Source: Methanobacteriota archaeon (GTDB lineage: Archaea; Thermoplasmatota; Poseidoniia; Poseidoniales; Thalassarchaeaceae). From it: a stretch of DNA of 64,000 bases. This document shows, piece after piece, positions 1 to 64,000 of this stretch. A model generated the notes under the pieces. The model searched no databases and had not been told where the DNA came from. It saw nothing but the letters and a program-made list of their open reading frames with translations. The stretch spans positions 5,911-69,910 of the forward strand of contig BPDA01000002.1 in the NCBI GenBank assembly GCA_019654055.1, in the 5' to 3' direction. How positions within the stretch are numbered: the stretch's first letter is position 1; each line of letters starts with the position of its first letter. Both the position numbers and the translations under genes were made by a program.

Positions 1-1112
1 GCGACCTTCTTGCTGCGTGTGGCCAACCTTCGGGCGGCAACGGTTCGTGGTTCACCGCCAACCTAGCGGTCGCCTGCTTGTCGGACGGGGTCCACCAGAT
101 CACGCTTGAGGTCTGCGACAGTCAGAGCCAGTGCGTGCAGGGAACCCGCGAAATCGAGCTGGTCAACTTGCCCCCTGTGCTCTCGGTCGGGACAACGCCA
201 CAAATCTCCCCTTGGGGCACCCTGTATCTCGGGATCACCGCCAACGTCACCATCCACCTTGGCAGCACCTACGACCCGGAGGGTGACCAGATGCACTGCT
301 GGGTCGAGACCTCTTACGAGGGAGGTGACGGTCAACCACCCGAGGGCGAGCCGGACTGCCCGGGCACTATCATCCACACCTTCCCCGGGGCTCCCAACCA
401 GTTTTCTGTGACCGTGTACGCCTCTGACGGGGTCAATGTCCCAGTCTCATGGACCTTCAACGTCGAACTCTACAATGAGATACCGGAGGCACAATTGGAG
501 GTGACACGCACGGGCATGACGTCATCGGCGACCGTGCATCTCGACGGCACTGCGACCTTCGACCCGGAGGGCGACGACGTCAAGTTCGAGTTCTGGAGCG
601 ATCGCGACGGACTGCTCGCCTCCGGTGTGACGCCCGACTCCACGGTCGAGTGGATGGGGACCCTGTCCAAGGGGGCCCACCTCATCACCATGTACGCGAG
701 TGATGATCGCCCCAATCACGCTGGAATGTGGAACTCAGAGACCGCCGAGATTAGCGTCTCCAACTCCCCGCCTGTGGCTCTCATCGCCAGCCCGTCTGAT
801 GGCATACTCACCGACTCCGGCGTGCTGCTGGTCTTCGATGGCACGGGATCGGGGGACTGGGACGCTGCCTGCTCCGATCTTCCCGACAATGGGTCTGGGC
901 TGGTCTGCAACCCCTTCGCGGACTTCAGCACGGACCTTGTCAGCGTGTTGTGGGAGAGTGACTTGCTGATCGAACCAATGGGCAGCGGGTGGACACTGGA
1001 GACCAGACTGCCCGAGGGCGTGCACCAAGTTACCCTGACCGTCGAGGACGGCTCTGGGTCTCTGATGTGGCCGAGATTATGGTCAGGGTCGACGAGTCGG
1101 CTCCGGTCCTAA
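1..1112 (+). CDS. PKD-like repeat surface protein, fragment 1 (5' end lies outside the window)
   Basis: The frame is open from base 3. About 95-aa repeats each end in G(V/A)HxxTLxVxD...PP(V)xxI and carry the PKD-like motif LDGTATFDPEGDDVKFEFW. The frame is lost near 1055-1065. Confidence 0.6.
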   Translation, partial: DLLAACGQPSGGNGSWFTANLAVACLSDGVHQITLEVCDSQSQCVQGTREIELVNLPPVLSVGTTPQISPWGTLYLGITANVTIHLGSTYDPEGDQMHCWVETSYEGGDGQPPEGEPDCPGTIIHTFPGAPNQFSVTVYASDGVNVPVSWTFNVELYNEIPEAQLEVTRTGMTSSATVHLDGTATFDPEGDDVKFEFWSDRDGLLASGVTPDSTVEWMGTLSKGAHLITMYASDDRPNHAGMWNSETAEISVSNSPPVALIASPSDGILTDSGVLLVFDGTGSGDWDAACSDLPDNGSGLVCNPFADFSTDLVSVLWESDLLIEPMGSGWTLETRLPEGVHQVTLTVEDGSGSLMWPRLWSGSTSRLRS

Positions 1113-1981
1113 TCCTCGATTCGCCGATGCCGGACATCGAGGTATACTCCAACCTCCCGGTGCTGTTCGACTTCCGACGCTCGTTCGACCCGGACGGTGA
1201 CGACTTCACCGTCAGCATATACTCTGATTTGATGGCCGAGCCGATACTCGAGGGCAAGGACACGGCGTACTGGTACAACGACTACCTTCCGGCCGGGGAG
1301 CACACGCTGCGCTTCGAGCTAATCGACTCCAAAGGCATGCAGCGCACACACTCGCAGTCGCTCACCGTCCTCGAGACCGGTCCGGTGGCGGGAATCTCTG
1401 GTCTGACCGAGGGGCAGTACATCCCACCCGGCGAGCCGGTGGTGCTCGACGCCTCGGCCTCATACGACTACGATGACGACATCGTACTCTACCAGTGGGT
1501 CCTGAGCGATGGGACCCTGCTGAGCGACAAGATGGTCCACAGCGCGAACTTCCCGCCCGGTCCCGTACGAGTCGACCTGCTGGTCAAGGACTCGCGGGGC
1601 GCCTCGGCATCGGCCTCAATCAACCTCACAATCGGCTCCAGCTCGCCACAGCTGTACGAGCTCGAGGTCTCTCCGAGTAGCATCGACCTTGAGGAGCCCA
1701 CCACGGTCCAGATCACAGTGCGACTGGTGGACCTCGACGGCACCACTTCCATCGTGCGAGGCGAATTGCGCGCGGGCGGAGTCTCGCAGGCTCTCGAGCT
1801 CCGGGACGACGGAACCGAGGGCGACCAGTTCGCAGGTGATGGCATCTGGACCTACAAGTCGGTCTGGACCCTCTCTGGGAGTAGTGCGAGAGTGGAGGTG
1901 TGGGCGCTGGACGGCGACACGGTTAGCCCGGGCCTAGTTGAGGTCATCCCCATCGAGGCCCCCGGGACGCGAGCATGCTAG
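989..1981 (+). CDS. Same surface protein, fragment 2 (-1 frame relative to fragment 1)
   Basis: The repeat pattern continues seamlessly: EDGSGS | [54 protein letters not shown]. Only the part after about 1063 is likely translated. Confidence 0.55.
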
Positions 1982-2154
1982 ACTGGCTACTCGGGAGCGG
2001 CCTACCATTCCTGATAATGGCGCTGACAATCGCGATAATGGCTGGGATAGCCTATGCGAGCACCCGCAGGAGACAGATTTCGAAAGACCTCGAGATGATA
2101 GAGTCGTGGTCGGGTTTCGACCCAAGGGAGCTCGACGAGGAGTTCGAGGACTAA
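1975..2154 (+). CDS. C-terminal TM anchor plus acidic tail, probable fragment 3 of the surface protein (59 aa, not in the ORF track)
   Basis: My translation is [59 protein letters not shown]. This frame is open from 1942. A C5G3 homopolymer at 1959-1966 lies at the likely join. The other surface proteins here share this anchor architecture. Confidence 0.4.
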
Positions 2155-2525
2155 TGAAGGGTGGAAGCATGAAGATAAATCTCAAGGAAAAACTGTCACT
2201 GTTCTCGGAGCATTGGTCGCCCAAGGTAATCGCCGAGATGAACGACTACCAGTTCAAACTGGTCAAGCTGCAGGGGGACTTCGTCTGGCACAGCCACGCG
2301 GACACCGATGAGGTGTTCATCGTAATCGAGGGCGCGATGAAGATCGAGCTCAGTGACGGGACCGTGGAACTCAGCGAGGGTGAGATGTTCGTGGTCCCCA
2401 AGGGGGTCGCGCACAAGCCGTATGCGGAAGAGGAGTGCAAAGTCATGCTAGTCGAGCCACGCGGTGTAGTCAACACTGGAGACTCAAAAGGCAAACTCAC
2501 TGCCTCGAACGATGTCTGGATATGA
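2155..2525 (+). CDS. Cupin domain protein
   Basis: The small beta-barrel pattern [26 protein letters not shown]...[14 protein letters not shown] is present. The ATG follows directly after the upstream stop. The longer 1938 ORF start is read-through of the anchor region in another frame. Confidence 0.7.
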
Positions 2526-2545
2526 CGCGAGTCAGAGGGTACCGA

Positions 2546-3292
2546 TTAGGATTGATTCTTCTCAGGAAGCATTATCTCCGAGGGGGATATTCTGTTCGCT
2601 TCAAATTTGTTTACTTGGCTCTGACTTGGATATCCGACACATATCCCACAAAGAAGGGAGTAATTTTTGCTGATCTCAAACTCCTTTCGAACCGCATCTT
2701 CCCAAACTGCGACGGAGCCTTGGGCGCAAGTCCCCAATCCTTTCGAATGCGCTGAGAGCATTAGATTCTGCATGAAAAGGCCAGCATCAGAGGCTGCGAA
2801 CTTGCCCAGACTTTTGTGAGTGAACAAGAACAACTCCACGGGTGCGCCGAAGAATTCGTAATTCCTCGCCCAGAATCTATCCCTAGCATCTTTGTCATCT
2901 TTATCAATTCCCATTTGAGTGAATAATTCCTTGCCAATTCTTTGGGATCTTGGCAGTAAATCCTTGTGATATCTTTTGAGAACTAACCAATTGCTAGTGG
3001 GCAACCCTTTCCTACGAATTAGAGCCTTAATTTTTCCAAAAATCCCCTCCCCTTGTCCCGTTTTGACTAACTCAAATCGACTTAGAAATTCAGCAGATAA
3101 ACGATCTCTGACCTCGCCTTCTGCTACTGCTACCACGAACGGGCGGGTGTTACTCCAACTCGGTGAAGTCAGGCCGGCAGCAATAATTTCCTCGATTACC
3201 TCATCTGGAACTGGTGTTGGAAGAAAGTCTCGAGTGGATCTTCGAGAAGCCGCGAAAGTGTTGAAATGTCCAGCTTCGAACTCTCCCCCCAT
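2546..3292 (-). CDS. Nitroreductase family protein
   Basis: The N-terminus RRSTRDFLPTPVPDEVIEEIIAAGLTSPSWSNTRPF is typical of the nitroreductase fold. The gene is about 42% GC against about 60% in the flanks. Confidence 0.75.
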   Translation of the reverse strand: MGGEFEAGHFNTFAASRRSTRDFLPTPVPDEVIEEIIAAGLTSPSWSNTRPFVVAVAEGEVRDRLSAEFLSRFELVKTGQGEGIFGKIKALIRRKGLPTSNWLVLKRYHKDLLPRSQRIGKELFTQMGIDKDDKDARDRFWARNYEFFGAPVELFLFTHKSLGKFAASDAGLFMQNLMLSAHSKGLGTCAQGSVAVWEDAVRKEFEISKNYSLLCGICVGYPSQSQVNKFEANRISPSEIMLPEKNQS

Positions 3293-3426
3293 AATTTTAC
3301 TAAATGGGGTTGTTATTTCATATGTGGTTTTGCTACGTCATTCTGTGCCTACCTACAGGCCCATCATTACGGATACATCACAAAGCAACCGGGTACTCGG
3401 GGGAATCATCTTCCCTACCCTATGAT

Positions 3427-4314
3427 TCAGGCTGCAGCCTCGATTCTAGCGACTTCTCTTGAGGTGACGAGAGCCTCCATTCCATTATCCGACAGTCTCC
3501 AGTTGGGACGCCTCGCCTCTGTGGCGGCCTCGACGAGCTCCCCGTTGCGCAACTCGCTCAGGTGATGGCTCAGCAGTTGCCTTGAGATCTCCAACTTCGA
3601 GCGTATCTCAGTCCCCGAGAGGCCTATGTTGCCGGATTCGGCTAGGACCTCGAGTATGGCGAGGCGAGTCCCAGCAATCGGATTCCTGATTCGGCTGACC
3701 TCCTCCCTCGAGAGGCTGGAAATCGCATATCGACGCAGTTTACCGTCTCTCCAAGAGATTACCTGACCTGTCGACTCCAGCGTGTGGAGGTGGTAGGCCG
3801 TCACCCCGTTGGCGAGACCCAGAGCGTCACGCAGTGCCGAGAAGTGGATTCCCGCGTTCGCCTCGAGGTAACCGAGCAGACGACCGCGGGTCAGCATGTC
3901 CTCCCTGTTCGCCTTCATCCTCGCGAGCATCGGAGAGACCAGCGCAACCAGCACTGTCACCTTCACGAATTCAAGCATAAACGAGCCTAGGACCAGCGAT
4001 CCCAGGGCACCCGCTCCCCCGGCGATTAGCCTCTCTGGAAGGGTGGATTCGGAGTCTTCTTCCTTCTCCCCCCTCCTGAGTTCCGGCTGGCTCTCTTCAC
4101 CGGAGTCTTCCTCTGAGTCCAGCGAGGCCGGTAACTTGTCCCCATCATCCCCGTCACCTTCGGCGATATCGTCGAGCGGTGCGCTCATCATCCAGCCACC
4201 TGCGAGCAAGGCGGCTACCGCGAGAGCGGCCACTAGACGCACCGTCCGGACGCCTTCCATCACTCTGCGTAAGCCACCTTCGCCTATGACTGCCGTGGTG
4301 AATTGGTTTGACAT
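3427..4314 (-). CDS. Membrane-tethered transcriptional regulator with two winged-helix (ArsR/MarR-like) domains
   Basis: It has an N-terminal TM helix, an acidic loop of about 60 aa and a second hydrophobic block. Two wHTH units follow: HFSALRDALGLANGVTAYHLHTLESTGQV and LSGTEIRSKLEISRQLLSHHLSELRNGELV. Confidence 0.55.
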   Translation of the reverse strand: MSNQFTTAVIGEGGLRRVMEGVRTVRLVAALAVAALLAGGWMMSAPLDDIAEGDGDDGDKLPASLDSEEDSGEESQPELRRGEKEEDSESTLPERLIAGGAGALGSLVLGSFMLEFVKVTVLVALVSPMLARMKANREDMLTRGRLLGYLEANAGIHFSALRDALGLANGVTAYHLHTLESTGQVISWRDGKLRRYAISSLSREEVSRIRNPIAGTRLAILEVLAESGNIGLSGTEIRSKLEISRQLLSHHLSELRNGELVEAATEARRPNWRLSDNGMEALVTSREVARIEAAA

Positions 4315-4320
4315 TACGTA

Positions 4321-5394
4321 GTGGTGTTGAATAATGGAACTCTCATCACGGGCCGAGGAGCGATGGCCGAGGAGTCCGATGTCTCAATCGGTGACGACAC
4401 CGAGCGCGAGGAGGCGATGCTCACCGCGGCACGCTCCGTGGTTAGGACGTGCATGCAGGTACGACCGCACGAGCACGTGCTGGTTGTCACCGACCCGACC
4501 ACCTCCGAAGTCGGGCGTTCTCTGTACGAGGCCGCCTCGGAGGTCACCGACCGTATCCTGATGATGATGATGCCCCGTAGACACAGGCAGGGCAACGAGC
4601 CCCCGGCATCTGTGGGCGACCTGATGCGCCGCCAAAACGTCGTGATGCTGGCCACCCGCCACTCGCTGACCCACACCGGCGCTCGTCTGAGGGCATCGCG
4701 CGAGGGAGCTAGGATTGCATCGATGCCCGGAATCAACGAGGAGATGCTGGCTGTTGGCGGCATGACTGCCGACTACAACGCTCTCCAGAAGGAGATCTCG
4801 GGCCTCAACCCGATGCTGCGGCGCAGGCGGGACGTCAGGGTGACGACACCTGCGGGCACCGACGTGACCTTCCGGACCGGGGCCCGCTGGGTGCTCGAGG
4901 ACAACGGGATATGCAACAGACCCGGGCAGGTGACGAACCTGCCCGCCGGGAAGGTCTTCGTCCTGCCCAAGGAGCAGACTATGAGCGGCAAGATAGTCAT
5001 AGACGGGTCGTGGGAGGGAAATCTACTGGACGAATCCCTCACCCTGCTGGTCGAGGATGGCATGGTGGTCAGCACATCCGGAGGAGAGTTGGCAGAGAGT
5101 ATTCAGGAGGTGCTCGACGAGGCCAAGGTGGGTCTGCGCCCCTCTAGGGCCGGTTTGGTCAATACCGTGGCCGAGTTCGGCTTCGGGATGAACTCGAGGG
5201 CGAGGATGACCGGGAACAGGCTCGAGGACCAAGTGGTCCGCGGCTCGGCCTACTTCGGGTTCGGCGACAACTCGGCCCTAGGTGGCTCGGCTAGGGTCAG
5301 CATACACATGAGGGGAGTCATGCTGAAGCCGACCATCGAGCTGAACGACGTCGACCTAGTGCTCGAGGGCAAGGTCACCGCGCGCAAGAGGTGA
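4321..5394 (+). CDS. Aminopeptidase, M29 (AmpS/PepS-like) family
   Basis: The pattern GTDVTF...NLPAGKVFVLP...EFGFGMN...GFGDN matches the M29/aminopeptidase T-like family layout. The start may instead be the ATG at 4364. Confidence 0.6.
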   Translation: MVLNNGTLITGRGAMAEESDVSIGDDTEREEAMLTAARSVVRTCMQVRPHEHVLVVTDPTTSEVGRSLYEAASEVTDRILMMMMPRRHRQGNEPPASVGDLMRRQNVVMLATRHSLTHTGARLRASREGARIASMPGINEEMLAVGGMTADYNALQKEISGLNPMLRRRRDVRVTTPAGTDVTFRTGARWVLEDNGICNRPGQVTNLPAGKVFVLPKEQTMSGKIVIDGSWEGNLLDESLTLLVEDGMVVSTSGGELAESIQEVLDEAKVGLRPSRAGLVNTVAEFGFGMNSRARMTGNRLEDQVVRGSAYFGFGDNSALGGSARVSIHMRGVMLKPTIELNDVDLVLEGKVTARKR

Positions 5395-5398
5395 TGGG

Positions 5399-6007
5399 TT
5401 GCGAGCGCTGCTCTGGTGCAACGGACAGCCACCCTCAGACGCAGTCGTATCCTCCCTAGTCGAAGGGGCTGCCTGCTTCGGCGTAGATGCCGGTGCCGAC
5501 AGGGCATCCGAGGCGGGTTACGAGGTCAAACAGGTCCTCGGTGACCTCGACTCCGCCGATTCCTCCAGATGGCGTGGCATTACCCACGAACTGGCCGACC
5601 AGTCGAGCAGCGACCTGGCCAAGTCCCTCTCGCTGCTCATCGAGAGAGGCTACACCGAGATCGAAGTGGTCGGCGCCGACGGCGGCTCCACCAGTCACTT
5701 CCTCGGTAGTTGGGCGGCGCTCTGCGAGGCGCCCCCTGGAGCAGCGATTCGACTACATCACGAGGACTCGATCACCCATCGGGTGCACCCCGATGACGGC
5801 GAGCGGGAGTTCGCGGTGGGAGCAGGAGGGGAGTTCTCGTTGTTCGCCCTGAGCCCCTGCCAGGGCGTGCACCTACACGGGGCCCGTTGGGAGTTAGACG
5901 GCGAGCCGATGGGCTTGTCCACGGCAGGGCTGCACAACGTAGGCACTGGAGAGCTGGTGCGGATACGGGCCGATGGAGTCCTAGTGGTGATCGTCCGGAG
6001 GGACTAA
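5399..6007 (+). CDS. Thiamine pyrophosphokinase-like protein
   Basis: The motifs GDLDS, DQSSSDLAKSL and VVGADGGSTSHFLGSW resemble TPK catalytic motifs. The start codon is TTG. Confidence 0.5.
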   Translation: MRALLWCNGQPPSDAVVSSLVEGAACFGVDAGADRASEAGYEVKQVLGDLDSADSSRWRGITHELADQSSSDLAKSLSLLIERGYTEIEVVGADGGSTSHFLGSWAALCEAPPGAAIRLHHEDSITHRVHPDDGEREFAVGAGGEFSLFALSPCQGVHLHGARWELDGEPMGLSTAGLHNVGTGELVRIRADGVLVVIVRRD

Positions 6008-7114
6008 TCACTCCTCCTCTACTGTGCCCGGCAGCTTGGGGTCGCGTGAGAGCATCATGGCGACAGGCCTCGTTCGCGGGTCGGATTCGAGCGCGATCTT
6101 CATGATCACCGCTAGCGGCACTCCCAGCACCATCCCCATGACCCCCCAGGCCCAGCCCCAGAAGGCCACTAGGAGAAGCAGCACTATCGGCGACATGTCG
6201 AGCCTCTGCCCGGCCAGTTGCGGCTCGACCACGGCACCCCACGCCTGCTGGTTGGCCACTAGGATCAGTATCAGGACCATAGCCCACGTAGGGTCCAGTA
6301 CGATGAATCCGAGGAAAATCGGCGGAATTAGCGATATTAGTGCCCCGACGTAGGGGATGAAGTCCATCATGAAGGTGATCGAGGCCCACATGAACCAACC
6401 CGGGATTTCGAGGTGCCAGAGCACCATTCCCGCTACCACCGCCTGCCCGAAGGCAACGGTCGCCCTGGTCACGACGTAGGTGTTGATGCCCTCTCCCGAG
6501 GAGCTCGCTACAGCCTGCACCCTGTCTGCATCCTCGGGGTAGGCGGCCTTCAGGCGGCGGGGCAGGGTCTCGGCCTCGAGGATGATGAACAGCAGGAAGA
6601 TGAGGACGGTAACCGCGCTCGCGGTAAAGCTCGCGAGTGAGCCCACGAACCCGGTCAGGTACTCGTTGATGGTGTCAAGGCTCAGCAGCGCAGTCAGGCC
6701 GCTGACATCGAATGAATAGCCCCAGAACTCGAGCCCCTCGAGCCAGGACAGTTTGCTGTTGAGTTGCTCGGTCAGCCCGGGTATCTCGTCAGTGAATGCG
6801 GTGAGGTTGGAGTACAGCAGCTGCGATGCCATCCACATCACTACGAACAAGATCACAACGAGTACGCCGTAGGGCATCAGCGGATGCCCATACTTCTGCA
6901 TTATCGGACGCTCCTCCAACCACTGCGCAGCGGGCCGAATCAGTAGGAAGAGGAGTATAGCTATCACCAGCGGCTGTATAACCGCCTTGAGCTGGATTAT
7001 CGCCAGCACAGATACCATCAGGATGATGGCGATGTTGGACACGGTTGCAGATGGCAGGTCACGCAGGCTCTGGCTCTCTCCCATGCTCTCCCCCGCCCTC
7101 GCCAGTGCGACCAA
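6008..7114 (-). CDS. AI-2E family (PerM/UPF0118) transporter
   Basis: This is a multi-TM protein with the family-typical block FIPYVGALISLIPPIFLGF and QRLDMSPIVLLLLVAFWGWAWG. Confidence 0.7.
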   Translation of the reverse strand: MVALARAGESMGESQSLRDLPSATVSNIAIILMVSVLAIIQLKAVIQPLVIAILLFLLIRPAAQWLEERPIMQKYGHPLMPYGVLVVILFVVMWMASQLLYSNLTAFTDEIPGLTEQLNSKLSWLEGLEFWGYSFDVSGLTALLSLDTINEYLTGFVGSLASFTASAVTVLIFLLFIILEAETLPRRLKAAYPEDADRVQAVASSSGEGINTYVVTRATVAFGQAVVAGMVLWHLEIPGWFMWASITFMMDFIPYVGALISLIPPIFLGFIVLDPTWAMVLILILVANQQAWGAVVEPQLAGQRLDMSPIVLLLLVAFWGWAWGVMGMVLGVPLAVIMKIALESDPRTRPVAMMLSRDPKLPGTVEEE

Positions 7115-7145
7115 CGGATGAATAATTCCCCGTCAGGGAATTTCA

Positions 7146-8363
7146 CTACGCCCTTTCGTATATGGCCTCGAAGCGCGCTGCGTTACTCTCGAAGGTGAAT
7201 CCCTCCAGCACCCTGCGCCTGCCCGCTTCGCCCTTCGAAACCATCCTCTCGGGTTCGGCCAGCTCGGTCATGATGGCATCGGCCATGGCATCGGGGTCGC
7301 CCATCCCGAACAGCCTGCCCACACTCTGGTCCACCATCTCCGGTAGGGGGCCGTGGTCTACAGTGACGACCGGGGTCCCCGAAGCCATCGCCTCGAGCGG
7401 GATTAGGCCCTGGCCCTCGTAGTATGACGGGTAGACCACTAGGTCAGCGGAGCGGAACAGGGACGCCAGCTCCTCGAACGGCATCCCGGGCTCGATGGTC
7501 ACCGCGTCGGCTACCCCCAACGCTCGGGCCTGTCTGAGCAGCCGGGAGCGCAGATGGCCCCGGCCGACGATTACCAAGCGGGCGCCCGGGTCAGCTGCGT
7601 GGACCTTGGTGAAGGCCCGCAGCAGCAGGCCGTACCCCTTCCTCGCCGCGAGCCTGCCCACTGCTAGGATGAGGCGCGAGCCGCCGTAACTTGACCTGAT
7701 TCTCTCGTGAGTGGTCATGGAATCCTCGTCATCGCGGTGCAGTGGCACGAACATGCTGGTGTCCACGCCCCAGTGCACGACCTCGCAGTCCCAGTCCGTT
7801 GGAGGCGAGTAACGGCTCTCGAAGTCGCGCTTGGTGGCCTCGGAGTTGGCCACGCAGACGTTGGACCCACTGACTGCGGCCCTCTCGTAGCCTGAGTAGT
7901 GCTTGGCCGTCAGGAGTATCGCGAGGTCGTTGGGGTTGGCCCAGACAGCAGCCTCTTTCTGTTCCGAGGCGGCGACCAGACCGTCGCGTTCGCCCAGCCA
8001 GGAGCCATGCAGCGAGGAGACGACTGGGGCAATGTTCTGCTGGCAGTTCTTGAGCTGCTTAGCGCTCCACGAGATCATCGGGCAGTGCAGGTGGACCACG
8101 TCCACCTTGTCGCGAGCATGCAGCTGTCTCAGCGCTCGCATTGCGCTGCGGCCGTAGGAACGCGTGAATGCCATCGGGAGGGGGGCCCAGCCAACGCTCA
8201 CCACTTCGACGCCCTCGACCCTAGGGGCCGTGCCCCCGCCGGAGCGGGTAATCACCGTGATTCGGTGCCCCCTAGCGGCGAGCGCTGCCGACAGGTGGTA
8301 CACTGTGGAACCCATCCCACCCCAACGGGGCGGATATTCGGCAGACAGCATCGCTATGTGCAT
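7146..8363 (-). CDS. Glycosyltransferase family 4
   Basis: The N-terminus is MHIAMLSAEYPPRWGGMGSTVYHLSAALAARGH, and the C-terminal motif is YPSYYEGQGLIPLEAMASGTPVV. The ORF-track start at 8492 adds 43 unlikely residues. Confidence 0.75.
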   Translation of the reverse strand: MHIAMLSAEYPPRWGGMGSTVYHLSAALAARGHRITVITRSGGGTAPRVEGVEVVSVGWAPLPMAFTRSYGRSAMRALRQLHARDKVDVVHLHCPMISWSAKQLKNCQQNIAPVVSSLHGSWLGERDGLVAASEQKEAAVWANPNDLAILLTAKHYSGYERAAVSGSNVCVANSEATKRDFESRYSPPTDWDCEVVHWGVDTSMFVPLHRDDEDSMTTHERIRSSYGGSRLILAVGRLAARKGYGLLLRAFTKVHAADPGARLVIVGRGHLRSRLLRQARALGVADAVTIEPGMPFEELASLFRSADLVVYPSYYEGQGLIPLEAMASGTPVVTVDHGPLPEMVDQSVGRLFGMGDPDAMADAIMTELAEPERMVSKGEAGRRRVLEGFTFESNAARFEAIYERA

Positions 8364-8468
8364 GGTTTCACCGTATTCGCGGCCCAGCGCCCGCATTTCA
8401 AGAGCGCGACCCCGGGGCAGCGCTTCGCATTGTTCAAAACGGGACCTTTGGTCGCCGCCTTCGTTAGC

Positions 8469-9200
8469 ATGGCCGACACCCTCCCAGTTCACGTTACCGT
8501 GGTCATCCCCACTCGCAACGAGGAGGCCGCCATCGTAGACACGATTCGCTCGGTGCCCAATGACGGCTGGTGCGAGAAGCTCGACTTCCTGATTATCGAC
8601 GGCAATTCGACCGACCGCACCCGCGAACTCGCCGAGGGCGAGGGCGCGACTGTGTACGTGGAGCCACGCAAGGGCTACGGCAGGGCGTACAAGACTGGGT
8701 TCGCCATGGCTCCCGGCGAGGTGATAGTCACCATGGACGCGGATTGCACATATCCGGGAGAAGAGGTACCAGGGCTTGTTCGCAAGCTGCTCGAGGAGGA
8801 CCTGAGATGGATCACCTGCGATCGCCTAAAGCGCGCAGAGGAGGGTGCTATGCCCGGAATCCACGGCTTCGGCAACTGGGTCCTCTCTACCACTGCCAAG
8901 ACTCTCTACTGGTACGGTATCCACGACTCCCAGAGCGGGATGTGGGTTTTCCACAAGTCAATCTTCGAGGACGACCGCGTGCGCCCCAAGCACGATGGAA
9001 TGCCCCTATCTCAGGAGTTCAAGATTAGAGCACGCCGATACTTGGGCAAGAATAACACTGCCGAGGTCAGTGTGCCGTACCGGCCGAGAGTCGGCGAGGC
9101 CGAGATTAACACATGGGGCGACGGCCTACTCAATCTGAGGTTCCTCTTCACTCACAGGCTAGGACTCACGCGTCAGGTGACTCCTTGGGGCCCAGAGTAA
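8469..9200 (+). CDS. Glycosyltransferase family 2 (dolichyl-phosphate sugar synthase-like)
   Basis: Motifs VVIPTRNEEAAI, IIDGNSTDRT and the DXD in VTMDADCTYP are present. The 433-aa ORF upstream of 8469 is antisense to the GT4 gene. Confidence 0.75.
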   Translation: MADTLPVHVTVVIPTRNEEAAIVDTIRSVPNDGWCEKLDFLIIDGNSTDRTRELAEGEGATVYVEPRKGYGRAYKTGFAMAPGEVIVTMDADCTYPGEEVPGLVRKLLEEDLRWITCDRLKRAEEGAMPGIHGFGNWVLSTTAKTLYWYGIHDSQSGMWVFHKSIFEDDRVRPKHDGMPLSQEFKIRARRYLGKNNTAEVSVPYRPRVGEAEINTWGDGLLNLRFLFTHRLGLTRQVTPWGPE

Positions 9201-9261
9201 CGAATCCGGGAACAAATCCATAGCCCCCCGGGCCCATCAGAAATCGTGGGAAAGCGGAACT

Positions 9262-10017
9262 GTGCTATTGAAGGCTGCAATGCCTTGGAGTTCAGGTCAG
9301 TCGGGAATATGCAATACGCATATGAGATTAGGAAGTAAAATCCCCCAGCAACAACAGGAAATAGTAGATGAGGCCTTAGAAGAGACCTCCTTCCAATTTG
9401 CTTCAGCAGAGGTCTTCCTGTGCCCGAACCGTTGCGGAAGAGGGACCCCTGCTGGACCCATTGAACTCACCTACGACCGCCACGATAAAGTGAGTCAAGA
9501 AGCAAAGCTAGCCGCCCGAGTGATTGGCCTTGTATCCCTTGTTTTTGCTATGATAATTGGATTTGACGAAGAGCTCGGGTTTTGGATGATATTTCTGGGT
9601 GCCGCAGCACTTGGGTACTCCCTTTTTGCAACTGGGGAAACCACTGCGTATTTCTATTGCATGAAATGTAGAGGGGCCATGCTCGACTCCAAGACAATAA
9701 TCAGCAAAATCGGGGAAGAGAAGGCATTAGCCATAGAAAGAGAACTGAGTAGATGCAAGGCCGGAGAAAAGATGTGCCCTAGTTGCGAAGGGAGAATGAA
9801 TCGAATCCCAATCACCTACGTGATGCCCGACAGGGGCGGCGGTGACCTGGTTGGCCTTGGTCGTAGCTCGATACAAGCGATGATACCAAACAAGAAGGAG
9901 TATCTGGATCTCGATGGATGCTCCTCTTGCGGACTGTTCTGGTTTGACTCAGGTGAAATGTCTAATGTCTCTCTCAGCGAGTCGATGAAGGTGAAAGAAA
10001 AGCGGCGCTCGAAATGA
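9262..10017 (+). CDS. Membrane protein with multiple CxxC zinc ribbons (C-terminal zf-TFIIB-like module)
   Basis: Four CxxC pairs are present. The last unit, CPSCEGRMNRIP...LDGCSSCGLFWFDSGE, matches the CPxC...DxCxxCxGxWFDxGE zinc-ribbon pattern. There are two central TM helices. GC is about 42-46%. The start is uncertain (GTG 9262, ATG 9280 or ATG 9322). Confidence 0.45.
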   Translation: MLLKAAMPWSSGQSGICNTHMRLGSKIPQQQQEIVDEALEETSFQFASAEVFLCPNRCGRGTPAGPIELTYDRHDKVSQEAKLAARVIGLVSLVFAMIIGFDEELGFWMIFLGAAALGYSLFATGETTAYFYCMKCRGAMLDSKTIISKIGEEKALAIERELSRCKAGEKMCPSCEGRMNRIPITYVMPDRGGGDLVGLGRSSIQAMIPNKKEYLDLDGCSSCGLFWFDSGEMSNVSLSESMKVKEKRRSK

Positions 10018-10023
10018 CCCATA

Positions 10024-10815
10024 GTGAGTAGAAACCAACCACCCTCGGTCACGAGCATTCAAGGGCCCGTGCATCACGACAGGCACGTGAGCCAAGACGA
10101 CGGCAGCACCGTCCAGAGCCGTGCGCTGGCGATGTCAGTGCACCTGTTCACGGCGTCAGGAGCGCTGTGGGCGCTGCTCACACTGGACGCCATAATGGCC
10201 GGTGACTACAGGATGGCGTTCCTCTGGATGTTCGTCGCCATGTTCGTCGACTCCGTCGACGGGCCATTGGCTAGGAGGCTCGACGTCAAGCGTCATGCCT
10301 CGCACATCGACGGGGCCAGACTGGACGACGTCATCGATTACATCAACTACACATTCGTCCCAATCGTCCTGCTGATCCACGCCGGCTGGCTGCCCGATCC
10401 AGCCCCCCTGTGGGCTGCCTTCCCGCTCGTAGCCAGCGCCCTGGCGTTCTCCAACACCGAGTCCAAGGACACCGAGGACGGCTTCTTCCTCGGCTTCCCC
10501 TCGTACTGGAACGTCTTCGCCTTCTATGTCGTGGTGCTGGCCACAGCCGGCAGCGAGTGGCTCGTGCTGTTGCTGATGCTGGCGTTCAGCGCCCTGAGCG
10601 TGATGCCGGTACGCTTCGTCTACCCGAACCGCTTCGATGGGATGCGTTGGTTCTTCTTCGGAGGCGGTATAGTCTGGATAGCCTCGATACTATTCGCGGC
10701 GCTGCAATATCCTGACACTCCACGGCTGTTCGTGCAAGTCTCTCTGGTCTATCCGGCACTGTACTTCGCACTCTCTCTGTGGCTGGATCGCAATCGGACC
10801 CCGAACGCTACATGA
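10024..10815 (+). CDS. CDP-alcohol phosphatidyltransferase, phosphatidylcholine-synthase (Pcs)-like
   Basis: The sequence DSVDGPLARRLDVKRHASHIDGARLDDVIDY gives DG-x2-AR-x12-G-x3-D-x3-D, which is the Pcs-type variant of the family motif. The protein has multiple TM helices and HLFTASGALWALL near the N-terminus. Confidence 0.65.
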   Translation: MSRNQPPSVTSIQGPVHHDRHVSQDDGSTVQSRALAMSVHLFTASGALWALLTLDAIMAGDYRMAFLWMFVAMFVDSVDGPLARRLDVKRHASHIDGARLDDVIDYINYTFVPIVLLIHAGWLPDPAPLWAAFPLVASALAFSNTESKDTEDGFFLGFPSYWNVFAFYVVVLATAGSEWLVLLLMLAFSALSVMPVRFVYPNRFDGMRWFFFGGGIVWIASILFAALQYPDTPRLFVQVSLVYPALYFALSLWLDRNRTPNAT

Positions 10816-10892
10816 GTGGCAGGCTCGGCGTTTCCGATTGTCCAATCACTGAACCAAGTTACTTATGTCTAGAACACCGATGGACCCTGTTC

Positions 10893-11510
10893 ATGGACCG
10901 AAAAGTGGACCTAACAATCGCTGCGCTGATCTTTTTGGCTGGCACAGCAGGCCTCGTCTCCGGTGAGGACATCGGAGGCGTTGAAACAACGACCGACATA
11001 GATGACGAGTCAGCTGAGGCTGCTCCCATCGACGCGCGTTACCTACGCGGTGACGCTAACGACGATGGAAGTGTAGATCTCGGCGACTTCATCGTGATGG
11101 CACAGTACATCGCAGGCTATGGCAGGGAACCTGCCTCGATGACCCAGGCCGACATCAACGGCGACAGATCAGTCGACGTGCTCGACCTGGTAATTCTGGC
11201 CGACTATCTATGGGGTGAGGACGAGTCTGACTCGGGACCTCAATCCATAGACAGTCGCGACACCAAGGCTAGCAAGACCGCTGTTGCGGTCTGCGACCTT
11301 GAGTCTGTGCGTGTGCTGCGTGGTGACGCCAATGACGACGGAAACGTCGATCTGGGCGACTTCATCGTGATGGTGCAGTACATCCTCGGTTACGGGGATG
11401 CACCTGCTTCGATGCAGGGAGCTGACATCAACGGCGACCACGCCGTCAACGTGCTAGACCTAGTCATGCTCGCCGACCACCTATGGGGTGGTCAGTGCGA
11501 GCGCTGCTAG
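10893..11510 (+). CDS. Secreted protein made of two dockerin type I domains
   Basis: A signal peptide MDRKVDLTIAALIFLAGTAGLVSG comes first. RGDANDDG(S/N)VDLGDFIVM..Y..GYG...ADINGD..V.VLDLV.LAD.LWG then occurs twice (DNA 11040-11225 and 11310-11495). Confidence 0.7.
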   Translation: MDRKVDLTIAALIFLAGTAGLVSGEDIGGVETTTDIDDESAEAAPIDARYLRGDANDDGSVDLGDFIVMAQYIAGYGREPASMTQADINGDRSVDVLDLVILADYLWGEDESDSGPQSIDSRDTKASKTAVAVCDLESVRVLRGDANDDGNVDLGDFIVMVQYILGYGDAPASMQGADINGDHAVNVLDLVMLADHLWGGQCERC

Positions 11511-11573
11511 GCAACTAGCGCCACTATACGCTGAGACTCCTCTGGAAGAACTCAGTGCTGCAACCAAGCGCGT

Positions 11574-11634
11574 GCCTTCGCGCCGTCCCCTGACTCCCCT
11601 TGTGGGCCCCTAGGTCGGGGACGGCTGCGAAGGC
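11574..11634 (+). terminator. Long GC-rich hairpin followed by a T-rich tract, probable terminator of the dockerin gene
   Basis: The arms GCCTTCGC-GCCGTCCCC pair with GGGGACGGC-T-GCGAAGGC. The T-rich tract tctttctttt follows at 11645-11654. Confidence 0.4.
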
Positions 11635-11722
11635 CGCCAAACGATCTTTCTTTTGGGCCTGATGCAGGGGTGACTCAAGGGCCCAAGTCGCTTATCATCC
11701 AGATGCGGATGATAGTCACTCC

Positions 11723-11926
11723 ATGGACCGAAACCTGGACCTACACATCGCCGCCCTGATTTTCATGAGCGGCACGCAAGCCCTAGTCTCCGGTTCCGAG
11801 GAAGGAGACGTAGCAACGACGAACGCCCTGAGCCTAACGGAGGAGGACCCCGAGGACCCGATCCCCGCCCCAAGCCCGCGCATCACTGCGATTCCGCCCT
11901 TTCGGCCCGTAGGGCCGTCGTTCTGA
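11723..11926 (+). pseudogene. Truncated paralog of the dockerin-protein 5' end (signal peptide only)
   Basis: MDRNLDLHIAALIFMSGTQALVSGSEEGDVATT aligns with MDRKVDLTIAALIFLAGTAGLVSGEDIGGVETT of the 10893 gene. No dockerin repeat follows in any frame. Confidence 0.35.
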
Positions 11927-11987
11927 GAGGGGAACGTCAAACCAACTAACCAACCGCTTGATATTCCCCAAGCCGTTCGCATTCACC

Positions 11988-12734
11988 ATGAACCGAAGCC
12001 CGAGGGCTGCAATTCTAGTGCTGTTGATGATGCTTAGCTCAGGGTGCCTAGGCGCGGTGGACGACCTCGAAGACATAGAGGATGAGGTGATTGACCCCAT
12101 CCTCGATTGGCTTGAGGGAGAGTATCCTCGTTTGGACCTGCCAGACCGTGAGCGCACTTCGCCGACACTCGACATCTACAACGAGTGCGAGAACTTGCTC
12201 GCGGACCTTCAGGATTCGATCTACAATGAGATGTTGGTCTCTCTGGACCAGCAGGCGTACTGGCACTGGGCTGCCCCGGTCTGGCGCGGGGGTGGAGTCT
12301 GGATTGAGGACGACGTAGCGATGATGGATGGGGCACCCGAGATGGCGGCCGACGAGTCCGCCGGCTCCTCGGATTCAGACGGTGGAGGGAGCCGCGAGGG
12401 CGAGTACTCCGGCACCAATAACCAGGAGGAAGGCGTCGACGAGGCCGACTTCCTGAAGACCGACGGCTACCACATCTACATGCTCAACGGTAACTTGCTG
12501 GTGATTATGGGCGTCCCCGAGTTCGGGGAGCTGACCTTAGAGTCCAACATGAGCGTGCAGGGGTATCCGATGCAGATGATGCTTGATGGAGACAGAATCG
12601 TCATCGCTTCCTCAATCTCCTATTGGAACCTCCCGACCGACGACCCCCTGAGGGAGCTGATGTCCGAGGAGGTCACAGTGAGCTACCCTGGGAGGAGGAG
12701 TACTCCTACACCTACACCCGCGTCCAGAACCTAG
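11988..12734 (+). CDS. Beta-propeller domain lipoprotein (Beta_propel/COG4880-like), fragment 1
   Basis: A lipobox signal MNRSPRAAILVLLMMLSSGC is present. The family-typical start of the conserved region is YSGTNNQEEGVDEADFLKTDGYHIYML. The frame is lost at 12686-12692. Confidence 0.65.
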   Translation: MNRSPRAAILVLLMMLSSGCLGAVDDLEDIEDEVIDPILDWLEGEYPRLDLPDRERTSPTLDIYNECENLLADLQDSIYNEMLVSLDQQAYWHWAAPVWRGGGVWIEDDVAMMDGAPEMAADESAGSSDSDGGGSREGEYSGTNNQEEGVDEADFLKTDGYHIYMLNGNLLVIMGVPEFGELTLESNMSVQGYPMQMMLDGDRIVIASSISYWNLPTDDPLRELMSEEVTVSYPGRRSTPTPTPASRT

Positions 12735-14443
12735 TGAAGTACACCGTCGTGGACATCTCTGACAGGACGGCCCCTGAGGTGGAGCGTGAACTCTACATCG
12801 AGGGCAACTACCACACTGCGAGACTGGTCGACGGAACGATGCGCTCTGTCACCCACCTGTGGACCTACATAGAGGGCATGCGCACCTGGGTGTACCTGCC
12901 CGAAACCTACTGGGAGTCTGACAGCGACGAGGAGAGGATGGAGATCTGGAACCAGAGCATGGAGGAGACCATAGCTGCCAACCAGGCCATCATCGACGAC
13001 CTCACGCTCGATGACTTCGCCCCGCACATCTACGAGGTGGGGGATGACGGCTTGTTCCAGCACCCAATCAGCTCGGGTGACTGTGATGAGTTCTCAGCCA
13101 GCGCCGACAGCGCTGGTCGAGGCTTCACGACTATCATGACCATCCAGATGATGAGTGAAGACTCTGAGATGGAGGTCGACCACATCACGTCCTCGTGGGC
13201 CCATGTGTACGCCTCACAAGACGTCATGGTGCTCGCAGAGCCCGCAAACGACTGGTGGTGGTTCTGGCGCAACTTCGGTTGGGATGACGCCACCAACATC
13301 CACGTATTCGACATCAGTGACCCCACCGAGACTACCTACGTGGCCTCCGGAAGGGTCGACGGCACGGTGCAGGACCAGTTCTCCCTCTCGGAGCACAACG
13401 GTGTCATCCGCGTCGCCACCACCGAGGACGCATGGGGCCGCTGGTGGCTCGAGACCGAGGAGTGGACGGGACCGACCAACAACGTGTTCACACTCGTGGC
13501 CATGGAGTGCATGATACCCGAGGGGTGCGAGGGAGACTCCAGCGAGATGGTGCAGATCGGCCACGTCGGCGACATCGCCGAAGGCGAGCGCATCTGGAGC
13601 GCCCGCTTCGTGGGCGACCGCGCCTACCTAGTCACCTTCCGCAACATCGACCCCCTCTGGGTCATCGACCTGACCGACCCGACCGATCCGGAGATACTCG
13701 GCGAGCTCGAGGTCCCGGGCGTCTCGACCTACATCCACCCTGTCGACGCGAACACCCTGCTGACGATTGGCATAGGGCCAGGGGAGGACGGACTCGGACT
13801 CGACTGGTCCATGACCCAGGTATCCCTTTTCGACGTCAGCGACCCCACCAACCCGACTCTAGCAGACTCGCTGCCGCTGTCTCCTGCATACGAGGAGGAT
13901 GGGTGTGATGAGTGGGGATGCGGCTGGTCGTGGTCCTACTCCGAGGCCACCTACGAACACAAGGCGTTCACCTACTGGGCGCCCGAGCAGCTGCTCGCAG
14001 TCCCACTCTCTACCTACCGCTATACCTACGACGAGGTCATAATCGACGGCCGGACCTACACCTACTCCGGCTACGAGTTCGTCTCGACGCTCGAACTCAT
14101 CGACGTGGATGCCGAGAACGGCACGCTATCCACCCACGGTATGGTCAATCACTCGGAGTTCTACAACGAGGACGGCCTGTCTGGGTGGTGGGGCGGCTCG
14201 ACCAGCATCCGCCGCTCGATCTTCATGGGCGACTACATCTACGCCTTCTCGGCGGCCGGCGCCTCGGTCCACAGGACCGACGACCTCGAGCCCATGGTCG
14301 AGCTCGATATCCCCGGCCACGACCAACCTGAGACCTACTACTACGAGGAAGGGGAAGGTGATGAGTCCACGGACCCGGATACTTCTCCGTCTGATGGGGA
14401 CGACCCAAAGGAAGACGAGGACTCTGCGACAGTCGAAGGCTGA
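12623..14443 (+). CDS. Beta-propeller domain protein, fragment 2 (-1 frame)
   Basis: It continues as PWEEEYSYTYTRVQNLVKYTVVDISDRTAP and contains IWSARFVGDRAYLVTFRNIDPLWVIDLTDPTDPEILGELEVPG, typical of this secreted propeller family. Confidence 0.7.
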   Translation: MEPPDRRPPEGADVRGGHSELPWEEEYSYTYTRVQNLVKYTVVDISDRTAPEVERELYIEGNYHTARLVDGTMRSVTHLWTYIEGMRTWVYLPETYWESDSDEERMEIWNQSMEETIAANQAIIDDLTLDDFAPHIYEVGDDGLFQHPISSGDCDEFSASADSAGRGFTTIMTIQMMSEDSEMEVDHITSSWAHVYASQDVMVLAEPANDWWWFWRNFGWDDATNIHVFDISDPTETTYVASGRVDGTVQDQFSLSEHNGVIRVATTEDAWGRWWLETEEWTGPTNNVFTLVAMECMIPEGCEGDSSEMVQIGHVGDIAEGERIWSARFVGDRAYLVTFRNIDPLWVIDLTDPTDPEILGELEVPGVSTYIHPVDANTLLTIGIGPGEDGLGLDWSMTQVSLFDVSDPTNPTLADSLPLSPAYEEDGCDEWGCGWSWSYSEATYEHKAFTYWAPEQLLAVPLSTYRYTYDEVIIDGRTYTYSGYEFVSTLELIDVDAENGTLSTHGMVNHSEFYNEDGLSGWWGGSTSIRRSIFMGDYIYAFSAAGASVHRTDDLEPMVELDIPGHDQPETYYYEEGEGDESTDPDTSPSDGDDPKEDEDSATVEG

Positions 14444-15904
<1,461 letters not shown>

Positions 15905-15930
15905 ATAACCAACCGTAGACCCAAGTGCAC

Positions 15931-16008
15931 AGCGGGTTGGAGTAGCCAGGTTATCTCGTCGGGCTCATAACCCGGAGACCGGTGGTTCAAATCCACCACC
16001 CGCTACCA
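15931..16008 (+). tRNA. tRNA-Met (CAT), initiator-type, with encoded CCA
   Basis: I folded the cloverleaf by hand. The acceptor stem is AGCGGGT/ACCCGCT with an A1:U72 pair. The anticodon stem has three G:C pairs next to the loop CTCATAA. The T arm is GGTGG-TTCAAAT-CCACC. It is 75 nt plus CCA. Confidence 0.9.
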
Positions 16009-16147
16009 CGGTCGAAACATAACTGAAAGTGAAAATCGTTGCACTGAGAGCAAACGACGGTGTGAAGCACTTTCAACCGCCGATGTGGGTCAATCGTTTG
16101 TTCATATACTATCGAAGTCCGATGGTAGTTGTAGAAAGGTGAGAGAG

Positions 16148-17149
16148 ATGACCAAGAAGACAGCAAGCGAGAAGGTTGAGGAAGAGAAGATAGTGATTGA
16201 TGTGGACGAGCCCGTGAGCACGGTGGAGGATCTACCTGGAGTAGGTCCTGCTACGGCGGAGAAGCTCCGCGAGGCGGGCTTCGAAGAATTGCTTGCTATT
16301 GCAGTGATGAGTCCCGTAGAGCTGGCCGAGCAGGCCGAACTGGGCGAGGCCGTGTCAGCCAAGATTATTGCCGGAGCGAAGAAGATGGCCAACATAGGTG
16401 GCTTCGTCAGTGGTACAGCCCTCTTGGACAAGCGCCGACAGGTGCAGAAGCTAACATCAGGCGCTTCGTCTCTGGATGAGTTGCTCGGTGGCGGCTTCGA
16501 GACCCAGGCAATAGTCGAGGTCTACGGCGAGTTCGGCAGTGGTAAGACCCAGATTGGCCATCAACTCGCCGTCAATACAATCCTGCCCTTGGAACAGGGT
16601 GGATTCGACGGCGAGGTGTTCTATATCGATACAGAGGACACCTTCAGGCCCGAGCGAATATCGCAGATGGCAGAAGCAGTTGGAATAGATCCACAGGACG
16701 CACTTGACAGAATACACGTAGCGCGGGCATACAACTCGGCTCACCAAATCCTACTCGTCGATGAGATCAAGAGAATGTCGAAGAACATCGAGGTCAAACT
16801 AATCATCGTCGATTCGCTAACCAGCCACTTCCGTGCCGAGTACATCGGGCGCGGTATGCTAGCGCCTAGACAGCAGAAGCTCAATCGCCACATGAAGGAG
16901 CTCAAGCAGCTCGCAGATATCCAGAACGCCTTGGTTCTGGTCACAAATCAGGTCATGTCGAAGCCTGATGCCATGTGGGGAGATCCGACGAGAGCCATTG
17001 GTGGCCACATCGTCGCACACGCCAGCACATTCCGCTTGTACCTCAGGAAGTCGAAGGGGGGCCGACGCATAGCCCGCCTAGTGGACAGTCCCAACTTGCC
17101 TGATGGGGAAGCGGTCTTTACCGTGACAACCGAGGGCCTACGGGACTGA
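16148..17149 (+). CDS. radA: DNA repair and recombination protein RadA
   Basis: An N-terminal Hh[18 protein letters not shown] is present, with Walker [10 protein letters not shown], Walker B LIIVDS and NQV...GGHIVAH. An AGGTGA sits upstream of the ATG. Confidence 0.9.
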
Positions 17150-18439
17150 TTCCCGTAGGCTCCTCGGGTCCGAAAGGCCAGGCGTACCTCTAAACCACTG
17201 CATGAACAAGGCAGTGGATATCGCGTAAAGAACCGCCATCACGACGAATGGTGTTCGAAAGTCGCCCCCACTCATCAGTACGGCGCCCAGATATCCGCCG
17301 ACTGCGGCCATCGCGCTTCCGAACAAGCGCGAGATGCCGATGTACGTGGCTCTCTCAGTCGGATGCAGCTGACCCATGCTGAATGCCTCGAAGGCGGGGC
17401 CTGACATGTTGAACAGGCTAGTTCTCAGGACCCATGCGAGGCCTGCTAACGAGACCACGGTCTCAGGCGTAGCTAGCTCAGGCGCGAACCCAATCAGGAG
17501 GATGAAAGGTATCGCTGCGAAACGCGTCCACACGATGGTCGCGACCTCACCCAGTCGCTCCACCACCAGCGGGACGGCGAAAGCCCCTATGGCCAGAAAG
17601 AACGAGCCTGCTGCGAATACCATACCGATCTGGTGCTCGTGTGCGTGCAGGTCGTAGTGGAAGAACACATTCGCGAGTCTAATCACGAACCCGCCTCCCA
17701 GAGATAGCAGAGTCCCGATGACCACGAACCGGTACACCGTCTTCGGGCTGCGCAGGGCTGAGAGCCACCCGCTTCGCTCCTCTTGTGCGACCTCCGCTCT
17801 GGCCTTGATCACCTCCTCCGAGACGTACCGCTTGAGCATGATTGCGGGTATCAGGGACAGGAACCACCAAGCTATGCCGATATGGACCGCCCACCTGTAC
17901 GCCTCGACTAGAGTCAGACCCTCAGAGCCAATCAGGTACTGGGGCAGGAACCCCGCGATTAGCGCCCCTACCATCGCCGCCAGTGTGCCGAGCCCCTGCT
18001 CGACGCTGAACAGGTGTATGCGCTCTTCGGGCTCTGAGTTCTCCGCCATGAACGGCGACTCCGTTACGTGGTGAAGCGCGCTGAAGCAGGCTGAAATCGC
18101 CGAGAAGGCCAAAATCGCGTTGGCGTCCGTGGACATGATGAGTATCAGCGCGCACGCGGCTCCACCCCCGTCACCTATGATGAAGCCCCACTTACGGTCT
18201 ATTCGATCGGCGAGCCTGCCCGCAGGAATAGATGCCAGCGAGCCGGCGATTCCCAGTACGGCGATTCTTATTCCGACAAACTTGACATCGAAGCCGACAG
18301 CCAGTAGGTAGAGATTGAACAGCACCTCCCACGCCCCGTGGATTAGGTCCATCCCGATTACGTGCAGGAGATACAGTCGGGCATTACGGCTGAATTGCCT
18401 CAGTCGGCCGAAGTATCCGACCTCTGTGACGGCCTCCAC
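17138..18439 (-). CDS. MFS transporter
   Basis: The protein has about 12 predicted TM segments and an MFS loop motif [10 protein letters not shown]. Its 3' end overlaps the radA 3' end by 12 nt. Confidence 0.7.
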
Positions 18440-18485
18440 ACTTCCACCGCAGCGTGCTAGGCCGTGGGCGACAATATACTACCGG

Positions 18486-20192
18486 TCAGGCCCCAATCTC
18501 CACCATCGCCACGCGCAACTCACCGATTAGCGACGCGACGTGTCCCTCATCGAAGCCGAGGTCCAGCCCGGCCGCCTCAAACAGTTCCGGCAGTGGCTTG
18601 GTGTTGCCCAGCTTCATCGCTCTAGCATAGCGGGCTAGGCCATCTGTGGAATCCCTGCGGTGGTGCTGCCATAGCTGAATTGCTCCGAGTTGGGCGATGC
18701 CGTACTCGATGTAGTAGAACGGCACCTGAAACAGGTGCAGTTGGCTCTGCCAAGAGGTCTCCTTCAGTTCATTGAAACCACTCCAGTCGGTCTTCGGACC
18801 GAACCTCCTCCTCAGCTCCAACCAGTGCTCCGATCTCTCCTCGTGGGTATGCCCGGGATTGGCGTAGACCCAGTGCTGGAAGGCGTCTATGGTGGCCATC
18901 CACGGCAGGAAGCAGACGATTTTCTCTAGGTCCTCCAGCTTCGCCCTGCGGGCGTCCTCGTCGCCGTAGAACTCACTCCACTGGGGCTGACTCATCAGCT
19001 CCATCGACATCGAGGCGACCTCGGCGAACTCGATAGGCGGGTTTCGGTCCCCGATTAGCTCTAGGTTCGAGCTGTAGCAGGAGTGGAACGCGTGCCCGGC
19101 CTCATGCAGCATCGTGGACAGATTGTCGTGGGTGCCAGCCGCGTTCATGAAGATGAACGGAATTCTGGTCTTCTCCAGATTGGCCTGGTAGCCACCCGGT
19201 GCCTTACCCTTCCTACTCTCGAGGTCGAGCGAATTCCTCTCCCTGAGCATATCAAACATCCCCCCCAGCTCGGGTGACATGCCGTGGAAGACGTTCGAGC
19301 AGCCCGAGATCAACCTCTCGACGTCCTCGAAGGGCGCGAGCGGAGGCCTTCCGTGGATGTCCACGCCACCACCACTCTTCTCTCCGACGTCCCACGGCCG
19401 TAGAGTCGCTACCCCGAGCGCCTCGCGACGACTCTCTTGGAGCTCGTGCATCATGGGGACGCAGACACGTTCTATCGAGTCGTGAAACTCGAGGCAGTCG
19501 TCAATCGAGTAGTCGTATCGGTGCTTCGCCTCGAAGATATAGGGGCGGTAGTCATCGAACCCGGCGTTCAGCGCTATCTGGTGGCGAATCCGAATCAACT
19601 CGTCGTAGATTCCCGAGAGCCTCTCAGAGTCCTGCTCCATCCTCTCGACCACTGCCCTCCAAGCCGCCTCCCTGATGCTGCGATTGGTGTTCTCGAAGTA
19701 CAGGGCCATCTGGGAAAACGTCCTCTCCTCGCCATCGAACTCGACCGTCATGGCACCTGTGATGGTGCTGTGCTCGGTCTCCAGCTTGGCCTCCTCGACC
19801 TGCAGGGGGATGTTCTCCTCGCGGAAGATTGCTATGTCGGTCAGTATCCCCTTGATCATCAGGTCGTGGCGAGGAGGCAGTTCGTCTAAGGCAGGGTGTC
19901 CGGCAAGCCTGTGGTTGAACGCGTCGGCGAACTCAGACAACTTCGGCTGCACATTCTCGATGAAGTCTAGGTAGGCCCGCCTCTTGACCTCGCTCTCGGT
20001 GTCGCAAGTCATCGCGATGCTCAGTAATGTACCTGCCTCGGAGACGTGCTCGGCCAGCGTAGAACCATCCTTAATCAGAGTCTCTAGGCAGCCCGAGCAA
20101 TTCAGTTCGCGACTCAGCAGGTCGTTCGCGTAGGGCTCGATGTTCACCCACTGGGAGGCATCGAAATCCTCGGTGATGAAAGCGGAGCCCAA
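18486..20192 (-). CDS. pepF: Oligoendopeptidase F-like M3B metallopeptidase
   Basis: The zinc motif HEAGHAFH is present, and the length and layout fit the M3B family. Confidence 0.8.
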   Translation of the reverse strand: MGSAFITEDFDASQWVNIEPYANDLLSRELNCSGCLETLIKDGSTLAEHVSEAGTLLSIAMTCDTESEVKRRAYLDFIENVQPKLSEFADAFNHRLAGHPALDELPPRHDLMIKGILTDIAIFREENIPLQVEEAKLETEHSTITGAMTVEFDGEERTFSQMALYFENTNRSIREAAWRAVVERMEQDSERLSGIYDELIRIRHQIALNAGFDDYRPYIFEAKHRYDYSIDDCLEFHDSIERVCVPMMHELQESRREALGVATLRPWDVGEKSGGGVDIHGRPPLAPFEDVERLISGCSNVFHGMSPELGGMFDMLRERNSLDLESRKGKAPGGYQANLEKTRIPFIFMNAAGTHDNLSTMLHEAGHAFHSCYSSNLELIGDRNPPIEFAEVASMSMELMSQPQWSEFYGDEDARRAKLEDLEKIVCFLPWMATIDAFQHWVYANPGHTHEERSEHWLELRRRFGPKTDWSGFNELKETSWQSQLHLFQVPFYYIEYGIAQLGAIQLWQHHRRDSTDGLARYARAMKLGNTKPLPELFEAAGLDLGFDEGHVASLIGELRVAMVEIGA

Positions 20193-20201
20193 ACCCCCAC
20201 C

Positions 20202-20471
20202 TCAATCGCGAGCCGGCTTCGGGCCATCTGGCAGAGGCCCTTCCTCGCGGCTCCACTTGGCGCACTTCCACTCCTCGACAGAGTCGATGACCTGCTGCCT
20301 AATCAGCTCCAGCTCCGGGTGCTCCGGGTTGTGCTCCCCTATCCAGCAGGCTGTGCAGTATCTCTTGCTCTCGAAGTCCACGAAGTTCCCCGGTGTGCAA
20401 TTCACCTTGCAGGTGACGCAGCTCCTGAAGCCGTGAAACTTGGCCATCTCGCCCAAACGGTCCTCGGGCAT
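20202..20471 (-). CDS. Small Cys-rich (CxxC...CxxC) protein, unknown function
   Basis: It contains CVTCKVNC...YCTACW. Its codon bias is consistent with its neighbours. It lies 9 nt upstream of pepF. Confidence 0.4.
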   Translation of the reverse strand: MPEDRLGEMAKFHGFRSCVTCKVNCTPGNFVDFESKRYCTACWIGEHNPEHPELELIRQQVIDSVEEWKCAKWSREEGPLPDGPKPARD

Positions 20472-20507
20472 CTCGCCTATGAGTTTGACCCCAGAGGGGT
20501 CAATCTC

Positions 20508-21077
20508 TCAGATGTCGGCCAGGGCGGTGTGTAGTAGGAACGCATCCTCCTGCCCCGCCGCCTCTATCGTCCCCTCTGTCTCGATGGCACCCAATCTCAA
20601 CAATCCCGTCTCACTAGGAACCGGCCTGCGGGCCAGTAGACTCGCTCCGAGGTGCTCCATAAGTCGGTCGGCTTCGACCTCGTTGTCTAGGTAGCTGGTG
20701 CGGGGCAACTCCATCTGTCCGAGATCCCCGCCAATCGCCGTTTCCGGAAGATGGACTATCCAAGCCGACTGATCGCCACTCCTGATTCCGGCCCGCTCGA
20801 AGGCGGTGCTAATCTGGTGCGTGCCCGATATCAGCCTCAGGAATTCGGCGTCACAGGTCCTCGCCACCATACGTCCCGACTCTTCCAGCCTTCTGAGGGC
20901 AGCCCAAGCCGCCCACAGCCGAACCTCGCTGCAAGCGGCGTCGTAGGCTAGGAGCAGCCACCTCTCGCTGGGCCTCCATTCACTGAACACGGCGACCGTC
21001 TCGCCGACTTCGACCAGCGGCTCGGGGAAGTCGATGCCCCAAGCCGGGAACCACGGCATAGAGGAGGGGCCTTCCAT
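20508..21077 (-). CDS. cgi121: KEOPS subunit Cgi121-like protein
   Basis: The block AEFLRLISGTHQISTAFERAGIRSGDQSAWIVHL resembles the conserved Cgi121 core (E..L..SG.RQI.EA....GI.DG). Confidence 0.5.
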   Translation of the reverse strand: MEGPSSMPWFPAWGIDFPEPLVEVGETVAVFSEWRPSERWLLLAYDAACSEVRLWAAWAALRRLEESGRMVARTCDAEFLRLISGTHQISTAFERAGIRSGDQSAWIVHLPETAIGGDLGQMELPRTSYLDNEVEADRLMEHLGASLLARRPVPSETGLLRLGAIETEGTIEAAGQEDAFLLHTALADI

Positions 21078-21110
21078 GCGCCGCGATGGCCTCCCGTTGA
21101 AGAAGGGTCT

Positions 21111-23717
21111 CTATCCGGAGCCGCGCCTGATGGCCCGCCCAGCTGTCGCTACCAAGCCGTCCACTAGTCGTGGACTCCATCCACGCAGGTCGGACAGCTT
21201 TTGCATGTCACGTTCTGTGAGGGCGGCCACGTCAGCGGCGTTGGACACTCCCAGGAGATCCACCATCTGCCTGGCTCTGGCTCTGCCGACGCCACGCAGC
21301 GCCACGAGTCCGAGGAGGTCGGCCTTGCACCCGTAACGCACCCTGCGATGAATCTCGTCAATTGCCTCAACCAGCGTCCGATGGGCGTTGCTGCTCATCG
21401 AGGAAAGCTCCTCGTCCTCGGCCAGAATCCTCCTAGTCGCGTAGAGCAGCCACTCGGCCAACTCCACGCGGCCTCGCAGGTCCCCCGGCTGCACCCCCCA
21501 GTCCTTCTCTATGCGCTCCACACGAGCCTCCTCGGCCCAAGATTGCAGAACCAGCACACCCTTCATCCGACGCTCCTCATCGAGGTCTACCGCCTGTGCC
21601 AGAAACTCTCTCTCGTGACCGTGCAGCGCGGCCTGGATGGCATCGTAGTCGCCCTTCCTCGGCCACAGCGGTAGGAAGTCAGGGGTGCACGATACGAGAT
21701 GCAGGAGGCTGAGGGGTGAGACTTGCCCGTAATCGTCCTCTCCCGTAAGAGTGGCCATGGCCTTGGCCAGGCCATCACGTATGATGCGCCCGGATATCGG
21801 GTTGAGGTACAATTGGGCCACCCTCTCACCGAGGTTGGTGGCGCTGTATGACATCGAGGCAGACTCTGGGGGGTCCGCCTCGAAGGAGTCGTGCATGCTG
21901 GCCTTGCGGAAGCCAAAGATAGGAGGGCCGCGACGAGGCCTCTCACCATTCCTCCTGATTGGCTCGGACGCGACATCCAAGCCCTTCACCTCGGTGGCCG
22001 AGTCGACCCACGAGGGCATTTCGTCCTCCCACTCTTCAGGCTGCTCGACAGGAGGCTCCTCGAGAATCCTCGCCTTCACTTCGTCAGACTCGCCGAGTCG
22101 GTCGACCATTCCGTTAGATGCCAGCCAACTGACGACGTCATCTATCCTCGAGGCTAGGGACTCCGAATCCAGTTGCGTTGCCAGGAAGGTCTTGGAGAAG
22201 AACCTCCCAAGGGCGTCCCTGTCTGTAGTTCCTCCCGTGGCAATCATGGATAAGACGTGAGTCAGCAGAGCAGGGTCCTCCTCGGCCCTCAGTGCATTTG
22301 GATTGGCGAGCTTGGAGGTCACCTCCTCGGGCTTCCCGTGCAGGTAAAGATCCACTAAGCGAACCTCCTCGTCACGACCTTTGGCAAGCAACCAAGCATC
22401 GCCGACATCATCGTACTTGGGCCGCCCCGCTCTACCCATCATTTGCAGGACCTCGAGGACCGGAAGAGGCATGGTCATGCCCGCCGCAGTGCTCCATCTT
22501 CTGTAGTCCCTGACCACGACGGTTCGGGCAGGTAGGTTGACCCCCTGTGCGAGCGTGGGAGTTGCAACCACGCAGAACAGGTCACCACTCCTGAACGAGT
22601 CCTCGACGACACCACGGTGCCTACCGGTCAGGCCCGCGTGGTGGAAGGCTACGCCCCCCCTGAGGGAAGTAGCCAAGGAGCTGACCGAGGCAGATGCCTC
22701 ACCCCTCCCGAGGAGTCCGGCAGCGATCCCTTCCCATCTGTCTATGACATCCTGGCTGACGTCCAGTCCCCCATCGACCAACATGTGCCTGATGTGCTTG
22801 GATAGCTCGCGAGCCTCCTTCTGGGCGGAGGCGCGCGAAGACACGAAGACGAGCAGCTGACCTTCGTTTCTGATGGTGTCCTGGAGTATGGCTTGCAAAG
22901 GTCGGGTGGTTTTGCCCTCGAGCGCCCTAGCCTCGGGCGCTTCCTCGGTCCCTTGGCCGTCGACCCGGTGTACCTTGGCCTCCAGTCCGGTCAGGGTACC
23001 GTAGCGCAGTGTGACGGGTCGCCACTCCGAGACCACCAGCTCGGAGTCGAGCCACTCGGCCATCTCGTCGGCGTTGCCCACCGTTGCTGATAGTGCGATG
23101 ATCTGGGCCTCTGGCCTGCTATGCCGGATGCGAGAGAGTAAGACCTCAAGGGTCGGTCCGCGGCCCGGGTCGTGCAGCAGATGAAACTCGTCACTCACTA
23201 CTATGCCGACCCTGTCTATCAGTTCGGATCGGGTGCGCAGCAGCGAATCGAGCTTCTCGCTGGTGCATACGAGGATGTCCGCCTCCTCGAGCATCCCGGT
23301 CTCGCCCTCCCTGTCGCCAATCGCTAGACCCACCCGCAGGCCTACCGAGGAGGCAATATCGCGCAGCTCGCGCGCCTTCTCGCTGGCTAGGGCTTTCAGA
23401 GGGACTACGTACAGGGCGCGAGCGCCCTCCAGGTCGCTTGTCAGCCGATGCACAATCGCCAGATACGCAACCAGCGACTTGCCGCTGGCCGTCGGTATCG
23501 TGAGCATGACGTTACGACCCGACAGCGCGTGCGGTAGAGCCTCCGCCTGTGGAGGAAAGAGCTCCTCTATACTCCAATCCTCACGGAGCATCGACACGAC
23601 CCTGTCGTCCAGTCCGAGGTCCTCGAGCCTGCTTGGAGGAGGTCCTGCCGACTGGGTCACGCCACGTCTTCGATTCGGCCGTTCTAAAGGATGCCGTGGG
23701 CAAGCCACTAATTCCAA
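21111..23717 (-). CDS. hel308: Ski2-like ATP-dependent DNA helicase Hel308
   Basis: Motifs PPQAEAL, TIPTASGKS, SDEFHLL, SAT, and the HHAGL and ATPTLAQGVNLPA blocks are present, with a C-terminal HhH-like domain. At 868 aa it is longer than typical Hel308. Confidence 0.85.
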   Translation of the reverse strand: MELVACPRHPLERPNRRRGVTQSAGPPPSRLEDLGLDDRVVSMLREDWSIEELFPPQAEALPHALSGRNVMLTIPTASGKSLVAYLAIVHRLTSDLEGARALYVVPLKALASEKARELRDIASSVGLRVGLAIGDREGETGMLEEADILVCTSEKLDSLLRTRSELIDRVGIVVSDEFHLLHDPGRGPTLEVLLSRIRHSRPEAQIIALSATVGNADEMAEWLDSELVVSEWRPVTLRYGTLTGLEAKVHRVDGQGTEEAPEARALEGKTTRPLQAILQDTIRNEGQLLVFVSSRASAQKEARELSKHIRHMLVDGGLDVSQDVIDRWEGIAAGLLGRGEASASVSSLATSLRGGVAFHHAGLTGRHRGVVEDSFRSGDLFCVVATPTLAQGVNLPARTVVVRDYRRWSTAAGMTMPLPVLEVLQMMGRAGRPKYDDVGDAWLLAKGRDEEVRLVDLYLHGKPEEVTSKLANPNALRAEEDPALLTHVLSMIATGGTTDRDALGRFFSKTFLATQLDSESLASRIDDVVSWLASNGMVDRLGESDEVKARILEEPPVEQPEEWEDEMPSWVDSATEVKGLDVASEPIRRNGERPRRGPPIFGFRKASMHDSFEADPPESASMSYSATNLGERVAQLYLNPISGRIIRDGLAKAMATLTGEDDYGQVSPLSLLHLVSCTPDFLPLWPRKGDYDAIQAALHGHEREFLAQAVDLDEERRMKGVLVLQSWAEEARVERIEKDWGVQPGDLRGRVELAEWLLYATRRILAEDEELSSMSSNAHRTLVEAIDEIHRRVRYGCKADLLGLVALRGVGRARARQMVDLLGVSNAADVAALTERDMQKLSDLRGWSPRLVDGLVATAGRAIRRGSG

Positions 23718-24181
23718 CGATGGAAGGCAGGATGCCCTTCCTTTACGGCCACGAATAGACCCTCTCCGGTTGCACAGACCTCGTCGCCGGCTCGCAGACT
23801 CATCAGCACCTTGGCCCTACCTTCGCCAATTTCCTCGATCTCCGAGCTTATTCGCAGAGTGGCCCCGTAAGGCGTCGGCCTCCTGAGCTTGATAGAGTAC
23901 GAAGCGGTCACGGTGCAGGGAGGCTCCGTTTCCCCTAATCGATCCATCAGAGCCATCGCCGCCGTCCAATTGCCGTGACAGTCCAGCAGTGTGCCGATTA
24001 TCCCCCCGTTAATCATGCCCGGGAAGGCCTGATGCTCGGCCTTGGGAGAGAACTCCATCTCCAGACCGCTCTCGCTGCGGAACGAGCGGATTCTCAGACC
24101 ATCCTCGTTAGCCGGTCCGCAGCCGAAGCAGATACTGTTGGGCGCGTGCTCTTCCTGCACCGAGGGCCCTCTTTGCCGCAT
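23708..24181 (-). CDS. PaaI/4HBT-type hotdog-fold thioesterase
   Basis: An N-terminal CFGCGPANEDGL zinc-ribbon-like segment is followed by a hotdog core GMINGGIIGTLLDCHG. Confidence 0.65.
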   Translation of the reverse strand: MRQRGPSVQEEHAPNSICFGCGPANEDGLRIRSFRSESGLEMEFSPKAEHQAFPGMINGGIIGTLLDCHGNWTAAMALMDRLGETEPPCTVTASYSIKLRRPTPYGATLRISSEIEEIGEGRAKVLMSLRAGDEVCATGEGLFVAVKEGHPAFHRWN

Positions 24182-24200
24182 ATGGCCGGCTGAGGCCCCT

Positions 24201-24221
24201 CTAGGAATTGAAAATTCCTAG
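24201..24221. promoter_or_regulatory. Perfect 9-3-9 palindrome in a divergent promoter region
   Basis: The sequence is CTAGGAATT-GAA-AATTCCTAG. It lies 20 nt from the thioesterase ATG and 46 nt from the ATG at 24267. Confidence 0.4.
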
Positions 24222-24266
24222 GGATTTGCTGACGCATGCTCTTAATCGGGGGACCTTTTCCGTGAG

Positions 24267-25640
24267 ATGGTGCCAGACGTGGGTTCGGGTTCGAAGGATG
24301 ACGACTCCCTCGAGGGAGCGGCGCCGAGGCCCAAGAGGAGACGGTCGCAACCGCTGAAGGTGGCGAACCAGATTCCCCAGAGCCGCCGTAAGGAGATAGA
24401 GAAGGCCTTGGAGGACGCTCAGGGAACTCCGAAGAGGTGGTCCAGGAAGGACGGCCCGAAGTACCACAGGTTTCTCAGGAAGAGGATTACGCCGGGGAAG
24501 GTGAGACAGATCGAGTTCGATCTGCTCGACGTCGACATAGGCGAGTCCTGGCCAATCCCAATCACAGTGGTCCACGGTGCTAGGCCCGGACCGGTCGTCA
24601 CCTTGCTCGGCGCCCTTCACGGCAACGAGCTCGTCGGTCCGCTGGCTCTGACCTACCTGTGCGGACCAAACTTTCTCGGTGAGGACAAGGCGATCGACCC
24701 TGCGGCCATGGCCGGGACACTCCGCATAGTTCCGGTGGTGAACCTTCCAGGGTATCGACGTCAGAGCAGGTACATGGCCGACGGCAGGGACCTAAACAGG
24801 AGCTTCCCCGGCAAGCCGGATAGCAACACCACTTCGAGGGTCGCTCACCGGCTTTGGAACGAGGTTATTTCGGGCAGCGACCACATAATCGACCTGCACA
24901 CCGCCGCCGTGGGCCGCACCAACATGCCCCAGATTAGGGCGAACCTAGCAGATCGCGCCAGCAACCGGATTGCGAGGGCATTCGGCATCGAGACAATCCT
25001 GGACAACGTCGGACCGAAAGGCTCCTTGCGCAAGACCGCCAACGAAGCCGGAATCGGGTCCATCACCTACGAGGGCGGGGGCTCCAATGAGGCCGACCCC
25101 GAATCGGTCCAAGTTGCAATCTATGGTATCCTAAACGTTCTACGGAGCCTGAAGGTGCTGCCCGGCTACCCCAGCAGGCCCAGATTCAGGATTCTGGCCT
25201 CCGGCTCGGTGTGGATCCGCTCCGACCAAGGCGGCCTGCTGGACGTCCTCACCCCCGCGGGGAGTTTCGTCGAGGACGGCGAGACAGTGGCCACTGTCAC
25301 GGACCCGGAGAGGCCCGGGGAGAGCTACGACATCCTCTCGCCGACCAGAGGTCTGTTGATTTCCACAGCCACCCATCCGTTCGTCAACGCTGGCACGCCG
25401 ATAGGGCACCTCCTGCCGGTGACGCGTGGAATCAAGACGTTGCGCAAGCGACTTGATCCCGAGGGCTGCCTCGTCACTAGCGGCTCGGACGGCGAGCCGC
25501 CTTGGAGGGAGGACGAGGACGTCGAGGACATATCCGTGGCAGGCGAGTGGTCAGGTGGCTCCCCGGATGCGGAGTGGGGCCGAAATGAGGGTGACTCCGC
25601 AGACGACGAGGCCGGTGAGGCTGACCCGAACTGGGCCTAG
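24267..25640 (+). CDS. Succinylglutamate desuccinylase/aspartoacylase (AstE/AspA) family zinc deacylase
   Basis: Motifs GARPGPVVTLLGALHGNELVG, DLNRSFPG and IIDLHTA are present. The N-terminal extension is basic and the C-terminal tail is acidic. Confidence 0.65.
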   Translation: MVPDVGSGSKDDDSLEGAAPRPKRRRSQPLKVANQIPQSRRKEIEKALEDAQGTPKRWSRKDGPKYHRFLRKRITPGKVRQIEFDLLDVDIGESWPIPITVVHGARPGPVVTLLGALHGNELVGPLALTYLCGPNFLGEDKAIDPAAMAGTLRIVPVVNLPGYRRQSRYMADGRDLNRSFPGKPDSNTTSRVAHRLWNEVISGSDHIIDLHTAAVGRTNMPQIRANLADRASNRIARAFGIETILDNVGPKGSLRKTANEAGIGSITYEGGGSNEADPESVQVAIYGILNVLRSLKVLPGYPSRPRFRILASGSVWIRSDQGGLLDVLTPAGSFVEDGETVATVTDPERPGESYDILSPTRGLLISTATHPFVNAGTPIGHLLPVTRGIKTLRKRLDPEGCLVTSGSDGEPPWREDEDVEDISVAGEWSGGSPDAEWGRNEGDSADDEAGEADPNWA

Positions 25641-27491
25641 TCAGTCCAGCTCAGGTGCTCGAGGTATCTCGCCATCGTCATCTGTGACCGGGACTGAAGG
25701 CAGTTGAACGGGGGCGTTCTGCTCTCCCATCAGCGCACTCAGGTCCGGCGCGGAGGGTAGGTCGTAGTCCTGGAACTCGGGAGAGAGCGTGAACTTCTCC
25801 GGCTTCAGGTCGTATGCCTGATAGGCGTCCTTGAGCTTTCTCTTGTGCGATATCCTGCCCACTGTGTACACACAGCCCCCCACTAGGGACAGTAGTAGAA
25901 CGATGGTCACTGCGAGGCCGGTGGGCGAGGTGATGAAGGATAGCAGCTTCTCCGACAGCGTATCTGGAGGTATCCAGACCCCCATGTCGATGTCCCACAC
26001 CAGGACCGTGGTATGGTCGGAGTCCAACAGGGTCGCGGTGACCTGCTGTGGCCCGCTTCCCTGGTCGCACAGGTAAATCGTCAGAGTGGTGTCTCGGGCC
26101 TCGCAGTCGATTGGCTCTATGAGCACACCCCTGCCGTCGGAGCTGACGTTCTCCGTCAGTGTGTAGTCGCCGAACTGCCATGACAGCGTGGCCGTGACAT
26201 CGTCCGGTATCGAGCCTATGGAAAGGACCAGGCTTTCGTTGACCGCGTCCCACACGTGCACTTGGCGGAAGTCGGGTGCGGTGTTGACCAGACTCTTCCT
26301 GTTCAGGGTGTCATCGACCTCGTCATTGCAGTCGTCGTCCCTACCGTTCCATGACTCCACTCCAGAGGGGTTGATTGTGTCGATGAGGTCGTCACAGTCC
26401 TCGAAGTCGTAGAAATCGTCCTCGTCGCGGTCGAAGTTGAACACCATTGGGTCCGAGCCGCTGACCATGACCTCGTGACCGTCGGACAAGCCGTCCGAGT
26501 CCGAATCGAACAATTCGGGGTCCGTGGTGATGTTGTGGAACTCGTCGTAATCGGTCAGTCCGTCGTCGTCACTGTCGAGTCCGAAGAAGTCCTCGTCGAC
26601 AACCTCGTCACAGTCGTTGTCCTTGCCGTCCAGCACCTCGGGCTTGAAGGGAGCTCGGTCGAAGTCCTCGTCCTCACAGTCCTGGAACCAGTACCATCCG
26701 TCGGAATCGGCATCCGCATCGTGCACCAGAGGATCCGCACCCATCGAGGAGTACTCGTTGTACTCCAGACCGTCGGGCAGACCGTCGTCGTCGGTGTCAC
26801 CATCTAGGTAATCCGTGGTGATGTTGTGGTACTCGTCATAGTCGGTCAGTCCGTCGTTGTCGGTATCGAGGGCCCAGTAGTCCTCGTCGATTAGGAAGTC
26901 GCAGTCGTTGTCGAAGTCGTCGAGCAGCTCGACGTGACCGGGCGACCTGTCCTCGTCATCATCATCGCAGTCCTCGAACCAGTACCACGAGTCCGAGTCC
27001 GAGTCAGGGTCGTACACTAGTGGGTCCGAGCCCAGCGCGGCGTAGGTGTTGACCTCCTCACCGTCATCCAGCCCGTCGTCGTCGGTGTCCGAGTCCATGT
27101 AGTCGGTGCCGTGGACGTGGTACTCGCTCCAGTCCTTCAGACCATCGTTGTCCCTGTCGGTGAAGTTGTAACCCTCGTCGATGTAGTCGTCGCAGTTGTC
27201 GTCTATGCCGTTCAACAGCTCCGGTTTGCCCGGGTTGACGTTGGGGTCGTTGTCGTTACAGTCGTTGAAGTGGTAGAACAGGTCCGAGTCGTTATCAGGG
27301 TCGTAGACTAGTGGGTCGCTGGACCAGTAGTTCACCTCCGCCCCGTCAGAGAGCCCGTCGTCGTCGCTGTCGGAGTCCATCGGGTCGGTACCGATGGTCG
27401 AGACCTCGGCATAGTCCGACAGACCGTCGGTGTCAGAGTCGATTGCCAATGGATTGGTACCGTAGACCATAACCTCGTCGTAGTCGTTCAA
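25641..27491 (-). CDS. Kexin-like protease gene, fragment 3: TSP3 / metal-binding-motif repeat region plus C-terminal TM anchor
   Basis: It has about 4 modules of about 95 aa. Each carries D.D.DGL.D..E (thrombospondin type 3) and DC.D.D....PG..E...G.DNDCD motifs. The TM segment LAVTIVLLLSLVGGCVYTV follows, with a 90-aa tail. Confidence 0.65.
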   Translation of the reverse strand: MNDYDEVMVYGTNPLAIDSDTDGLSDYAEVSTIGTDPMDSDSDDDGLSDGAEVNYWSSDPLVYDPDNDSDLFYHFNDCNDNDPNVNPGKPELLNGIDDNCDDYIDEGYNFTDRDNDGLKDWSEYHVHGTDYMDSDTDDDGLDDGEEVNTYAALGSDPLVYDPDSDSDSWYWFEDCDDDDEDRSPGHVELLDDFDNDCDFLIDEDYWALDTDNDGLTDYDEYHNITTDYLDGDTDDDGLPDGLEYNEYSSMGADPLVHDADADSDGWYWFQDCEDEDFDRAPFKPEVLDGKDNDCDEVVDEDFFGLDSDDDGLTDYDEFHNITTDPELFDSDSDGLSDGHEVMVSGSDPMVFNFDRDEDDFYDFEDCDDLIDTINPSGVESWNGRDDDCNDEVDDTLNRKSLVNTAPDFRQVHVWDAVNESLVLSIGSIPDDVTATLSWQFGDYTLTENVSSDGRGVLIEPIDCEARDTTLTIYLCDQGSGPQQVTATLLDSDHTTVLVWDIDMGVWIPPDTLSEKLLSFITSPTGLAVTIVLLLSLVGGCVYTVGRISHKRKLKDAYQAYDLKPEKFTLSPEFQDYDLPSAPDLSALMGEQNAPVQLPSVPVTDDDGEIPRAPELD

Positions 27492-28549
27492 TCCGTCGTC
27501 GTCGCTGTCGGCATCGTACGGTCGGTGCCATAGAGCAGAGTCTCGTTCTCATCGGTCAACCCGTCGTCATCGTGGTCGTAGTCCACATCGACCCCGTGCA
27601 GAATCATCTCCCATGAGTTTAGAGTCCCGTTAGTTCCTGATTCTGGATCTCTGACTTTCAAGGTCCACGTGCCCAAAGACGACTCGTCCCAGTGCTGCAC
27701 CGTGCTGAACATCCAGTCTGAGTAGTCGGAGCCCCAGCCGTTGCGCGATTCAGCGAGCCAGGACTCGGTCCCGGAAGGGGAGACGAGTACGATATCCAGA
27801 TCCGCCCGGCTCTGGTGAGAGATGTCGACCACCAGGTCCACGCTCTCGAGGGAATACTCGTCCGTGACAACGGCCGTAAATTCGCTCCACGAGGAGGTGT
27901 CATCTGGAATGTCGAAGGAAGGGCTGTAAGGGCCGTACGTGGCATTGAGCTCCTCTCCGACCTCGACCCAGTTCTCAGCGACGGATACGGCAGCGCCCGC
28001 ATCGACCACCCCGAAGCCGTATTTGTGCGAGACGTCATGGCCCGCGCCGTTGACTTCCCATGAAGAGTCGCTGGCGTCATTCATTCTCGCGCTGTTGACT
28101 AGGACGTGCTGAACGTCCCTCCAAGTCAGATTCTCGTTGGCATCCAGCATCAGCGCGATGACCCCAGCCGCCAGCGGGGTGGCGCTCGATGTGCCGCCGA
28201 AGGTGTGAGTGACGTTGCCGCTGCTGTTGTAGCCCCCTGTTCCGGTGATGTCCGTGGTGGTGATGCCCTCACCGGCGCCATTGGAGTGCGCGGCGACCAG
28301 TATGTTGGCCCCCGGCTCGGCGTAGTAGGACTGCTCGCCGTAGTGGTTAATCGCGGTGACAGCGATGGTGAAGCGGCTGTTGGCGTAACCGTCGTAGTTT
28401 GAGTTGTCGTCTGAGCCGAGGCCGTTGCCCGCAGCCCACGTAATCAGGTTGCCCAACCCCTCCCGACCCTGTAGGCATCGCTCTCGAAGGCAGCCAGCGT
28501 AAGTGGCCCGGGCGCCTCTAGAGTTGAACCGTCGTCGGCTGGGCCCCAT
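27488..28549 (-). CDS. Kexin-like S8 protease, fragment 2: catalytic Asn/Ser half plus P-domain
   Basis: Motifs ITWAAGNG...DGYANSRFTIAV and GGTSSATPLAAGVIAL (catalytic Ser) are present. The region WTLKVRD...G.L.SWEMILHG is like a proprotein-convertase P-domain. Confidence 0.7.
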   Translation of the reverse strand: MGPSRRRFNSRGARATYAGCLRERCLQGREGLGNLITWAAGNGLGSDDNSNYDGYANSRFTIAVTAINHYGEQSYYAEPGANILVAAHSNGAGEGITTTDITGTGGYNSSGNVTHTFGGTSSATPLAAGVIALMLDANENLTWRDVQHVLVNSARMNDASDSSWEVNGAGHDVSHKYGFGVVDAGAAVSVAENWVEVGEELNATYGPYSPSFDIPDDTSSWSEFTAVVTDEYSLESVDLVVDISHQSRADLDIVLVSPSGTESWLAESRNGWGSDYSDWMFSTVQHWDESSLGTWTLKVRDPESGTNGTLNSWEMILHGVDVDYDHDDDGLTDENETLLYGTDRTMPTATTTD

Positions 28550-29424
28550 GAGTTGGTGTAGATGTCGATGTCATCGCTCTCGTAGCTCAGCGCATCGGCT
28601 TCGGTAGCATCACCGGCCCAGCATGCTATCAGGGTCGAACCGGCAATGGTCGCGTCGAAGGCGACTCCGGTGACGTCCAGTGAGTTGTCGCCGACTGCAG
28701 CGGCTACCCCTGCCACCGCAGTGCCGTGACCGTTCCAGCTCGTTGGACTGGGGTCGCCATCGTCATCGCACCAGTCGTACGAAAACAGCGATGAGTAATG
28801 GGGGCTAATATCGCTGTGATCGTGGTCGAGCCCGTCGTCCACGACGCTGATGACCACTCCCGATCCGGTGTAGTCGTCCCAGGTGCTAGTGACGTTGACG
28901 TCCTCTCCCACTGCTCCATTAGTCTGACCGGTGTTCTCGAGGTGCCATTGCGAAGCGAACTCAGTGTCGTTGGGAGCGAGTCGTGGATTCTGCTTCTTCT
29001 CGAGGAGCGGTGAGAACGACTCTATCTCACCCCGCTCTAGGGACTGCTGCAGCCGAGGAACCGCACCTAACGGGTCCTCGAAGACCCAGACATAGGCCCC
29101 TCTCAGAATCGGAGCCGGCTCGGACAACTCGGGTGAGGCCTTGGTCAAACCATGCTTTTCCAGAGGCACTCTTGTCACTACCAGCCACTCATGGGCGCCC
29201 ACGAGATCCTCTTCCGAGTATCCACTCATGTCGCCCACCCTCTCGAAGGCGAGCTGGACGGCGCGAGAATAAGTCGGTAGTATCTCGTCGCCTTCGATTC
29301 CTAGGTCTACCGGCTGCCCCGGACTGGCCGTGGCAACGCCCCCGAAGGGGGCGAGCAGGAGAATGACGAGGACCGCGAGCGCCGTGCGCATGGCCGAGGT
29401 CGAACGCATTCGACATTTAGCCAT
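28444..29424 (-). CDS. Kexin-like S8 protease, fragment 1: signal peptide, propeptide and Asp/His half
   Basis: A signal peptide RTALAVLVILLLAPFGGVATA is present. WHLENTGQ, VVISVVDDGLDHDH (Asp) and WNGHGTAVAGVAAA (His) follow. The ORF-track start at 29493 overlaps the upstream gene, so an internal Met at 29424, 29409 or 29391 is more likely. Confidence 0.7.
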   Translation of the reverse strand: MAKCRMRSTSAMRTALAVLVILLLAPFGGVATASPGQPVDLGIEGDEILPTYSRAVQLAFERVGDMSGYSEEDLVGAHEWLVVTRVPLEKHGLTKASPELSEPAPILRGAYVWVFEDPLGAVPRLQQSLERGEIESFSPLLEKKQNPRLAPNDTEFASQWHLENTGQTNGAVGEDVNVTSTWDDYTGSGVVISVVDDGLDHDHSDISPHYSSLFSYDWCDDDGDPSPTSWNGHGTAVAGVAAAVGDNSLDVTGVAFDATIAGSTLIACWAGDATEADALSYESDDIDIYTNSWGPADDGSTLEAPGPLTLAAFESDAYRVGRGWAT

Positions 29425-29449
29425 TCGTCTGTAGCGTGAAGCGCGCGCT

Positions 29450-30706
29450 TCACGATTCCGAGAAGCCCGAGATGGCCGCATGGACCTCTTCATCGGTCAT
29501 CAGTCTTCGTTGTCCCTTGGCCACCTCGAACATGTGCGAGACCAGTTCTTCGCTCACTTCGTAGCCGTTCTGTTGCAGCCACCAGATGATGTTGGAGCGC
29601 CCACTCATGTGACCTATTCTGATTACCTGCTGCAGCCCGTAGTCGGCGGCCGGCACCCCTGAATACACGCGGTCAGCGAGCCAGTGGTCACCCTTCTTCA
29701 TCGCTTTGACCACGGCTGAAGCGTGGACTCCGGTACCGGTTTCAAAGGCGTCCTCGCCGAACACTGGGTAATTGCGCGGAAGTGCGACCTCGACGTACTC
29801 ATGTGCCTTGCGCATGTACTCGTTCAACGCCTTCAAGTCGTTACTGATTACCCCCATGAGGCTGAGGTTGACCAGCGTCTGGTCGAGGGGGGCGTTGCCC
29901 GCCCTCTCACCTACTCCGAGCGCCGTCCCATGGATGACGTCGGCCCCGGCCTCGTAAGCGGCTAGGTTGTTCGCTACGCCCAGTCCGCGGTCCTGATGGC
30001 CGTGCCAGTTGACCTCGATGTCACGACGCTTCACCCCTGCGTCAGGTATCACTTCTTCCTGGATGAACGAGAGCAACTTGCGCACGCCGTTGGGGGTGAC
30101 GTGCCCGCAGGTGTCGCAAACGCAGATTCTGTCGGCGCCGAGCTCCATCGCCCTGGTGTAGACTGCCTTGATCTCGTCGGGCTTGCTGCGCGTGGTGTCC
30201 TCGGTGACGAACATCACCGGGATGTCGTTGTCAATGGCGAACGACACGGCCTTCTCGGCCGTGGAGATGATCCTCTCCATCGTCCAACCCTCTGCGTACT
30301 GGCGGATGGGGCTGGTCCCGAGGAAGGCACTGGCCTGGATCTGCCGCTCGTGCTTGGCCTGCAGATCGACCAGCGGCTCGATATCGCTCACCACCGTGCG
30401 GACAGCGCAACCGGGGCGCAGTGAGTATCCGTTCTCGCCCATGTGCGTGAGCATAGCGTCGATGTGCCCGACGTGGAACGGGCCGGCACCAGGGAGTCCT
30501 AGGTCCGCTTTCTGGATTCCAAGGGACTCCATGAAGTCGATCAGCTCAATTTTTTGCTCGATGGTGGGATTCCGAGCACTGGGACTCTGCAGACCGTCAC
30601 GCAGGGTCTCGTCGTCGAACCACAGTTCGTGCGGGTGCTTGGAGGCATCGCGCTCGATTTCGTAATCTATCGCGTTCCAATCGTAAATCAGGTCCTGCTC
30701 ATCCAT
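29450..30706 (-). CDS. HMGL-like DRE-TIM aldolase (2-isopropylmalate / homocitrate / citramalate synthase family)
   Basis: Motifs DETLRDGLQS, CDTCGHVTP and NWHGHQDRGLGVANNLAA are present. Confidence 0.7.
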   Translation of the reverse strand: MDEQDLIYDWNAIDYEIERDASKHPHELWFDDETLRDGLQSPSARNPTIEQKIELIDFMESLGIQKADLGLPGAGPFHVGHIDAMLTHMGENGYSLRPGCAVRTVVSDIEPLVDLQAKHERQIQASAFLGTSPIRQYAEGWTMERIISTAEKAVSFAIDNDIPVMFVTEDTTRSKPDEIKAVYTRAMELGADRICVCDTCGHVTPNGVRKLLSFIQEEVIPDAGVKRRDIEVNWHGHQDRGLGVANNLAAYEAGADVIHGTALGVGERAGNAPLDQTLVNLSLMGVISNDLKALNEYMRKAHEYVEVALPRNYPVFGEDAFETGTGVHASAVVKAMKKGDHWLADRVYSGVPAADYGLQQVIRIGHMSGRSNIIWWLQQNGYEVSEELVSHMFEVAKGQRRLMTDEEVHAAISGFSES

Positions 30707-30768
30707 TGCCCCACCACGCTTTACGACGCAGCGCGATGGTGCAGTCGGTGTTTGAAGCCATCGGGCTG

Positions 30769-31806
30769 TCAGGTCCTAGCCCGACTCTCACTGCGAACCA
30801 CCGCCACCACACTCAAGGCGGCCCCGAACCCAGCTCCCAGTATGCCGAAACTGGCGGTGACTAGGACGATGAACATCAGGGCGAGGTAGAGCATCGAGAC
30901 GAAGAACGAGCGAGCAGCTGTCGGCAGCCTCCCAGTAGGGTCGCGCTGCTCGTCCAGGTCCACCCTCCAGACGGTACTGGCGTACCAGATGCTCAGTCCC
31001 ACACAGGTCCAGCCGAGGACGTGGTAGATGCTGTCGCCCTCCTCTATGCCGCCGTAGCTCATGGGGGCTGTAACGGAGAGGGCGACCAGGAGCGCTGCGT
31101 AGGCCTTCATCTCTCGAAGTGTCCTCTCCGGCCCCTTCACGTTGGGCATCATCGGGATCCCCACCTCGCCGTACTCCTCGGAGCGGTACAGGGCCAGGGC
31201 CCAGAAGTGAGGAGGCGTCCACAGGAAGATCAGCAGGAACATGAACCATGGCATCAGGCTGCCTAGGTCGAGCAGCGACTCGAGTACCACTGCGACGGAG
31301 TCTGTAGCTATCGTGAGCCCATCCTCGGCTGCCGCCCAGCCGATCACGGGCGGTGTCGAGCCTGCGATGCCGCCGATGACGATGTTCTGCGGCGTCGAGC
31401 GCTTCAGCCAGATGCTGTAGACGAAGACGTAGAACAGGATACTGAACGCCGACCAGACCGCAGCGACGGGGTTGGCCAGCTCCCAGAACCAGTACACCCC
31501 GAGGACAGATAATGCCACTCCGAATGCCAAGGCGGCTTCCGCCGTCACTTCGCCGGAAGGGACGGGGTCGGTTCTTGGTGCGCGACATCAGGGGATCGAT
31601 GTCCCTGTCGTACCACATGTTGATCGCATTGGCCCCACCAGCGCTCAGGTAACCGCCTACGAAGACCACGAGCATGGTACGCATCGAGCCGAGTCCACCC
31701 CGCCTCCTAGCTGGTCGTGCGCCAGCACGGAGCACAGCGCCGTGATCTGCAGGAGCACCACCACTCGCGGCTTGGTCAGGGAGAAGTACGGCCCTATGGA
31801 ACTCAT
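30769..31806 (-). CDS. ctaB: Protoheme IX farnesyltransferase (heme O synthase), interrupted by two frameshifts
   Basis: Three frames join into one protein: [24 protein letters not shown] (ATG 31806), then [25 protein letters not shown], then [14 protein letters not shown]...[16 protein letters not shown]...PHFWALA. The shifts lie near 31698-31701 and 31564-31567. Confidence 0.75.
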
Positions 31807-31807
31807 A

Positions 31808-32838
31808 CTAGGCCTCCCTGTGTTGAGCCGTCGCAACCCCGACCCAAGTTCCGGCTAGGGTGATGAACGAGAGCGATGCCAGAAGCAGGTGAGTGAGAGA
31901 GAGGTGCTCGGAGAAACCGTCGCTGAGGTCCCACGAGAGAATGTATAGGGCCCTATGCCGACGTTCACCATGTAGAGCGCGGTAGATCCCCAGACCCACT
32001 TGCACAGCACGCTGTCAGAGCCAAACTCCTTCCAGATTGCCCACGAGGCCACCAGCAGGGCCACTTCGACTGCCACCACCATCCACCTGTGGATGACCTG
32101 AGACTGCAGCACCCAGTCGTGGATTGACGGAAGGAGCTCGCCGTGACATAAAGGCCACGAGTCATACAGCCCATTCACCCCGCAACCGGCATTGGCCCCT
32201 CCAGTAGTCGAGACGAAGGCGCCTGAGAAGAGCGTGAACAGTGCCCCCGCGGAGAGCCAGAGCAGCCTCCTGCGCCAGACCTCGCTCACCCGCTCGAAGT
32301 CTGCCCAGCCGGGTAACTCGCCTTGATCCCTTGACGCCGCTAACCAGAGCCAGATCAGGCTGAGTATGAAAGCCAGAGCCGAGCCTAGATGCAGAGCGAC
32401 GCTCCAGTGCTCGTTGTCCATCCTAACTGTCAGCCAACCAACCGCTCCCTGCCAGACAATCAGGGCCACAGCCACGCTGGAGGCGAGACGGACCTCGGAA
32501 CCGAGCCCCTCGTCCCTCCTGACCAGCAGCCAATTGAGCAGCACGAGTGGGCCGAGGACCGCCCCTGCGAGCAGCCTGTGCGCCCATTCCGTGAATATCT
32601 GGAAGGTCGTGTAGCGGTGCCCCTCGCCGCGTGAGTCAATCTCATCCGGATTCGCCTCGTACCACGTCCCCTGCTCGGCCTCCGAGACATCGAAGCCCCA
32701 TGTCCCGAAGCAGGTCGGCCAGTCGGGGCAGGATTCGCCAGCGTCGTAGATTCGAACGACGCCGCCGAGGGCGATGACGAGAAAGGTCACCACCACGAGG
32801 GCGCCAGTCAACTGCCTTGCATGAATCCCGTCGAGCAT
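31808..32838 (-). CDS. ctaA: Heme A synthase (COX15/CtaA), interrupted by one frameshift
   Basis: Motifs GESCPDWPTCFG, HR and multiple TM helices are present. The last TM helix (SEHLSLTHLLLASLSFITLAG) sits in the 31808-32005 ORF after a shift near 31948-31953. Its stop lies 1 nt before the ctaB ATG. Confidence 0.75.
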
Positions 32839-32902
32839 CTGGAATCTCCCCTAGGAGAGCCTCGGCGTTCAGCCAAATAGACTTGCCCGAACCGATGCGG
32901 AC

Positions 32903-33157
32903 TCACTCTATGTGCGGGTCCACGTCAATCGGAATTCGATTCTGCTCGTACTCCAGCATGGCTATCTTGTTGGGGTCTAGGACGACCCTCCACTGCGCCT
33001 CCTCAACACCGTACAACTGCACCAGCTCCTCGCTGAAGTGCTGGCGCAACTCGTCCTCGGTCACGAACAGGGGCGCTCCCATGCTAATCTGAAGCGCTCT
33101 AGCACCGATGATTCTCGCCTTTTCGAAGCGTGTGTGGGGTCTTGCGGGCTCTACCAT
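32903..33157 (-). CDS. rpoK: DNA-directed RNA polymerase subunit K (Rpo6)
   Basis: The conserved core is [20 protein letters not shown]. Confidence 0.85.
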
Positions 33158-33203
33158 CGGCCGGGCGACCGGCGACTCCCAAATAAGGCCTATGACGGTG
33201 AAT

Positions 33204-33220
33204 CGCCCCCACAGGGGGCG
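33204..33220 (-). terminator. Hairpin immediately after the thiolase stop codon
   Basis: CGCCCCC-ACA-GGGGGCG abuts the TGA at 33221-33223. A T-rich tract (ccttattt) follows on the coding strand. Confidence 0.4.
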
Positions 33221-34382
33221 TCAATCGCGCTCCACCATCATGGCGACAGCATTGCCCCCGCCGAGGCATATGGTGACTATGCCGCGGTGACCCCAGTGCG
33301 TTCGAGGGCGTTCACCAGGGTCATCAGGCACCGGGTGCCGGTGGCCCCCAACGGATGACCAATCGCCACGGCACCCCCGTGGGGTTGAAGCGACTCTCGG
33401 ATGCGCTCAGTGACATCTGAATGGCGCACGAGGCGGCCGCGAACGCCTCGTTGTGCTCAAGCACGTCGATGTCCTCCATGCTCATTCCGGTCTGCTCGAG
33501 GAGTTTGTGAACGGTCGGGATGGGGGCGGACATCACTCTGTGGGACTCGACGCCAGAGGTCGCGTAGCCGACTATGCGGGCCAGAACGGGAAGGCCGTGT
33601 TCCTCGGCGGCTTCCTCGGATGCGATTAGCACCGCAGAGGCCCCATCCGAAACTTGGCTGGAGTTGCCCGCCGTGACCTGCCCATCTTCCGTGAAGACGG
33701 CTGCTAGGCCACCTAGTGATTCCATGGTCGAGCCGGAGCGGATCCCCTCGTCACGCTCGAGGCCGGCAACGGGAAACACCTCCTTGTCGAGCCAGCCCTC
33801 GTCCCAAGCCTTGTTGGGCCCTAGGGCGTGCGAGCGGACGGCGAATGCGTCAGACTGCTCTCTTGTGATACCGTGCTCGTCAGCGATTGTCTCACCGGTG
33901 TTCCCCATCGACTCACCGGTGTAAGCATCCTTCAGACCGTCGTGGACCAGAACCGACTCCAAAGAGGCGTATGACACGTCCTCACCCCGCCGGGCGCCTC
34001 TGATGAAATGGGGCGCGTTGCTCATCGACTCCATACCACCGGCCACCACGAGGCTGGAGATGCCGGCGGTTATCTCGGTGGCTGCAATCATGGCAGCCTT
34101 GAGACTAGAGCCGCATACCTTGTTGATGGCGGTGCAGGGGGTGCTTACTGGGAGGCCCGCGTTCATCGCGACCTGCCTGGCGGGCGCCTGTCCCGCGCCG
34201 GTCTGCAGGACATGACCCATGTAGACCTGGTCAATCACACCGCTGACTGGGTCAATGTTGGCACGTCGCAGTAGCTCCCTCACCGCCAGCGTGCCCAGCT
34301 CGGTGGCAGTGAAACCCGACAGGGCACCCCGGTGCTTGCCCACGGGGGTCCGGGCATAGGCGCAGATGACTGCTTGCGGCAT
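33221..34382 (-). CDS. Acetyl-CoA acetyltransferase (thiolase), C-terminus interrupted by two frameshifts
   Basis: Motifs [12 protein letters not shown] and [11 protein letters not shown] (active Cys) are present. The C-terminal motifs [17 protein letters not shown] and [17 protein letters not shown] are recovered only after -1 shifts near 33381-33384 and 33285-33289. Confidence 0.8.
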
Positions 34383-34440
34383 GACGCTCCCGAGAGGCGA
34401 ACGAGCCTTCAATGGTCCGATTGCCAAGTCGCTGTGACGA

Positions 34441-35521
34441 TTACGATTCGGCGGTGTAGCCATAGAATTCTGCGTTTCGCAGAGCCGGCCGCTCCTGGGG
34501 TTTGACCAGAATCGTCCTGACTCCCCACAGGTCCTTGAAAATGCGATACTGCGAGGTCATGTCGAGGTAGTCGACCCCACTGGTGCCTCCAGTACCAATC
34601 CTCCTGCCCATGATTCGCTCGACCATCCGAGCGTGGGCATGCCTCCACTTCACCATCGACTCCTCGAGCTCGACTATTGCATCAATCAGTTTTCGCGGCC
34701 AGGTCAAGGGGCGGCAGCTCGCGGTAGGACTCGATAAAAAGCAGGCCAGCGCGTGCCCTACTGACCTCCCCTCCAGGCATCAGGAAGTCAACCGCGCCCT
34801 GGTGGGCCGCTGCCATCCTAGTAGTCATCTTGGCGTGGTCACCAGCGCCCCATCCCGAGCCCCTCTCGGCCGCTGCCTCGCCAAGGGCCCTGTGAGAATC
34901 TAGGTGGGCCTCGACGTACGCAAGCACGGTCGCATCGTCTCCGTCGCTGCCGTGTGCCGACCCCATTATGGGGGTGCGTTCGACCCAACTCATCACCGAC
35001 TCGCACAGCGACGGCTTCGACATCGCGTCTTCGAGTCTCGCCAACGTGGCCGCGCCTCGCTCGTCCCGCTCGGCCATGGCCCTGAAGTTGCTAAGTGGGT
35101 CCATGCCGCCGACCCTCTCCTCGTTCTCAAGACCCAATAGAATCTCAAACTCGCGCATCTGGAAGGACTCGAACCCCGAGGCTGACCCCAGTCCGTCCCT
35201 GAATGCGAGGAAGCCCTGTGGCGTGAGCGTCTCCAGCACGGTCCACTGATTGGCCATCAGTCGGAAGATTTCGGTTGTCCTGCCTAGGTGATCGACTGCA
35301 CGGGGAATGTCGTCCTCGGGGACGTGGTCACCACCTAGGATTTCGCGGACCTCGGAGAGTTCACGAATCACCTGTTTGAACCAGAGCTCAAAGGTCTGGT
35401 GGACGATGATGAAGTGCATCTCGTCGGAGTTGATGCCGCGGTCCTCTCCCTGCAGTTCCAGCAACTCGTGCAACTGCAGGTAATCGGCATATGTCCTGTT
35501 GCCCGACTCTCCGCCTCCCAT
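34441..35521 (-). CDS. kynA: Tryptophan 2,3-dioxygenase, interrupted by one frameshift
   Basis: Motifs YADYLQLHELLELQ and HFIIVHQTFELWFKQ are present. The C-terminal WRHAHARMVERIMGRRIGTGGTSGVDYL lies in ORF 34441-34707 after a +1 shift at the G4 run 34708-34711. Confidence 0.75.
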
Positions 35522-35600
35522 GCTCCCTCCTGACGGCGGTCGTTTGAAGCATTGTCGCCGAGCCCGAACTCTCTAAATTCCCAGGACACGTCCAAATTCC

Positions 35601-36200
35601 ATGTCTGGGAGGTGCGGTGGGCCAATGCCTTCCGATGACTCGACCCTCCCACAGCCCGTTCTGCTCGTGGAGGAGGGCTTGGAGCTGCGTCAGATTGAGT
35701 TGGCCGACGCTGAGGAGATGTTCATGGTGGTCGAATCCAACAGGGGGCATCTCAGGGAGTGGCTACCGTGGCTGGATGGAACGAACAGCGTCGAGGACGA
35801 AGTCTCCTTCATCGGGACCACCCTTGAGGAGTATGGCAGAGGGGACGGGGCCCTCTATGCAATCAGGCTGGACGGCGATCTGGTTGGGGCGATGAGCCTG
35901 AATTGGATCGATTGGGGGAACCGAGGCTGTGGTGTGGGATACTGGTTGTCGACCGAGCACACAGGCCGTGGAATCGCCACCCGTTGCTGTGTGCGCCTGA
36001 TGGAGCACTGTTTCGACGACCTAGGGCTACACCGGTTCGTGCTCGAAGCGGCGACCGAGAACTTCCCCAGCCGTGCCATCGCCGAGAGACTGGGAATGCG
36101 TCTGGAAGGCATCACGAAGGACAGAGAGTGGCTTTACGACCACTATGTCGACTCAGCCTTGTACGCCATAACCGAGCCCGAGTGGCGATCTCGCGATTAA
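35601..36200 (+). CDS. GNAT N-acetyltransferase (RimJ/RimL-like)
   Basis: LELRQIELADAEEMF...REWLPW is present, with the acetyl-CoA block GYWLSTEHTGRGIATR and NFPSRAIAERLGMRLEG. An alternative ATG lies at 35625. Confidence 0.7.
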   Translation: MSGRCGGPMPSDDSTLPQPVLLVEEGLELRQIELADAEEMFMVVESNRGHLREWLPWLDGTNSVEDEVSFIGTTLEEYGRGDGALYAIRLDGDLVGAMSLNWIDWGNRGCGVGYWLSTEHTGRGIATRCCVRLMEHCFDDLGLHRFVLEAATENFPSRAIAERLGMRLEGITKDREWLYDHYVDSALYAITEPEWRSRD

Positions 36201-36207
36201 GGCTGAA

Positions 36208-38347
36208 TCAGACCGTGGTCCTCCACCGAGCAGTTACCCGGGGTAAGCAGGAGAGCAAGTCATCCTGCACCAGACCAGTCGCCTTTGAGATGCGATTCGC
36301 CACGGCCTCCTTCTTCTCCCTGCCCGGAGTGACCTTGACCCATCGCTGGCAGTACTCGGAGATTGTGGAGGGAGTTCCTGAGACTGGCATAGGGACGCCA
36401 TTGACCACTGCCATACCGACAGCCAACTCGAGTGGCAGGTCGCGGTGCCAGTTGCGCTGTCCCCCGAACCACGAAGGAGCCACGGCCCAGCGACTCACCG
36501 GACTCGGTGGTTTTCGAGACCTGGCTCGGCCTGGCGTGGAAGGCGACAGCCGCAGCACCTCCGCTTCCCCAAGCCCTGGACCAACAGACCGCGACTTGGG
36601 CAGCCTCGGAGTGCAGCGATTCTGAAAGCTCGCGAGCGTCCTCCGTCCCGTCGGCCAGATTCTGGACTATCTGCAGCGAAGCCACACCCTCGGGTATGGC
36701 CTCGGACGGGTTCTGGTTAGGAGCCAACCCGTCCTTCAGCTTGAGCGAGCACGATGGCGCTCCGTGAAGGTCAGCGTGGAAGTACAGGTCGTGGGAGGAC
36801 AGGTGCTTGCGAACGACCACGTCGTTCCCCTTCGCGTCTCTGCCGCCGATTAGCAGGTGGCCGCCCGAGAGCATCGCCCAGCGATGCTTCTCGAACCAGA
36901 AGCGCTTGCTGCGCTGCCTCGCTCTGAGCCTGCCAGCCGCAGCGTCCTTGGCAGCGCGCTTCTCGGCCTTCTCTCGAGCCTCCTCGGTGCCGGCCAGAGC
37001 CGCTTGAGCGCCCTTGGCCTTGCTCTTCTGGGACCGACCCTCCTCGAAGTATCGCTGGGCGTTCTGGTGCACTGTTTTGGAGACCTCAAGAGTGATGCTA
37101 GCACCCGGTTCGCCATCCTCATCGGGGAGGTAGGCCACTATGGTCTGCCTCGCTGGGTCGGCGTTGTCTATCCAGGGTACGTCGTGGATTCTGTCCATCA
37201 CGCCCTCCCAGCCATCAGAGGCGACCGCCTCGTTGAACTGGGCAAGCAGCGAATCCACGTGCTCCCAGTTGTCCTGAATCGCCTTCCCCAGCTCCTGGGT
37301 GATCGCTGCGCGCTCGTGGAATCTGTCTATGGCTGACCTCTGCTGCGCAGCCCTACGGTCCAGCTTCGCTTGCTTCACCCCCTCGTCTTCGCCCGAGTCG
37401 ACCAGTAGTTCCTCTTCCCGGCGGATGAAGGCAGCAGCATCGTGCGAGCCGAACACCGCATCGTAGGCCATTGAAAGGGATGCAACCTCGACCATCATAC
37501 CGGAGTCGGTGTAAGCGAGGTCGAATGGAGCAATCTCGGTGATTCCGGACGAGGCAGCATCCCGGGCTGCCTCGTTGTCTGCTGCCTGCCAGGCCTGCAT
37601 GGAATCCGAGTCGACCATCCACATCATCGCCCCATCCCCTTCCGACAACTCTGCCAGCATCGATTGGATGGCCCCTTCCAGCGAATCGCGCTGATCTGAG
37701 TCTAGCGAGTTGGAATCGACTTTTTCCTCGAGCCCGGCGATAGAGCACGCGGTGCTGCCGTAGATCCGACCGAAGTTGGCTCTAGCGGCTAGGGTGCGAA
37801 TCAGGTCGTGCTCGCTGCCATCCAGCAAGGCGTCGAGGGCCGACCTGTCCATCTCCCTGGGGTCGATGGTCTCAGGAGGCGGTGTGTAGGCAACCCCCTT
37901 CTTCAGAGAGCGGCTGGCGTACTTGGCGTGGGTGAGCGGCTGGATGATGACTCCGCTGTCATCGAGCAACAGCACGTTTCCGTCTCTGAACAGCTCTATG
38001 ACGAGCCTGAGACGCCCGCCGCCGTGCTCGAAGGTGAGCTGGATCACCCTGTCGAAGCCGAATTGCTCGACTGCGACGAGGCGCGAGTTGTTGAGGTGCT
38101 TGCGCAGAACCATTGCGAACTGGGAAGGCTTCGAGGGCATCGGCCGGTCGCGCTGCGAGGTGTAGACCCTGCGTCCCCTGACGATGACTAGGTCCGTCGA
38201 AGGCACCCCCTTTCGGTTCAGCCTCAGAACCACCTGCTCGTAGTGTGGCTGGTACGCCTTCCGCGCGCGTGCCCCTACCAACTCGGAAAGCTCACGCACG
38301 ATGCGGGCGACATCGAACGAAGAGGACTGTTCGCGCATACTGCTCAA
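36208..38347 (-). CDS. NFACT family protein (Rqc2/FbpA homolog, ribosome quality control), one frameshift
   Basis: The N-terminal NFACT-N region is FDVARIVRELSELVGARARKAYQP...FAMVLRKHLNNSRL. A DUF814-like C-terminal region follows. The last roughly 85 aa (LPLELAVGMAVVNG...VTPGREKKEAVANRISK) are in ORF 36208-36558 after the C5 run at 36471-36475. Confidence 0.75.
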
Positions 38348-38397
38348 CCCGCCCGGCTCAACTACCCTTCATCAGGCAATCGCTTGCCCAAATCGGG

Positions 38398-39260
38398 CTA
38401 ATTCCCTATCGAAGACTGGAATTCCTCTATCTCTGCTAGGACGTCGGCCTCGTGCGCGTACTGGTTGCTCGGGACCTCAATCAGTACGGCGTTAGGCAAC
38501 CTATCTACGATGTCGAGGACCTTGTCCATGCCATGCAGGGTGTCGATGATGCAGTCATCACTGCGCAGGGCACTGAGGCATTGGAGAGGTCCTGTGGCAG
38601 GCTGTACCGGATGTTCGCCCTAGAACTCAGCAGCAGTCTTTCGAGGTCCTGAGACAGTAGGGCCCTCCGATAGCGTATCCGCTGCCCCTCCTCCTTGGTC
38701 CTGCGCTCTACGATCCAGACCGCGAATCGCACCAGAGCCGGGTGGATGAACTTCGGCAACGGCATTTTGAGCAGAATTCTGGCCCACAGCGGGAATTCAA
38801 AGTCCGGGTTCGGGGCGAGAAGAATCGAGGAACGCCCCGCTAGGACATCGTTCTGGTAGGCATCTATGAGGAGGGTAGCACCCAGAGATGACGAGAACCA
38901 GTCGACCTCCGCCGAATCGATACCAAGTTTGCCTAGAACTGCGGCGACATCGTGACCGTGATGTCGCATCTCAAAGTCATCTCGCCTCACCTTCCTAGTA
39001 ATCCGGGCACTCTTCTTCTCGCGCGTCTCGATGTAGACTATCGGACGGCGAGAAACCCACTCGGTCAGAAGTGGTCGCCAACCCTCGAAGACAGAGCCCC
39101 AGCCAGGAACGACCACAGTAGGATCCAAAGAGGCTGCAGATGAATCGGCAGGAACCCACCGTAGGACCCTTACCGAAATATTCGGAGCGACTTCAACAAA
39201 AAGCTCCTCAGCATTGGCCCCTGGGAGATGAGGCGCACCGCTCCACATTTCTTCCATCAA
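38398..39260 (-). CDS. Alpha/beta hydrolase, one frameshift near the C-terminus
   Basis: A nucleophile elbow FSSSLGA is present. The C-terminal DDCIIDTLHGMDKVLDIVDRLPNAVLIEVPSNQYAHEADVLAEIEEF (Asp/His region) is recovered in the -1 frame after about 38565-38580. Confidence 0.65.
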
Positions 39261-39304
39261 ATTGGCCTAGGGAGAGGGGTGGATTTCATTCTTGGGTCGA
39301 GCAA

Positions 39305-40471
39305 TCATCTGCCACGACCGCCGCCACCGGACCTGCCACCGCCACCGGACCTGCCACCGCCACCGGACCTGCGTCCACCAGAGCTCCTAGTGACTCTACT
39401 GCTTCTGCGGCGATGGCCGCGGTGGTGGTAGTAATGGCGTCTGCGGTGGAACCATGGTCTCCTGTGCCAAGGCCGATCGTAGTAACCCGGGTCGTCGTAG
39501 TACCTACCACCGCCAGACGAGAAATTCACGCTATTCCCTCCTACATCGAGATAGGCCAGTACAAGGACCACAATCAAGAGTATGAGTTGTATAATCCCGC
39601 AGAAAAGCAAGCCGACAGCCGCTGAACCCGGTTCTTCGGCATTGACTTCGCTAGGGTCCTCAATATTGTAGTACAGTGTAACGAAACTCCCTATTGGCAT
39701 AGTGCCATTCTCTACGTAATCCAAGCAGTCGTCTTCCGCACCATCGTAGTCGTCGTAAGCTCTAATTGGAAAATGATCAACCTCGGAGGAGTAGGTAGTA
39801 TTGTCAACGGAGTATGAGACATCTAAGTCGGCCCAGCAATCTAACTCGTACCAGTAATCACAGTATTCATCCCCCCAGTCATCCGTATAGCAGTCTTGAT
39901 GCTCCACCCAGTCGTATCCCGGATATTTCTCAAGGACTTCAGCTTCTGTTTCCGCCCATTCATCCCCCTCTCCCGCAGCAGCTACTCCCATGAATGCGGT
40001 TGCAATGAGGCTCAGAGCGAGTACAATTGCTGCTACAGTGTAGCCAGGGTCCTCCAGAAGCCAGTGATCAGACTTGGTGAGCCATGTGCTCGAACCGTAT
40101 ACCTTGGTGCCGTCCGACTCCCCATCCGGGTTCAGAATTAGCATTCCATTCTGATGTCTCCAGTCAATGTGCTCGAGAAAACTCATACCGAGAATACAGT
40201 ATTCAGAATCCCCTGTCCTTAGGGGGTTGATTAGCGCGTCAACTTTTCTTATATTCATCTGCCCAATTTCTATGTTAGGCAAAGTAGTCCTGTACCCCAT
40301 CCCTGGGCCAGCTGCTGTCGTGGTCTCGATTGTTTCTCCTCTCTCCAGGTTTAATGTCGCCACCATATCGATGACACCAAGCTTTTCCGGGACCGAGCAG
40401 TAACTCGCTCCGGTGTCCACCAGGAAATCTATGTTCGCATATCTCCAATTCTCCCCTTGACGTAGAAGCAC
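39305..40471 (-). CDS. Retropepsin-like aspartic protease / TM / DUF3592-like / Arg-Gly-rich tail protein, fragment 2
   Basis: FLVDTGASYCSVP (D-T-G-A) is present. TM1 YTVAAIVLALSLIATAFMGV follows. A Cys/Asp/Tyr/Trp-rich domain ends in GSFVTLYYNIEDPSEV. TM2 follows that, and the tail is ...HRRRHYYHHRGHRRR...RSGGGGRSGGGGRSGGGGRGR. The body is about 38-46% GC. Confidence 0.55.
   Translation of the reverse strand: MLLRQGENWRYANIDFLVDTGASYCSVPEKLGVIDMVATLNLERGETIETTTAAGPGMGYRTTLPNIEIGQMNIRKVDALINPLRTGDSEYCILGMSFLEHIDWRHQNGMLILNPDGESDGTKVYGSSTWLTKSDHWLLEDPGYTVAAIVLALSLIATAFMGVAAAGEGDEWAETEAEVLEKYPGYDWVEHQDCYTDDWGDEYCDYWYELDCWADLDVSYSVDNTTYSSEVDHFPIRAYDDYDGAEDDCLDYVENGTMPIGSFVTLYYNIEDPSEVNAEEPGSAAVGLLFCGIIQLILLIVVLVLAYLDVGGNSVNFSSGGGRYYDDPGYYDRPWHRRPWFHRRRHYYHHRGHRRRSSRVTRSSGGRRSGGGGRSGGGGRSGGGGRGR
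39321..39374 (-). repeat. 18-bp tandem repeat x3 encoding RSGGGG
   Basis: CCGCCACCGGACCTGCCA is repeated at 39321, 39339 and 39357. The last copy is imperfect. Confidence 0.8.
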
Positions 40472-40725
40472 CCATTGGCATCGGGCTTCAGTACGAGCCT
40501 CTGTCCGATGAATTCCACCGGGGAACCATCACCGGATTCTGACTCTTTGATAGTGCTGGGCGCGGGGTCCGTAAATTCCGCCATCTTTGCTCGGTGCTCG
40601 GCCTCTGCCAACTCCTCCTCGCGTTGGAGGCGCTTGGCCTCAGCCTCATTCAGCAAATCCTCGACATCTTCCTTGGAGGTGTCGGAATCCTTGTCCCTCT
40701 TCCACCACCGTTTGTCTTCAGCCAT
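40429..40725 (-). CDS. Same gene, fragment 1: charged coiled N-terminus and start of the retropepsin-like domain
   Basis: LVLKPDANGCFYVKG joins ENWRYANIDFLVDTGAS of the next ORF if one base is restored in the C4 run at 40453-40456. Confidence 0.45.
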   Translation of the reverse strand: MAEDKRWWKRDKDSDTSKEDVEDLLNEAEAKRLQREEELAEAEHRAKMAEFTDPAPSTIKESESGDGSPVEFIGQRLVLKPDANGCFYVKGRIGDMRT

Positions 40726-40783
40726 CGCAAGACCTCTGTTTCGTTACGTGCTGTCGCCGGGCATGCTTCAATCTTGACCCGGA

Positions 40784-41305
40784 TTAGGCCGCAGTGTAGC
40801 CGCTACCATCGTTTTCGACGTCACCGGTCCTCTGCAGCTCCTTCAGGTGGGACAGCGCTTGGTCCTGCGCCAGCAGGGGATGCGCTCCCGGGCTGTCCGA
40901 GTATGCCGCGCTGGCGATGCTGGGGATGTCTGAGTTGCCTTCCCGTACCGCCTCGAGGACCTTCTGGTGCCTCGCCTTCCGGTGCTCGATGTAGTGTGTC
41001 AGCAGCCTCTCAGGGTTGGCGACGAGGGGGCCGTGGCCCGGGAAGAGCACCTTGGGCCTCAGATCACGTATCCTCTCGAGGCCGGAGATGTAAGCACCCA
41101 TGTCGCCCTCGCCAGAAGGCACCAGGATGGTACCAACAGTCGAACAGTTGTCCCCGGACACCACACCTGGCTCCCCGACCAGGCAGATCTGTCCGGGACA
41201 GTGCCCCGGACTCTCGATTACATCCCAGCGGACACCTCCGCTCGGTCCCTCGAGCACGAACGAGTTACCCTCGCTGAGCACGCGGTCAGTTTTCACAGGG
41301 GGCAA
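40784..41305 (-). CDS. Nudix-MBL fusion gene, fragment 3: C-terminal half of the metallo-beta-lactamase fold
   Basis: Motifs WDVIESPGHCPGQICL and VLFPGHGPLV are present. Confidence 0.65.
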   Translation of the reverse strand: MPPVKTDRVLSEGNSFVLEGPSGGVRWDVIESPGHCPGQICLVGEPGVVSGDNCSTVGTILVPSGEGDMGAYISGLERIRDLRPKVLFPGHGPLVANPERLLTHYIEHRKARHQKVLEAVREGNSDIPSIASAAYSDSPGAHPLLAQDQALSHLKELQRTGDVENDGSGYTAA

Positions 41306-42092
41306 TTGACGCTAGGGTCTCCTGACTGGCCCATATCGGGGCTTGGTAGATTTCCGAGATGCGAGTCAAATCCCCCACGTGGTCGGGGTGCCTGTGGGTG
41401 AAGATAGTGGCCGTGATGGAACTCCCGTCATCATGTATCTCCTGCACCTTGAGGGCCAATTCCTCGAGCCCCTCCTCGTCCCTAGATGCGGGATCAACAA
41501 TGACGCGCTCCCCTCCCCTCTCTCCCAAGATGAAGCAGTTGGTGTGAGTGGCCGGGGGTAGAGTCGCGGTTCGAATCAGTATGCATTCGACACCCGGGCC
41601 GTACTCGAATCTGTGCGGGCCTGAGGGCGGGTCGGCCGCTAGGGCGTCGCACGCGGACTGCAGGTCGCCCTCACGCTCTATGGCCTCGACCAAGTCGCGT
41701 GTGAGTGTCACTATTGGAGGCGGGAGCCGCAATTCGTTGGCCTCCCAGGACGCGATTAGATCAGATGGCCTCCACCATCGGAACTCGTCGAACTCCGAGC
41801 GGCCCGGAGGGAATGACGGGGTGACGCCGGGGTCTCCAGTCGGGACGTGGTAGAACAGGTTGTGGAAGCGAGCAGGGGCCTGAGGAGGGGTAATCCGCTC
41901 GGTGATCATCTCGCAGTGAAACCCGTCAGCAGTCAGCTCGCCCGACTCCATCGACTCCAACCAACCCGTCTTGTCGCCACAGACCAACTCTCTGACTTCG
42001 GCACTGACTTCGCAGAAACCACCAGCGCCATCCGGCGCGACACCCAACTCCTCGACCATCTCCCTCAGTAGTGCGAACGTGGAGACACCCAT
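41286..42092 (-). CDS. Nudix-MBL fusion gene, fragment 2: Nudix box and N-terminal half of the MBL fold
   Basis: The Nudix box end is FALLREMVEELGV. The MBL motif is IFTHRHPDHVGD (HxHxDH). Confidence 0.65.
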   Translation of the reverse strand: MGVSTFALLREMVEELGVAPDGAGGFCEVSAEVRELVCGDKTGWLESMESGELTADGFHCEMITERITPPQAPARFHNLFYHVPTGDPGVTPSFPPGRSEFDEFRWWRPSDLIASWEANELRLPPPIVTLTRDLVEAIEREGDLQSACDALAADPPSGPHRFEYGPGVECILIRTATLPPATHTNCFILGERGGERVIVDPASRDEEGLEELALKVQEIHDDGSSITATIFTHRHPDHVGDLTRISEIYQAPIWASQETLASIAPCEN

Positions 42093-42330
42093 CGGCCCCC
42101 CTATCTGAGAGCCACTCTGGATGGGATTCGGCAGCAGACCTGTCGACCCTACTGATTCCGCCTCCCGGGAAGGCCCAGACGTCCGGGAAGGCTGGAAGCT
42201 CGGATACGCGATGACCTAGGAGTATCTCGTGGCCCCCGGAACGCTCTCTGCTGAGAATCACCGAGGCTGACGGGTGAGGGGTTGTAATCTCAGACTTGGG
42301 CATCTCCATCCCCTCTGGCAACTCTCCCAT
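41926..42330 (-). CDS. Nudix-MBL fusion gene, fragment 1: Nudix N-terminus (only about 42093-42330 used)
   Basis: ASVILSRERSGGHEILLGHRVSELPAFPDVWAFPGGGI is present. The join to fragment 2 is at the C6 run 42096-42101. Confidence 0.5.
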   Translation of the reverse strand: MGELPEGMEMPKSEITTPHPSASVILSRERSGGHEILLGHRVSELPAFPDVWAFPGGGISRVDRSAAESHPEWLSDRGADGCLHVRTTEGDGRGVGCRAGWRWWFLRSQCRSQRVGLWRQDGLVGVDGVGRADC

Positions 42331-42404
42331 GCATGTTCGACGAGGTACGACGCTTCAACCTCGCTACAATAACGATTGAATACGTAATCTAACCTTCGCA
42401 GAGC

Positions 42405-43253
42405 ATGGACTCGTTCACCATCGCGAACACAAGCACCAGCACTGGTGAGAGACTGCATCAGGTCGACATGCCGAGGTTCGGACTGGGTGTCTACCTGATG
42501 GGAGAGCCCGGCGAGTGCAAGTCCTCCGTATTGTACGCGCTCGAGCAGGGCTACAGGCTCATCGACACCGCGATGGCTTACGGCAACGAGGACGAGGTTG
42601 GGCAGGCAATAAGGGAGTCAGGGATTCCCAGAGACGACATCTTCGTCGTAACAAAGTTACGACAACCCCACGCCAACAGCCACGAGGAGACGGTTCAGAG
42701 GTGCCAGCAGAGCCTAGAGAACCTCGGTCTGGATTACATGGACCTGTACCTAGTCCACGCACCACCCAAGGACATCGGCGCGAGGGCCCCGGTCTGGCAA
42801 GGCATGGAAGAGTGCCTGTCCAACGGCTGGACCCGCTCCATAGGTGTCAGCAACTACGGCGCACACCACCTTGATGCGATGCTGTCATACGCCTCCGTGA
42901 TGCCCTCAGTCAACCAGGTCGAGATTAACCCATGGCTGCAGAGGCCCGCTCTGCGAGCCGCCACGGAAGGCATTGGGGCGAAGGTGATGGCATACTCCCC
43001 TCTCGCTCGTGGCCACAAGCTCGACGACTCGGGCATATCCGGGATCGCAGCCTCTCTGGGGTGCACCCCCGCTCAAGCAGCGATCAAGTGGTGCTTCGAT
43101 GCCGGAGCGATTACCATTCCGAAGTCCAGCAAGCCGACTAGGATTTCGGAGAATCTGGCTTCTTTGGAGGTCGACCTGTCTGGAACCGAGGAGGAGTTCG
43201 CCGCTCTCGAGGAGTCCTACGTCTCAGGATGGGACCCGACCTCGGAGCCGTGA
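42405..43253 (+). CDS. Aldo/keto reductase (2,5-diketo-D-gluconate reductase-like)
   Basis: Motifs GYRLIDTAMAYGNE, FVVTKL, DLYLVHAP, GVSNY and QVEINPW are present. Confidence 0.8.
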   Translation: MDSFTIANTSTSTGERLHQVDMPRFGLGVYLMGEPGECKSSVLYALEQGYRLIDTAMAYGNEDEVGQAIRESGIPRDDIFVVTKLRQPHANSHEETVQRCQQSLENLGLDYMDLYLVHAPPKDIGARAPVWQGMEECLSNGWTRSIGVSNYGAHHLDAMLSYASVMPSVNQVEINPWLQRPALRAATEGIGAKVMAYSPLARGHKLDDSGISGIAASLGCTPAQAAIKWCFDAGAITIPKSSKPTRISENLASLEVDLSGTEEEFAALEESYVSGWDPTSEP

Positions 43254-43259
43254 GCCTAG

Positions 43260-43454
43260 ATGGAGCCGCCCGAGACAATCGAGGAGGAGCTCGCCATCAT
43301 CGCCGAGGCGATAGACGCTGGCATAGACCCGTTTCCCACCGAAGAAAGAGCCCAGTGGATGGGCGAAGACAGCTCTTGGCTGGTTCATGATCATCATCAT
43401 GGTGAGTTGGGTCTCGCAGTTGCTTTACCGCTCTTTGTGACGCGGTTTTGGTAG
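43260..43454 (+). CDS. Questionable small acidic ORF
   Basis: The only support is an ATG 4 nt after the AKR stop and acidic composition. Its 3' end runs into the tRNA-Gln gene on the other strand. Confidence 0.2.
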   Translation: MEPPETIEEELAIIAEAIDAGIDPFPTEERAQWMGEDSSWLVHDHHHGELGLAVALPLFVTRFW

Positions 43455-43524
43455 TCCCTCCCGGATTCGAACCAGGGTCACGAGATCCAGAGTCTCGTAT
43501 GATGGACCACTACACTAAGGGACT
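43449..43524 (-). tRNA. tRNA-Gln (CTG) with encoded CCA
   Basis: I folded it by hand. The acceptor stem is AGTCCCT/AGGGACT. The anticodon arm is CGAGA-CTCTGGA-TCTCG. The T arm is CCTGG-TTCGAAT-CCGGG. It is 73 nt plus CCA. Confidence 0.9.
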
Positions 43525-43581
43525 AGCGAGCGAGCGAGTCGGGTTCGCTATTTCAACGAATCCGACCACTAAAGAGGCCAC

Positions 43582-44616
43582 TCAGTCCCCGCGGAAGGCC
43601 GCGTTGATACCAGCTAAATCAGCCTCGCTGGGCCGTAGTTCGGCCTCGCTCAGAGCGGACAGCGGAGTCTCGGTCAGGCCGATCTCCTCGTCAGCGGTCT
43701 GCATACTGTCGTCGTAGTACAGAAGACCCGTGACGTGCTTACCCTCCTTCTCAGCGCGATGTATTGCAGATAGCGCGGAGACGGCGTCGGATGGATCGTG
43801 GTCATCGCCCACGGTCTCTAGTCGCAGGGTGGAGCCATCGAACATCTGGATGTCATCGTACTCCCCCTCGGGGATATCGACCTCCTCCAGTGGGGTGAAG
43901 TGCGGAATGTAGTCCAGCATGTGCAGGACCTCGTCGTTCTCCTTGACGTAGTTGTAGGACTTGTAGGACTCGTCGTTGTTGGCGAATGTGACGCACGGTG
44001 AGATGACGTCTATCACTGCCATGCCACGGTGCCCCATCGCTGCTCTAATCAGTGCCGTCAGCTGCTTCTTGCTGCCGGAGAACGAGCGCGCGACGAAACT
44101 ACATCCGAGGTTGATTGCCATCGCGCACAGGTCGATAGGAGGTTGTTCGTTCATGGTCCCCTTCTTCTTCCTGGAACCCTTCTCCACGGTGGCGCTGTAC
44201 TGCCCCTTGGTCAGCCCGTATACGCCATTGTTCTCGATTATGTAGACCATGTCGAGGTTGCGCCTGATGGCGTGGACGAATTGCCCGATTCCGATGCTTG
44301 CTGTGTCCCCATCACCCGAGACGGCGATGAATGACAGGCTTTTGTTGGCCATGCTCGCACCGGTGGTCACCGATGGCATCCTGCCGTGGACGGTGTTGAA
44401 GCCGTGGCTCTTGCCTAGGAAGTAGGCTGGCGTCTTGGAGGAGCACCCGATGCCGCTCATCTTGGCTATGCCCTCGGGCGGGATGCCGTTCTCCCATGCC
44501 GCCTGGATGATGACGTTGGAAATCTGGTCGTGCCCGCAACCCGGGCACAGCGAGGACTTGCCTCCGGTGTACTCAGACTTCTCCAAGTCGATCACGTTGA
44601 GTTTCATTACGCTCAC
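43582..44616 (-). CDS. korB: 2-oxoacid:ferredoxin oxidoreductase, beta subunit
   Basis: Motifs CPGCGH and the TPP-binding GDGD...NN are present. It overlaps korA by 4 nt. Confidence 0.85.
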   Translation of the reverse strand: MSVMKLNVIDLEKSEYTGGKSSLCPGCGHDQISNVIIQAAWENGIPPEGIAKMSGIGCSSKTPAYFLGKSHGFNTVHGRMPSVTTGASMANKSLSFIAVSGDGDTASIGIGQFVHAIRRNLDMVYIIENNGVYGLTKGQYSATVEKGSRKKKGTMNEQPPIDLCAMAINLGCSFVARSFSGSKKQLTALIRAAMGHRGMAVIDVISPCVTFANNDESYKSYNYVKENDEVLHMLDYIPHFTPLEEVDIPEGEYDDIQMFDGSTLRLETVGDDHDPSDAVSALSAIHRAEKEGKHVTGLLYYDDSMQTADEEIGLTETPLSALSEAELRPSEADLAGINAAFRGD

Positions 44617-46433
44617 ACGGTCACCTCTAGGGTCTCTAGAATCTTGTCTGCGTAGACGCGTGCGCGAGGCGGTATGCCATCGGTGTAGGCGACGCTGTGA
44701 AGTCGTGGCAGCAGTTCAACAGGCAACTCCTTGCGCAGGATTCCGTAGAGCTGACCGTCACGGTTTATCTCGAGGACGATGACCTTGTCGTGCCTCTCGA
44801 TGAAGCTCTCCACCTCGGAGTGATAGGGCAGGGCCCTGACGCGGCAGGTGCTGACCGACAGGCCGGTAGACTCCAACATGTCATCTATCTCGGTGATGGA
44901 GTTCTCCATGGAACCGTAGTAGATTACCCCAATCTGCTGTTCCTCCTCCTCTCTGATGACCGGTGCCGGGAGGAGGTCGCGCGCGCCGTCGATTTTCCTG
45001 CGCAGGCGGGAGACGGTGGCGTAGTAGACATCGGGGTCTTCCGAATACACCCCATCCTCGTCATGCCCGGTGCCCCGGTAGAGGACGGGATCGAGCCCGC
45101 TGCCGGGAAGGGTCCTGTATGGAATGCCGTCCCCGTCGACGTCCCGGTAGCGGCCGTAGTCGGCCACCGCATCCAGTTCGTCTTGCGTGCGGAGTACCTT
45201 GCCCCGATCCATAGGGGAGTCCGGGTACTGGAATCCTGCCGTCGACCAGTTGTTCATGCCAAGATCGAGGTCGCTGAACCCGAACACGAGGGTCTGGAAT
45301 CTCTCGGCGTAGTCGAAGATTCTCCAGCCGTACTCGAAGCACTCGTCAACGGTCCCGGGGATTATGACGATGTGCTGGGTGTCGCCGTGGCTGGCCTCAT
45401 ACAGCATCGACAGGTCGCCTTGCTGGGTGCGGGTTGGTAGTCCAGTCGACGGACCGACCCTGTTGATGTCCCAAATCACGCCTGGGACCTCAGCGAAGTA
45501 GGCCAGCCCGATGAACTCGGACATTAGAGAGATGCCCGGGCCGCTGGTGCACGTCATCCCACGGCCACCGGCCCACCCGGCCCCGATTACCATGCCGGCT
45601 GCGGCCAACTCGTCCTCGGCTTGGATGACCGCGCAGGTCGCGCCACCGTCGTCCCCCTCTCTGAGTTTCGGCAGCCACTCGATGATGCTCTCAGCCAAGG
45701 ATGAGGATGGTGTAATGGGGTACCACGAGAGCATGTTGACACCTCCGAAGATCGAGCCCAGGGCAACTGCCTCGTTACCCTCGACTAGGAAAGCGTCGGG
45801 GTCCTTGTCACGAGCCTCGACGCAGTAGGGTATGCCACCCTCCCAGTTCTCCTCGGCGTAGGCCCGGCCCTCTCCGATAGCCCTCGTGTTAAGCTCGATT
45901 GCCTTCTCCTTGCCCTTGAATTGCCTCCCGAGGGCATCGCTGACGGCGGCATCATCGATGCCCAGAAGATGCGCCAGTGCCCCGACATAGTACATGTTGC
46001 ACATCAGGCGGGCCAGTTTCGGGTTGATTCCCCTAGCCATCTTGGTCATCGGCATTCCGAATGAGGGACAGTCGTCCCTGTCTACTGGGAGCTTGACGTC
46101 CTCGTTGTAGATAACCACGGTTCCCGGCTCCAGACTGTCGAGGTCCTTTTGCCAGGTGTCCTTGTTCATCAGTACCTGGATATGCGCCTTGTCGCCTGGT
46201 GCTTGGTATCCCCTGTCGCTAGCGCGGATTATGAACCACGTGGGGAGGCCGGAGATGTTGCTGGGGAAGAGGTTCTTGCCGCTCACAGGGACGCCCATCT
46301 GGAACATCGAATTGAGAACAATCAGGTTAGCGGACTGGGACCCCGTCCCGTTCGCCGTTGCTATATTGATAGTGAAGTCGTTGCAGATACGCTCCATCGT
46401 TTCCTGCTTCTCCATGGCTCGGCTCGGCACCAC
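44613..46433 (-). CDS. korA: 2-oxoacid:ferredoxin oxidoreductase, alpha (fused gamma-alpha) subunit
   Basis: The gamma-like N-terminus is GTGSQSANLIV. The alpha domain has GNEAVALG..FGGV...YPITPSS. The ATG at 46415 is a possible alternative start. Confidence 0.85.
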   Translation of the reverse strand: MVPSRAMEKQETMERICNDFTINIATANGTGSQSANLIVLNSMFQMGVPVSGKNLFPSNISGLPTWFIIRASDRGYQAPGDKAHIQVLMNKDTWQKDLDSLEPGTVVIYNEDVKLPVDRDDCPSFGMPMTKMARGINPKLARLMCNMYYVGALAHLLGIDDAAVSDALGRQFKGKEKAIELNTRAIGEGRAYAEENWEGGIPYCVEARDKDPDAFLVEGNEAVALGSIFGGVNMLSWYPITPSSSLAESIIEWLPKLREGDDGGATCAVIQAEDELAAAGMVIGAGWAGGRGMTCTSGPGISLMSEFIGLAYFAEVPGVIWDINRVGPSTGLPTRTQQGDLSMLYEASHGDTQHIVIIPGTVDECFEYGWRIFDYAERFQTLVFGFSDLDLGMNNWSTAGFQYPDSPMDRGKVLRTQDELDAVADYGRYRDVDGDGIPYRTLPGSGLDPVLYRGTGHDEDGVYSEDPDVYYATVSRLRRKIDGARDLLPAPVIREEEEQQIGVIYYGSMENSITEIDDMLESTGLSVSTCRVRALPYHSEVESFIERHDKVIVLEINRDGQLYGILRKELPVELLPRLHSVAYTDGIPPRARVYADKILETLEVTV

Positions 46434-46538
46434 CTAGGGGTTCGCGCAGGGTGACCCGGTAATAATCCGGTCTTAGCCGTTCCCGTCACCTAGTCACTGG
46501 ATTTAGCGTGATTCCGCGTGCGTTGGCATTTTCAATGA

Positions 46539-47594
46539 GTGCGCTTTCCGCCGCCCATGCCTATCCCCGAGAAGCTACAGGTTGCATGGGCCGAGGCCAC
46601 CGCCTTAACCGAATCCGGAGAGCCTGAGAAGGCCTTGGAAATACTACGCTCAGAGGCTTGGGATGCCTGCGAGAACGGTGCTCAGCAGGCGAGGACCCTG
46701 CGCTTCGCCGGGGACGCGGGTACGGACCTTGGGGAGAAGGACACTGCCAATCAGAAGCGCCACTGGCAGCGCGCCCACAAGAATTACCGTAAGGCGCTTA
46801 ACTTCGATCCCAAGAACAAGGAGACTAGGCGACGTATGAACAAGCTCGCCTCTATGATGGATGAGCAGGCCATATCCATGGGAGTGGGCCTCCAATTCTT
46901 CGACGAGGGCAACCCGACTCCGTTCGGACTGGTGTCCCTGCTAATTGCCGGAATGCTACTCCTAGTCTCGTTCAAGGTGGTCACGGACTGGTTCGACGGA
47001 CCTGATGACAACCCGGTGGTGACCCTTGAGATATCCTACATGCCACCAGGCGAGAACGAGAGGGTGACTGCGTTCATTGAGATCGAGCTCTATCAGGACG
47101 ACGCACCCATCCACGTGGAAAACTTCGTGCTGCTCACCGAGCAGTTCCGGTACGACTTCACCTCCTTCCACAGAATCATAGACGATTTCATGATTCAAGG
47201 GGGCGACTTCGAAAACCACGACGGCACAGGGGGGTACACAGCGAAGTGGTACGGCTTCTGCAACGGAGAGGAGTTCGACAGTTCCGGAAACAGGCACAGT
47301 CAGGAGTCCTGCGAACAATCCCAGTGGTCACTCCCCGACGAGGCCGACAATGGTCTCCTCCACCTCCCGGGGTCCCTCGCCATGGCCAAGACCAACTCTC
47401 CCAACACCGGTAGCAGCCAGTTCTACATCGTGCCCGACGACAGCACCCCGAGTCACCTCGACGGAGTGCACACGGTCTTCGGTAAGGTCATCAGCGGCAT
47501 GAATCATGTGACAGCCATTAGCGAGGTAGAAACCGGCAGCGGAGACACTCCGATCAACGAGGTCCGCCTGATGCACGTCACGGTGAATGATTGA
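46539..47594 (+). CDS. Cyclophilin-type peptidyl-prolyl isomerase with an N-terminal helical (TPR-like) region and a TM helix
   Basis: Motifs FHRIIDDFMIQGGDF and SLAMAKTNSPNTGSSQFYIV are present. The likely start is the ATG at 46557. Confidence 0.8.
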   Translation: MRFPPPMPIPEKLQVAWAEATALTESGEPEKALEILRSEAWDACENGAQQARTLRFAGDAGTDLGEKDTANQKRHWQRAHKNYRKALNFDPKNKETRRRMNKLASMMDEQAISMGVGLQFFDEGNPTPFGLVSLLIAGMLLLVSFKVVTDWFDGPDDNPVVTLEISYMPPGENERVTAFIEIELYQDDAPIHVENFVLLTEQFRYDFTSFHRIIDDFMIQGGDFENHDGTGGYTAKWYGFCNGEEFDSSGNRHSQESCEQSQWSLPDEADNGLLHLPGSLAMAKTNSPNTGSSQFYIVPDDSTPSHLDGVHTVFGKVISGMNHVTAISEVETGSGDTPINEVRLMHVTVND

Positions 47595-47627
47595 GGCCCA
47601 ACCTCGTTTTGCTAATGGGTCAACTTC

Positions 47628-50354
47628 ATGGAGCACATGCCTGCCGACATCACCGTAGGTGATGAGATGGGCGAGGCAGACCCCTTCGGCGCAAGGTCCA
47701 CCTTCGTAGCCAGCGATGGTTCGACTGCCACCTTCGTGGACATAGGGGCGCTTGAGAGGTCGGGAGCATGCGACCTGTCCCGGATTCCAATCTCTATCCG
47801 CATACTACTCGAAGCGGCGCTTCGTAAGTGCGACGGCTTCCTCGTCACCGAGGAAGACGTCATCAGGATAGCCTCTTGGTCGCCTAAGATGGAACCCGCG
47901 GAGATTCCTTTCAGCCCCAGTCGAGTAATACTGCAGGACTTCACAGGAGTCCCTGCTGTGGTCGACATTGCAGCCCTGCGAGACGCCATGGTTGCGATGG
48001 GCGGGGACCCGGAGAGAGTGAACCCTCAGGTACCGGTCGACTTGGTAGTCGACCACTCCGTCCAAGTTGACGTGTCCGGCCGGTTCCCGGGCGCTCGCGA
48101 GCGCAACCTCGAGATAGAGTACGAGCGCAACCTCGAGCGCTACAAGTTCCTGAAGTGGGGCCAGCAGAGCCTCGACAACTTCCGAGCCGTCCCCCCTGGC
48201 CGCGGCATCGTCCATCAGGTCAACCTCGAGTGGATAGCCAGCGTCGCTCGCGAGGACGAGGGGCTGTGGATTCCCGACACCCTAGTGGGAACTGATTCGC
48301 ACACGACGATGATCAACGGGCTAGGCGTCCTCGGCTGGGGGGTCGGCGGAATCGAGGCCGAGGCAGTGATGCTCGGTCAACCGATCTACATGCTTCTGCC
48401 CGAGGTGGTGGGCTTCGAGCTGACTGGATCGTTGCAGCCAGGAGTCACGGCCACCGACATGACGCTCAGGGTGGTGCAGATGCTGAGGGAGCACGGCTGC
48501 GTCGGCAGATTCGTCGAGTTCCACGGGTCCGGACTGTCCGGCCTTAGCCTACCGGACCGCGCTACGATAGCCAACATGGCACCTGAGTATGGTGCGACAT
48601 GTGGATTCTTCCCCGTTGATCAGGCCACTCTAGACTACATGCTCCTGTCGGGTCGAGACCCATCGCACGTCGAGGATGTCAAGCACTACCTGAGTGCTCA
48701 GGGACTGTTCCACGATGACTCGACGCCGACCCCCGAGTTCACATCCACACTGTCGCTCGACCTCTCCACCGTCGAACCATCGCTGGCCGGGCCGAAGAGG
48801 CCACAAGACAGAGTGCCCCTGTCTGCTATGAAGTCGCACTGGACGGCCAGCCTTAACGCCCCAATCGGCCACCAGGGCCATGGAATCGACCCCTCGCTAA
48901 ACGACGCCAGCGCGGAAATCGCTGGGCGTGATGCGAGCCTGAGGCACGGTGACATCGTCATCGCCGCCATCACGAGCTGCACCAACACCAGCAATCCCAG
49001 TGTGATGGTGGCTGCGGGTCTACTCGCTCGGAACGCACGTGACAGAGGCCTGTCAATCAAGCCTTGGGTGAAGCCTAGCCTCGCCCCAGGCAGCAGGGTC
49101 GTGACCGAGTACTACGACGCCGCTGGCCTGACCGAGGACCTAGACGCCCTCGGATTCAGCGTAGTCGGCTACGGGTGCACCACCTGCATCGGCAACTCGG
49201 GCCCCCTCGACGAGGAGATCGAGACTGCGGTGGACGAGGCCAACCTCGTCGTAGGGAGCGTCCTCTCGGGGAACCGGAACTTCGAGGGCAGGATTCACCA
49301 GAAGGTCAAGGCGAACTACCTCGCTAGCCCCCCGTTGGTGGTTGCCTATGCCCTCGCCGGAAACTTGGACATCGATTTCTCGAACGACCCCATCGGCCAC
49401 ACTTCCTCGGGCGAGCCCGTGATGCTGGCGGACATCTGGCCCAGCGATGCCGAGATCCGTTCGACAGTCGACGGGGTGATTGACCCGGAGATGTTCAAGC
49501 GTCGCTACGAGGACATCCTCAGTGAGCCCCGTTGGGACGCCATCCCCAGCGAGGCAGGGTCACTGTATGGCTGGGACGACTCCTCGACCTATGTCCGCCT
49601 TCCTTCCTTCCTCGAGGGGATCGAGCCCGAACCAGCTCCCATCGAACCCATCCACGGCGCGCGGGTGCTGGTCAAGGTCGGCGATTCCGTGACCACGGAC
49701 CACATCAGCCCAGCCGGGGCATTCCCGCATCACGGTCCCGCCGGCCAGTACCTCGTCGACAAGGGAGTCCAGCCGCGAGACTTCAACTCGTTCGGCAGCC
49801 GACGCGGTAATCACGAGGTTATGGTGCGGGGCACCTTCGCTAACATCCGTATGCGCAATCAGATTGCGCCCGGCACCGAGGGCGGCTTCACCACTCACTT
49901 CCCTTCTGGAGAAGTAACCTCGATATTCGAGGCCAGCAACAGGTACCGACAGGACGCGACGCCGCTGGTCGTACTAGCCGGTTCGGCATACGGCACAGGC
50001 AGCAGCAGGGACTGGGCTGCCAAGGGCACCCTGCTGCTGGGGGTGCGTGCGGTCATAGCCACCTCGTTCGAGAGGATCCACCGCTCCAACCTCGTTGGGA
50101 TGGGAGTCCTCCCACTGACCTTCCTAGAGGAGGAGGACGCCGACAGCCTAGGCTTGGACGGCTCCGAGTCGTTCGACATCCCAGCCAGAGCCGACCTTGA
50201 GCCGATGTCGCTGATACCCGTCACGGCCACCAAGGCGGACGGCAGCATACTGGAGTTCGAAGCAGTGGTGAGGCTGGACACCCCCGTGGAGGTCGAGTAC
50301 TACAGGAACGGGGGTATTCTGCCGACCGTTCTGAGGAATCTGGCCGAAGCATGA
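47628..50354 (+). CDS. acnA: Aconitate hydratase A
   Basis: It is 908 aa with [26 protein letters not shown], the Fe-S ligand region [20 protein letters not shown], and the C-terminal swivel domain SSRDWAAKG. Confidence 0.9.
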
Positions 50355-50406
50355 AAACCGTCCTCGCAGCCCGCCGGAGTAGGAGACGACCCTAGGAGAA
50401 TCTGAG

Positions 50407-51078
50407 ATGGAACTGAGGGGCACTGTGAGATTCCGCTTCCGCTCGCCCGAGCACGATGTCGATGTGCTGCTCGAGGGCGACGCCGGATGGGTCAACGGGA
50501 TTCGCGAGGAGCTGGGCCTCTCGGGCGACCTCGGGGTCCTACAGCCGCTGGCTGCGAGACTGGTCGAGCCCAACGAGCCCAATCCGGAGTCGGCCATGGG
50601 TGAGGTGGATGAAGAGATGTTCGAGGAGATGCCCCTGCCCGAGGAGGCAGTGCTGCCCGGCCCCCCACCAGACCCTTCGAGGATTCCCTCGGTGGTCCGC
50701 GTCATCGGCAGCCTCGACGTAGATTCTGGAGTCGCCGAGCTCGGCGGGAGGGAGAGGAGCGACCCAGATATAGATGTCATAATCGAGATTCTAGAAGAGC
50801 TTGAGGATGAGGTCGAGCCGCTCTCGGACAATATGTCGGGAGACCCGATGGCAGAGGCCTGGATCCAACTCATCCTGACCCTCGTCGTCCGCGAGCATGG
50901 GCATACCTCGCTGCCCCTGAGCTCGATAGAGAGGGCCTTGGAGGGCAGGATTAACCGCGAGGGGGCGGAGCTCGAGACCTTCCTCTACCGCCTTTGGACC
51001 ATGGGAAGACTGGAGAGGATACACGGAGGGGCTGAAATCCAGTACGCGCCGAATCCGAGTTGGCTGGAGTTGCGGTAA
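50407..51078 (+). CDS. Acidic hypothetical protein (possible C-terminal winged-helix)
   Basis: Codon periodicity is consistent with its neighbours. I recognised no motif. Confidence 0.4.
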   Translation: MELRGTVRFRFRSPEHDVDVLLEGDAGWVNGIREELGLSGDLGVLQPLAARLVEPNEPNPESAMGEVDEEMFEEMPLPEEAVLPGPPPDPSRIPSVVRVIGSLDVDSGVAELGGRERSDPDIDVIIEILEELEDEVEPLSDNMSGDPMAEAWIQLILTLVVREHGHTSLPLSSIERALEGRINREGAELETFLYRLWTMGRLERIHGGAEIQYAPNPSWLELR

Positions 51079-51120
51079 AGCTCCTGAAGCCACCAACTCC
51101 TATGGAGTTGCTCAACTCAT

Positions 51121-54100
51121 ATGGGGCGAAGACATAAGAGACGACCGAAACTCCGGCTGAGCATGCTGCATACGTCTGAGTCTGCCCGAAATCGAACCAA
51201 GGAGGGCCGCACGGCCGTCTTCATGGTGCTGTTGATGCTGACCTCGCTGATGGTATCCCTAGTACCAGCCGTGAGTGCATCGCACATCACCCAATACGCG
51301 GTACAGCGCGACCCGGCCCATCTCACAGTGGGCGATCTGAACTGCGATGGCCACAACGACATAGTGGCTGTCAGCGTCATGGGGCACTACATCACGGCGC
51401 TGTACAACGACGGGCAGGGCAACTTCGCGGACAGGCAGGACGTGTTCATCTCGAACAACGATTCGCAGCGCGCTGGGTTCGTGGATACCGCTAACTCGGT
51501 CGACGTCGAGATTGCAGACATCGACGGCGACGGCGCTAATGACATCGTCTACTATCAAGAGAACATCAGGTTCGTCGGCGAGAGCTTCGTCCGACCTGGC
51601 AACCTGACCACGATGTGGGGCGATTGCTCTGAGAGGGTCAACCAGTGGGACGACACCGAGATTACGGTCTCCAACCCCTACCATCTGGGCATGGAGGTCG
51701 GCGACATAGATGAGGACGACAATGACGACATTGTTCTAATCACAATGGATGCCACAGCAACCAACCAGTACATCCAGATATACAGGGGGACCGACCCATC
51801 GCTACTGACCAACCAGCAGTCAATCCCCGTACCTCTGACCAATGGCATGTACGTCGAGACCCATCTGGGACATTGGGGGGAGACGGTACAGGGCAGCGGC
51901 ATACCTGGCGGTAGCTTGGGTGATTGCGAGGATTTGGACCTCTGGCTGCTCAGAACTCCTCCTTACAACACCGGAGTCGGGACTTCGGTCGGGCACTATG
52001 ACAACATGACCGTGCTCGAGTTCGACTGCATCACTAACCAGTATCCCAATCCCTTGGACGCAACAGCTCAGGGTATCCACGATTTCAAACTCGATGCCGA
52101 GCACAACTACCCCCTGTATGGACTTGACATAGCCGATACGAATGGAGACAACGAGATTGACCTAATCGCGGCAGTTGACGGCATCACTGGGAACATCTCC
52201 TACGCTACCCGGTCGGGCAGCAGTTGGAACACCCAGAACTACGTCTACTTGGGTGACTACCTCGGCGCATCAATCACCATTGTTGATGTAAATCAGGACG
52301 GCGAGGTGGACTTCTTCGTGCCCACCGAAGTCACACTAACCCGTCTGCAGGATTCATCAGCCCAGAACCAGACCTACCTTCTGCTGGAGAACCTACGAGA
52401 GATCAACTCGGTCGAGATTATTCTAGCCAATCCAAATGGCCCGGGATACCTCTCTTCACTTTCTTTCGACGTGGGTCGACGACCCACCATGGCCATACCT
52501 GGTCAGCTTCAGGGTGGCGATGACAGTGCCTACGAGATTATCATCGGCCAGCGAGACTACTCCTACAGGTTCTCCGACGGTGCTATGTGGCTGGACACCC
52601 AAGGATGGGCAGGGGCTGGCGACTTCCTATCTGTGTTAACTCTAGACAATGAGGATGTCGGCATCACTGGGGTGACGATTGCTCCAGCGTCGTACAACCC
52701 CGCTACCGGTCAGGCCGAGATAGGCGAGGGCACCAGATGGGTCAACGTGACCGTCAAGAACACCGGACTCAACCCCCTGACCGGATCCGTTGATGTGGAC
52801 CTCGAGGTCAAGGAGGTCCTCGGAGGCACCGACACCGTGGTCTACTCGAACGACTTCGAGGGCAATGAGGACACCACCAACTGCTCTAACTGCGTCTTCG
52901 CGAAGCACTCCTACACTGGTATGTACGGGACAGGAGCGTCCTCTTGGCACATAGAGACCAACTCCACCGCCGACACTCAGAACGTCTCATGGTACGAGGC
53001 CGATAGCAACCCTACCAACTATTACTGGGCGGGCATGGACTACAACGGCGACAACGAGAGCGACTCGGGTTACTACAACAACATGGATGAGGCACTGATT
53101 CTGGAAAACGTCGACCTGACCGGCGCCGATGCGGCGTACATGGACCTGTCAGTGATGTGCACCACGGCCTTCTTCGAGCTCTATCTGGCCGAGCAATACT
53201 CGGTGGTCGAGCGCTGGCTTTACGAGGACTCATGCGGCATTGAGGTGTGGACCGATGGAAACGGATGGGAGTCCGTGTTCTTCGCCGGCGGCTGGGACAA
53301 CGAGCGTTTCTTCCGTATCTACTACCAAGGCGTCGACCCCGAGTATAACACATACAATGGGAACTTCAACACCAACACCGCAACAGGTTGGCTGAATTAC
53401 ACCGAAGGAGGCGGGACGTCTCCCGACCCCGATGAGAGAGAATCAATCGACCTCACTAGGTACGCCGGACAGGTCGTCGACATCAGATTCCGATTCCGCA
53501 GCGGCCTAATGGGCTCAGTGGGGCCCGCTGGCTCCTCGCAGGACACCGGTCTGGATGGCTTCGCCTTCGACAACATCACCATCAGGAAGAGGGACGTGAC
53601 ATTCGGCACCACTGAGACCGTCAGCCAGACCCTGAACTTCAACAACTTCGCCGCGGGAGCATCCGAGGAGGTCGTACTGACCGCTGACTTCGTCGACAAC
53701 AGGACATACTACGTGAAGACCGAACTGACCAACCCAACCGGATTCACCAACATGGACGATCTGAATGACGAGATTAAGTTCCAGTTGACCGTAAACAACC
53801 TGTTCGACCCGTGTCTAGCCGAGGAGCATTGGGTCGATCTAGAGAATGGGGTCAGGTACGCCTCTGGCGAGCGCGAAATCAGGGTCAAGGCCCAGAACTG
53901 CGGGAACACCCTGACTGACTTCCAGTTGGAGGCGTTCATCCAGAACGCCGAACCCGACCTCATCGCCATCGAGGACTTCTCCGGCGTCGAGCCCATGTGG
54001 ACGGACGACGGCAACGAGAACGGCAGCAGGCTGGACGACTCCACCGGCTCGAACGACATGTTACCCCAGAACGTGGGCGTCTTCAACAGTCACGCCTACT

Positions 54101-57048
54101 GGCTGGGGCACCCGAGCGACGGGTACGGTGACAACTGGAACGAGACCATGACGCTGGACCCGATACCCGTAGCGTCAACCGGCGCCGACTTCACCTACCT
54201 AACCTTCGACTATTACGCGGAGGGAGACTACCTCAAGGACAGCGGCGGCAACATACTGGCCATCAGGGACGCTGCCAACCTGGAGATTACCTGGACCAAG
54301 GATGGAGAGGTGTATCAAGGGGTCGTTTACGGGACTTGGACTGACCTGAATGAGAACGGCATTCAGAACACCAACCCGGAGGACCCTAACTTCCATCGCT
54401 GCGAGGACTTCGACCTCAACGGCTACGACGAGGTCGAGTACTTCGGCGACCACTCGGATAACATCAACTCTGTGGTCTGGTTCGACTCCGAAAACATCCT
54501 CAAGTCAGTGACCGTCGACATGACCCACATAGTCATACTAAATCGCACCAGCGCGGATACCGGCGACTGGCGCGACGAGTGCACCACCCTCTCAGGGTCA
54601 GAGGTCACACTAACTTGGAGATTCCAGTCTAACGACGACGGAGTGAACGGCAACGCCGGTCTTTCCGGTTTCGGAGTGGACAACATCCGGGTAGAGGAGT
54701 TCACCTTCGAGGATGACGGCTCCTACACCGTCAATATCACTGGGCTTGATGCCGCCGAGAAAGAGATAGCCACCATGGCCACTCACGACTTCCAGAGCGG
54801 CATATACAAGATCGACGTGACAACCATCTTCGACAACACCGACCCCCTGACCTCCTGGTACAACGAGACCGAGGTCAACACCGCCAACAATCACTCGTCC
54901 ATCATCTTCAGTATCGCCAGCGCCGACATTACTCTGCTGCAGCCCGATGTGCTGGAGTGCGTGTCCGACATCACATACGAGTGCGTTTACCCCATAGATG
55001 ACGCATCGGCCCACAGCTTCGCTGTACCCCTGCTGAACGGCGTCATTGCCGGAGAGTACCAGATTACCATGAAGATAGTTGATCTGGACACGGGGCAGAC
55101 CGTCTACGAGGAGTCTAGCGACAACGGACCGTTCGACCTAGCCCCTCATCAGAGGGGGCAGGCCAACTGGACCAACCCGTACAACTCATGGTACGACGCG
55201 CACACCTACAACATCAGCTTCTACGCCGATTTGTTCCAGGAGGACGGGACCCTAGAGCCATCTGGCAACGACCGCTACTTCGAGATCCAGTTCTTCGAGA
55301 ACATCGATGTCGCGATCCTGTCCAACCCGACTGACCAGAACCGCCTCCAGAGCGTCAAGAAGGACCTCGAGGCGATGGGCAAGACGTACACCCAGCTGCG
55401 CACGGAGAACTGGGACACCTACGGGACGCCCGACTGGGTCGAGCACTTCAACAAGGTTCTGCTGCCATGGCAGACCGACTACAACGTCTACTACGGAGAG
55501 TACTACGAGTCGCTAGCGCAGACCCGCGACAGCGACGGACTCAGCTTGACCGAAACGCTCGAGGATTACATGAGCGGAGGTGGCACCGTGCAGATGCACC
55601 TAGGTCCATACCGCAACGAGTACCAGCCCAATAGGCTACCATTCGGCATGGATATAGCAATGAGGAACCAAGTCAACTTTACCGTGGACAATAGGGTTCA
55701 CTACAGCAACCTGTCTATCGTCGACCAGTACCATCCGATACTGAGCAACGTCGATCCGGTCGCCTTCAGCGGAATCAACGGCGGCTCACACATCGCCTTA
55801 GCCGGTTTGGATGCCGCACAGGTTCAATCGACGCAGATTCCACAGGTCTGCGGAGGACGCATCAGCGACCCCACTGGAACCTTCCACACGCTGATGCGCG
55901 ACACGGAGTTCGATACGCAGTCCCTACTCTCCGTTTGCAATCGTGGTGCAGGTGGTCTGATTGTGACCACTATCGATGTCGAGAACCCAAGCGTCTCAGA
56001 GGAGTACGGCGGCTCGAGCATACCCTTGCTGTCTAACATGCTGGCCTACCATCTCACTCCATACCCTACTGACTTCGGCATAGCCGGAGAGAGCTTCGAT
56101 CTAACCATCAACGGCGAGGCCCCCTCCATCGACACCGTCACTGGCGCCTATGCCACGATGTACATCAAGAGCAACTCCGACCTCGACTTCAGCTACGTCA
56201 CCTCTGTCGAGGGCGTCGTAGCAGATTGGACCCTAGAATCTGGGAACAACGACTCTGTGACCGGATGGGACGGCTCAATCATAGACGCAGGGGAGTACAG
56301 CCACACCCAGCAAATCAATCCGTCCATCCCGACGCTCGGCTCCTTCTGCGTCGGCGACTCCTCCTCAAACACGGGCTGCAGGATTGGCGCAGAGTGGTTG
56401 CTCACCCTGTACCTGCATGACGATGCAGGGCATACCCGCATGTCCTACATCCGCATGGTCACAGATGATACCCTGGCCGATGAGTTCAGACCCATTGCCA
56501 GCGCAATAATGGTCGAAGACGCCACCAGCAGCGAGTACGTCAGCCTAGACGGCACGAAGACGGTTGCCGGAGTGGACTGGCCAATCTACCGCGCTAGGCT
56601 GTCCGACACCGGCGACCTCAGCATATCGTTCGATGCCAGCGAGAGCTACGACCCGGATGCGCCCGAGGGCGAGAAGGGCATAGAGCTCTACGAGTGGAAG
56701 GTCTTCTTCGACTACCCGTGGGACAGCTCTGATCCGACCTTGGAGGGGCACGTGTTCCAGATTCCGGCAGCTGCCGGTGGAGAGGATTGGTCCTACGTCT
56801 TCAGGAACCTGACCGCCAGCCCTGACGGCAACCTCGAGAATGAGATCCGAATCGAGCTGATAGTCTACGACAAGGCGGGCAAGCAGAGCGAGAAGCACAG
56901 GATGTACTTCGTAGTCGTAGGAGAGGACTTCGGCGACGATGAGCCCATCGTGCAGTTCACCAACCCAGGTCCGAATGAGAACCAGAACGCCGATTTGGTC
57001 ACCATTACGGTACCCTCGTGTCTGGAGCGGAGAACGGGGACGTGGTAA
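51121..57048 (+). CDS. Giant FG-GAP/VCBS-repeat surface protein (about 1975 aa before the frameshift)
   Basis: A signal peptide FMVLLMLTSLMVSLVPAVSA is present. It has integrin-alpha-like Ca loops DLNCDGHNDIV, DIDGDGANDIV, DIDEDDNDDIV, DTNGDNEIDLI and DVNQDGEVDFF. CARDB-like segments (VNVTVKNTGLNPLTGSVDV) follow. Confidence 0.7.
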   Translation: MGRRHKRRPKLRLSMLHTSESARNRTKEGRTAVFMVLLMLTSLMVSLVPAVSASHITQYAVQRDPAHLTVGDLNCDGHNDIVAVSVMGHYITALYNDGQGNFADRQDVFISNNDSQRAGFVDTANSVDVEIADIDGDGANDIVYYQENIRFVGESFVRPGNLTTMWGDCSERVNQWDDTEITVSNPYHLGMEVGDIDEDDNDDIVLITMDATATNQYIQIYRGTDPSLLTNQQSIPVPLTNGMYVETHLGHWGETVQGSGIPGGSLGDCEDLDLWLLRTPPYNTGVGTSVGHYDNMTVLEFDCITNQYPNPLDATAQGIHDFKLDAEHNYPLYGLDIADTNGDNEIDLIAAVDGITGNISYATRSGSSWNTQNYVYLGDYLGASITIVDVNQDGEVDFFVPTEVTLTRLQDSSAQNQTYLLLENLREINSVEIILANPNGPGYLSSLSFDVGRRPTMAIPGQLQGGDDSAYEIIIGQRDYSYRFSDGAMWLDTQGWAGAGDFLSVLTLDNEDVGITGVTIAPASYNPATGQAEIGEGTRWVNVTVKNTGLNPLTGSVDVDLEVKEVLGGTDTVVYSNDFEGNEDTTNCSNCVFAKHSYTGMYGTGASSWHIETNSTADTQNVSWYEADSNPTNYYWAGMDYNGDNESDSGYYNNMDEALILENVDLTGADAAYMDLSVMCTTAFFELYLAEQYSVVERWLYEDSCGIEVWTDGNGWESVFFAGGWDNERFFRIYYQGVDPEYNTYNGNFNTNTATGWLNYTEGGGTSPDPDERESIDLTRYAGQVVDIRFRFRSGLMGSVGPAGSSQDTGLDGFAFDNITIRKRDVTFGTTETVSQTLNFNNFAAGASEEVVLTADFVDNRTYYVKTELTNPTGFTNMDDLNDEIKFQLTVNNLFDPCLAEEHWVDLENGVRYASGEREIRVKAQNCGNTLTDFQLEAFIQNAEPDLIAIEDFSGVEPMWTDDGNENGSRLDDSTGSNDMLPQNVGVFNSHAYWLGHPSDGYGDNWNETMTLDPIPVASTGADFTYLTFDYYAEGDYLKDSGGNILAIRDAANLEITWTKDGEVYQGVVYGTWTDLNENGIQNTNPEDPNFHRCEDFDLNGYDEVEYFGDHSDNINSVVWFDSENILKSVTVDMTHIVILNRTSADTGDWRDECTTLSGSEVTLTWRFQSNDDGVNGNAGLSGFGVDNIRVEEFTFEDDGSYTVNITGLDAAEKEIATMATHDFQSGIYKIDVTTIFDNTDPLTSWYNETEVNTANNHSSIIFSIASADITLLQPDVLECVSDITYECVYPIDDASAHSFAVPLLNGVIAGEYQITMKIVDLDTGQTVYEESSDNGPFDLAPHQRGQANWTNPYNSWYDAHTYNISFYADLFQEDGTLEPSGNDRYFEIQFFENIDVAILSNPTDQNRLQSVKKDLEAMGKTYTQLRTENWDTYGTPDWVEHFNKVLLPWQTDYNVYYGEYYESLAQTRDSDGLSLTETLEDYMSGGGTVQMHLGPYRNEYQPNRLPFGMDIAMRNQVNFTVDNRVHYSNLSIVDQYHPILSNVDPVAFSGINGGSHIALAGLDAAQVQSTQIPQVCGGRISDPTGTFHTLMRDTEFDTQSLLSVCNRGAGGLIVTTIDVENPSVSEEYGGSSIPLLSNMLAYHLTPYPTDFGIAGESFDLTINGEAPSIDTVTGAYATMYIKSNSDLDFSYVTSVEGVVADWTLESGNNDSVTGWDGSIIDAGEYSHTQQINPSIPTLGSFCVGDSSSNTGCRIGAEWLLTLYLHDDAGHTRMSYIRMVTDDTLADEFRPIASAIMVEDATSSEYVSLDGTKTVAGVDWPIYRARLSDTGDLSISFDASESYDPDAPEGEKGIELYEWKVFFDYPWDSSDPTLEGHVFQIPAAAGGEDWSYVFRNLTASPDGNLENEIRIELIVYDKAGKQSEKHRMYFVVVGEDFGDDEPIVQFTNPGPNENQNADLVTITVPSCLERRTGTW

Positions 57049-57590
57049 TCGAGGTCGCGCTGACTGAAGCCGTGCTCGACTACACCCCGACCCAGAAGAT
57101 TACCCAGAAGTCGATTGGCAAGTACAACGCCACAGGACTCTTGTCTGACAGTCAGCAGTTCACCATGACCTTGGACATCTCGGACCTCTATCAGGAGACT
57201 GGCATAGCCGCCACCATCTACGTGAAGATCAAGGAGGGCGATGGTGAGAGGCATACTCTCTACCAAGAGATAGGAATCACTCTGGTTCCTCGTCTCCCGG
57301 AGGTTGAGCCCACAGACGAAGGAGAGGGCATGAGCATGCTGCTCATCGGCGGCATCGGCGTGTTCGTACTACTACTCGTGGTAGTGGTCACGATGATGAT
57401 GCGTGGCCGAGGCAAGGATGACTCCGGTGAGGACACGGTCGAGCAGTTCGGAGGCGTCGAGGAGATGGACCCGGTCGAGGCCTATGTCCAGCAGATGGTG
57501 GCCTCGGGCTACGACGAGCAGACTGCTAGGACTTACGCTAAGCAGTACTACGCCCAGTATTACGAGGACCAACGCAAGGGCGGCGGTTGA
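57018..57590 (+). CDS. C-terminal part of the giant protein (-1 frame): last extracellular segment, TM anchor, cytoplasmic tail
   Basis: ADLVTIT(G)TLVSGAENGDVVIEV joins if one G is restored at 57009-57010. The TM segment is MLLIGGIGVFVLLLVVVVTMMM, followed by RGRGKDD and a tail. Confidence 0.55.
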   Translation: MSGAENGDVVIEVALTEAVLDYTPTQKITQKSIGKYNATGLLSDSQQFTMTLDISDLYQETGIAATIYVKIKEGDGERHTLYQEIGITLVPRLPEVEPTDEGEGMSMLLIGGIGVFVLLLVVVVTMMMRGRGKDDSGEDTVEQFGGVEEMDPVEAYVQQMVASGYDEQTARTYAKQYYAQYYEDQRKGGG

Positions 57591-57634
57591 CGCCAGCCAT
57601 CCAGAGCCCACTGTAGAAGCACCTTGAAAACGAG

Positions 57635-58918
57635 GTGCAGACAGCGCTGCCCGTGGACACCTCCGGTCCGTACACAGTCACCGACATCTCCCTCGCTGAG
57701 GCGGGCGAGGCCAGGGTTTCGTGGGCCCGTAGCAGGATGCCGGCCCTCGCTGCCTTGAGGGCTGCCGCGGAGAGCGAGAAGCCTCTCACTGGCCAGCGCG
57801 TGGCAGGATGCCTACACGTCACCAAGGAGACCGCAGTCCTAATCGAGACTCTCAGGGCGGCTGGAGCAGAGGTGTCGTGGTCCGGATGCAATCCGCTCTC
57901 TACCCAGGACGATGTAGCCGCATGGTTGGCCAGAGAGGGCTACGACATCCATGCCTGGTACGGTCAGAGCACTGAGGAGTTCTACCGGTGTATAGACCGC
58001 ACCCTCGAGCTCAGACCGACTCTCACGCTGGATGACGGAGCAGATCTGATCTACCGCGTCCACAGCGACTTCCCGCAACTGGCGGATGGCATCCTCGGCG
58101 GGACCGAGGAGACGACCACCGGAGTCATACGGCTGCGGGCGATGGCCGAGGCAGGGGAGTTGCTGTACCCGGTGATTGCGGTGAACGATGCGGCCACCAA
58201 GTGGGACTTCGACAACGTGCATGGCACCGGCCAATCCACACTGGACGGAATCATCAGGGCCACCAGCGTACTACTCGCAGGCAAGGACTTCGTGGTCGCA
58301 GGTTACGGTCACTGCGGCAGGGGGCTGGCCGCGCGGGCTCGTGGCATGGGGGCCAATGTGATTGTTACCGAGGTCGACCCATTGCCAGCCCTGCGGGCTG
58401 TCATGGACGGCTTCCGAGTCATGAGGATGGACGAGGCAGCCACCTTGGGCGACATCTTCTGCACCGCCACCGGGATGAAGGACGTAATCGTGGGCAGGCA
58501 CTTCGACTCCATGAAGGACGGTGCGATAGTCTGCAACACCGGGCACTACGATTGCGAAATCAGTATACCTGACCTCGAGAAACGTTCCACCGACTGCCGC
58601 ACCATCAGAGAGAACAACGAGGCCTTCCGGATGGAAGACGGGCGTACGATTCACCTGCTGGCTAGGGGCCGCCTAGTCAACCTCGCTGCCGCCGAGGGAC
58701 ATCCCAGCGAGGTGATGGACATGTCGTTCGCCAACCAGTTCCTAGCCCTGTGCCGTCTGGCTTCCGAGGGTGGCGGCTACGACAACAGGGTCTACGACAT
58801 CAGTCCCGAGCAGGATACAGAGCTGGCCGCACTGAAACTCAAGACGGCCGGAATCAGCATCGATGAGCTGACGCCAGAGCAGATCTCCTACCTGAGCGAC
58901 TTCAGGGCCGGGACCTAG
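57635..58918 (+). CDS. ahcY: Adenosylhomocysteinase
   Basis: Motifs GCLHVTKETAVLIETL, DDGADL, the NAD-binding VVAGYGHCGRGLA and NLAAAEGHPSEVMDMSFANQ are present. The start codon is GTG. Confidence 0.9.
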   Translation: MQTALPVDTSGPYTVTDISLAEAGEARVSWARSRMPALAALRAAAESEKPLTGQRVAGCLHVTKETAVLIETLRAAGAEVSWSGCNPLSTQDDVAAWLAREGYDIHAWYGQSTEEFYRCIDRTLELRPTLTLDDGADLIYRVHSDFPQLADGILGGTEETTTGVIRLRAMAEAGELLYPVIAVNDAATKWDFDNVHGTGQSTLDGIIRATSVLLAGKDFVVAGYGHCGRGLAARARGMGANVIVTEVDPLPALRAVMDGFRVMRMDEAATLGDIFCTATGMKDVIVGRHFDSMKDGAIVCNTGHYDCEISIPDLEKRSTDCRTIRENNEAFRMEDGRTIHLLARGRLVNLAAAEGHPSEVMDMSFANQFLALCRLASEGGGYDNRVYDISPEQDTELAALKLKTAGISIDELTPEQISYLSDFRAGT

Positions 58919-59967
58919 TCCTCCAAAGGCTCCAACTCATCAGATGGCGGCTCCCCCCAGTCCGAGTCGCCTTCCTCGATTGTGAAATCCGGAATCTCGG
59001 GCTTCCATCTGATTGGCATTTTCTCCCCTGACTCGACCACGAGCTCCAGCCTCTCTGAGAGGGCCGGCATCCTCTGGCTGACCATGGCGTTGTACATCTT
59101 GCTGCCCCTGATTCCATCAGGGATGCACAGCTTGCCACTACTGGTCTCGCAATCTATGGCGCGGTCGAGGTCCAATGCATGCCTATTCAGCTTGTGCAGC
59201 AGTCCGGAGGTAACTTTCGAGAGCCCCATAAAGCAGGCCAAGATGAATACGAAGACCAGGATGAACCCCCAGGTCGTACCCCCTACCAGCGTCATCGCGA
59301 CGGTCCCAAGCAGGAACACTATCGGAGCGATGAAGGTGATTAGGAAGAAGGTCGGAGATATCGGCTTACGCTTCTTCATCCTCTCGATTATCGCCCAGCG
59401 CGGATGCTTGGGGTTCTGCGGCCTGAAAATCTCGTCCTTCTCCATCTTCGCCGCCCTCGATACCATCCTGTTAACCGATTCCATGCGAGCAAGCTGGTTA
59501 CTCGTCGTCGCTTCCATACCATCGCTGAAGAGCTCCTCTAGGAGTTCTGCACACTCCTCGTAATGACCCAGCCTCACCAGTATGGCGACTTGCTCTATCA
59601 AAGGGGCGACCTCGTTCGGAGCGATCTCTCGCCTGTCCTGCCACCACCTGAGCCCCTCTTCCAGCATTCCGAGGTGATCGACCAGCAGGACGCCCCCGAG
59701 CCTCCAGGCGTCAAAACTCTCCGGGTCAATCTTCACGACCTTCCGTAGAGCTGAGATTGCTTTCGCTGCCTGCTTGAGGCTCGGCATCTCCTGCCGCCCT
59801 CTGGTCTCAGCGGGCAGCGACCAGCGTGCCACACCCATCCACGCATCGGCGTGGTCGGGGTCTATCGCGACGGTTTCCCTAGCCGCTTCGAGGGCAGCGT
59901 CCCTGTCTCCGACTGCTCCGCCTCGACCGCGTCGAGCCAGACCATCTCGGCGCTCTTGGCCATGCAC
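58915..59967 (-). CDS. TPR-like / two-TM hypothetical protein
   Basis: A helical-repeat N-terminal half (DPDHADAW...KIDPESFDAW) is followed by the hydrophobic segments TFFLITFIAPIVFLLGTVAMTLV and WGFILVFVFILACFMGL. The start is uncertain. A GTG at 59967 avoids overlap with the upstream gene, and the ORF track extends to 60060. Confidence 0.45.
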   Translation of the reverse strand: MHGQERRDGLARRGRGGAVGDRDAALEAARETVAIDPDHADAWMGVARWSLPAETRGRQEMPSLKQAAKAISALRKVVKIDPESFDAWRLGGVLLVDHLGMLEEGLRWWQDRREIAPNEVAPLIEQVAILVRLGHYEECAELLEELFSDGMEATTSNQLARMESVNRMVSRAAKMEKDEIFRPQNPKHPRWAIIERMKKRKPISPTFFLITFIAPIVFLLGTVAMTLVGGTTWGFILVFVFILACFMGLSKVTSGLLHKLNRHALDLDRAIDCETSSGKLCIPDGIRGSKMYNAMVSQRMPALSERLELVVESGEKMPIRWKPEIPDFTIEEGDSDWGEPPSDELEPLED

Positions 59968-60008
59968 CCTGCTGCGGCTAGCAATCCATGAAGGCTGGGG
60001 TAGGAGAA

Positions 60009-60212
60009 TCAACGGCCCTTGCCGCCCCGCCCACCTCGGGATCGACCCTTGCCCTTCCAACCTTCCCGGAGATTGGGCCTGCGTTTCCTGCCCCGGGTGT
60101 TCCTTGACCCCTTGCCTTCGACCGGCTTTCTGGCGTCACAGCGGTTGCACTCGGTCCTACTGGCGAAATTGTGGTTACTGCAACTCGGGCAAGTCCAGTC
60201 CCCAGGTTTCAT
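60009..60212 (-). CDS. Gar1-zinc-finger gene, last fragment: third RanBP2-type zinc finger plus RG-rich tail
   Basis: KPGDWTCPSCSNHNFASRTECNRCDARKP fits W-x-C-x2-C-x3-N-x6-C-x2-C exactly. The tail is GRKRR...GRSRGGRGGKGR. Confidence 0.55.
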   Translation of the reverse strand: MKPGDWTCPSCSNHNFASRTECNRCDARKPVEGKGSRNTRGRKRRPNLREGWKGKGRSRGGRGGKGR

Positions 60213-60560
60213 ATTTGAATCTCTGAAACCACCTGAGTTACTAGATCGATGGCCACGAGAATTTCTGCCCCACCCCCACCTCTCGGTTTCGGCTCTTCAC
60301 AACCAGTTCGATTGCAGACTTTTTTGTTTGCATAATTGTGGTTTTTGCATTTGGGCAAACGCCAGTCCCCAGGCTTTTATATTTGAATCTCTGAAACCAC
60401 CTGAGTTACTAGATCGATGGCCACGAGAATTTCTGCCCCCACCCCCACCTCTCGGTTTCGGCTCTTCACAACCAGTTCGATTGCAGACTTTTTTGTTTGC
60501 ATAATTGTGGTTTTTGCATTTCGGGCAGCGCCAGTCCCCTGGCTTCATACTCGAGTCTCT
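60196..60560 (-). repeat. About 168-bp tandem repeat, 2 full copies plus a partial third, coding
   Basis: Copy A spans 60196-60362 (167 bp) and copy B spans 60363-60531 (169 bp). They are identical over their central roughly 140 bp except for one C in a homopolymer. The partial copy, from 60532, is more diverged. Confidence 0.85.
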
Positions 60561-60923
60561 GTCTCCCCCGAACTTACGTCCCCGGCCCCTCTGTTCGTTT
60601 CCTCGTCTACTGCCTGAGCGACTATCTCTTCCCCGTCTGAATTTACTCTCACCCGATCTCCTATCCTGTCGACCTCGATTGACCCTCCCGCGAGGAGCAA
60701 TCTCAACGGGTGAACCTATTGCGCTTACCGCATCTATGCTCTCGTTCAGAGGATGCACGTGGACGAGCGGCCCCTCAATCGGCCCCAACACAGTCTCCAC
60801 TCTCCCAAGCGTCTTCCCACCGGTGATCCGGATACCGGCCCCCAGCTTCGGTGCGCGACCTTCGAAGGAGATTAGGAGACCGCCTTCGTGCGACTCGCTG
60901 GACACTGTGCCAGAGAAGCTCAT
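60297..60923 (-). CDS. gar1: H/ACA RNP protein Gar1 core plus RG-rich region plus first RanBP2-type zinc finger
   Basis: The Gar1-like core is GGLLISFEGRAPKLGAGIRITGGKTLGRVETVLGPIEGPLVHVHPL. Then come RGRQDRRSGESKFRRGRDSRSGSRRG...RGRGRKFGGDR and then KPGDWRCPKCKNHNYANKKVCNRTGC. Confidence 0.65.
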   Translation of the reverse strand: MSFSGTVSSESHEGGLLISFEGRAPKLGAGIRITGGKTLGRVETVLGPIEGPLVHVHPLNESIDAVSAIGSPVEIAPRGRVNRGRQDRRSGESKFRRGRDSRSGSRRGNEQRGRGRKFGGDRDSSMKPGDWRCPKCKNHNYANKKVCNRTGCEEPKPRGGGGGRNSRGHRSSNSGGFRDSNIKAWGLAFAQMQKPQLCKQKSLQSNWL

Positions 60924-60926
60924 GGC

Positions 60927-62264
60927 TCAGCCGCGACGCCTACCATACATGAGGGCTACGACTGCGGCTGCCACCACCGAAGGGAGGCCGGCTGCAGGAA
61001 GCAGACCGCCATCATCCCCCTCTTCTTGAGGAGGCGCTACCACCGGCTCGGGCTCTTCGAAGAGGTGCGAGTTGTTCACACTCTGTGAGACCTCCGAGCA
61101 CTTCCCCGAGGAATCGCAGCCTTGGACTGAGACGATGTGCCCCCCTTCGCTCCAGAGCTCGAAGTTGATGCTAGGGGTCGACCACGTGTTCCCCGTCGAG
61201 CTCACCGAACCTGTCCGCGAGCCGTCTATGAACATCTCGAATTCGACTGACTCCCCGTCTGGGTCGCTGTACTGCCCCTGCATCGACCACTGTGACCCAT
61301 CCCATTCGGTATCGGTTATCGTCATCAATGGAGGTGAGGACTCCTTGACCAGGTCGATGTCATAGATGTGCTCCATCGGGTAAACATTCGAGTTTCCCGC
61401 AACTCTGACCCAGACGTCGACCTCGCCGGGCACGGTGTTCGATGCCGGTAGTTCCACCACCGCTTCGCCGGTGAAGGTGACTGTGACGGAGGGAGATGAC
61501 TGACCATCCTGATTCAGGCCGAGTTCGAGTTCTAACTCAGGCCACTCGGACGTGGGGGATATGGATATTGGATGCGGGTCGGAGAGAGTCGTCTCGGACG
61601 AGCTGATGGAGAACGGGACGCCGAGATTCCAGGTCCTCTCACCGGAGCTCTGCCCAGCAGGGTCGACTGCCTCGCAGGACACCTCTCCGGGGGCTCCTCT
61701 GGGAATCTCGGCCCACCACGATCGATCCGCCCCCTCAGTCAACTCTAGCGACGGGGCTCCGGTACAACTGATGTCTAGTTGGGAGACTCCGCCCTCGTCC
61801 GAGAACCATGAGGAAACCTCATCCCAATCCGCCCAGATGTGCTCGCCCCCACTCGGAGATGGGAACCAAGCACCGTCGATTGGGGCGCCATCAGTCCAGA
61901 CCGGGGGGTCATCGACGGGAATGGGCTGGGTGGTGAAATCCGCGAACAGGTCCTCCCCCAGTGGCCAATCCGCGAAATCCGCATCGGGCATCACGGTGAA
62001 CCTCAGGCTACCGTCGGAATTGACCTCGAGCGTGTGCGTAGAAGATCCATCCCCTAAGCAGGTCCCGCGAATCGGAGCAGGAATCGACGACTCCTCCTCG
62101 AAGCTCACGTCCCTGCCCTCGCACTCCTCCCACATATCCAGACGCAGGTCCTGAGTCACAGGGAAGTTGAACTCCAGACTCGCTCTAGTCATGTTCGAGG
62201 CGTTGAGGACGAGCGTGAACTGATTGCCGTCAACCACACCTGGAATTGTCATCGTCGAATTCAA
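60927..62264 (-). CDS. Secreted acidic protein with a C-terminal TM anchor, fragment 2
   Basis: It ends GGLLPAAGLPSVVAAAVVALMYGRRRG. It has no signal peptide of its own. Its frame is continuous upstream to the G7 run at 62407-62413. Confidence 0.5.
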   Translation of the reverse strand: MNSTMTIPGVVDGNQFTLVLNASNMTRASLEFNFPVTQDLRLDMWEECEGRDVSFEEESSIPAPIRGTCLGDGSSTHTLEVNSDGSLRFTVMPDADFADWPLGEDLFADFTTQPIPVDDPPVWTDGAPIDGAWFPSPSGGEHIWADWDEVSSWFSDEGGVSQLDISCTGAPSLELTEGADRSWWAEIPRGAPGEVSCEAVDPAGQSSGERTWNLGVPFSISSSETTLSDPHPISISPTSEWPELELELGLNQDGQSSPSVTVTFTGEAVVELPASNTVPGEVDVWVRVAGNSNVYPMEHIYDIDLVKESSPPLMTITDTEWDGSQWSMQGQYSDPDGESVEFEMFIDGSRTGSVSSTGNTWSTPSINFELWSEGGHIVSVQGCDSSGKCSEVSQSVNNSHLFEEPEPVVAPPQEEGDDGGLLPAAGLPSVVAAAVVALMYGRRRG

Positions 62265-62334
62265 CCAGAGTTGGACGCGGCACTCGTCGACGCCGTCAGA
62301 GGCAGGAATCGCTGTGTCGCAGTCCCGATTCTCG

Positions 62335-62955
62335 TCAGGTACGACGGGAACCTCTTCGCAGTCGTTTCCGAAGGCGGATGTGCAGTCCTTGATTTGCGAA
62401 TGTCCTGGGGGGGATGATGTTGAACTCCTCTATCTCGACTCCGTCCTCCTCCCAGCTGGTGTTCTTCCAACTGACACCCTCGCCGCCTCTGTGGTAGTCC
62501 CCGTCCCTAATTCCTATCCGAGTCAGAGTGTGCTCGATGCACTCGCTGGCCAGCGCTCTGAAGAGCTCGCGCTCATCAGTCGACAGCCAGCCGTCACCTC
62601 CGTCGTTCGGGTCGATCTCGGCCATGAACTCGTCCATGGTCACCCTGATGTCGTCGGCGAGAGTCGCGTTAATCCAAGCCACAGCACGGACATCGGCGGT
62701 CTGCCAGTCTGGACTGATGTCGAAAACGAACTCCGCCTTGGTGTATTCGAACATGTCTTCGAAGGTGATTGAGCCGCACTGGTCCTCCAGCGAACCGCCG
62801 CCTCCAAATTGCTCCATACGCAGCGGATCATCCTCGAGATATTCCTCACGCCATCCCTCGCTAGGAGATACCAGACTCGCCGTCAGCAGTAAGACGAGGG
62901 CGATGGAAGCGGTGGTCTGAACCCTCGTCATGGAAATTCTAGCGCAAGCGAGCAT
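62335..62955 (-). CDS. Same secreted protein, fragment 1 (signal peptide and N-terminal domain)
   Basis: The likely start is MTRVQTTASIALVLLLTASLVSPSEG at 62931. It joins fragment 2 as EEFNIIPP|GHSQIKDCTSAFGNDCEE. Confidence 0.5.
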   Translation of the reverse strand: MLACARISMTRVQTTASIALVLLLTASLVSPSEGWREEYLEDDPLRMEQFGGGGSLEDQCGSITFEDMFEYTKAEFVFDISPDWQTADVRAVAWINATLADDIRVTMDEFMAEIDPNDGGDGWLSTDERELFRALASECIEHTLTRIGIRDGDYHRGGEGVSWKNTSWEEDGVEIEEFNIIPPRTFANQGLHIRLRKRLRRGSRRT

Positions 62956-62984
62956 GATGATTCTATCGCCCTCATGAGAAGGAG

Positions 62985-63000
62985 TTTAGGGCAACCTAAA
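62985..63000. promoter_or_regulatory. Palindromic operator candidate 1: TTTAGG-GCAA-CCTAAA
   Basis: It is a perfect 6-4-6 inverted repeat in an AT-rich divergent intergenic region, upstream of a TATA-like tatat at 63016-63020. Confidence 0.45.
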
Positions 63001-63028
63001 ATTGATAACTGAAACTATATTCGGTAAA

Positions 63029-63044
63029 TTTAGGGTGACCTAAA
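63029..63044. promoter_or_regulatory. Palindromic operator candidate 2: TTTAGG-GTGA-CCTAAA
   Basis: It has the same half-sites as candidate 1. Its last base is the A of the transferrin-like gene ATG at 63044. Confidence 0.45.
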
Positions 63045-64000
63045 TGATAAGACAGAGAGTAATTGCCGGGATAGTATTTGGATTATTGATTTGCACAACA
63101 TTGAGCGGATGCCTAGGGCCCGAGGAAGAGAAAATCAAAATCGCATTCAAGACTCAGGATGACTACGACAATCCCGACGCCAACCCGCAGAGACTAGCCG
63201 ATTTCATCGCAGAGCAGACGGGTATGGAAGTAGAGCTGTATCCAATTTCCAGTGATCTGGCTGCTATTGAGGCCCTCAGATTCGGTCACGCCGATGTCGC
63301 CATCCTCGATGGGGGTTCTGCTTGGCTGGCTTGGCAGCAACACGGCTTCGAGGCAATTCTAGCTGACCAAAAGTCCGACGGCTCGAACTACTACATAGCC
63401 TCTGCCTGGGTGCTCAACAGCAGCGACATACAGTCATTGGAGGATCTGGAGGGTAGGGACTCGTGCCATACAGGTTGGCTCAAGTCAGCCGGGATGCTGA
63501 TGCCGATGGGATACATGATTGGGCAGGGCTTGGTCGAGGTCTCGGGAGATGAAGAGAACATCGACAGCCTGAGGACTACAATCGAGAACCACTTCGGCAA
63601 CGCTTCGATTCCCGGCAGCGGGGATGTCTACTACGGATACGGAGGGGCATTCCGATGCATGACCGAGGGCTTCGGTGATGTCGCATTTGTCAAGACCACA
63701 TCCTATGGGGACCACTGCGAGGGCAACGACTGGTGCTTGGACCGCTCTGAGTATCGAATGCTGGAACCGGCCTTCGGACGGGTCCCGAGCCATTCCGTGA
63801 TGGTCAACGCGGATGCCTACGGTGATTCAAAGACAGAGTCGATTACCATGGCCTTCCTAGCCCTAAACCTCGATTCTGAAGGCAAGTCCATCCTCGAATC
63901 GGTAATGGGCACGTCTGGGATTTCCGAAGTCGATACGAGTAGCCATCTCGGGTCATACAGCGCTGCCATCGGCAGCATCCCCGGCATAGCCGCCTACTTC
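63044..64000 (+). CDS. Transferrin-family (transferrin-lobe-like) iron-binding lipoprotein, 3' end outside the window
   Basis: This ORF is not in the ORF track because it has no stop in the window. My translation gives 319 codons with no stop. The lipobox is MIRQRVIAGIVFGLLICTTLSGC. Transferrin blocks are ADVAILDGG, NYYIASAWV, SCHTGWLKSAGMLMPMGY, YYGYGGAFRCMTEGFGDVAFVKTT and GRVPSHSVMV. Confidence 0.8.
   Translation, partial: MIRQRVIAGIVFGLLICTTLSGCLGPEEEKIKIAFKTQDDYDNPDANPQRLADFIAEQTGMEVELYPISSDLAAIEALRFGHADVAILDGGSAWLAWQQHGFEAILADQKSDGSNYYIASAWVLNSSDIQSLEDLEGRDSCHTGWLKSAGMLMPMGYMIGQGLVEVSGDEENIDSLRTTIENHFGNASIPGSGDVYYGYGGAFRCMTEGFGDVAFVKTTSYGDHCEGNDWCLDRSEYRMLEPAFGRVPSHSVMVNADAYGDSKTESITMAFLALNLDSEGKSILESVMGTSGISEVDTSSHLGSYSAAIGSIPGIAAYF

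What the first reader, a model, noticed from the sequence alone, without database searches (positions are those of the whole stretch)
60009..60923. Archaeal Gar1 extended by Gly/Arg-rich domains and three RanBP2-type zinc fingers
The minus-strand ORF 60297-60923 opens with a recognisable Gar1 core (LGRVETVLGPIEGPLVHVHPL). It runs into an RG/RGG-rich stretch and then a W-x-C-x2-C-x3-N-x6-C-x(2-4)-C finger (KPGDWRCPKCKNHNYANKKVCNRTGC). A second copy (KPGDWRLPKCKNHNY...) and a third (KPGDWTCPSCSNHNFASRTECNRCDARKP, ORF 60009-60212) follow in other frames. The gene ends in another RG-rich tail. Repairing two homopolymer indels (T4 at 60375-60378, C4 at 60258-60261) joins everything into one protein of about 305 aa. 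Archaeal Gar1 is normally a single domain of about 75-100 aa. Flanking GAR domains are characteristic of eukaryotic Gar1, and RanBP2 fingers are mostly eukaryotic RNA/ubiquitin-binding modules. This is therefore an unusually eukaryote-like pseudouridylation RNP subunit.
Basis: partly seen in the sequence, partly recalled or inferred. Interest (0 to 1): 0.7.

Follow-up and report, generated by a model that had tools for sequence, protein, structure and literature searches.

The report
Archaeal Gar1 with RNA-binding zinc-finger tail
This is the Gar1 subunit of the RNA-guided pseudouridine machinery of a marine Group II archaeon, and it carries a long basic tail with three FUS/ZRANB2-like RNA-binding zinc fingers; the architecture is real and shared across the order Poseidoniales, while the frameshifts seen in this window are sequencing errors.

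Summary
On the minus strand at 60009-60923 lie a Gar1 core, RG-rich linkers and three RanBP2-type fingers arranged as a 168-bp tandem repeat, with finger 2 out of frame. The Gar1 identity is weak in Pfam (17 bits, cut-off 29.3). It is firm by profile-profile comparison (98.9%, E 1.5e-17) and by fold (AF2 pLDDT 91; the top 18 PDB matches are all Gar1/Naf1, TM up to 0.83).

An intact 304-aa version, 97% identical, exists in another metagenome. More than 100 intact homologues with 0-4 fingers occur in both families of Poseidoniales (MGIIa and MGIIb). The frameshifts are artefacts: the window has single-base indels, mostly homopolymer-length changes, in four consecutive genes relative to near-identical contigs, and a subtilase gene is split 30 kb away. 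The Cys-to-Leu change in finger 2 comes from a second, compensating pair of indels.

The fingers belong to the ssRNA (GGU)-binding ZRANB2/FUS subclass, and the RNA-contact residues are 98-100% conserved in 125 distinct fingers. Sister lineages carry true RGG repeats, giving an RGG-ZnF-RGG layout like that of FET proteins. No description was found in the literature; IMG auto-annotates both parts and NCBI calls the protein hypothetical. I rate it a new variant of a known kind, of moderate interest. Function in the H/ACA RNP and RNA binding are inferred, not shown.

The parts
60009..60923 (-). Whole gene: Gar1 with a C-terminal zinc-finger/RG arm. It is 304 codons plus a TGA stop at 60009-60011 once four single-base indels are corrected. 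As written, the reading frame stops early at 60297-60299.
   Evidence: Intact orthologues P0002 (304 aa, 97% identity) and P0008/P0010 (306 aa). DNA alignment to L001, L002 and L003.
60690..60923 (-). Gar1 core, residues 1-78. It is a small beta-barrel with the G-R-V-E-T-V-L-G-P signature.
   Evidence: Pfam Gar1 17-18 bits, below the cut-off of 29.3. NCBIfam Gar1 equivalogs are the top hits, E about 1e-3. A family profile searched against PDB gives Gar1 as the top five hits. hhalign against canonical archaeal Gar1: 98.9%, E 1.5e-17, 75 columns. AF2 pLDDT 91.3. The top 18 Foldseek matches are all Gar1/Naf1, TM 0.75-0.83, rmsd 2.2 A.
60549..60689 (-). Linker 1, residues 79-125. Disordered and basic: 32% Arg, 21% Gly, 15% Ser, with ten RG/GR dipeptides and no RGG.
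   Evidence: Composition. AF2 pLDDT below 50 for residues 79-124.
60453..60548 (-). Zinc finger 1 (MKPGDWRCPKCKNHNYANKKVCNRTGCEEPKP). RanBP2-type, with a C-x4-C second knuckle.
   Evidence: Pfam zf-RanBP profile positions 1-23 of 30, 24 bits for the 208-aa ORF that holds only this finger, which is below the cut-off of 27. Best PDB matches are the FUS ZnF 6g99 and ZNF265/ZRANB2 1n0z and 2k1p. AF2 pLDDT about 80.
60378..60452 (-). Linker 2 (RGGGGGRNSRGHRSSNSGGFRDSN). It ends at the A4 run (T4 on the + strand, 60375-60378) that holds the +1 indel.
60269..60376 (-). Zinc finger 2, readable only in the +1 frame. It contains a compensating pair of indels (an extra base in 60357-60359 and a missing base at 60349/60350) that turns the first Cys into Leu. 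It ends at the G4 run (C4 on the + strand, 60268-60271) that lacks one base.
   Evidence: Repeat unit 2 is 95% identical to unit 1 at the DNA level.
60213..60268 (-). Linker 3, a copy of linker 2, back in frame 0.
60123..60212 (-). Zinc finger 3 (MKPGDWTCPSCSNHNFASRTECNRCDARKP). Canonical W-x-C-x2-C-x3-N-x6-C-x2-C.
   Evidence: Pfam zf-RanBP 45.4 bits, profile positions 1-29 of 30. Best single-domain PDB matches are FUS 6g99 (33 bits) and ZNF265 1n0z (31 bits). The ZRANB2-type RNA-contact residues D4, N14, F17, R20 and N24 are all present.
60012..60122 (-). C-terminal basic tail, 37 residues: 27% Arg, 30% Gly, 14% Lys. It ends ...RSRGGRGGKGR.
   Evidence: pLDDT below 50 for residues 270-304.
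60167..60561 (-). 168-bp tandem repeat (finger plus linker, 56 codons) that underlies the variation in finger copy number.
   Evidence: TRF. Unit identities. The period is exactly 168 with no gaps in L001. Homologues carry 0-4 fingers.

Best explanation
The locus encodes the Gar1 protein of a Thalassarchaeum-like (Marine Group IIb, Poseidoniales) archaeon.

The first 78 residues form the Gar1 beta-barrel. By homology, this barrel sits on the catalytic domain of the pseudouridine synthase Cbf5 in the box H/ACA RNP and governs the Cbf5 thumb loop, and so controls substrate loading and product release.

The remaining 226 or so residues are an accessory arm built like beads on a string. Three independently folded RanBP2-type zinc fingers of the ZRANB2/FUS single-stranded-RNA-binding subclass are separated by disordered, strongly basic RG/RS-rich linkers. 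The arm ends in an RGG-containing tail, and its calculated pI is about 11.5.

The most likely role of the arm is to give a subunit that normally does not touch RNA a multivalent, low-specificity grip on single-stranded RNA with G-rich (GGN-type) triplets. That would tether the RNP to, or concentrate it on, (pre-)rRNA or other substrates and modulate substrate turnover, much as the RGG domains of eukaryotic Gar1 are thought to do.

Finger number (0-4 across the order) changes by gain and loss of 168-bp repeat units.

The two frameshifts and the Cys-to-Leu change in this window are sequencing or assembly indels, not biology.

Shown here: the architecture, the fold, conservation across the order, conservation of the RNA-contact residues, and the artefactual nature of the frameshifts. 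Inferred: membership in the H/ACA RNP, RNA binding and its specificity, and the effect on catalysis.
For: Gar1 identity
- hhalign of the family profile against canonical 75-101-aa archaeal Gar1 gives 98.9%, E 1.5e-17 over 75 columns. Ten of those 11 canonical proteins match Pfam Gar1.
- The family profile searched against PDB gives four Pyrococcus Gar1 chains and yeast Gar1 as the top five.
- The AF2 model has pLDDT 91.3. Its top 18 Foldseek matches are Gar1 or Naf1, best 2ey4/2hvy at TM 0.83 and rmsd 2.2 A.

One real gene
- P0002 is an intact 304-aa protein, 97% identical, and 120 listed homologues exist.
- The DNA alignment shows that only single-base indels separate the window from intact genes.

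Frameshifts are artefacts
- Window-specific indels, supported by the two independent contigs L002 and L003 wherever both cover the site, also break the upstream 675-aa gene (62403) and the downstream TPR-like gene (59908). One supported by L003 alone breaks the giant FG-GAP gene (57007). All these genes are intact in relatives.
- A subtilase gene is split at about 28.5 kb, between Pfam profile positions 135 and 137.

Distribution
- 104 relatives were found in GTDB species genomes. The best 80 are Poseidoniales, apart from two contigs binned in bacterial MAGs.
- Both families are named among the members: Thalassarchaeaceae and Poseidoniaceae.
- Among 82 loci there are 30 with no finger, 25 with two, 15 with three and 1 with four.
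- The gene trio around Gar1 is conserved.

Finger subclass
- The best single-domain PDB matches are FUS 6g99, ZNF265/ZRANB2 1n0z/2k1p/3g9y, TAF15 and RBM5.
- The ZRANB2 RNA-contact positions listed in PMC6384913 are conserved in 125 distinct fingers: D4 98%, N14 99%, F/Y17 100%, R/K20 100%, N24 98%.
- In an alignment of three-finger members the finger residues are invariant while the linkers vary.

Modular arm
- In the full-length AF2 model the fingers have block-mean pLDDT of about 70-82 and the linkers are below 50.
- Sister lineages have true RGG repeats around the fingers: P0139, P0214, P0207, L030.

Established knowledge
- Archaeal Gar1 does not contact the guide RNA and controls the thumb loop and turnover. 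The RGG domains of yeast Gar1 alter substrate turnover and probably touch substrate RNA (PMC8096250).
Against: - Sequence similarity to Gar1 is below the curated thresholds of Pfam (17-18 bits against 29.3) and NCBIfam (19 bits against 107-156).
- I could not check that Poseidoniales genomes lack a second, canonical Gar1. I also could not check that they encode Cbf5, Nop10, L7Ae and H/ACA guide RNAs. None lies in the window or in 923 kb of fetched loci by motif scan, and Rfam finds only two tRNAs in the window.
- The gene neighbours (a secreted protein and a TPR-like protein) give no functional link to RNA modification.
- About 30 of 82 species have no finger at all, so the fingers are dispensable for the core function.
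- Fingers 1 and 2 have Lys instead of Arg at position 20, Tyr at position 17 and an unusual C-x4-C knuckle. Their RNA specificity may therefore differ from GGU.
- The number of fingers in this particular genome is uncertain. Its two closest longer relatives (L002, L003) have two fingers, and four of the indels cluster in unit 2.
Confidence: 0.7

Rival explanations
1. The gene is a true pseudogene or a truncated allele in this organism. In that case the frameshifts are real, and the cell makes a 208-aa Gar1 with one finger and a garbled end.
For: As written, the frame stops at 60297-60299. Four indels cluster in one 168-bp unit, and one finger Cys is lost. Proteins with 0 or 1 finger exist in other species, so a shorter arm is tolerated.
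Against: The indels sum to zero, so finger 3 and the tail return to the original frame. Selection would not maintain that downstream of a real stop. The same kind of single-base indel breaks the three neighbouring genes and a subtilase 30 kb away, and all are intact in contigs that are 91-98% identical. Unit 2 is otherwise 95% identical to unit 1.
Confidence: 0.06
2. The protein has a Gar1 fold but is not the H/ACA subunit. It would be a lineage-specific paralogue, for example a free RNA-binding or chaperone protein or a Naf1-like assembly factor, while a canonical short Gar1 elsewhere in the genome serves Cbf5.
For: The core is divergent and falls below the curated Gar1 thresholds. Naf1 shares the fold and appears among the Foldseek matches. 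The gene context is unrelated to RNA modification. Absence of a second Gar1 was not tested.
Against: The best fold and profile matches are archaeal Gar1 rather than Naf1, over the full domain length. The gene appears to be single-copy, syntenic and present across the order, as expected of the orthologue. The profile search of 1.84 billion representatives goes straight from the Poseidoniales forms to canonical short Gar1 proteins of unnamed source, with no intermediate class. IMG assigns it to the Gar1 COG.
Confidence: 0.12
3. The fingers do not bind RNA. They would mediate protein contacts (ubiquitin-like SAMPs or small GTPases, as in the NZF and Nup153/RanBP2 fingers) or bind DNA.
For: RanBP2-type fingers include ubiquitin-binding and Ran-binding subclasses. 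Whole-protein PDB ranking puts RanBP2/Nup358 first, because it sums eight repeats. Some fingers with RNA-type residues fail to bind RNA in SELEX (PMC6384913).
Against: The best single-domain matches are the RNA-binding FUS and ZRANB2 fingers. All five RNA-contact positions are 98-100% conserved. Positions 13-14 are K/N/S followed by N, not the T-F of NZF (my own knowledge of the NZF motif). The fingers are embedded in RG/RGG tracts, which are typical RNA-binding accessory sequences.
Confidence: 0.07
4. The middle finger is an assembly artefact. The real gene in this strain would have two fingers, and unit 2 would be a mis-joined or mixed consensus of repeat reads.
For: The closest longer contigs L002 (97.5-98% nt identity) and L003 (91-93%) have two fingers. 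Four of the indels fall within unit 2, far above the background of about one per 1.2 kb. Its start looks like a mosaic of the unit-1 and unit-2 variants seen in L001.
Against: An independent assembly (L001, 97% nt identity) has a clean three-unit gene with a period of exactly 168. Three-finger genes are common in the genus. Short-read assemblers tend to collapse such repeats rather than expand them, so the two-finger contigs may be the collapsed ones (inference).
Confidence: 0.15

Closest known systems
Archaeal Gar1 of the box H/ACA RNP (e.g. Pyrococcus furiosus Gar1; PDB 2ey4, 2hvy, 2rfk, 3mqk)
   Same: Same beta-barrel fold over the whole domain (TM 0.83, rmsd 2.2 A). Colinear profile match including the G-x-V-x-x-V-x-G-P signature. 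Some canonical members also end in a short basic or RG tail (P0240).
   Different: About 22% identity, and below the curated Pfam and NCBIfam cut-offs. It carries a C-terminal arm of about 226 residues here (about 65-380 across the order) with 0-4 zinc fingers, whereas canonical proteins are 75-101 aa in total.
Eukaryotic Gar1 (yeast Gar1p, human GAR1/NOLA1) with GAR/RGG domains
   Same: A Gar1 core plus Gly/Arg-rich disordered extensions. In sister Poseidoniales lineages the extension contains true RGG repeats (P0139, P0214, L030). The likely role is the same: accessory RNA contact that modulates substrate turnover (PMC8096250).
   Different: The extension is only C-terminal, not on both sides. 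In this window's protein it is RG/RS-rich with only four RGG. It contains zinc fingers, which eukaryotic Gar1 lacks. The core is closer to archaeal Gar1 than to eukaryotic Gar1. Arginine methylation is unknown here.
FET proteins (FUS, EWS, TAF15) and ZRANB2: RanBP2-type ssRNA-binding zinc fingers flanked by RGG tracts
   Same: These fingers give the best single-domain matches. They share the D4, N14, aromatic-17, R20 and N24 RNA-contact set. The RGG-ZnF-RGG layout is shared, and the tandem fingers on flexible linkers resemble ZRANB2.
   Different: There is no RRM, SR or prion-like domain. The fingers are attached to an RNP core subunit. The internal fingers use a C-x4-C second knuckle with Tyr17 and Lys20. 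The host is a prokaryote without splicing of the GGU-containing 5' splice sites that ZRANB2 recognises.
Naf1 (eukaryotic H/ACA assembly factor with a Gar1 domain)
   Same: Same fold class, with Foldseek matches to 2v3m and 2eqn. It is a Gar1-fold protein with long disordered extensions.
   Different: The match is weaker than to Gar1 proper (TM 0.57-0.60 against 0.83). Naf1 is not known in archaea (my own knowledge). No sequence-level Naf1-specific features were seen.

Membership tests
Gar1 (Pfam PF04410; archaeal H/ACA RNP subunit, NCBIfam PRK13149 models) | Sequence match to the curated family model at or above its cut-off | tested here: not met
   Pfam Gar1 gives 17.2-18.2 bits against a cut-off of 29.3, E 0.002-0.004. 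NCBIfam Gar1 equivalogs give 12-19 bits against cut-offs of 103-156. The intact relatives P0002 and P0136 also score 17 bits, and the Poseidoniaceae members are not detected at all.
Gar1 (Pfam PF04410; archaeal H/ACA RNP subunit, NCBIfam PRK13149 models) | Remote homology to canonical Gar1 over the full domain | tested here: met
   hhalign of A2 against A5 gives 98.9%, E 1.5e-17, 75 of 82 columns, 36% identity of consensus. The A5 members are Pfam Gar1. The profile searched against PDB gives Gar1 as the top five. The profile search of 1.84 billion representatives reaches canonical Gar1 at E 1e-6 to 1e-3.
Gar1 (Pfam PF04410; archaeal H/ACA RNP subunit, NCBIfam PRK13149 models) | Gar1 beta-barrel fold | tested here: met
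   AF2 gives pLDDT 91.3 and pTM 0.81. The top 18 Foldseek PDB matches are all Gar1/Naf1; best are 2ey4_D and 2hvy_B at TM 0.77/0.83 and rmsd 2.2 A.
Gar1 (Pfam PF04410; archaeal H/ACA RNP subunit, NCBIfam PRK13149 models) | Binds Cbf5 and is part of an active H/ACA RNP | not testable with these tools
   This needs biochemistry or a complex model. No Cbf5 sequence from this organism was available.
Gar1 (Pfam PF04410; archaeal H/ACA RNP subunit, NCBIfam PRK13149 models) | Is the only Gar1-fold gene of the genome (orthologue rather than paralogue) | not tested
Whole Poseidoniales genomes could not be read.
RanBP2-type zinc finger (Pfam PF00641) | Curated profile match and the W-x-C-x(2,4)-C-x3-N-x6-C-x2-C pattern | tested here: met
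   The repaired protein scores 63.9 bits with three stretches. Finger 3 alone scores 45.4 bits and P0002 scores 75.6 bits, against a cut-off of 27. Finger 3 fits the pattern exactly. Fingers 1 and 2 fit up to the third Cys and then have C-x4-C; finger 1 alone scores 24 bits.
ssRNA-binding subclass of RanBP2-type fingers (ZRANB2, FUS/EWS/TAF15, RBM5/10) | RNA-contact residues D4, N14, aromatic 17, R19/R20 and N24 (numbering of PMC6384913) | tested here: met
   Finger 3 has D, N, F, S19/R20 and N, the same pattern as FUS. Fingers 1 and 2 have D, N, Y, N19/K20 and N. Across 125 distinct fingers these positions are 98-100% conserved, with R or K at position 20. The best single-domain PDB matches are FUS and ZRANB2.
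ssRNA-binding subclass of RanBP2-type fingers (ZRANB2, FUS/EWS/TAF15, RBM5/10) | Zinc-dependent binding of GGU/GGN single-stranded RNA | not testable with these tools
   This needs EMSA, SELEX or NMR.
Eukaryotic-type GAR/RGG domain | A long tract (about 50 aa or more) dominated by repeated RGG/RG, present on both sides of the Gar1 core | tested here: not met
   There is no N-terminal tract. The C-terminal segments are 21-32% Arg and 21-33% Gly, but the window's protein has only four RGG in all, interspersed with Ser, Asp and Asn. Relatives do meet the C-terminal part of the criterion (P0139, P0214, L030).
Eukaryotic-type GAR/RGG domain | Arginine methylation of the RG tracts | not testable with these tools
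   This needs proteomics. The presence of a PRMT in Poseidoniales was not examined.

The most novel reading that the evidence does not exclude
Poseidoniales, an abundant non-Asgard archaeal order, independently evolved a 'nucleolar-style' H/ACA subunit. In this reading its RGG-ZnF-RGG arm does more than bind substrate. It would drive multivalent, condensate-like clustering of the pseudouridylation machinery on nascent rRNA. That would be a prokaryotic analogue of the GAR-domain-dependent organisation of the eukaryotic dense fibrillar component, with finger number tuned by repeat expansion. A weaker form of the same reading is that the FET/ZRANB2-type finger was exchanged between marine eukaryotes and these archaea.
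Probability: 0.12. Interest if true: 0.85.

Novelty: new variant of a known kind. Interest (0 to 1): 0.55.

Why it matters
Gly/Arg-rich extensions on Gar1 and fibrillarin are usually presented as eukaryote-specific additions to an archaeal core (PMC8096250, PMC9957100). Here a whole order of very abundant marine archaea has added a long RG/RGG arm to Gar1, and in most lineages also one to four FUS/ZRANB2-type RNA-binding zinc fingers.

This provides a natural series, from 0 to 4 fingers and from RG-poor to RGG-rich tails, for testing what such arms do for an H/ACA RNP. The tests could address substrate capture, turnover and clustering, in a system without a nucleolus, without splicing and probably without arginine methylation.

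There are two practical points. Pfam and NCBI annotation misses the Gar1 domain in the whole family, so the proteins are filed as 'hypothetical' or 'zinc finger protein'. The repeat-rich gene is also often frameshifted or collapsed in assemblies, as in this window.

Tried and rejected
- **Real pseudogene or programmed frameshift.** Rejected because the same kind of indel breaks neighbouring and distant genes, and relatives are simply in frame.
- **Ubiquitin-binding (NZF) or Ran-binding finger.** Rejected on residue pattern and on the best single-domain matches.
- **Other parts of the machinery nearby.**
  - Rfam at gathering thresholds found only two tRNAs in the window and no H/ACA sRNA.
  - Motif scans of the window and 923 kb of fetched Poseidoniales loci found no fibrillarin or Cbf5.
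  - No other finger lies in the window.
- **Gene context.** The conserved neighbours (a secreted protein of about 670 aa with no Pfam match, a TPR-like protein and AdoHcy hydrolase) give no functional clue.
- **Literature.** Four searches combining Gar1, RanBP2/zf-RanBP, archaea, Poseidoniales, zinc finger, RGG and zinc ribbon found no description of this architecture. The one paper on Poseidoniales-specific protein families does not mention it.
- **Taxonomy of the canonical short Gar1 hits.** This could not be obtained, because the clusters carry no organism names.
- **Not attempted.**
  - I did not build a tree to decide whether fingers were gained once or several times, because the 80-aa core and 30-aa fingers carry too little signal.
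Full report
**1. What is in the sequence**

On the minus strand, ORF 60297-60923 (208 aa) begins MSFSGTVSSESHEGGLLISFEGRAPKLGAGIRITGGKTLGRVETVLGPIEGPLVHVHPL.... It continues into an Arg/Gly/Ser-rich stretch and a finger, KPGDWRCPKCKNHNYANKKVCNRTGC. A three-frame translation shows a second finger in the +1 frame (KPGDWRLPKCKNHNY...). It also shows a third finger plus a basic tail back in the original frame (ORF 60009-60212).

Tandem Repeats Finder reports one array at 60167-60561 with period 169, 2.4 copies and 91% matches. The anchors GGGGACTGG are spaced 169 and then 167 nt apart, which is two 168-nt (56-codon) units carrying a +1 and a -1. Deleting one A of the A4 run (T4 at 60375-60378 on the + strand) and adding a G to the G4 run restores a 304-codon ORF.

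**2. The frameshifts are artefacts**

The repaired protein has an intact counterpart, P0002 (304 aa, 97% identity, 100% coverage), on an independent metagenome contig.

The window was aligned at the DNA level to that contig (L001) and to a 5.7-kb contig with a two-finger gene (L002, 97.5-98% identity). Within the gene, the indel differences are confined to four single-base events in repeat unit 2:
- +1 at about 60375
- +1 in 60357-60359
- -1 at 60349/60350
- -1 at 60268-60271

The middle pair is what turns the first cysteine of finger 2 into leucine.

The same comparison, repeated with the GTDB representative L003 (Ca. Thalassarchaeum sp., 91-93% nt identity), shows window-specific single-base indels in the neighbouring genes too:
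- 59908 (GGG to GG) breaks the downstream TPR-like gene. In L002 that gene reads MAKSAEMVWLDAVEAEQSGDRDAALEAARE....
- 62403 splits the upstream gene, which is 675 aa in L002, into two ORFs.
- 62843/62846 is a compensating pair in that same upstream gene. It was seen only in the comparison with L002.
- 57007 splits a gene of more than 2100 aa encoding an FG-GAP protein. It could be compared with L003 only, because L002 does not reach that far.

These genes are intact in relatives. Thirty kilobases away, a subtilase is split exactly between Pfam S8 profile positions 135 and 137.

The rate of about one frame-breaking indel per 1.2 kb, mostly in short homopolymers, is the signature of an error-prone consensus and not of gene decay. 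The indels in the Gar1 gene also sum to zero, which selection would not maintain downstream of a real stop.

The clustering of four indels in unit 2 suggests a poorly resolved repeat. Whether this strain has two or three units therefore remains open, because L002 and L003 have two and L001 has three.

**3. Is the N-terminal domain Gar1?**

Curated models say 'not quite'. Pfam Gar1 gives 17-18 bits (cut-off 29.3), and the NCBIfam Gar1 equivalogs are the top hits but lie far below their cut-offs.

I built a 20-sequence alignment of the first 82 residues from diverse homologues (A2). Three lines of evidence then agree:
- Its profile finds four Pyrococcus Gar1 chains and yeast Gar1 as the top five of the PDB, with weak E-values of 0.04-0.5, colinear from residue 5.
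- Searched against 1.84 billion representative proteins, it recovers 133 proteins, ending in canonical 75-101-aa archaeal Gar1. Ten of 11 of those match Pfam Gar1, and hhalign between the two alignments gives 98.9% probability, E 1.5e-17 over 75 columns.
- AlphaFold2 on A2 gives a confident small barrel (pLDDT 91.3, pTM 0.81). Its 18 best Foldseek matches in the PDB are all Gar1 or the Gar1 domain of Naf1, led by archaeal Gar1 in the Cbf5-Nop10-Gar1 and full H/ACA RNP crystals (2ey4, 2hvy; TM 0.83, rmsd 2.2 A).

The domain is therefore a divergent but genuine Gar1 fold of the archaeal type.

**4. The arm**

The rest of the protein has a calculated pI of about 11.5 and consists of the following segments:
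- Linker 1: 47 aa, 32% Arg, 21% Gly, ten RG/GR dipeptides, no RGG.
- Finger 1.
- A 24-aa linker, RGGGGGRNSRGHRSSNSGGFRDSN.
- Finger 2.
- The same linker again.
- Finger 3.
- A 37-aa tail ending RSRGGRGGKGR.

A full-length AF2 model of P0002 shows the barrel and three separately folded fingers (block-mean pLDDT about 70-82). The linkers at residues 79-124, 159-180, 215-236 and 270-304 are below 50, giving a beads-on-a-string layout.

Pfam zf-RanBP scores 63.9 bits on the repaired protein, 45.4 bits on finger 3 alone and 75.6 bits on P0002.

Single fingers searched against PDB sequences hit best, as single domains, the RNA-bound FUS finger (6g99) and ZNF265/ZRANB2 (1n0z, 2k1p/3g9y). TAF15 and RBM5/10 follow. 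Nup153/RanBP2 and the ubiquitin-binding fingers score lower per domain.

The study of De Franco et al. (PMC6384913) lists the ZRANB2-ZF2 residues that contact GGU: D4, N14, the stacking aromatic at 17, R19/R20 and N24. Finger 3 has D, N, F, S/R and N, the same pattern as FUS and EWS, which lack R19. Fingers 1 and 2 have D, N, Y, N/K and N, and a C-x4-C second knuckle.

Across 125 distinct fingers of the family these positions are 98-100% conserved, with R or K at position 20. Internal fingers are mostly of the C-x4-C type, and the last finger is mostly C-x2-C. In an alignment of three-finger proteins the finger residues are invariant while the linkers vary.

This is the pattern expected of fingers kept for RNA binding. 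Binding itself is inferred.

**5. Distribution**

- A scan of one genome per GTDB species found 104 relatives. The best 80 are all Marine Group II / Poseidoniales MAGs or SAGs, apart from two contigs binned in bacterial MAGs, which is probable mis-binning. The closest is Ca. Thalassarchaeum sp. (96% aa identity in the core).
- Reading the genes in those loci gives 30 with no finger (145-166 aa: core plus a basic R/K/G/S tail of about 65-90 aa), 25 with two, 15 with three, one with four, and several cut by contig ends or N runs.
- Among the 120 best database proteins the counts are 7 with one finger, 67 with two, 30 with three and 2 with four.
- The exhaustive profile search adds a second, more distant group (MF.G.VE..SHEGGLL...). 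Its members are named Ca. Poseidoniaceae, that is MGIIa.
  - They have 0-4 canonical fingers at 90-100 bits and long tails, up to 461 aa in total.
  - The tails hold true RGG repeats, for example P0139 ...RRGGYGDRRGGGGGYRGGGDRRGGGGGYRGGGD... and P0214 (GDRRG)n.
  - MGIIb-O1 genomes also have such repeats (L030, L037).

The RGG-ZnF-RGG layout recalls the C-terminal half of FET proteins.

Canonical archaeal Gar1 proteins are short, but some end in a basic or RG tail of 10-26 aa (P0240). The Poseidoniales arm therefore looks like an elaboration of an existing feature.

Units 1 and 2 are 95% identical at the DNA level in the window, and 93% with no gaps in L001, while unit 3 is about 60% identical. 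This fits recent gain and loss of units by unequal recombination.

The gene order [secreted protein of about 660-680 aa]-[Gar1]-[TPR-like protein] is conserved down to 46% Gar1 identity. It gives no functional hint.

**6. How it most likely works**

By homology, the core docks on Cbf5 and controls the thumb loop and product release. Archaeal Gar1 does not touch the guide RNA (PMC8096250). The arm adds several weak single-stranded-RNA binding sites: fingers predicted to hold G-rich triplets, plus RG/RGG tracts.

I infer that the arm tethers or concentrates the RNP on rRNA precursors or other substrates and tunes substrate exchange. This parallels the effect of the yeast Gar1 RGG domains, whose removal changes single- and multiple-turnover rates and which probably touch substrate RNA.

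Because a third of species lack fingers, the fingers are accessory. The tail, in contrast, is present in all complete Poseidoniales members examined.

The following were not tested: whether this is the only Gar1 in these genomes, whether it binds Cbf5, and whether the fingers bind RNA.

**7. Comparison and novelty**

The protein passes the fold and remote-homology tests for Gar1 and the profile test for RanBP2-type fingers. It fails the curated Gar1 cut-offs. In this particular protein it also fails the definition of a classical two-sided GAR domain.

It works like a Gar1 with a FET/ZRANB2-style RNA-binding appendage. The core is archaeal, so the eukaryote-like traits are add-ons that arose by convergence or domain acquisition. 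A probable eukaryotic multi-finger protein shares the C-x4-C knuckle variant (P0115), but I could not test for transfer.

Four literature searches found no description. NCBI calls the proteins 'hypothetical' or 'zinc finger protein', and IMG's automatic annotation gives 'Gar1 / Zn-ribbon'.

I rate it a new variant of a known kind, of moderate interest. It is a clean natural experiment on what RGG and zinc-finger arms do for an H/ACA RNP, in one of the ocean's most abundant archaeal groups. It remains a domain-architecture finding whose function is inferred.

Noticed in passing
window 57007; 59908; 62403; 62843/62846; about 28500: Single-base indels relative to contigs that are 91-98% identical break several genes besides Gar1. 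These are the giant FG-GAP protein (ORFs 51088-57048 and 56979-57590), the TPR-like gene downstream of Gar1, and the 675-aa secreted protein upstream (ORFs 62335-62955 and 60927-62264). A subtilase is also split between Pfam S8 profile positions 135 and 137 (ORFs 28444-29496 and 27488-28570). The window looks like an unpolished, indel-prone consensus, so other 'split genes' in it should be read with that in mind.
   Followed up: partly
window 60927-62985 (-) and 58915-59984 (-); L002, L083-L086: The gene trio [secreted protein of about 660-680 aa with no Pfam match, a signal peptide and a hydrophobic C-terminal anchor ending ...LPSVVAAAVVALMYGRRRG]-[Gar1-ZnF, 4-nt gap]-[TPR-like protein of about 330-370 aa] is conserved in MGIIb down to 46% Gar1 identity. 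AdoHcy hydrolase lies next to it only in the closer relatives. The reason for the linkage is unknown.
   Followed up: partly
L035 (PBUF01000091.1) and L079 (NZUH01000006.1): Two contigs carrying a typical Poseidoniales finger-less Gar1 are deposited in MAGs labelled Gammaproteobacteria bacterium RS465 and Flavobacteriaceae bacterium NAT90. This is probable mis-binning.
   Followed up: no
P0053, P0185, P0056/P0057 (public protein sets): Public collections hold frameshifted or truncated calls of this gene. P0053 shifts frame in the A6 run of finger 1. P0185 reads the RGG repeats out of frame as (AEAEVETDAAAAEAVMVAVDTV)n. P0056 and P0057 are finger-only fragments. The repeat-rich gene is a recurrent trouble spot for assembly and gene calling.
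   Followed up: no
P0115 (527 aa, JGI), P0088, P0119: Multi-finger (6-10) RanBP2-type proteins, with low-complexity (in two of them Met/Gln/Gly-rich) linkers, were pulled in by the fingers. They are probably of eukaryotic origin. P0115 uses the same unusual C-x4-C second knuckle (CNRRTC..PKP) as the internal Poseidoniales fingers. This may be a lead on the origin of that finger type.
   Followed up: no
P0240, P0235, P0230, P0233 (canonical archaeal Gar1, 89-101 aa): Some canonical short archaeal Gar1 proteins end in a short Arg-rich, partly RG-rich tail, for example ...PRPRRGRGRRPGRGKRPGRRRRGGRK. A basic tail on Gar1 is therefore not strictly eukaryote-specific. The source organisms are not named.
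   Followed up: partly
window 15931-16005 (+) and 43452-43524 (-): Two tRNA genes are the only Rfam matches at gathering threshold in the 64-kb window. No H/ACA or C/D sRNA was detected.
   Followed up: no
window 9181-10017 (+): An ORF with several CxxC pairs has a weak Zn_ribbon_TFIIB match (28.6 bits) and predicted membrane segments. It is unrelated to the Gar1 fingers.
   Followed up: no

Follow-up and report, generated by a model that had tools for sequence, protein, structure and literature searches.

Putative DtxR-family operators at the promoter of a transferrin-like binding-protein operon in Poseidoniales

The divergent promoter and its genes

The window, by which the whole analysed stretch of 64 000 nucleotides is meant, belongs to a 1.30 Mb genome of Ca. 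Thalassarchaeum (MGIIb, Marine Group II, uncultured) that is 73% complete. Two divergent genes face each other across an intergenic region with two 16 bp palindromes of the form TTTAGG-N4-CCTAAA. Site 1, the distal one, is TTTAGGGCAACCTAAA at positions 62985–63000 and site 2, the proximal one, is TTTAGGGTGACCTAAA at positions 63029–63044. The start-to-start distance between them is 44 bp, and the palindromes and their separation are exactly as reported in an earlier note on this DNA. Site 2 and the start codon share one base, the last A of the palindrome being the first letter of the ATG at 63044.

The gene that begins with this ATG occupies 63044–64000 on the plus strand, runs off the window to G000:C2:69931 and is the first gene of the putatively regulated operon. 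Its product is a 325-residue lipoprotein (lipobox LSGC), a single-lobe transferrin-like substrate-binding protein that scored 81 bits against Pfam Transferrin (PF00405; cutoff 20.3) and 86.9 bits against Pfam Phosphonate-bd. The best matches among solved structures were eukaryotic transferrins, namely melanotransferrin (E = 1.9e-38) followed by lactoferrins and serotransferrins, and the aligned blocks included LDGG, YY, SCHTG and YYGYGGAFRC. Genes for a PhnC-like ATPase (152 bits, cutoff 266) and a PhnE-like permease (213.1 bits, just short of the cutoff of 216.7) lie downstream. The binding protein had no equivalog-level match to PhnD: the TIGR03431 score was 48.9 bits against a cutoff of 261.1, and the subfamily model gave 65.9 against 112.

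The divergent gene (60927–62931, minus strand) starts at 62931, the position that the earlier note had given, and codes for a surface protein of about 650–680 residues that has a signal peptide as well as a membrane anchor at its C terminus and matched no family in Pfam or NCBIfam. In this assembly the gene is present as two ORFs, split by a 1 nt indel beside a run of seven G residues (62407–62413), and the ortholog in genome G008 is a single ORF of 675 residues. The element ATTCTATCG (CGATAGAAT on the minus strand) at 62960–62968 lies 17 nt from site 1, its centre ∼33 nt ahead of the start codon at 62931, and is likely to serve this gene as a TATA-like element on the minus strand; most orthologous intergenic regions in the alignment visibly retain the block ATGATTCTATCG.

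The 3′ arm of site 1 adjoins TTGATAA (63002–63008, plus strand) and so occupies the position of a BRE, and site 1 also faces the divergent gene; site 2 extends over the region where transcription is predicted to start and over an SD-like GGTGA as far as the first base of the ATG. The pattern T..ATA was present directly after site 1 in 14 of 14 aligned Thalassarchaeaceae promoters, and MGIIa promoters have a clear TAATATATAT at the same place as TTGATAA, which is most likely the TATA box of the binding-protein operon. Taken as such, it implies a transcription start near 63031 and a leader of ∼13 nt. The earlier note had instead proposed tatat (63016–63020, plus strand) as the TATA box of a leaderless mRNA. 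Its position, centred 26 nt before the ATG, is correct, and that distance fits the genome-wide AT-rich peak at −33 to −25 before start codons; SD-like enrichment was also seen genome-wide (30% versus 13%). However, tatat was not kept in orthologous promoters (e.g. L035, L054, L056 and L060). The cues thus conflict, genome-wide promoter geometry fitting tatat and comparative conservation favouring TTGATAA. Because tatat is unconserved and TTGATAA is conserved, the earlier TATA assignment and the leaderless transcript are doubtful, and TTGATAA appears the likelier box. The repressor geometry put forward in the same note holds with either assignment, since in both cases the sites flank the core promoter with site 2 over the start region.

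Occurrence and conservation of the sites

A search of the whole genome for TTTAGG-N4-CCTAAA, as the earlier note had suggested, returned three exact sites, with 0.028 expected from base composition, and 100 shuffles of the window gave no match even when one mismatch was allowed; chance therefore does not explain the pair. No sites with one arm mismatch were found in the whole genome, nor any palindromes with N2, N3, N5 or N6 spacers, and the 11 two-mismatch sites resembled background. The third exact site (G000:C5:44880-44895) lies in the divergent promoter between sufCBD and a NifU-like gene, and its 16-mer is the reverse complement of site 2. All three sites of this genome are within 100 nt upstream of iron-related genes; the upstream region of the ferredoxin gene in this genome contained no site even with up to three mismatches.

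The same search was made over 41 Poseidoniales genomes, 34 of which carried between one and five exact sites, while counts for a reversed control pattern were near zero. Together they contained 71 distinct exact sites, and 69 of these were located at most 100 nt ahead of one of a few genes: those for the transferrin-like binding protein, the divergent surface protein, sufC/NifU-like proteins, FTR1, Fea1, ferrochelatase, a 4Fe–4S ferredoxin and an M28–ZIP fusion. The rarity of the sites in the genome and their placement at iron-gene promoters support the suggestion of the earlier note that the palindromes are a DtxR/IdeR-type iron box, with two repressor operators governing the promoter of the gene for an iron-binding protein. 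In about 30 of the 71 cases the site is directly upstream of the divergent surface-protein gene, whose partner is the binding-protein gene or FTR1, and the surface-protein gene is probably a member of the regulon. The regulon would in this way flag a surface protein that belongs to no recognized family as a possible component of iron acquisition.

One or two sites were present at nearly all of the 67 orthologous binding-protein loci for which upstream DNA was available, and the site 1 position is occupied throughout Poseidoniales. In 14 orthologous promoters the arms of site 1 were conserved at 0.99 and its spacer at 0.55; the corresponding values for site 2 were 0.98 and 0.77. The flanks and the coding start reached 0.49, against 0.98–0.99 for the arms. 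The 44 bp offset from site 1 to site 2 was kept in 14 of the 14 orthologous promoters examined. Pair spacings formed three clusters: 24 cases at 44 bp, the distance in this genus, 14 at 34 bp, the distance in MGIIa, and six at 20–24 bp. Within divergent promoters the sites occurred in both orientations. The base following TTTAGG is here preferentially G; C is not preferred.

Candidate regulator and related operators

The genome encodes a single DtxR-family protein (G000:C17:7515-8168, minus strand), and exactly one such gene was found in 39 of the 41 Poseidoniales genomes. The protein matched the N-terminal winged-helix domain PF01325 with 52.3 bits (cutoff 26) and the metal-binding and dimerization domain PF02742 with 60 bits (cutoff 27). 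Its matches among solved structures were DtxR, IdeR, SloR and ScaR, the nearest of which include manganese sensors, and the NCBIfam manganese-regulator model NF047407 gave 89 bits compared with 50 bits for the actinobacterial DtxR model, both scores being far below cutoff. At positions that are Asp and Glu in the manganese-type solved structures, the protein has Met, Cys, Glu and His, and these residues were kept in every same-family ortholog whose sequence covers them. They may correspond to the iron-type primary metal site, Met10, Cys102, Glu105 and His106 in DtxR numbering. The residue aligned with Gln43 of IdeR, which contacts the first C of CCTAA, appears in a hand alignment to be Glu, a point against this protein as the reader of the sites. 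Genome G023 is the only one of the 41 with two DtxR-family genes, and the stronger-scoring of the two has the Asp/Glu pattern.

Other families of iron regulators were also sought. Fur (PF01475) had no match in this genome nor in any of the 20 other species of the genus; across the order it was matched in three of 41 genomes and absent from 38. No Rrf2 protein scored above cutoff in this genome. Control of the Fur or Rrf2/IscR type was rejected on these grounds, the only Rrf2-like match being a single sub-threshold one. Autoregulation of the DtxR-family gene was not indicated: 12 relatives had no site with one mismatch or less closer than about 1.5 kb to the gene, and in this genome none was found around it even with up to three mismatches.

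The sites correspond closely to operators described for two members of the DtxR family. For Saccharopolyspora erythraea IdeR, binding and stoichiometry indicate one dimer per TTAGGNNNNCCTAA site, and this sequence has been proposed as a redefined consensus (PMC8464063); TTAGG-N4-CCTAA is thereby the single-dimer unit of IdeR/DtxR and consists of repeats 1 and 3 of the 19 bp box (PMC8464063). The pentamers and the 4 nt spacer of this unit are identical in both window sites and in the third genomic site. The earlier note had regarded the spacing as shorter than that of DtxR/IdeR iron boxes, but it is no deviation, being exactly that of the single-dimer unit (PMC8464063) and of the TroR motif (PMC10783522). 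The likeness has limits. Bacterial IdeR usually binds the 19 bp box as two overlapping dimers, whereas here the single-dimer unit is the only form. Of the classical box (TTAGGTTAGSCTAACCTAA, with four CCTAA repeats and two overlapping dimers) the second pentamer pair, offset by 5 bp, is absent; the expected TTAG/CCTAA positions read GCAA/AATTG at site 1 and GTGA/ATGAT at site 2, so that each site has two repeats. Unlike the IdeR arrangement, moreover, two separate units stand 44 bp apart around an archaeal core promoter.

The closest archaeal counterpart is TroR of Haloferax volcanii, for which a ChIP-seq motif TTTAGGC-NNN-CCTAAAANAN has been reported (Martinez-Pastor et al., NAR 2023/24, PMC10783522). 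On a siderophore promoter it occurs in tandem copies about 30 bp apart, either of which suffices for iron-dependent repression (PMC10783522). The TTTAGG-N4-CCTAAA arms, the location at iron-uptake promoters and the often tandem arrangement are shared with the Poseidoniales sites, the regulators themselves being likened at the level of the DtxR family. The differences concern the targets (the transferrin-like ABC importer, Fea1, FTR1 and suf in Poseidoniales; siderophore genes for TroR), the number of DtxR paralogs (one here and three in H. volcanii), the distance to the start codon (within about 60 nt here and about 100 nt for TroR sites) and the lineage, which here is Poseidoniales of the Thermoplasmatota. 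The TroR sites are backed by experiment, whereas the Poseidoniales sites are known from sequence. The site is accordingly of a known type in a new lineage, and the mechanism itself is not new.

Proposed regulation and competing readings

We consider it very probable that the palindromes are operators of the only DtxR-family metalloregulator and that they serve to repress the transferrin-like iron-uptake operon when iron is plentiful. One Fe2+-loaded homodimer would bind each TTTAGG-N4-CCTAAA site, as predicted for site 1, with each winged-helix domain reading one CCTAA pentamer. The dimer at site 1 would sit on or next to the BRE/TATA element and the dimer at site 2 would cover the start codon together with the ribosome-binding region and the point where transcription begins, and both would keep TFB/TBP and RNA polymerase off the promoter. 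The operon that encodes the Fe(III)-binding, transferrin-like lipoprotein and the ABC importer of PhnC/PhnE type belonging to it would thereby be shut down, probably together with the divergent surface-protein gene. When iron is scarce the apo-protein would leave and the genes would be expressed. The same regulator may also act at the single site between sufCBD and the NifU-like gene. Other archaeal repressors likewise bind over or beside the TATA box and the start site. MDR1 of Archaeoglobus fulgidus is a similar case, a DtxR-family repressor that occupies several operators in the promoter of an ABC operon for metal uptake and blocks recruitment of the polymerase.

The same protein and sites could respond to another signal, Mn2+ or several divalent metals, or the protein could act as an activator at some promoters such as that of sufCBD. 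Manganese would suit the similarity of the regulator to the manganese-dependent MntR model of NCBIfam, its best there, and to SloR and other manganese sensors among the closest structures, and a ZIP-family transporter is among the targets. For activation there is the suf site, which lies ∼13 nt upstream of a conserved sufC TATA-like element, and in archaea a site upstream of the TATA box can mean activation rather than repression. TroR of H. volcanii, which represses uptake genes, also activates dpsA (PMC10783522). Against this, the metal site has Met, Cys, Glu and His rather than the Asp/Glu of the aligned manganese-type relatives, the targets are overwhelmingly iron-related (transferrin-like protein, Fea1, FTR1, suf, ferrochelatase and ferredoxin) and no manganese transporter was seen among them. 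A different signal or direction of control is therefore judged unlikely.

It is less likely still, and improbable in absolute terms, that a transcription factor outside the DtxR family reads the palindrome and that the match to the DtxR/TroR motif is coincidental. The protein is linked to the sites through sequence comparison, its own gene has no neighbouring site here or in the 12 relatives, and with the genome 73% complete another regulator could be missing from the assembly. The arms and spacing, however, are identical to those of experimentally verified sites of two DtxR-family proteins, and nearly every site-bearing genome has a single DtxR-family gene. Fur is absent from this genome and from 38 of the 41, and in this genome no Rrf2 match scored above cutoff. 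The notion that the palindromes are RNA or DNA hairpins (a translational or stability element at the start codon), or arose by chance or from repeats with no regulatory role, can practically be dismissed: each can fold into a 6–7 bp stem with a 4 nt loop (−5.7 and −7.1 kcal mol−1, z = −2.0 and −3.2) and site 2 shares bases with the SD-like GGTGA and with the ATG, but these energies are modest, no Rfam family was matched (the one sub-threshold match, to a snoRNA, lies elsewhere in the region), the arms are kept as sequence and not just as pairing, with the same 12 bases across the whole order and no compensatory changes, the operon transcript most likely does not include site 1, the sites occur in both orientations in divergent promoters, and chance is excluded.

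Under the preferred reading, of DtxR-family operators that repress iron uptake, a broader proposal can be made, for which we would claim somewhat less than an even chance. The operator would define an order-wide iron regulon in Poseidoniales, with the PhnE-type ABC importer, the sole one that these genomes encode, at its core as a transferrin-like (in one species Fea1-like) Fe(III) importer and the surface protein as a new component of iron acquisition, and the strict 34 or 44 bp spacing would hold two dimers at a constant rotational phase around the TATA box. The MGII literature files this single transporter under phosphonate transport (PMC6336850), which is counted there as a core trait of MGII. 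Since the importer lies behind a putative iron-repressor operator and has a transferrin-like binding protein, that label is likely to be a mis-annotation, and the re-reading would alter what these archaea are thought to take up. Poseidoniales are among the most abundant planktonic archaea, Marine Group II being abundant in the surface ocean and uncultured, and no description of gene regulation in Marine Group II was found in the literature searched. The operator is sharply defined and occurs only a few times per genome, which offers a direct handle on iron sensing in MGII, and in metatranscriptomes the genes under its putative control could be used as markers of iron stress.

Occurrence of the palindromes

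Site 1 (TTTAGGGCAACCTAAA, 62985-63000) and site 2 (TTTAGGGTGACCTAAA, 63029-63044) were read from the window at a distance of 44 bp, and the ATG at 63044 begins with the final A of site 2. The two 16-bp palindromes are present as the earlier note had described them; they are the only window matches to TTTAGG-N4-CCTAAA with up to one mismatch, and none occurred in 100 shuffles of the window. The genome (G000; 1.30 Mb in 52 contigs, 59.6% G+C, 73% complete, with the window at C2:5911-69910), which is that of a Marine Group IIb (MGIIb) archaeon, contains three exact matches, compared with 0.028 expected from base composition. Sites with two arm mismatches number 11; sites with one arm mismatch and spacer variants of 2, 3, 5 or 6 nt were absent from the whole of G000. 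This all-or-nothing distribution is the pattern given by a specific protein-binding site.

The third site (contig C5, 44880-44895), the reverse complement of site 2, lies within the 84-bp gap of a divergent gene pair. On one side is sufC (its product scored 319.7 bits against its equivalog model), followed by sufB and sufD; on the other is a gene whose C-terminal domain weakly resembles NifU (19.6 bits, under the Pfam cut-off of 27 bits). The likely TATA box of the NifU-like gene, ∼27 nt ahead of the ATG of that gene, shares bases with the right arm of the site. On the sufC side, the site is followed ∼13 nt further on by a conserved TTCAAAA that precedes sufC; so placed, the site may either repress or activate sufC. 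By their neighbours, all three sites returned by the genome-wide search that the earlier note had suggested precede iron-uptake or iron-sulfur cluster assembly genes.

The comparison set consisted of G000 and 40 relatives; the surroundings of all exact sites were fetched and the neighbouring genes were classified. Exact sites were found in 34 of the 41 genomes (1-5 each), and a reversed control pattern was almost absent. Of the 71 distinct sites, 69 lay within 100 nt upstream of the ORF start of a gene for the transferrin-like binding protein or a paralog (40 sites), the divergent surface protein (30), SufC or the NifU-like protein (nine), FTR1 iron permease (five), the low-iron-inducible protein family Fea1 (four), ferrochelatase (two), 4Fe-4S ferredoxin (two) or a peptidase M28-ZIP transporter fusion (one); these counts overlap, as many sites are common to two divergent genes. 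One of the two exceptions actually precedes a binding-protein paralog. The other (G005:C25:1382, in locus L102, G005:C25:1-4000) is the sole exact site without an obvious iron link and is flanked by genes for a surface protein with a CarboxypepD_reg-like stretch and an S15 (X-Pro dipeptidyl) peptidase. Of 67 loci of binding-protein orthologs from MGIIa and MGIIb, nearly all of those with upstream DNA had one or two sites, counted with up to one mismatch.

Neighbouring distinct sites were paired at 44 bp in 24 cases (this genus and relatives), at 34 bp in 14 cases (MGIIa) and at 20-24 bp in six. The steps of ∼10 bp between these spacings correspond to the same rotational register, and the spacing may reflect a constraint linking the two bound dimers to each other or each of them to the core promoter.

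Candidate regulator and proposed mode of action

In a crystallographic and binding study of IdeR, one CCTAA repeat was read per monomer, one dimer used repeats 1 and 3 of the 19-bp box and a site limited to these two repeats bound one dimer with comparable affinity; the redefined consensus put forward by the authors was TTAGGNNNNCCTAA (PMC8464063). The 19-bp DtxR/IdeR box has a second pair of repeats, which the window palindromes lack, and their assignment as such a box was rejected on this ground. The shorter spacing that had been regarded as a deviation from iron boxes is none, the palindrome being the exact single-dimer IdeR unit (PMC8464063). The ChIP-seq motif of TroR, a DtxR-family protein of Haloferax volcanii, is TTTAGGC-NNN-CCTAAAANAN; tandem copies lie ∼30 bp apart in a siderophore promoter, and iron-dependent repression in reporter assays required at least one copy (PMC10783522). 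The kind of operator is therefore already known; for this lineage, a literature search returned no earlier description of it.

G000 contains one DtxR-family gene (C17:7515-8168, minus strand, 218 aa, both Pfam domains over cut-off), no match to Fur and no match over cut-off to Rrf2. A single DtxR-family gene was counted in 39 of the 41 genomes, two in one genome and none in another, which is incomplete; Fur is present in three (G028, G032 and G037), all of one MGIIa genus. In alignments the regulator has Met, Cys, Glu and His at the positions of Asp and Glu in solved manganese-type relatives, and these residues, which would correspond to the iron-type primary site of DtxR, are kept in every Thalassarchaeaceae ortholog whose sequence spans them. 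No operator site was found near the regulator gene in G000 or 12 relatives, so that no autoregulation was seen. Of the two DtxR-family genes of G023, a Thalassarchaeaceae genome, the one with the higher score (L113, on G023:C7) has the manganese-type Asp/Glu pair. The start of the G000 gene overlaps by 8 nt with the end of a 520-aa gene (the two together at G000:C17:7515-9723) encoding a membrane protein with C-terminal zinc-ribbon-like CxxC pairs, which suggests co-transcription and translational coupling.

From sequence comparison, the palindromes are very probably operators for an iron-loaded DtxR-family repressor. Iron-loaded dimers of the single regulator would sit on the two sites and keep the transcription machinery from assembling; low iron would lift this block on the transferrin-like importer operon and, probably, on the gene for the divergent surface protein. 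That the same parts respond to another metal, or regulate with the other sign, at some promoters is unlikely, and recognition of the palindrome by a different binder more unlikely still. In an alignment of 14 orthologous promoters (protein identity down to ∼61%), conservation was 0.99 and 0.98 in the arms of sites 1 and 2, 0.55 and 0.77 in the 4-nt spacers and 0.49 each in the flank upstream and in the first 40 bases of coding sequence. The arms were kept as sequence and no compensatory changes were seen, which favours a protein site over an RNA hairpin. A hairpin, or a lack of function, has hardly any probability.

The tatat at 63016-63020 had been proposed as the TATA box, with a leaderless mRNA as the suggested consequence. 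Its position, 26 nt before the ATG, fits the AT-rich peak at −33 to −25 found upstream of the 253 long ORFs of G000 (with a G-rich dip at −9/−8), but it is not conserved, the AT-rich run being absent from several orthologous promoters. A T..ATA element directly 3' of site 1 (TTGATAA, 63002-63008) is present in 14 of 14 promoters, and MGIIa promoters have an obvious TAATATATAT at this position. We lean towards TTGATAA rather than tatat as the TATA box of the binding-protein operon; the predicted start would then lie near 63031, inside site 2, with a leader of ∼13 nt containing an SD-like GGTGA. With either TATA box, site 1 is placed on the BRE/TATA region or immediately 5' of it, and site 2 spans both the start region and the start codon, so the proposed repressor geometry holds for both, the predicted layout being a repressing one in archaea. 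SD-like words precede 30% of the 253 ORFs versus 13% in a control window, which suggests that leaderless or short-leader mRNAs occur beside SD-led ones in G000.

Putatively regulated importer and divergent gene

The binding protein, a lipoprotein (start 63044, 325 aa, lipobox LSGC), matched Pfam Transferrin with 81 bits and Phosphonate-bd with 86.9 bits. Its top matches among solved structures were eukaryotic transferrins, melanotransferrin first (E = 1.9e-38). The blocks LDGG, YY, SCHTG and YYGYGGAFRC are common to both in the alignment and are presumably those of the Asp, Tyr, carbonate-Thr and Tyr ligands of transferrins; a VPSHSV block resembles the transferrin His block. Downstream follow a PhnC-like ATPase and a PhnE-like permease. 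Against the phosphonate equivalog models, binding protein and ATPase miss the cut-off by a wide margin and the permease narrowly (213.1 against 216.7). There is at most one strong PhnE-type permease per Poseidoniales genome (G000:C2:70666-71565 and the PhnE-like genes of 27 relatives), and wherever the contig permits a check it lies 2-3.5 kb from operator sites in one operon with the transferrin-like protein. The 'phosphonate transport' given as a core trait of MGII (PMC6336850) is probably this iron-regulated importer with a transferrin-like binding protein.

In one species of the genus (L101, G005:C7:53000-64500) a lipoprotein of the Fea1 family, an algal low-iron-inducible protein family, replaces the transferrin-like protein before the PhnC/PhnE-like genes; two sites 44 bp apart, at positions 2795 and 2839 of the locus, precede it. 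Two further sites occur in this 11-kb stretch: one before a binding-protein paralog, followed by a glucose/sorbosone-dehydrogenase-like gene and ferrochelatase, and one before an M28-ZIP fusion.

The divergent gene (60927-62955, minus strand) is broken into two ORFs (206 and 445 aa) where a 1-nt indel adjoins a run of seven G (62407-62413), and its ortholog in the nearest species (G008) is a single ORF of 675 aa; the split is probably an assembly error and the gene not a pseudogene. The block ATGATTCTATCG (62957-62968) is conserved in the majority of the orthologous intergenic regions that were aligned; it probably serves this gene as TATA region, reading CGATAGAAT on the minus strand.
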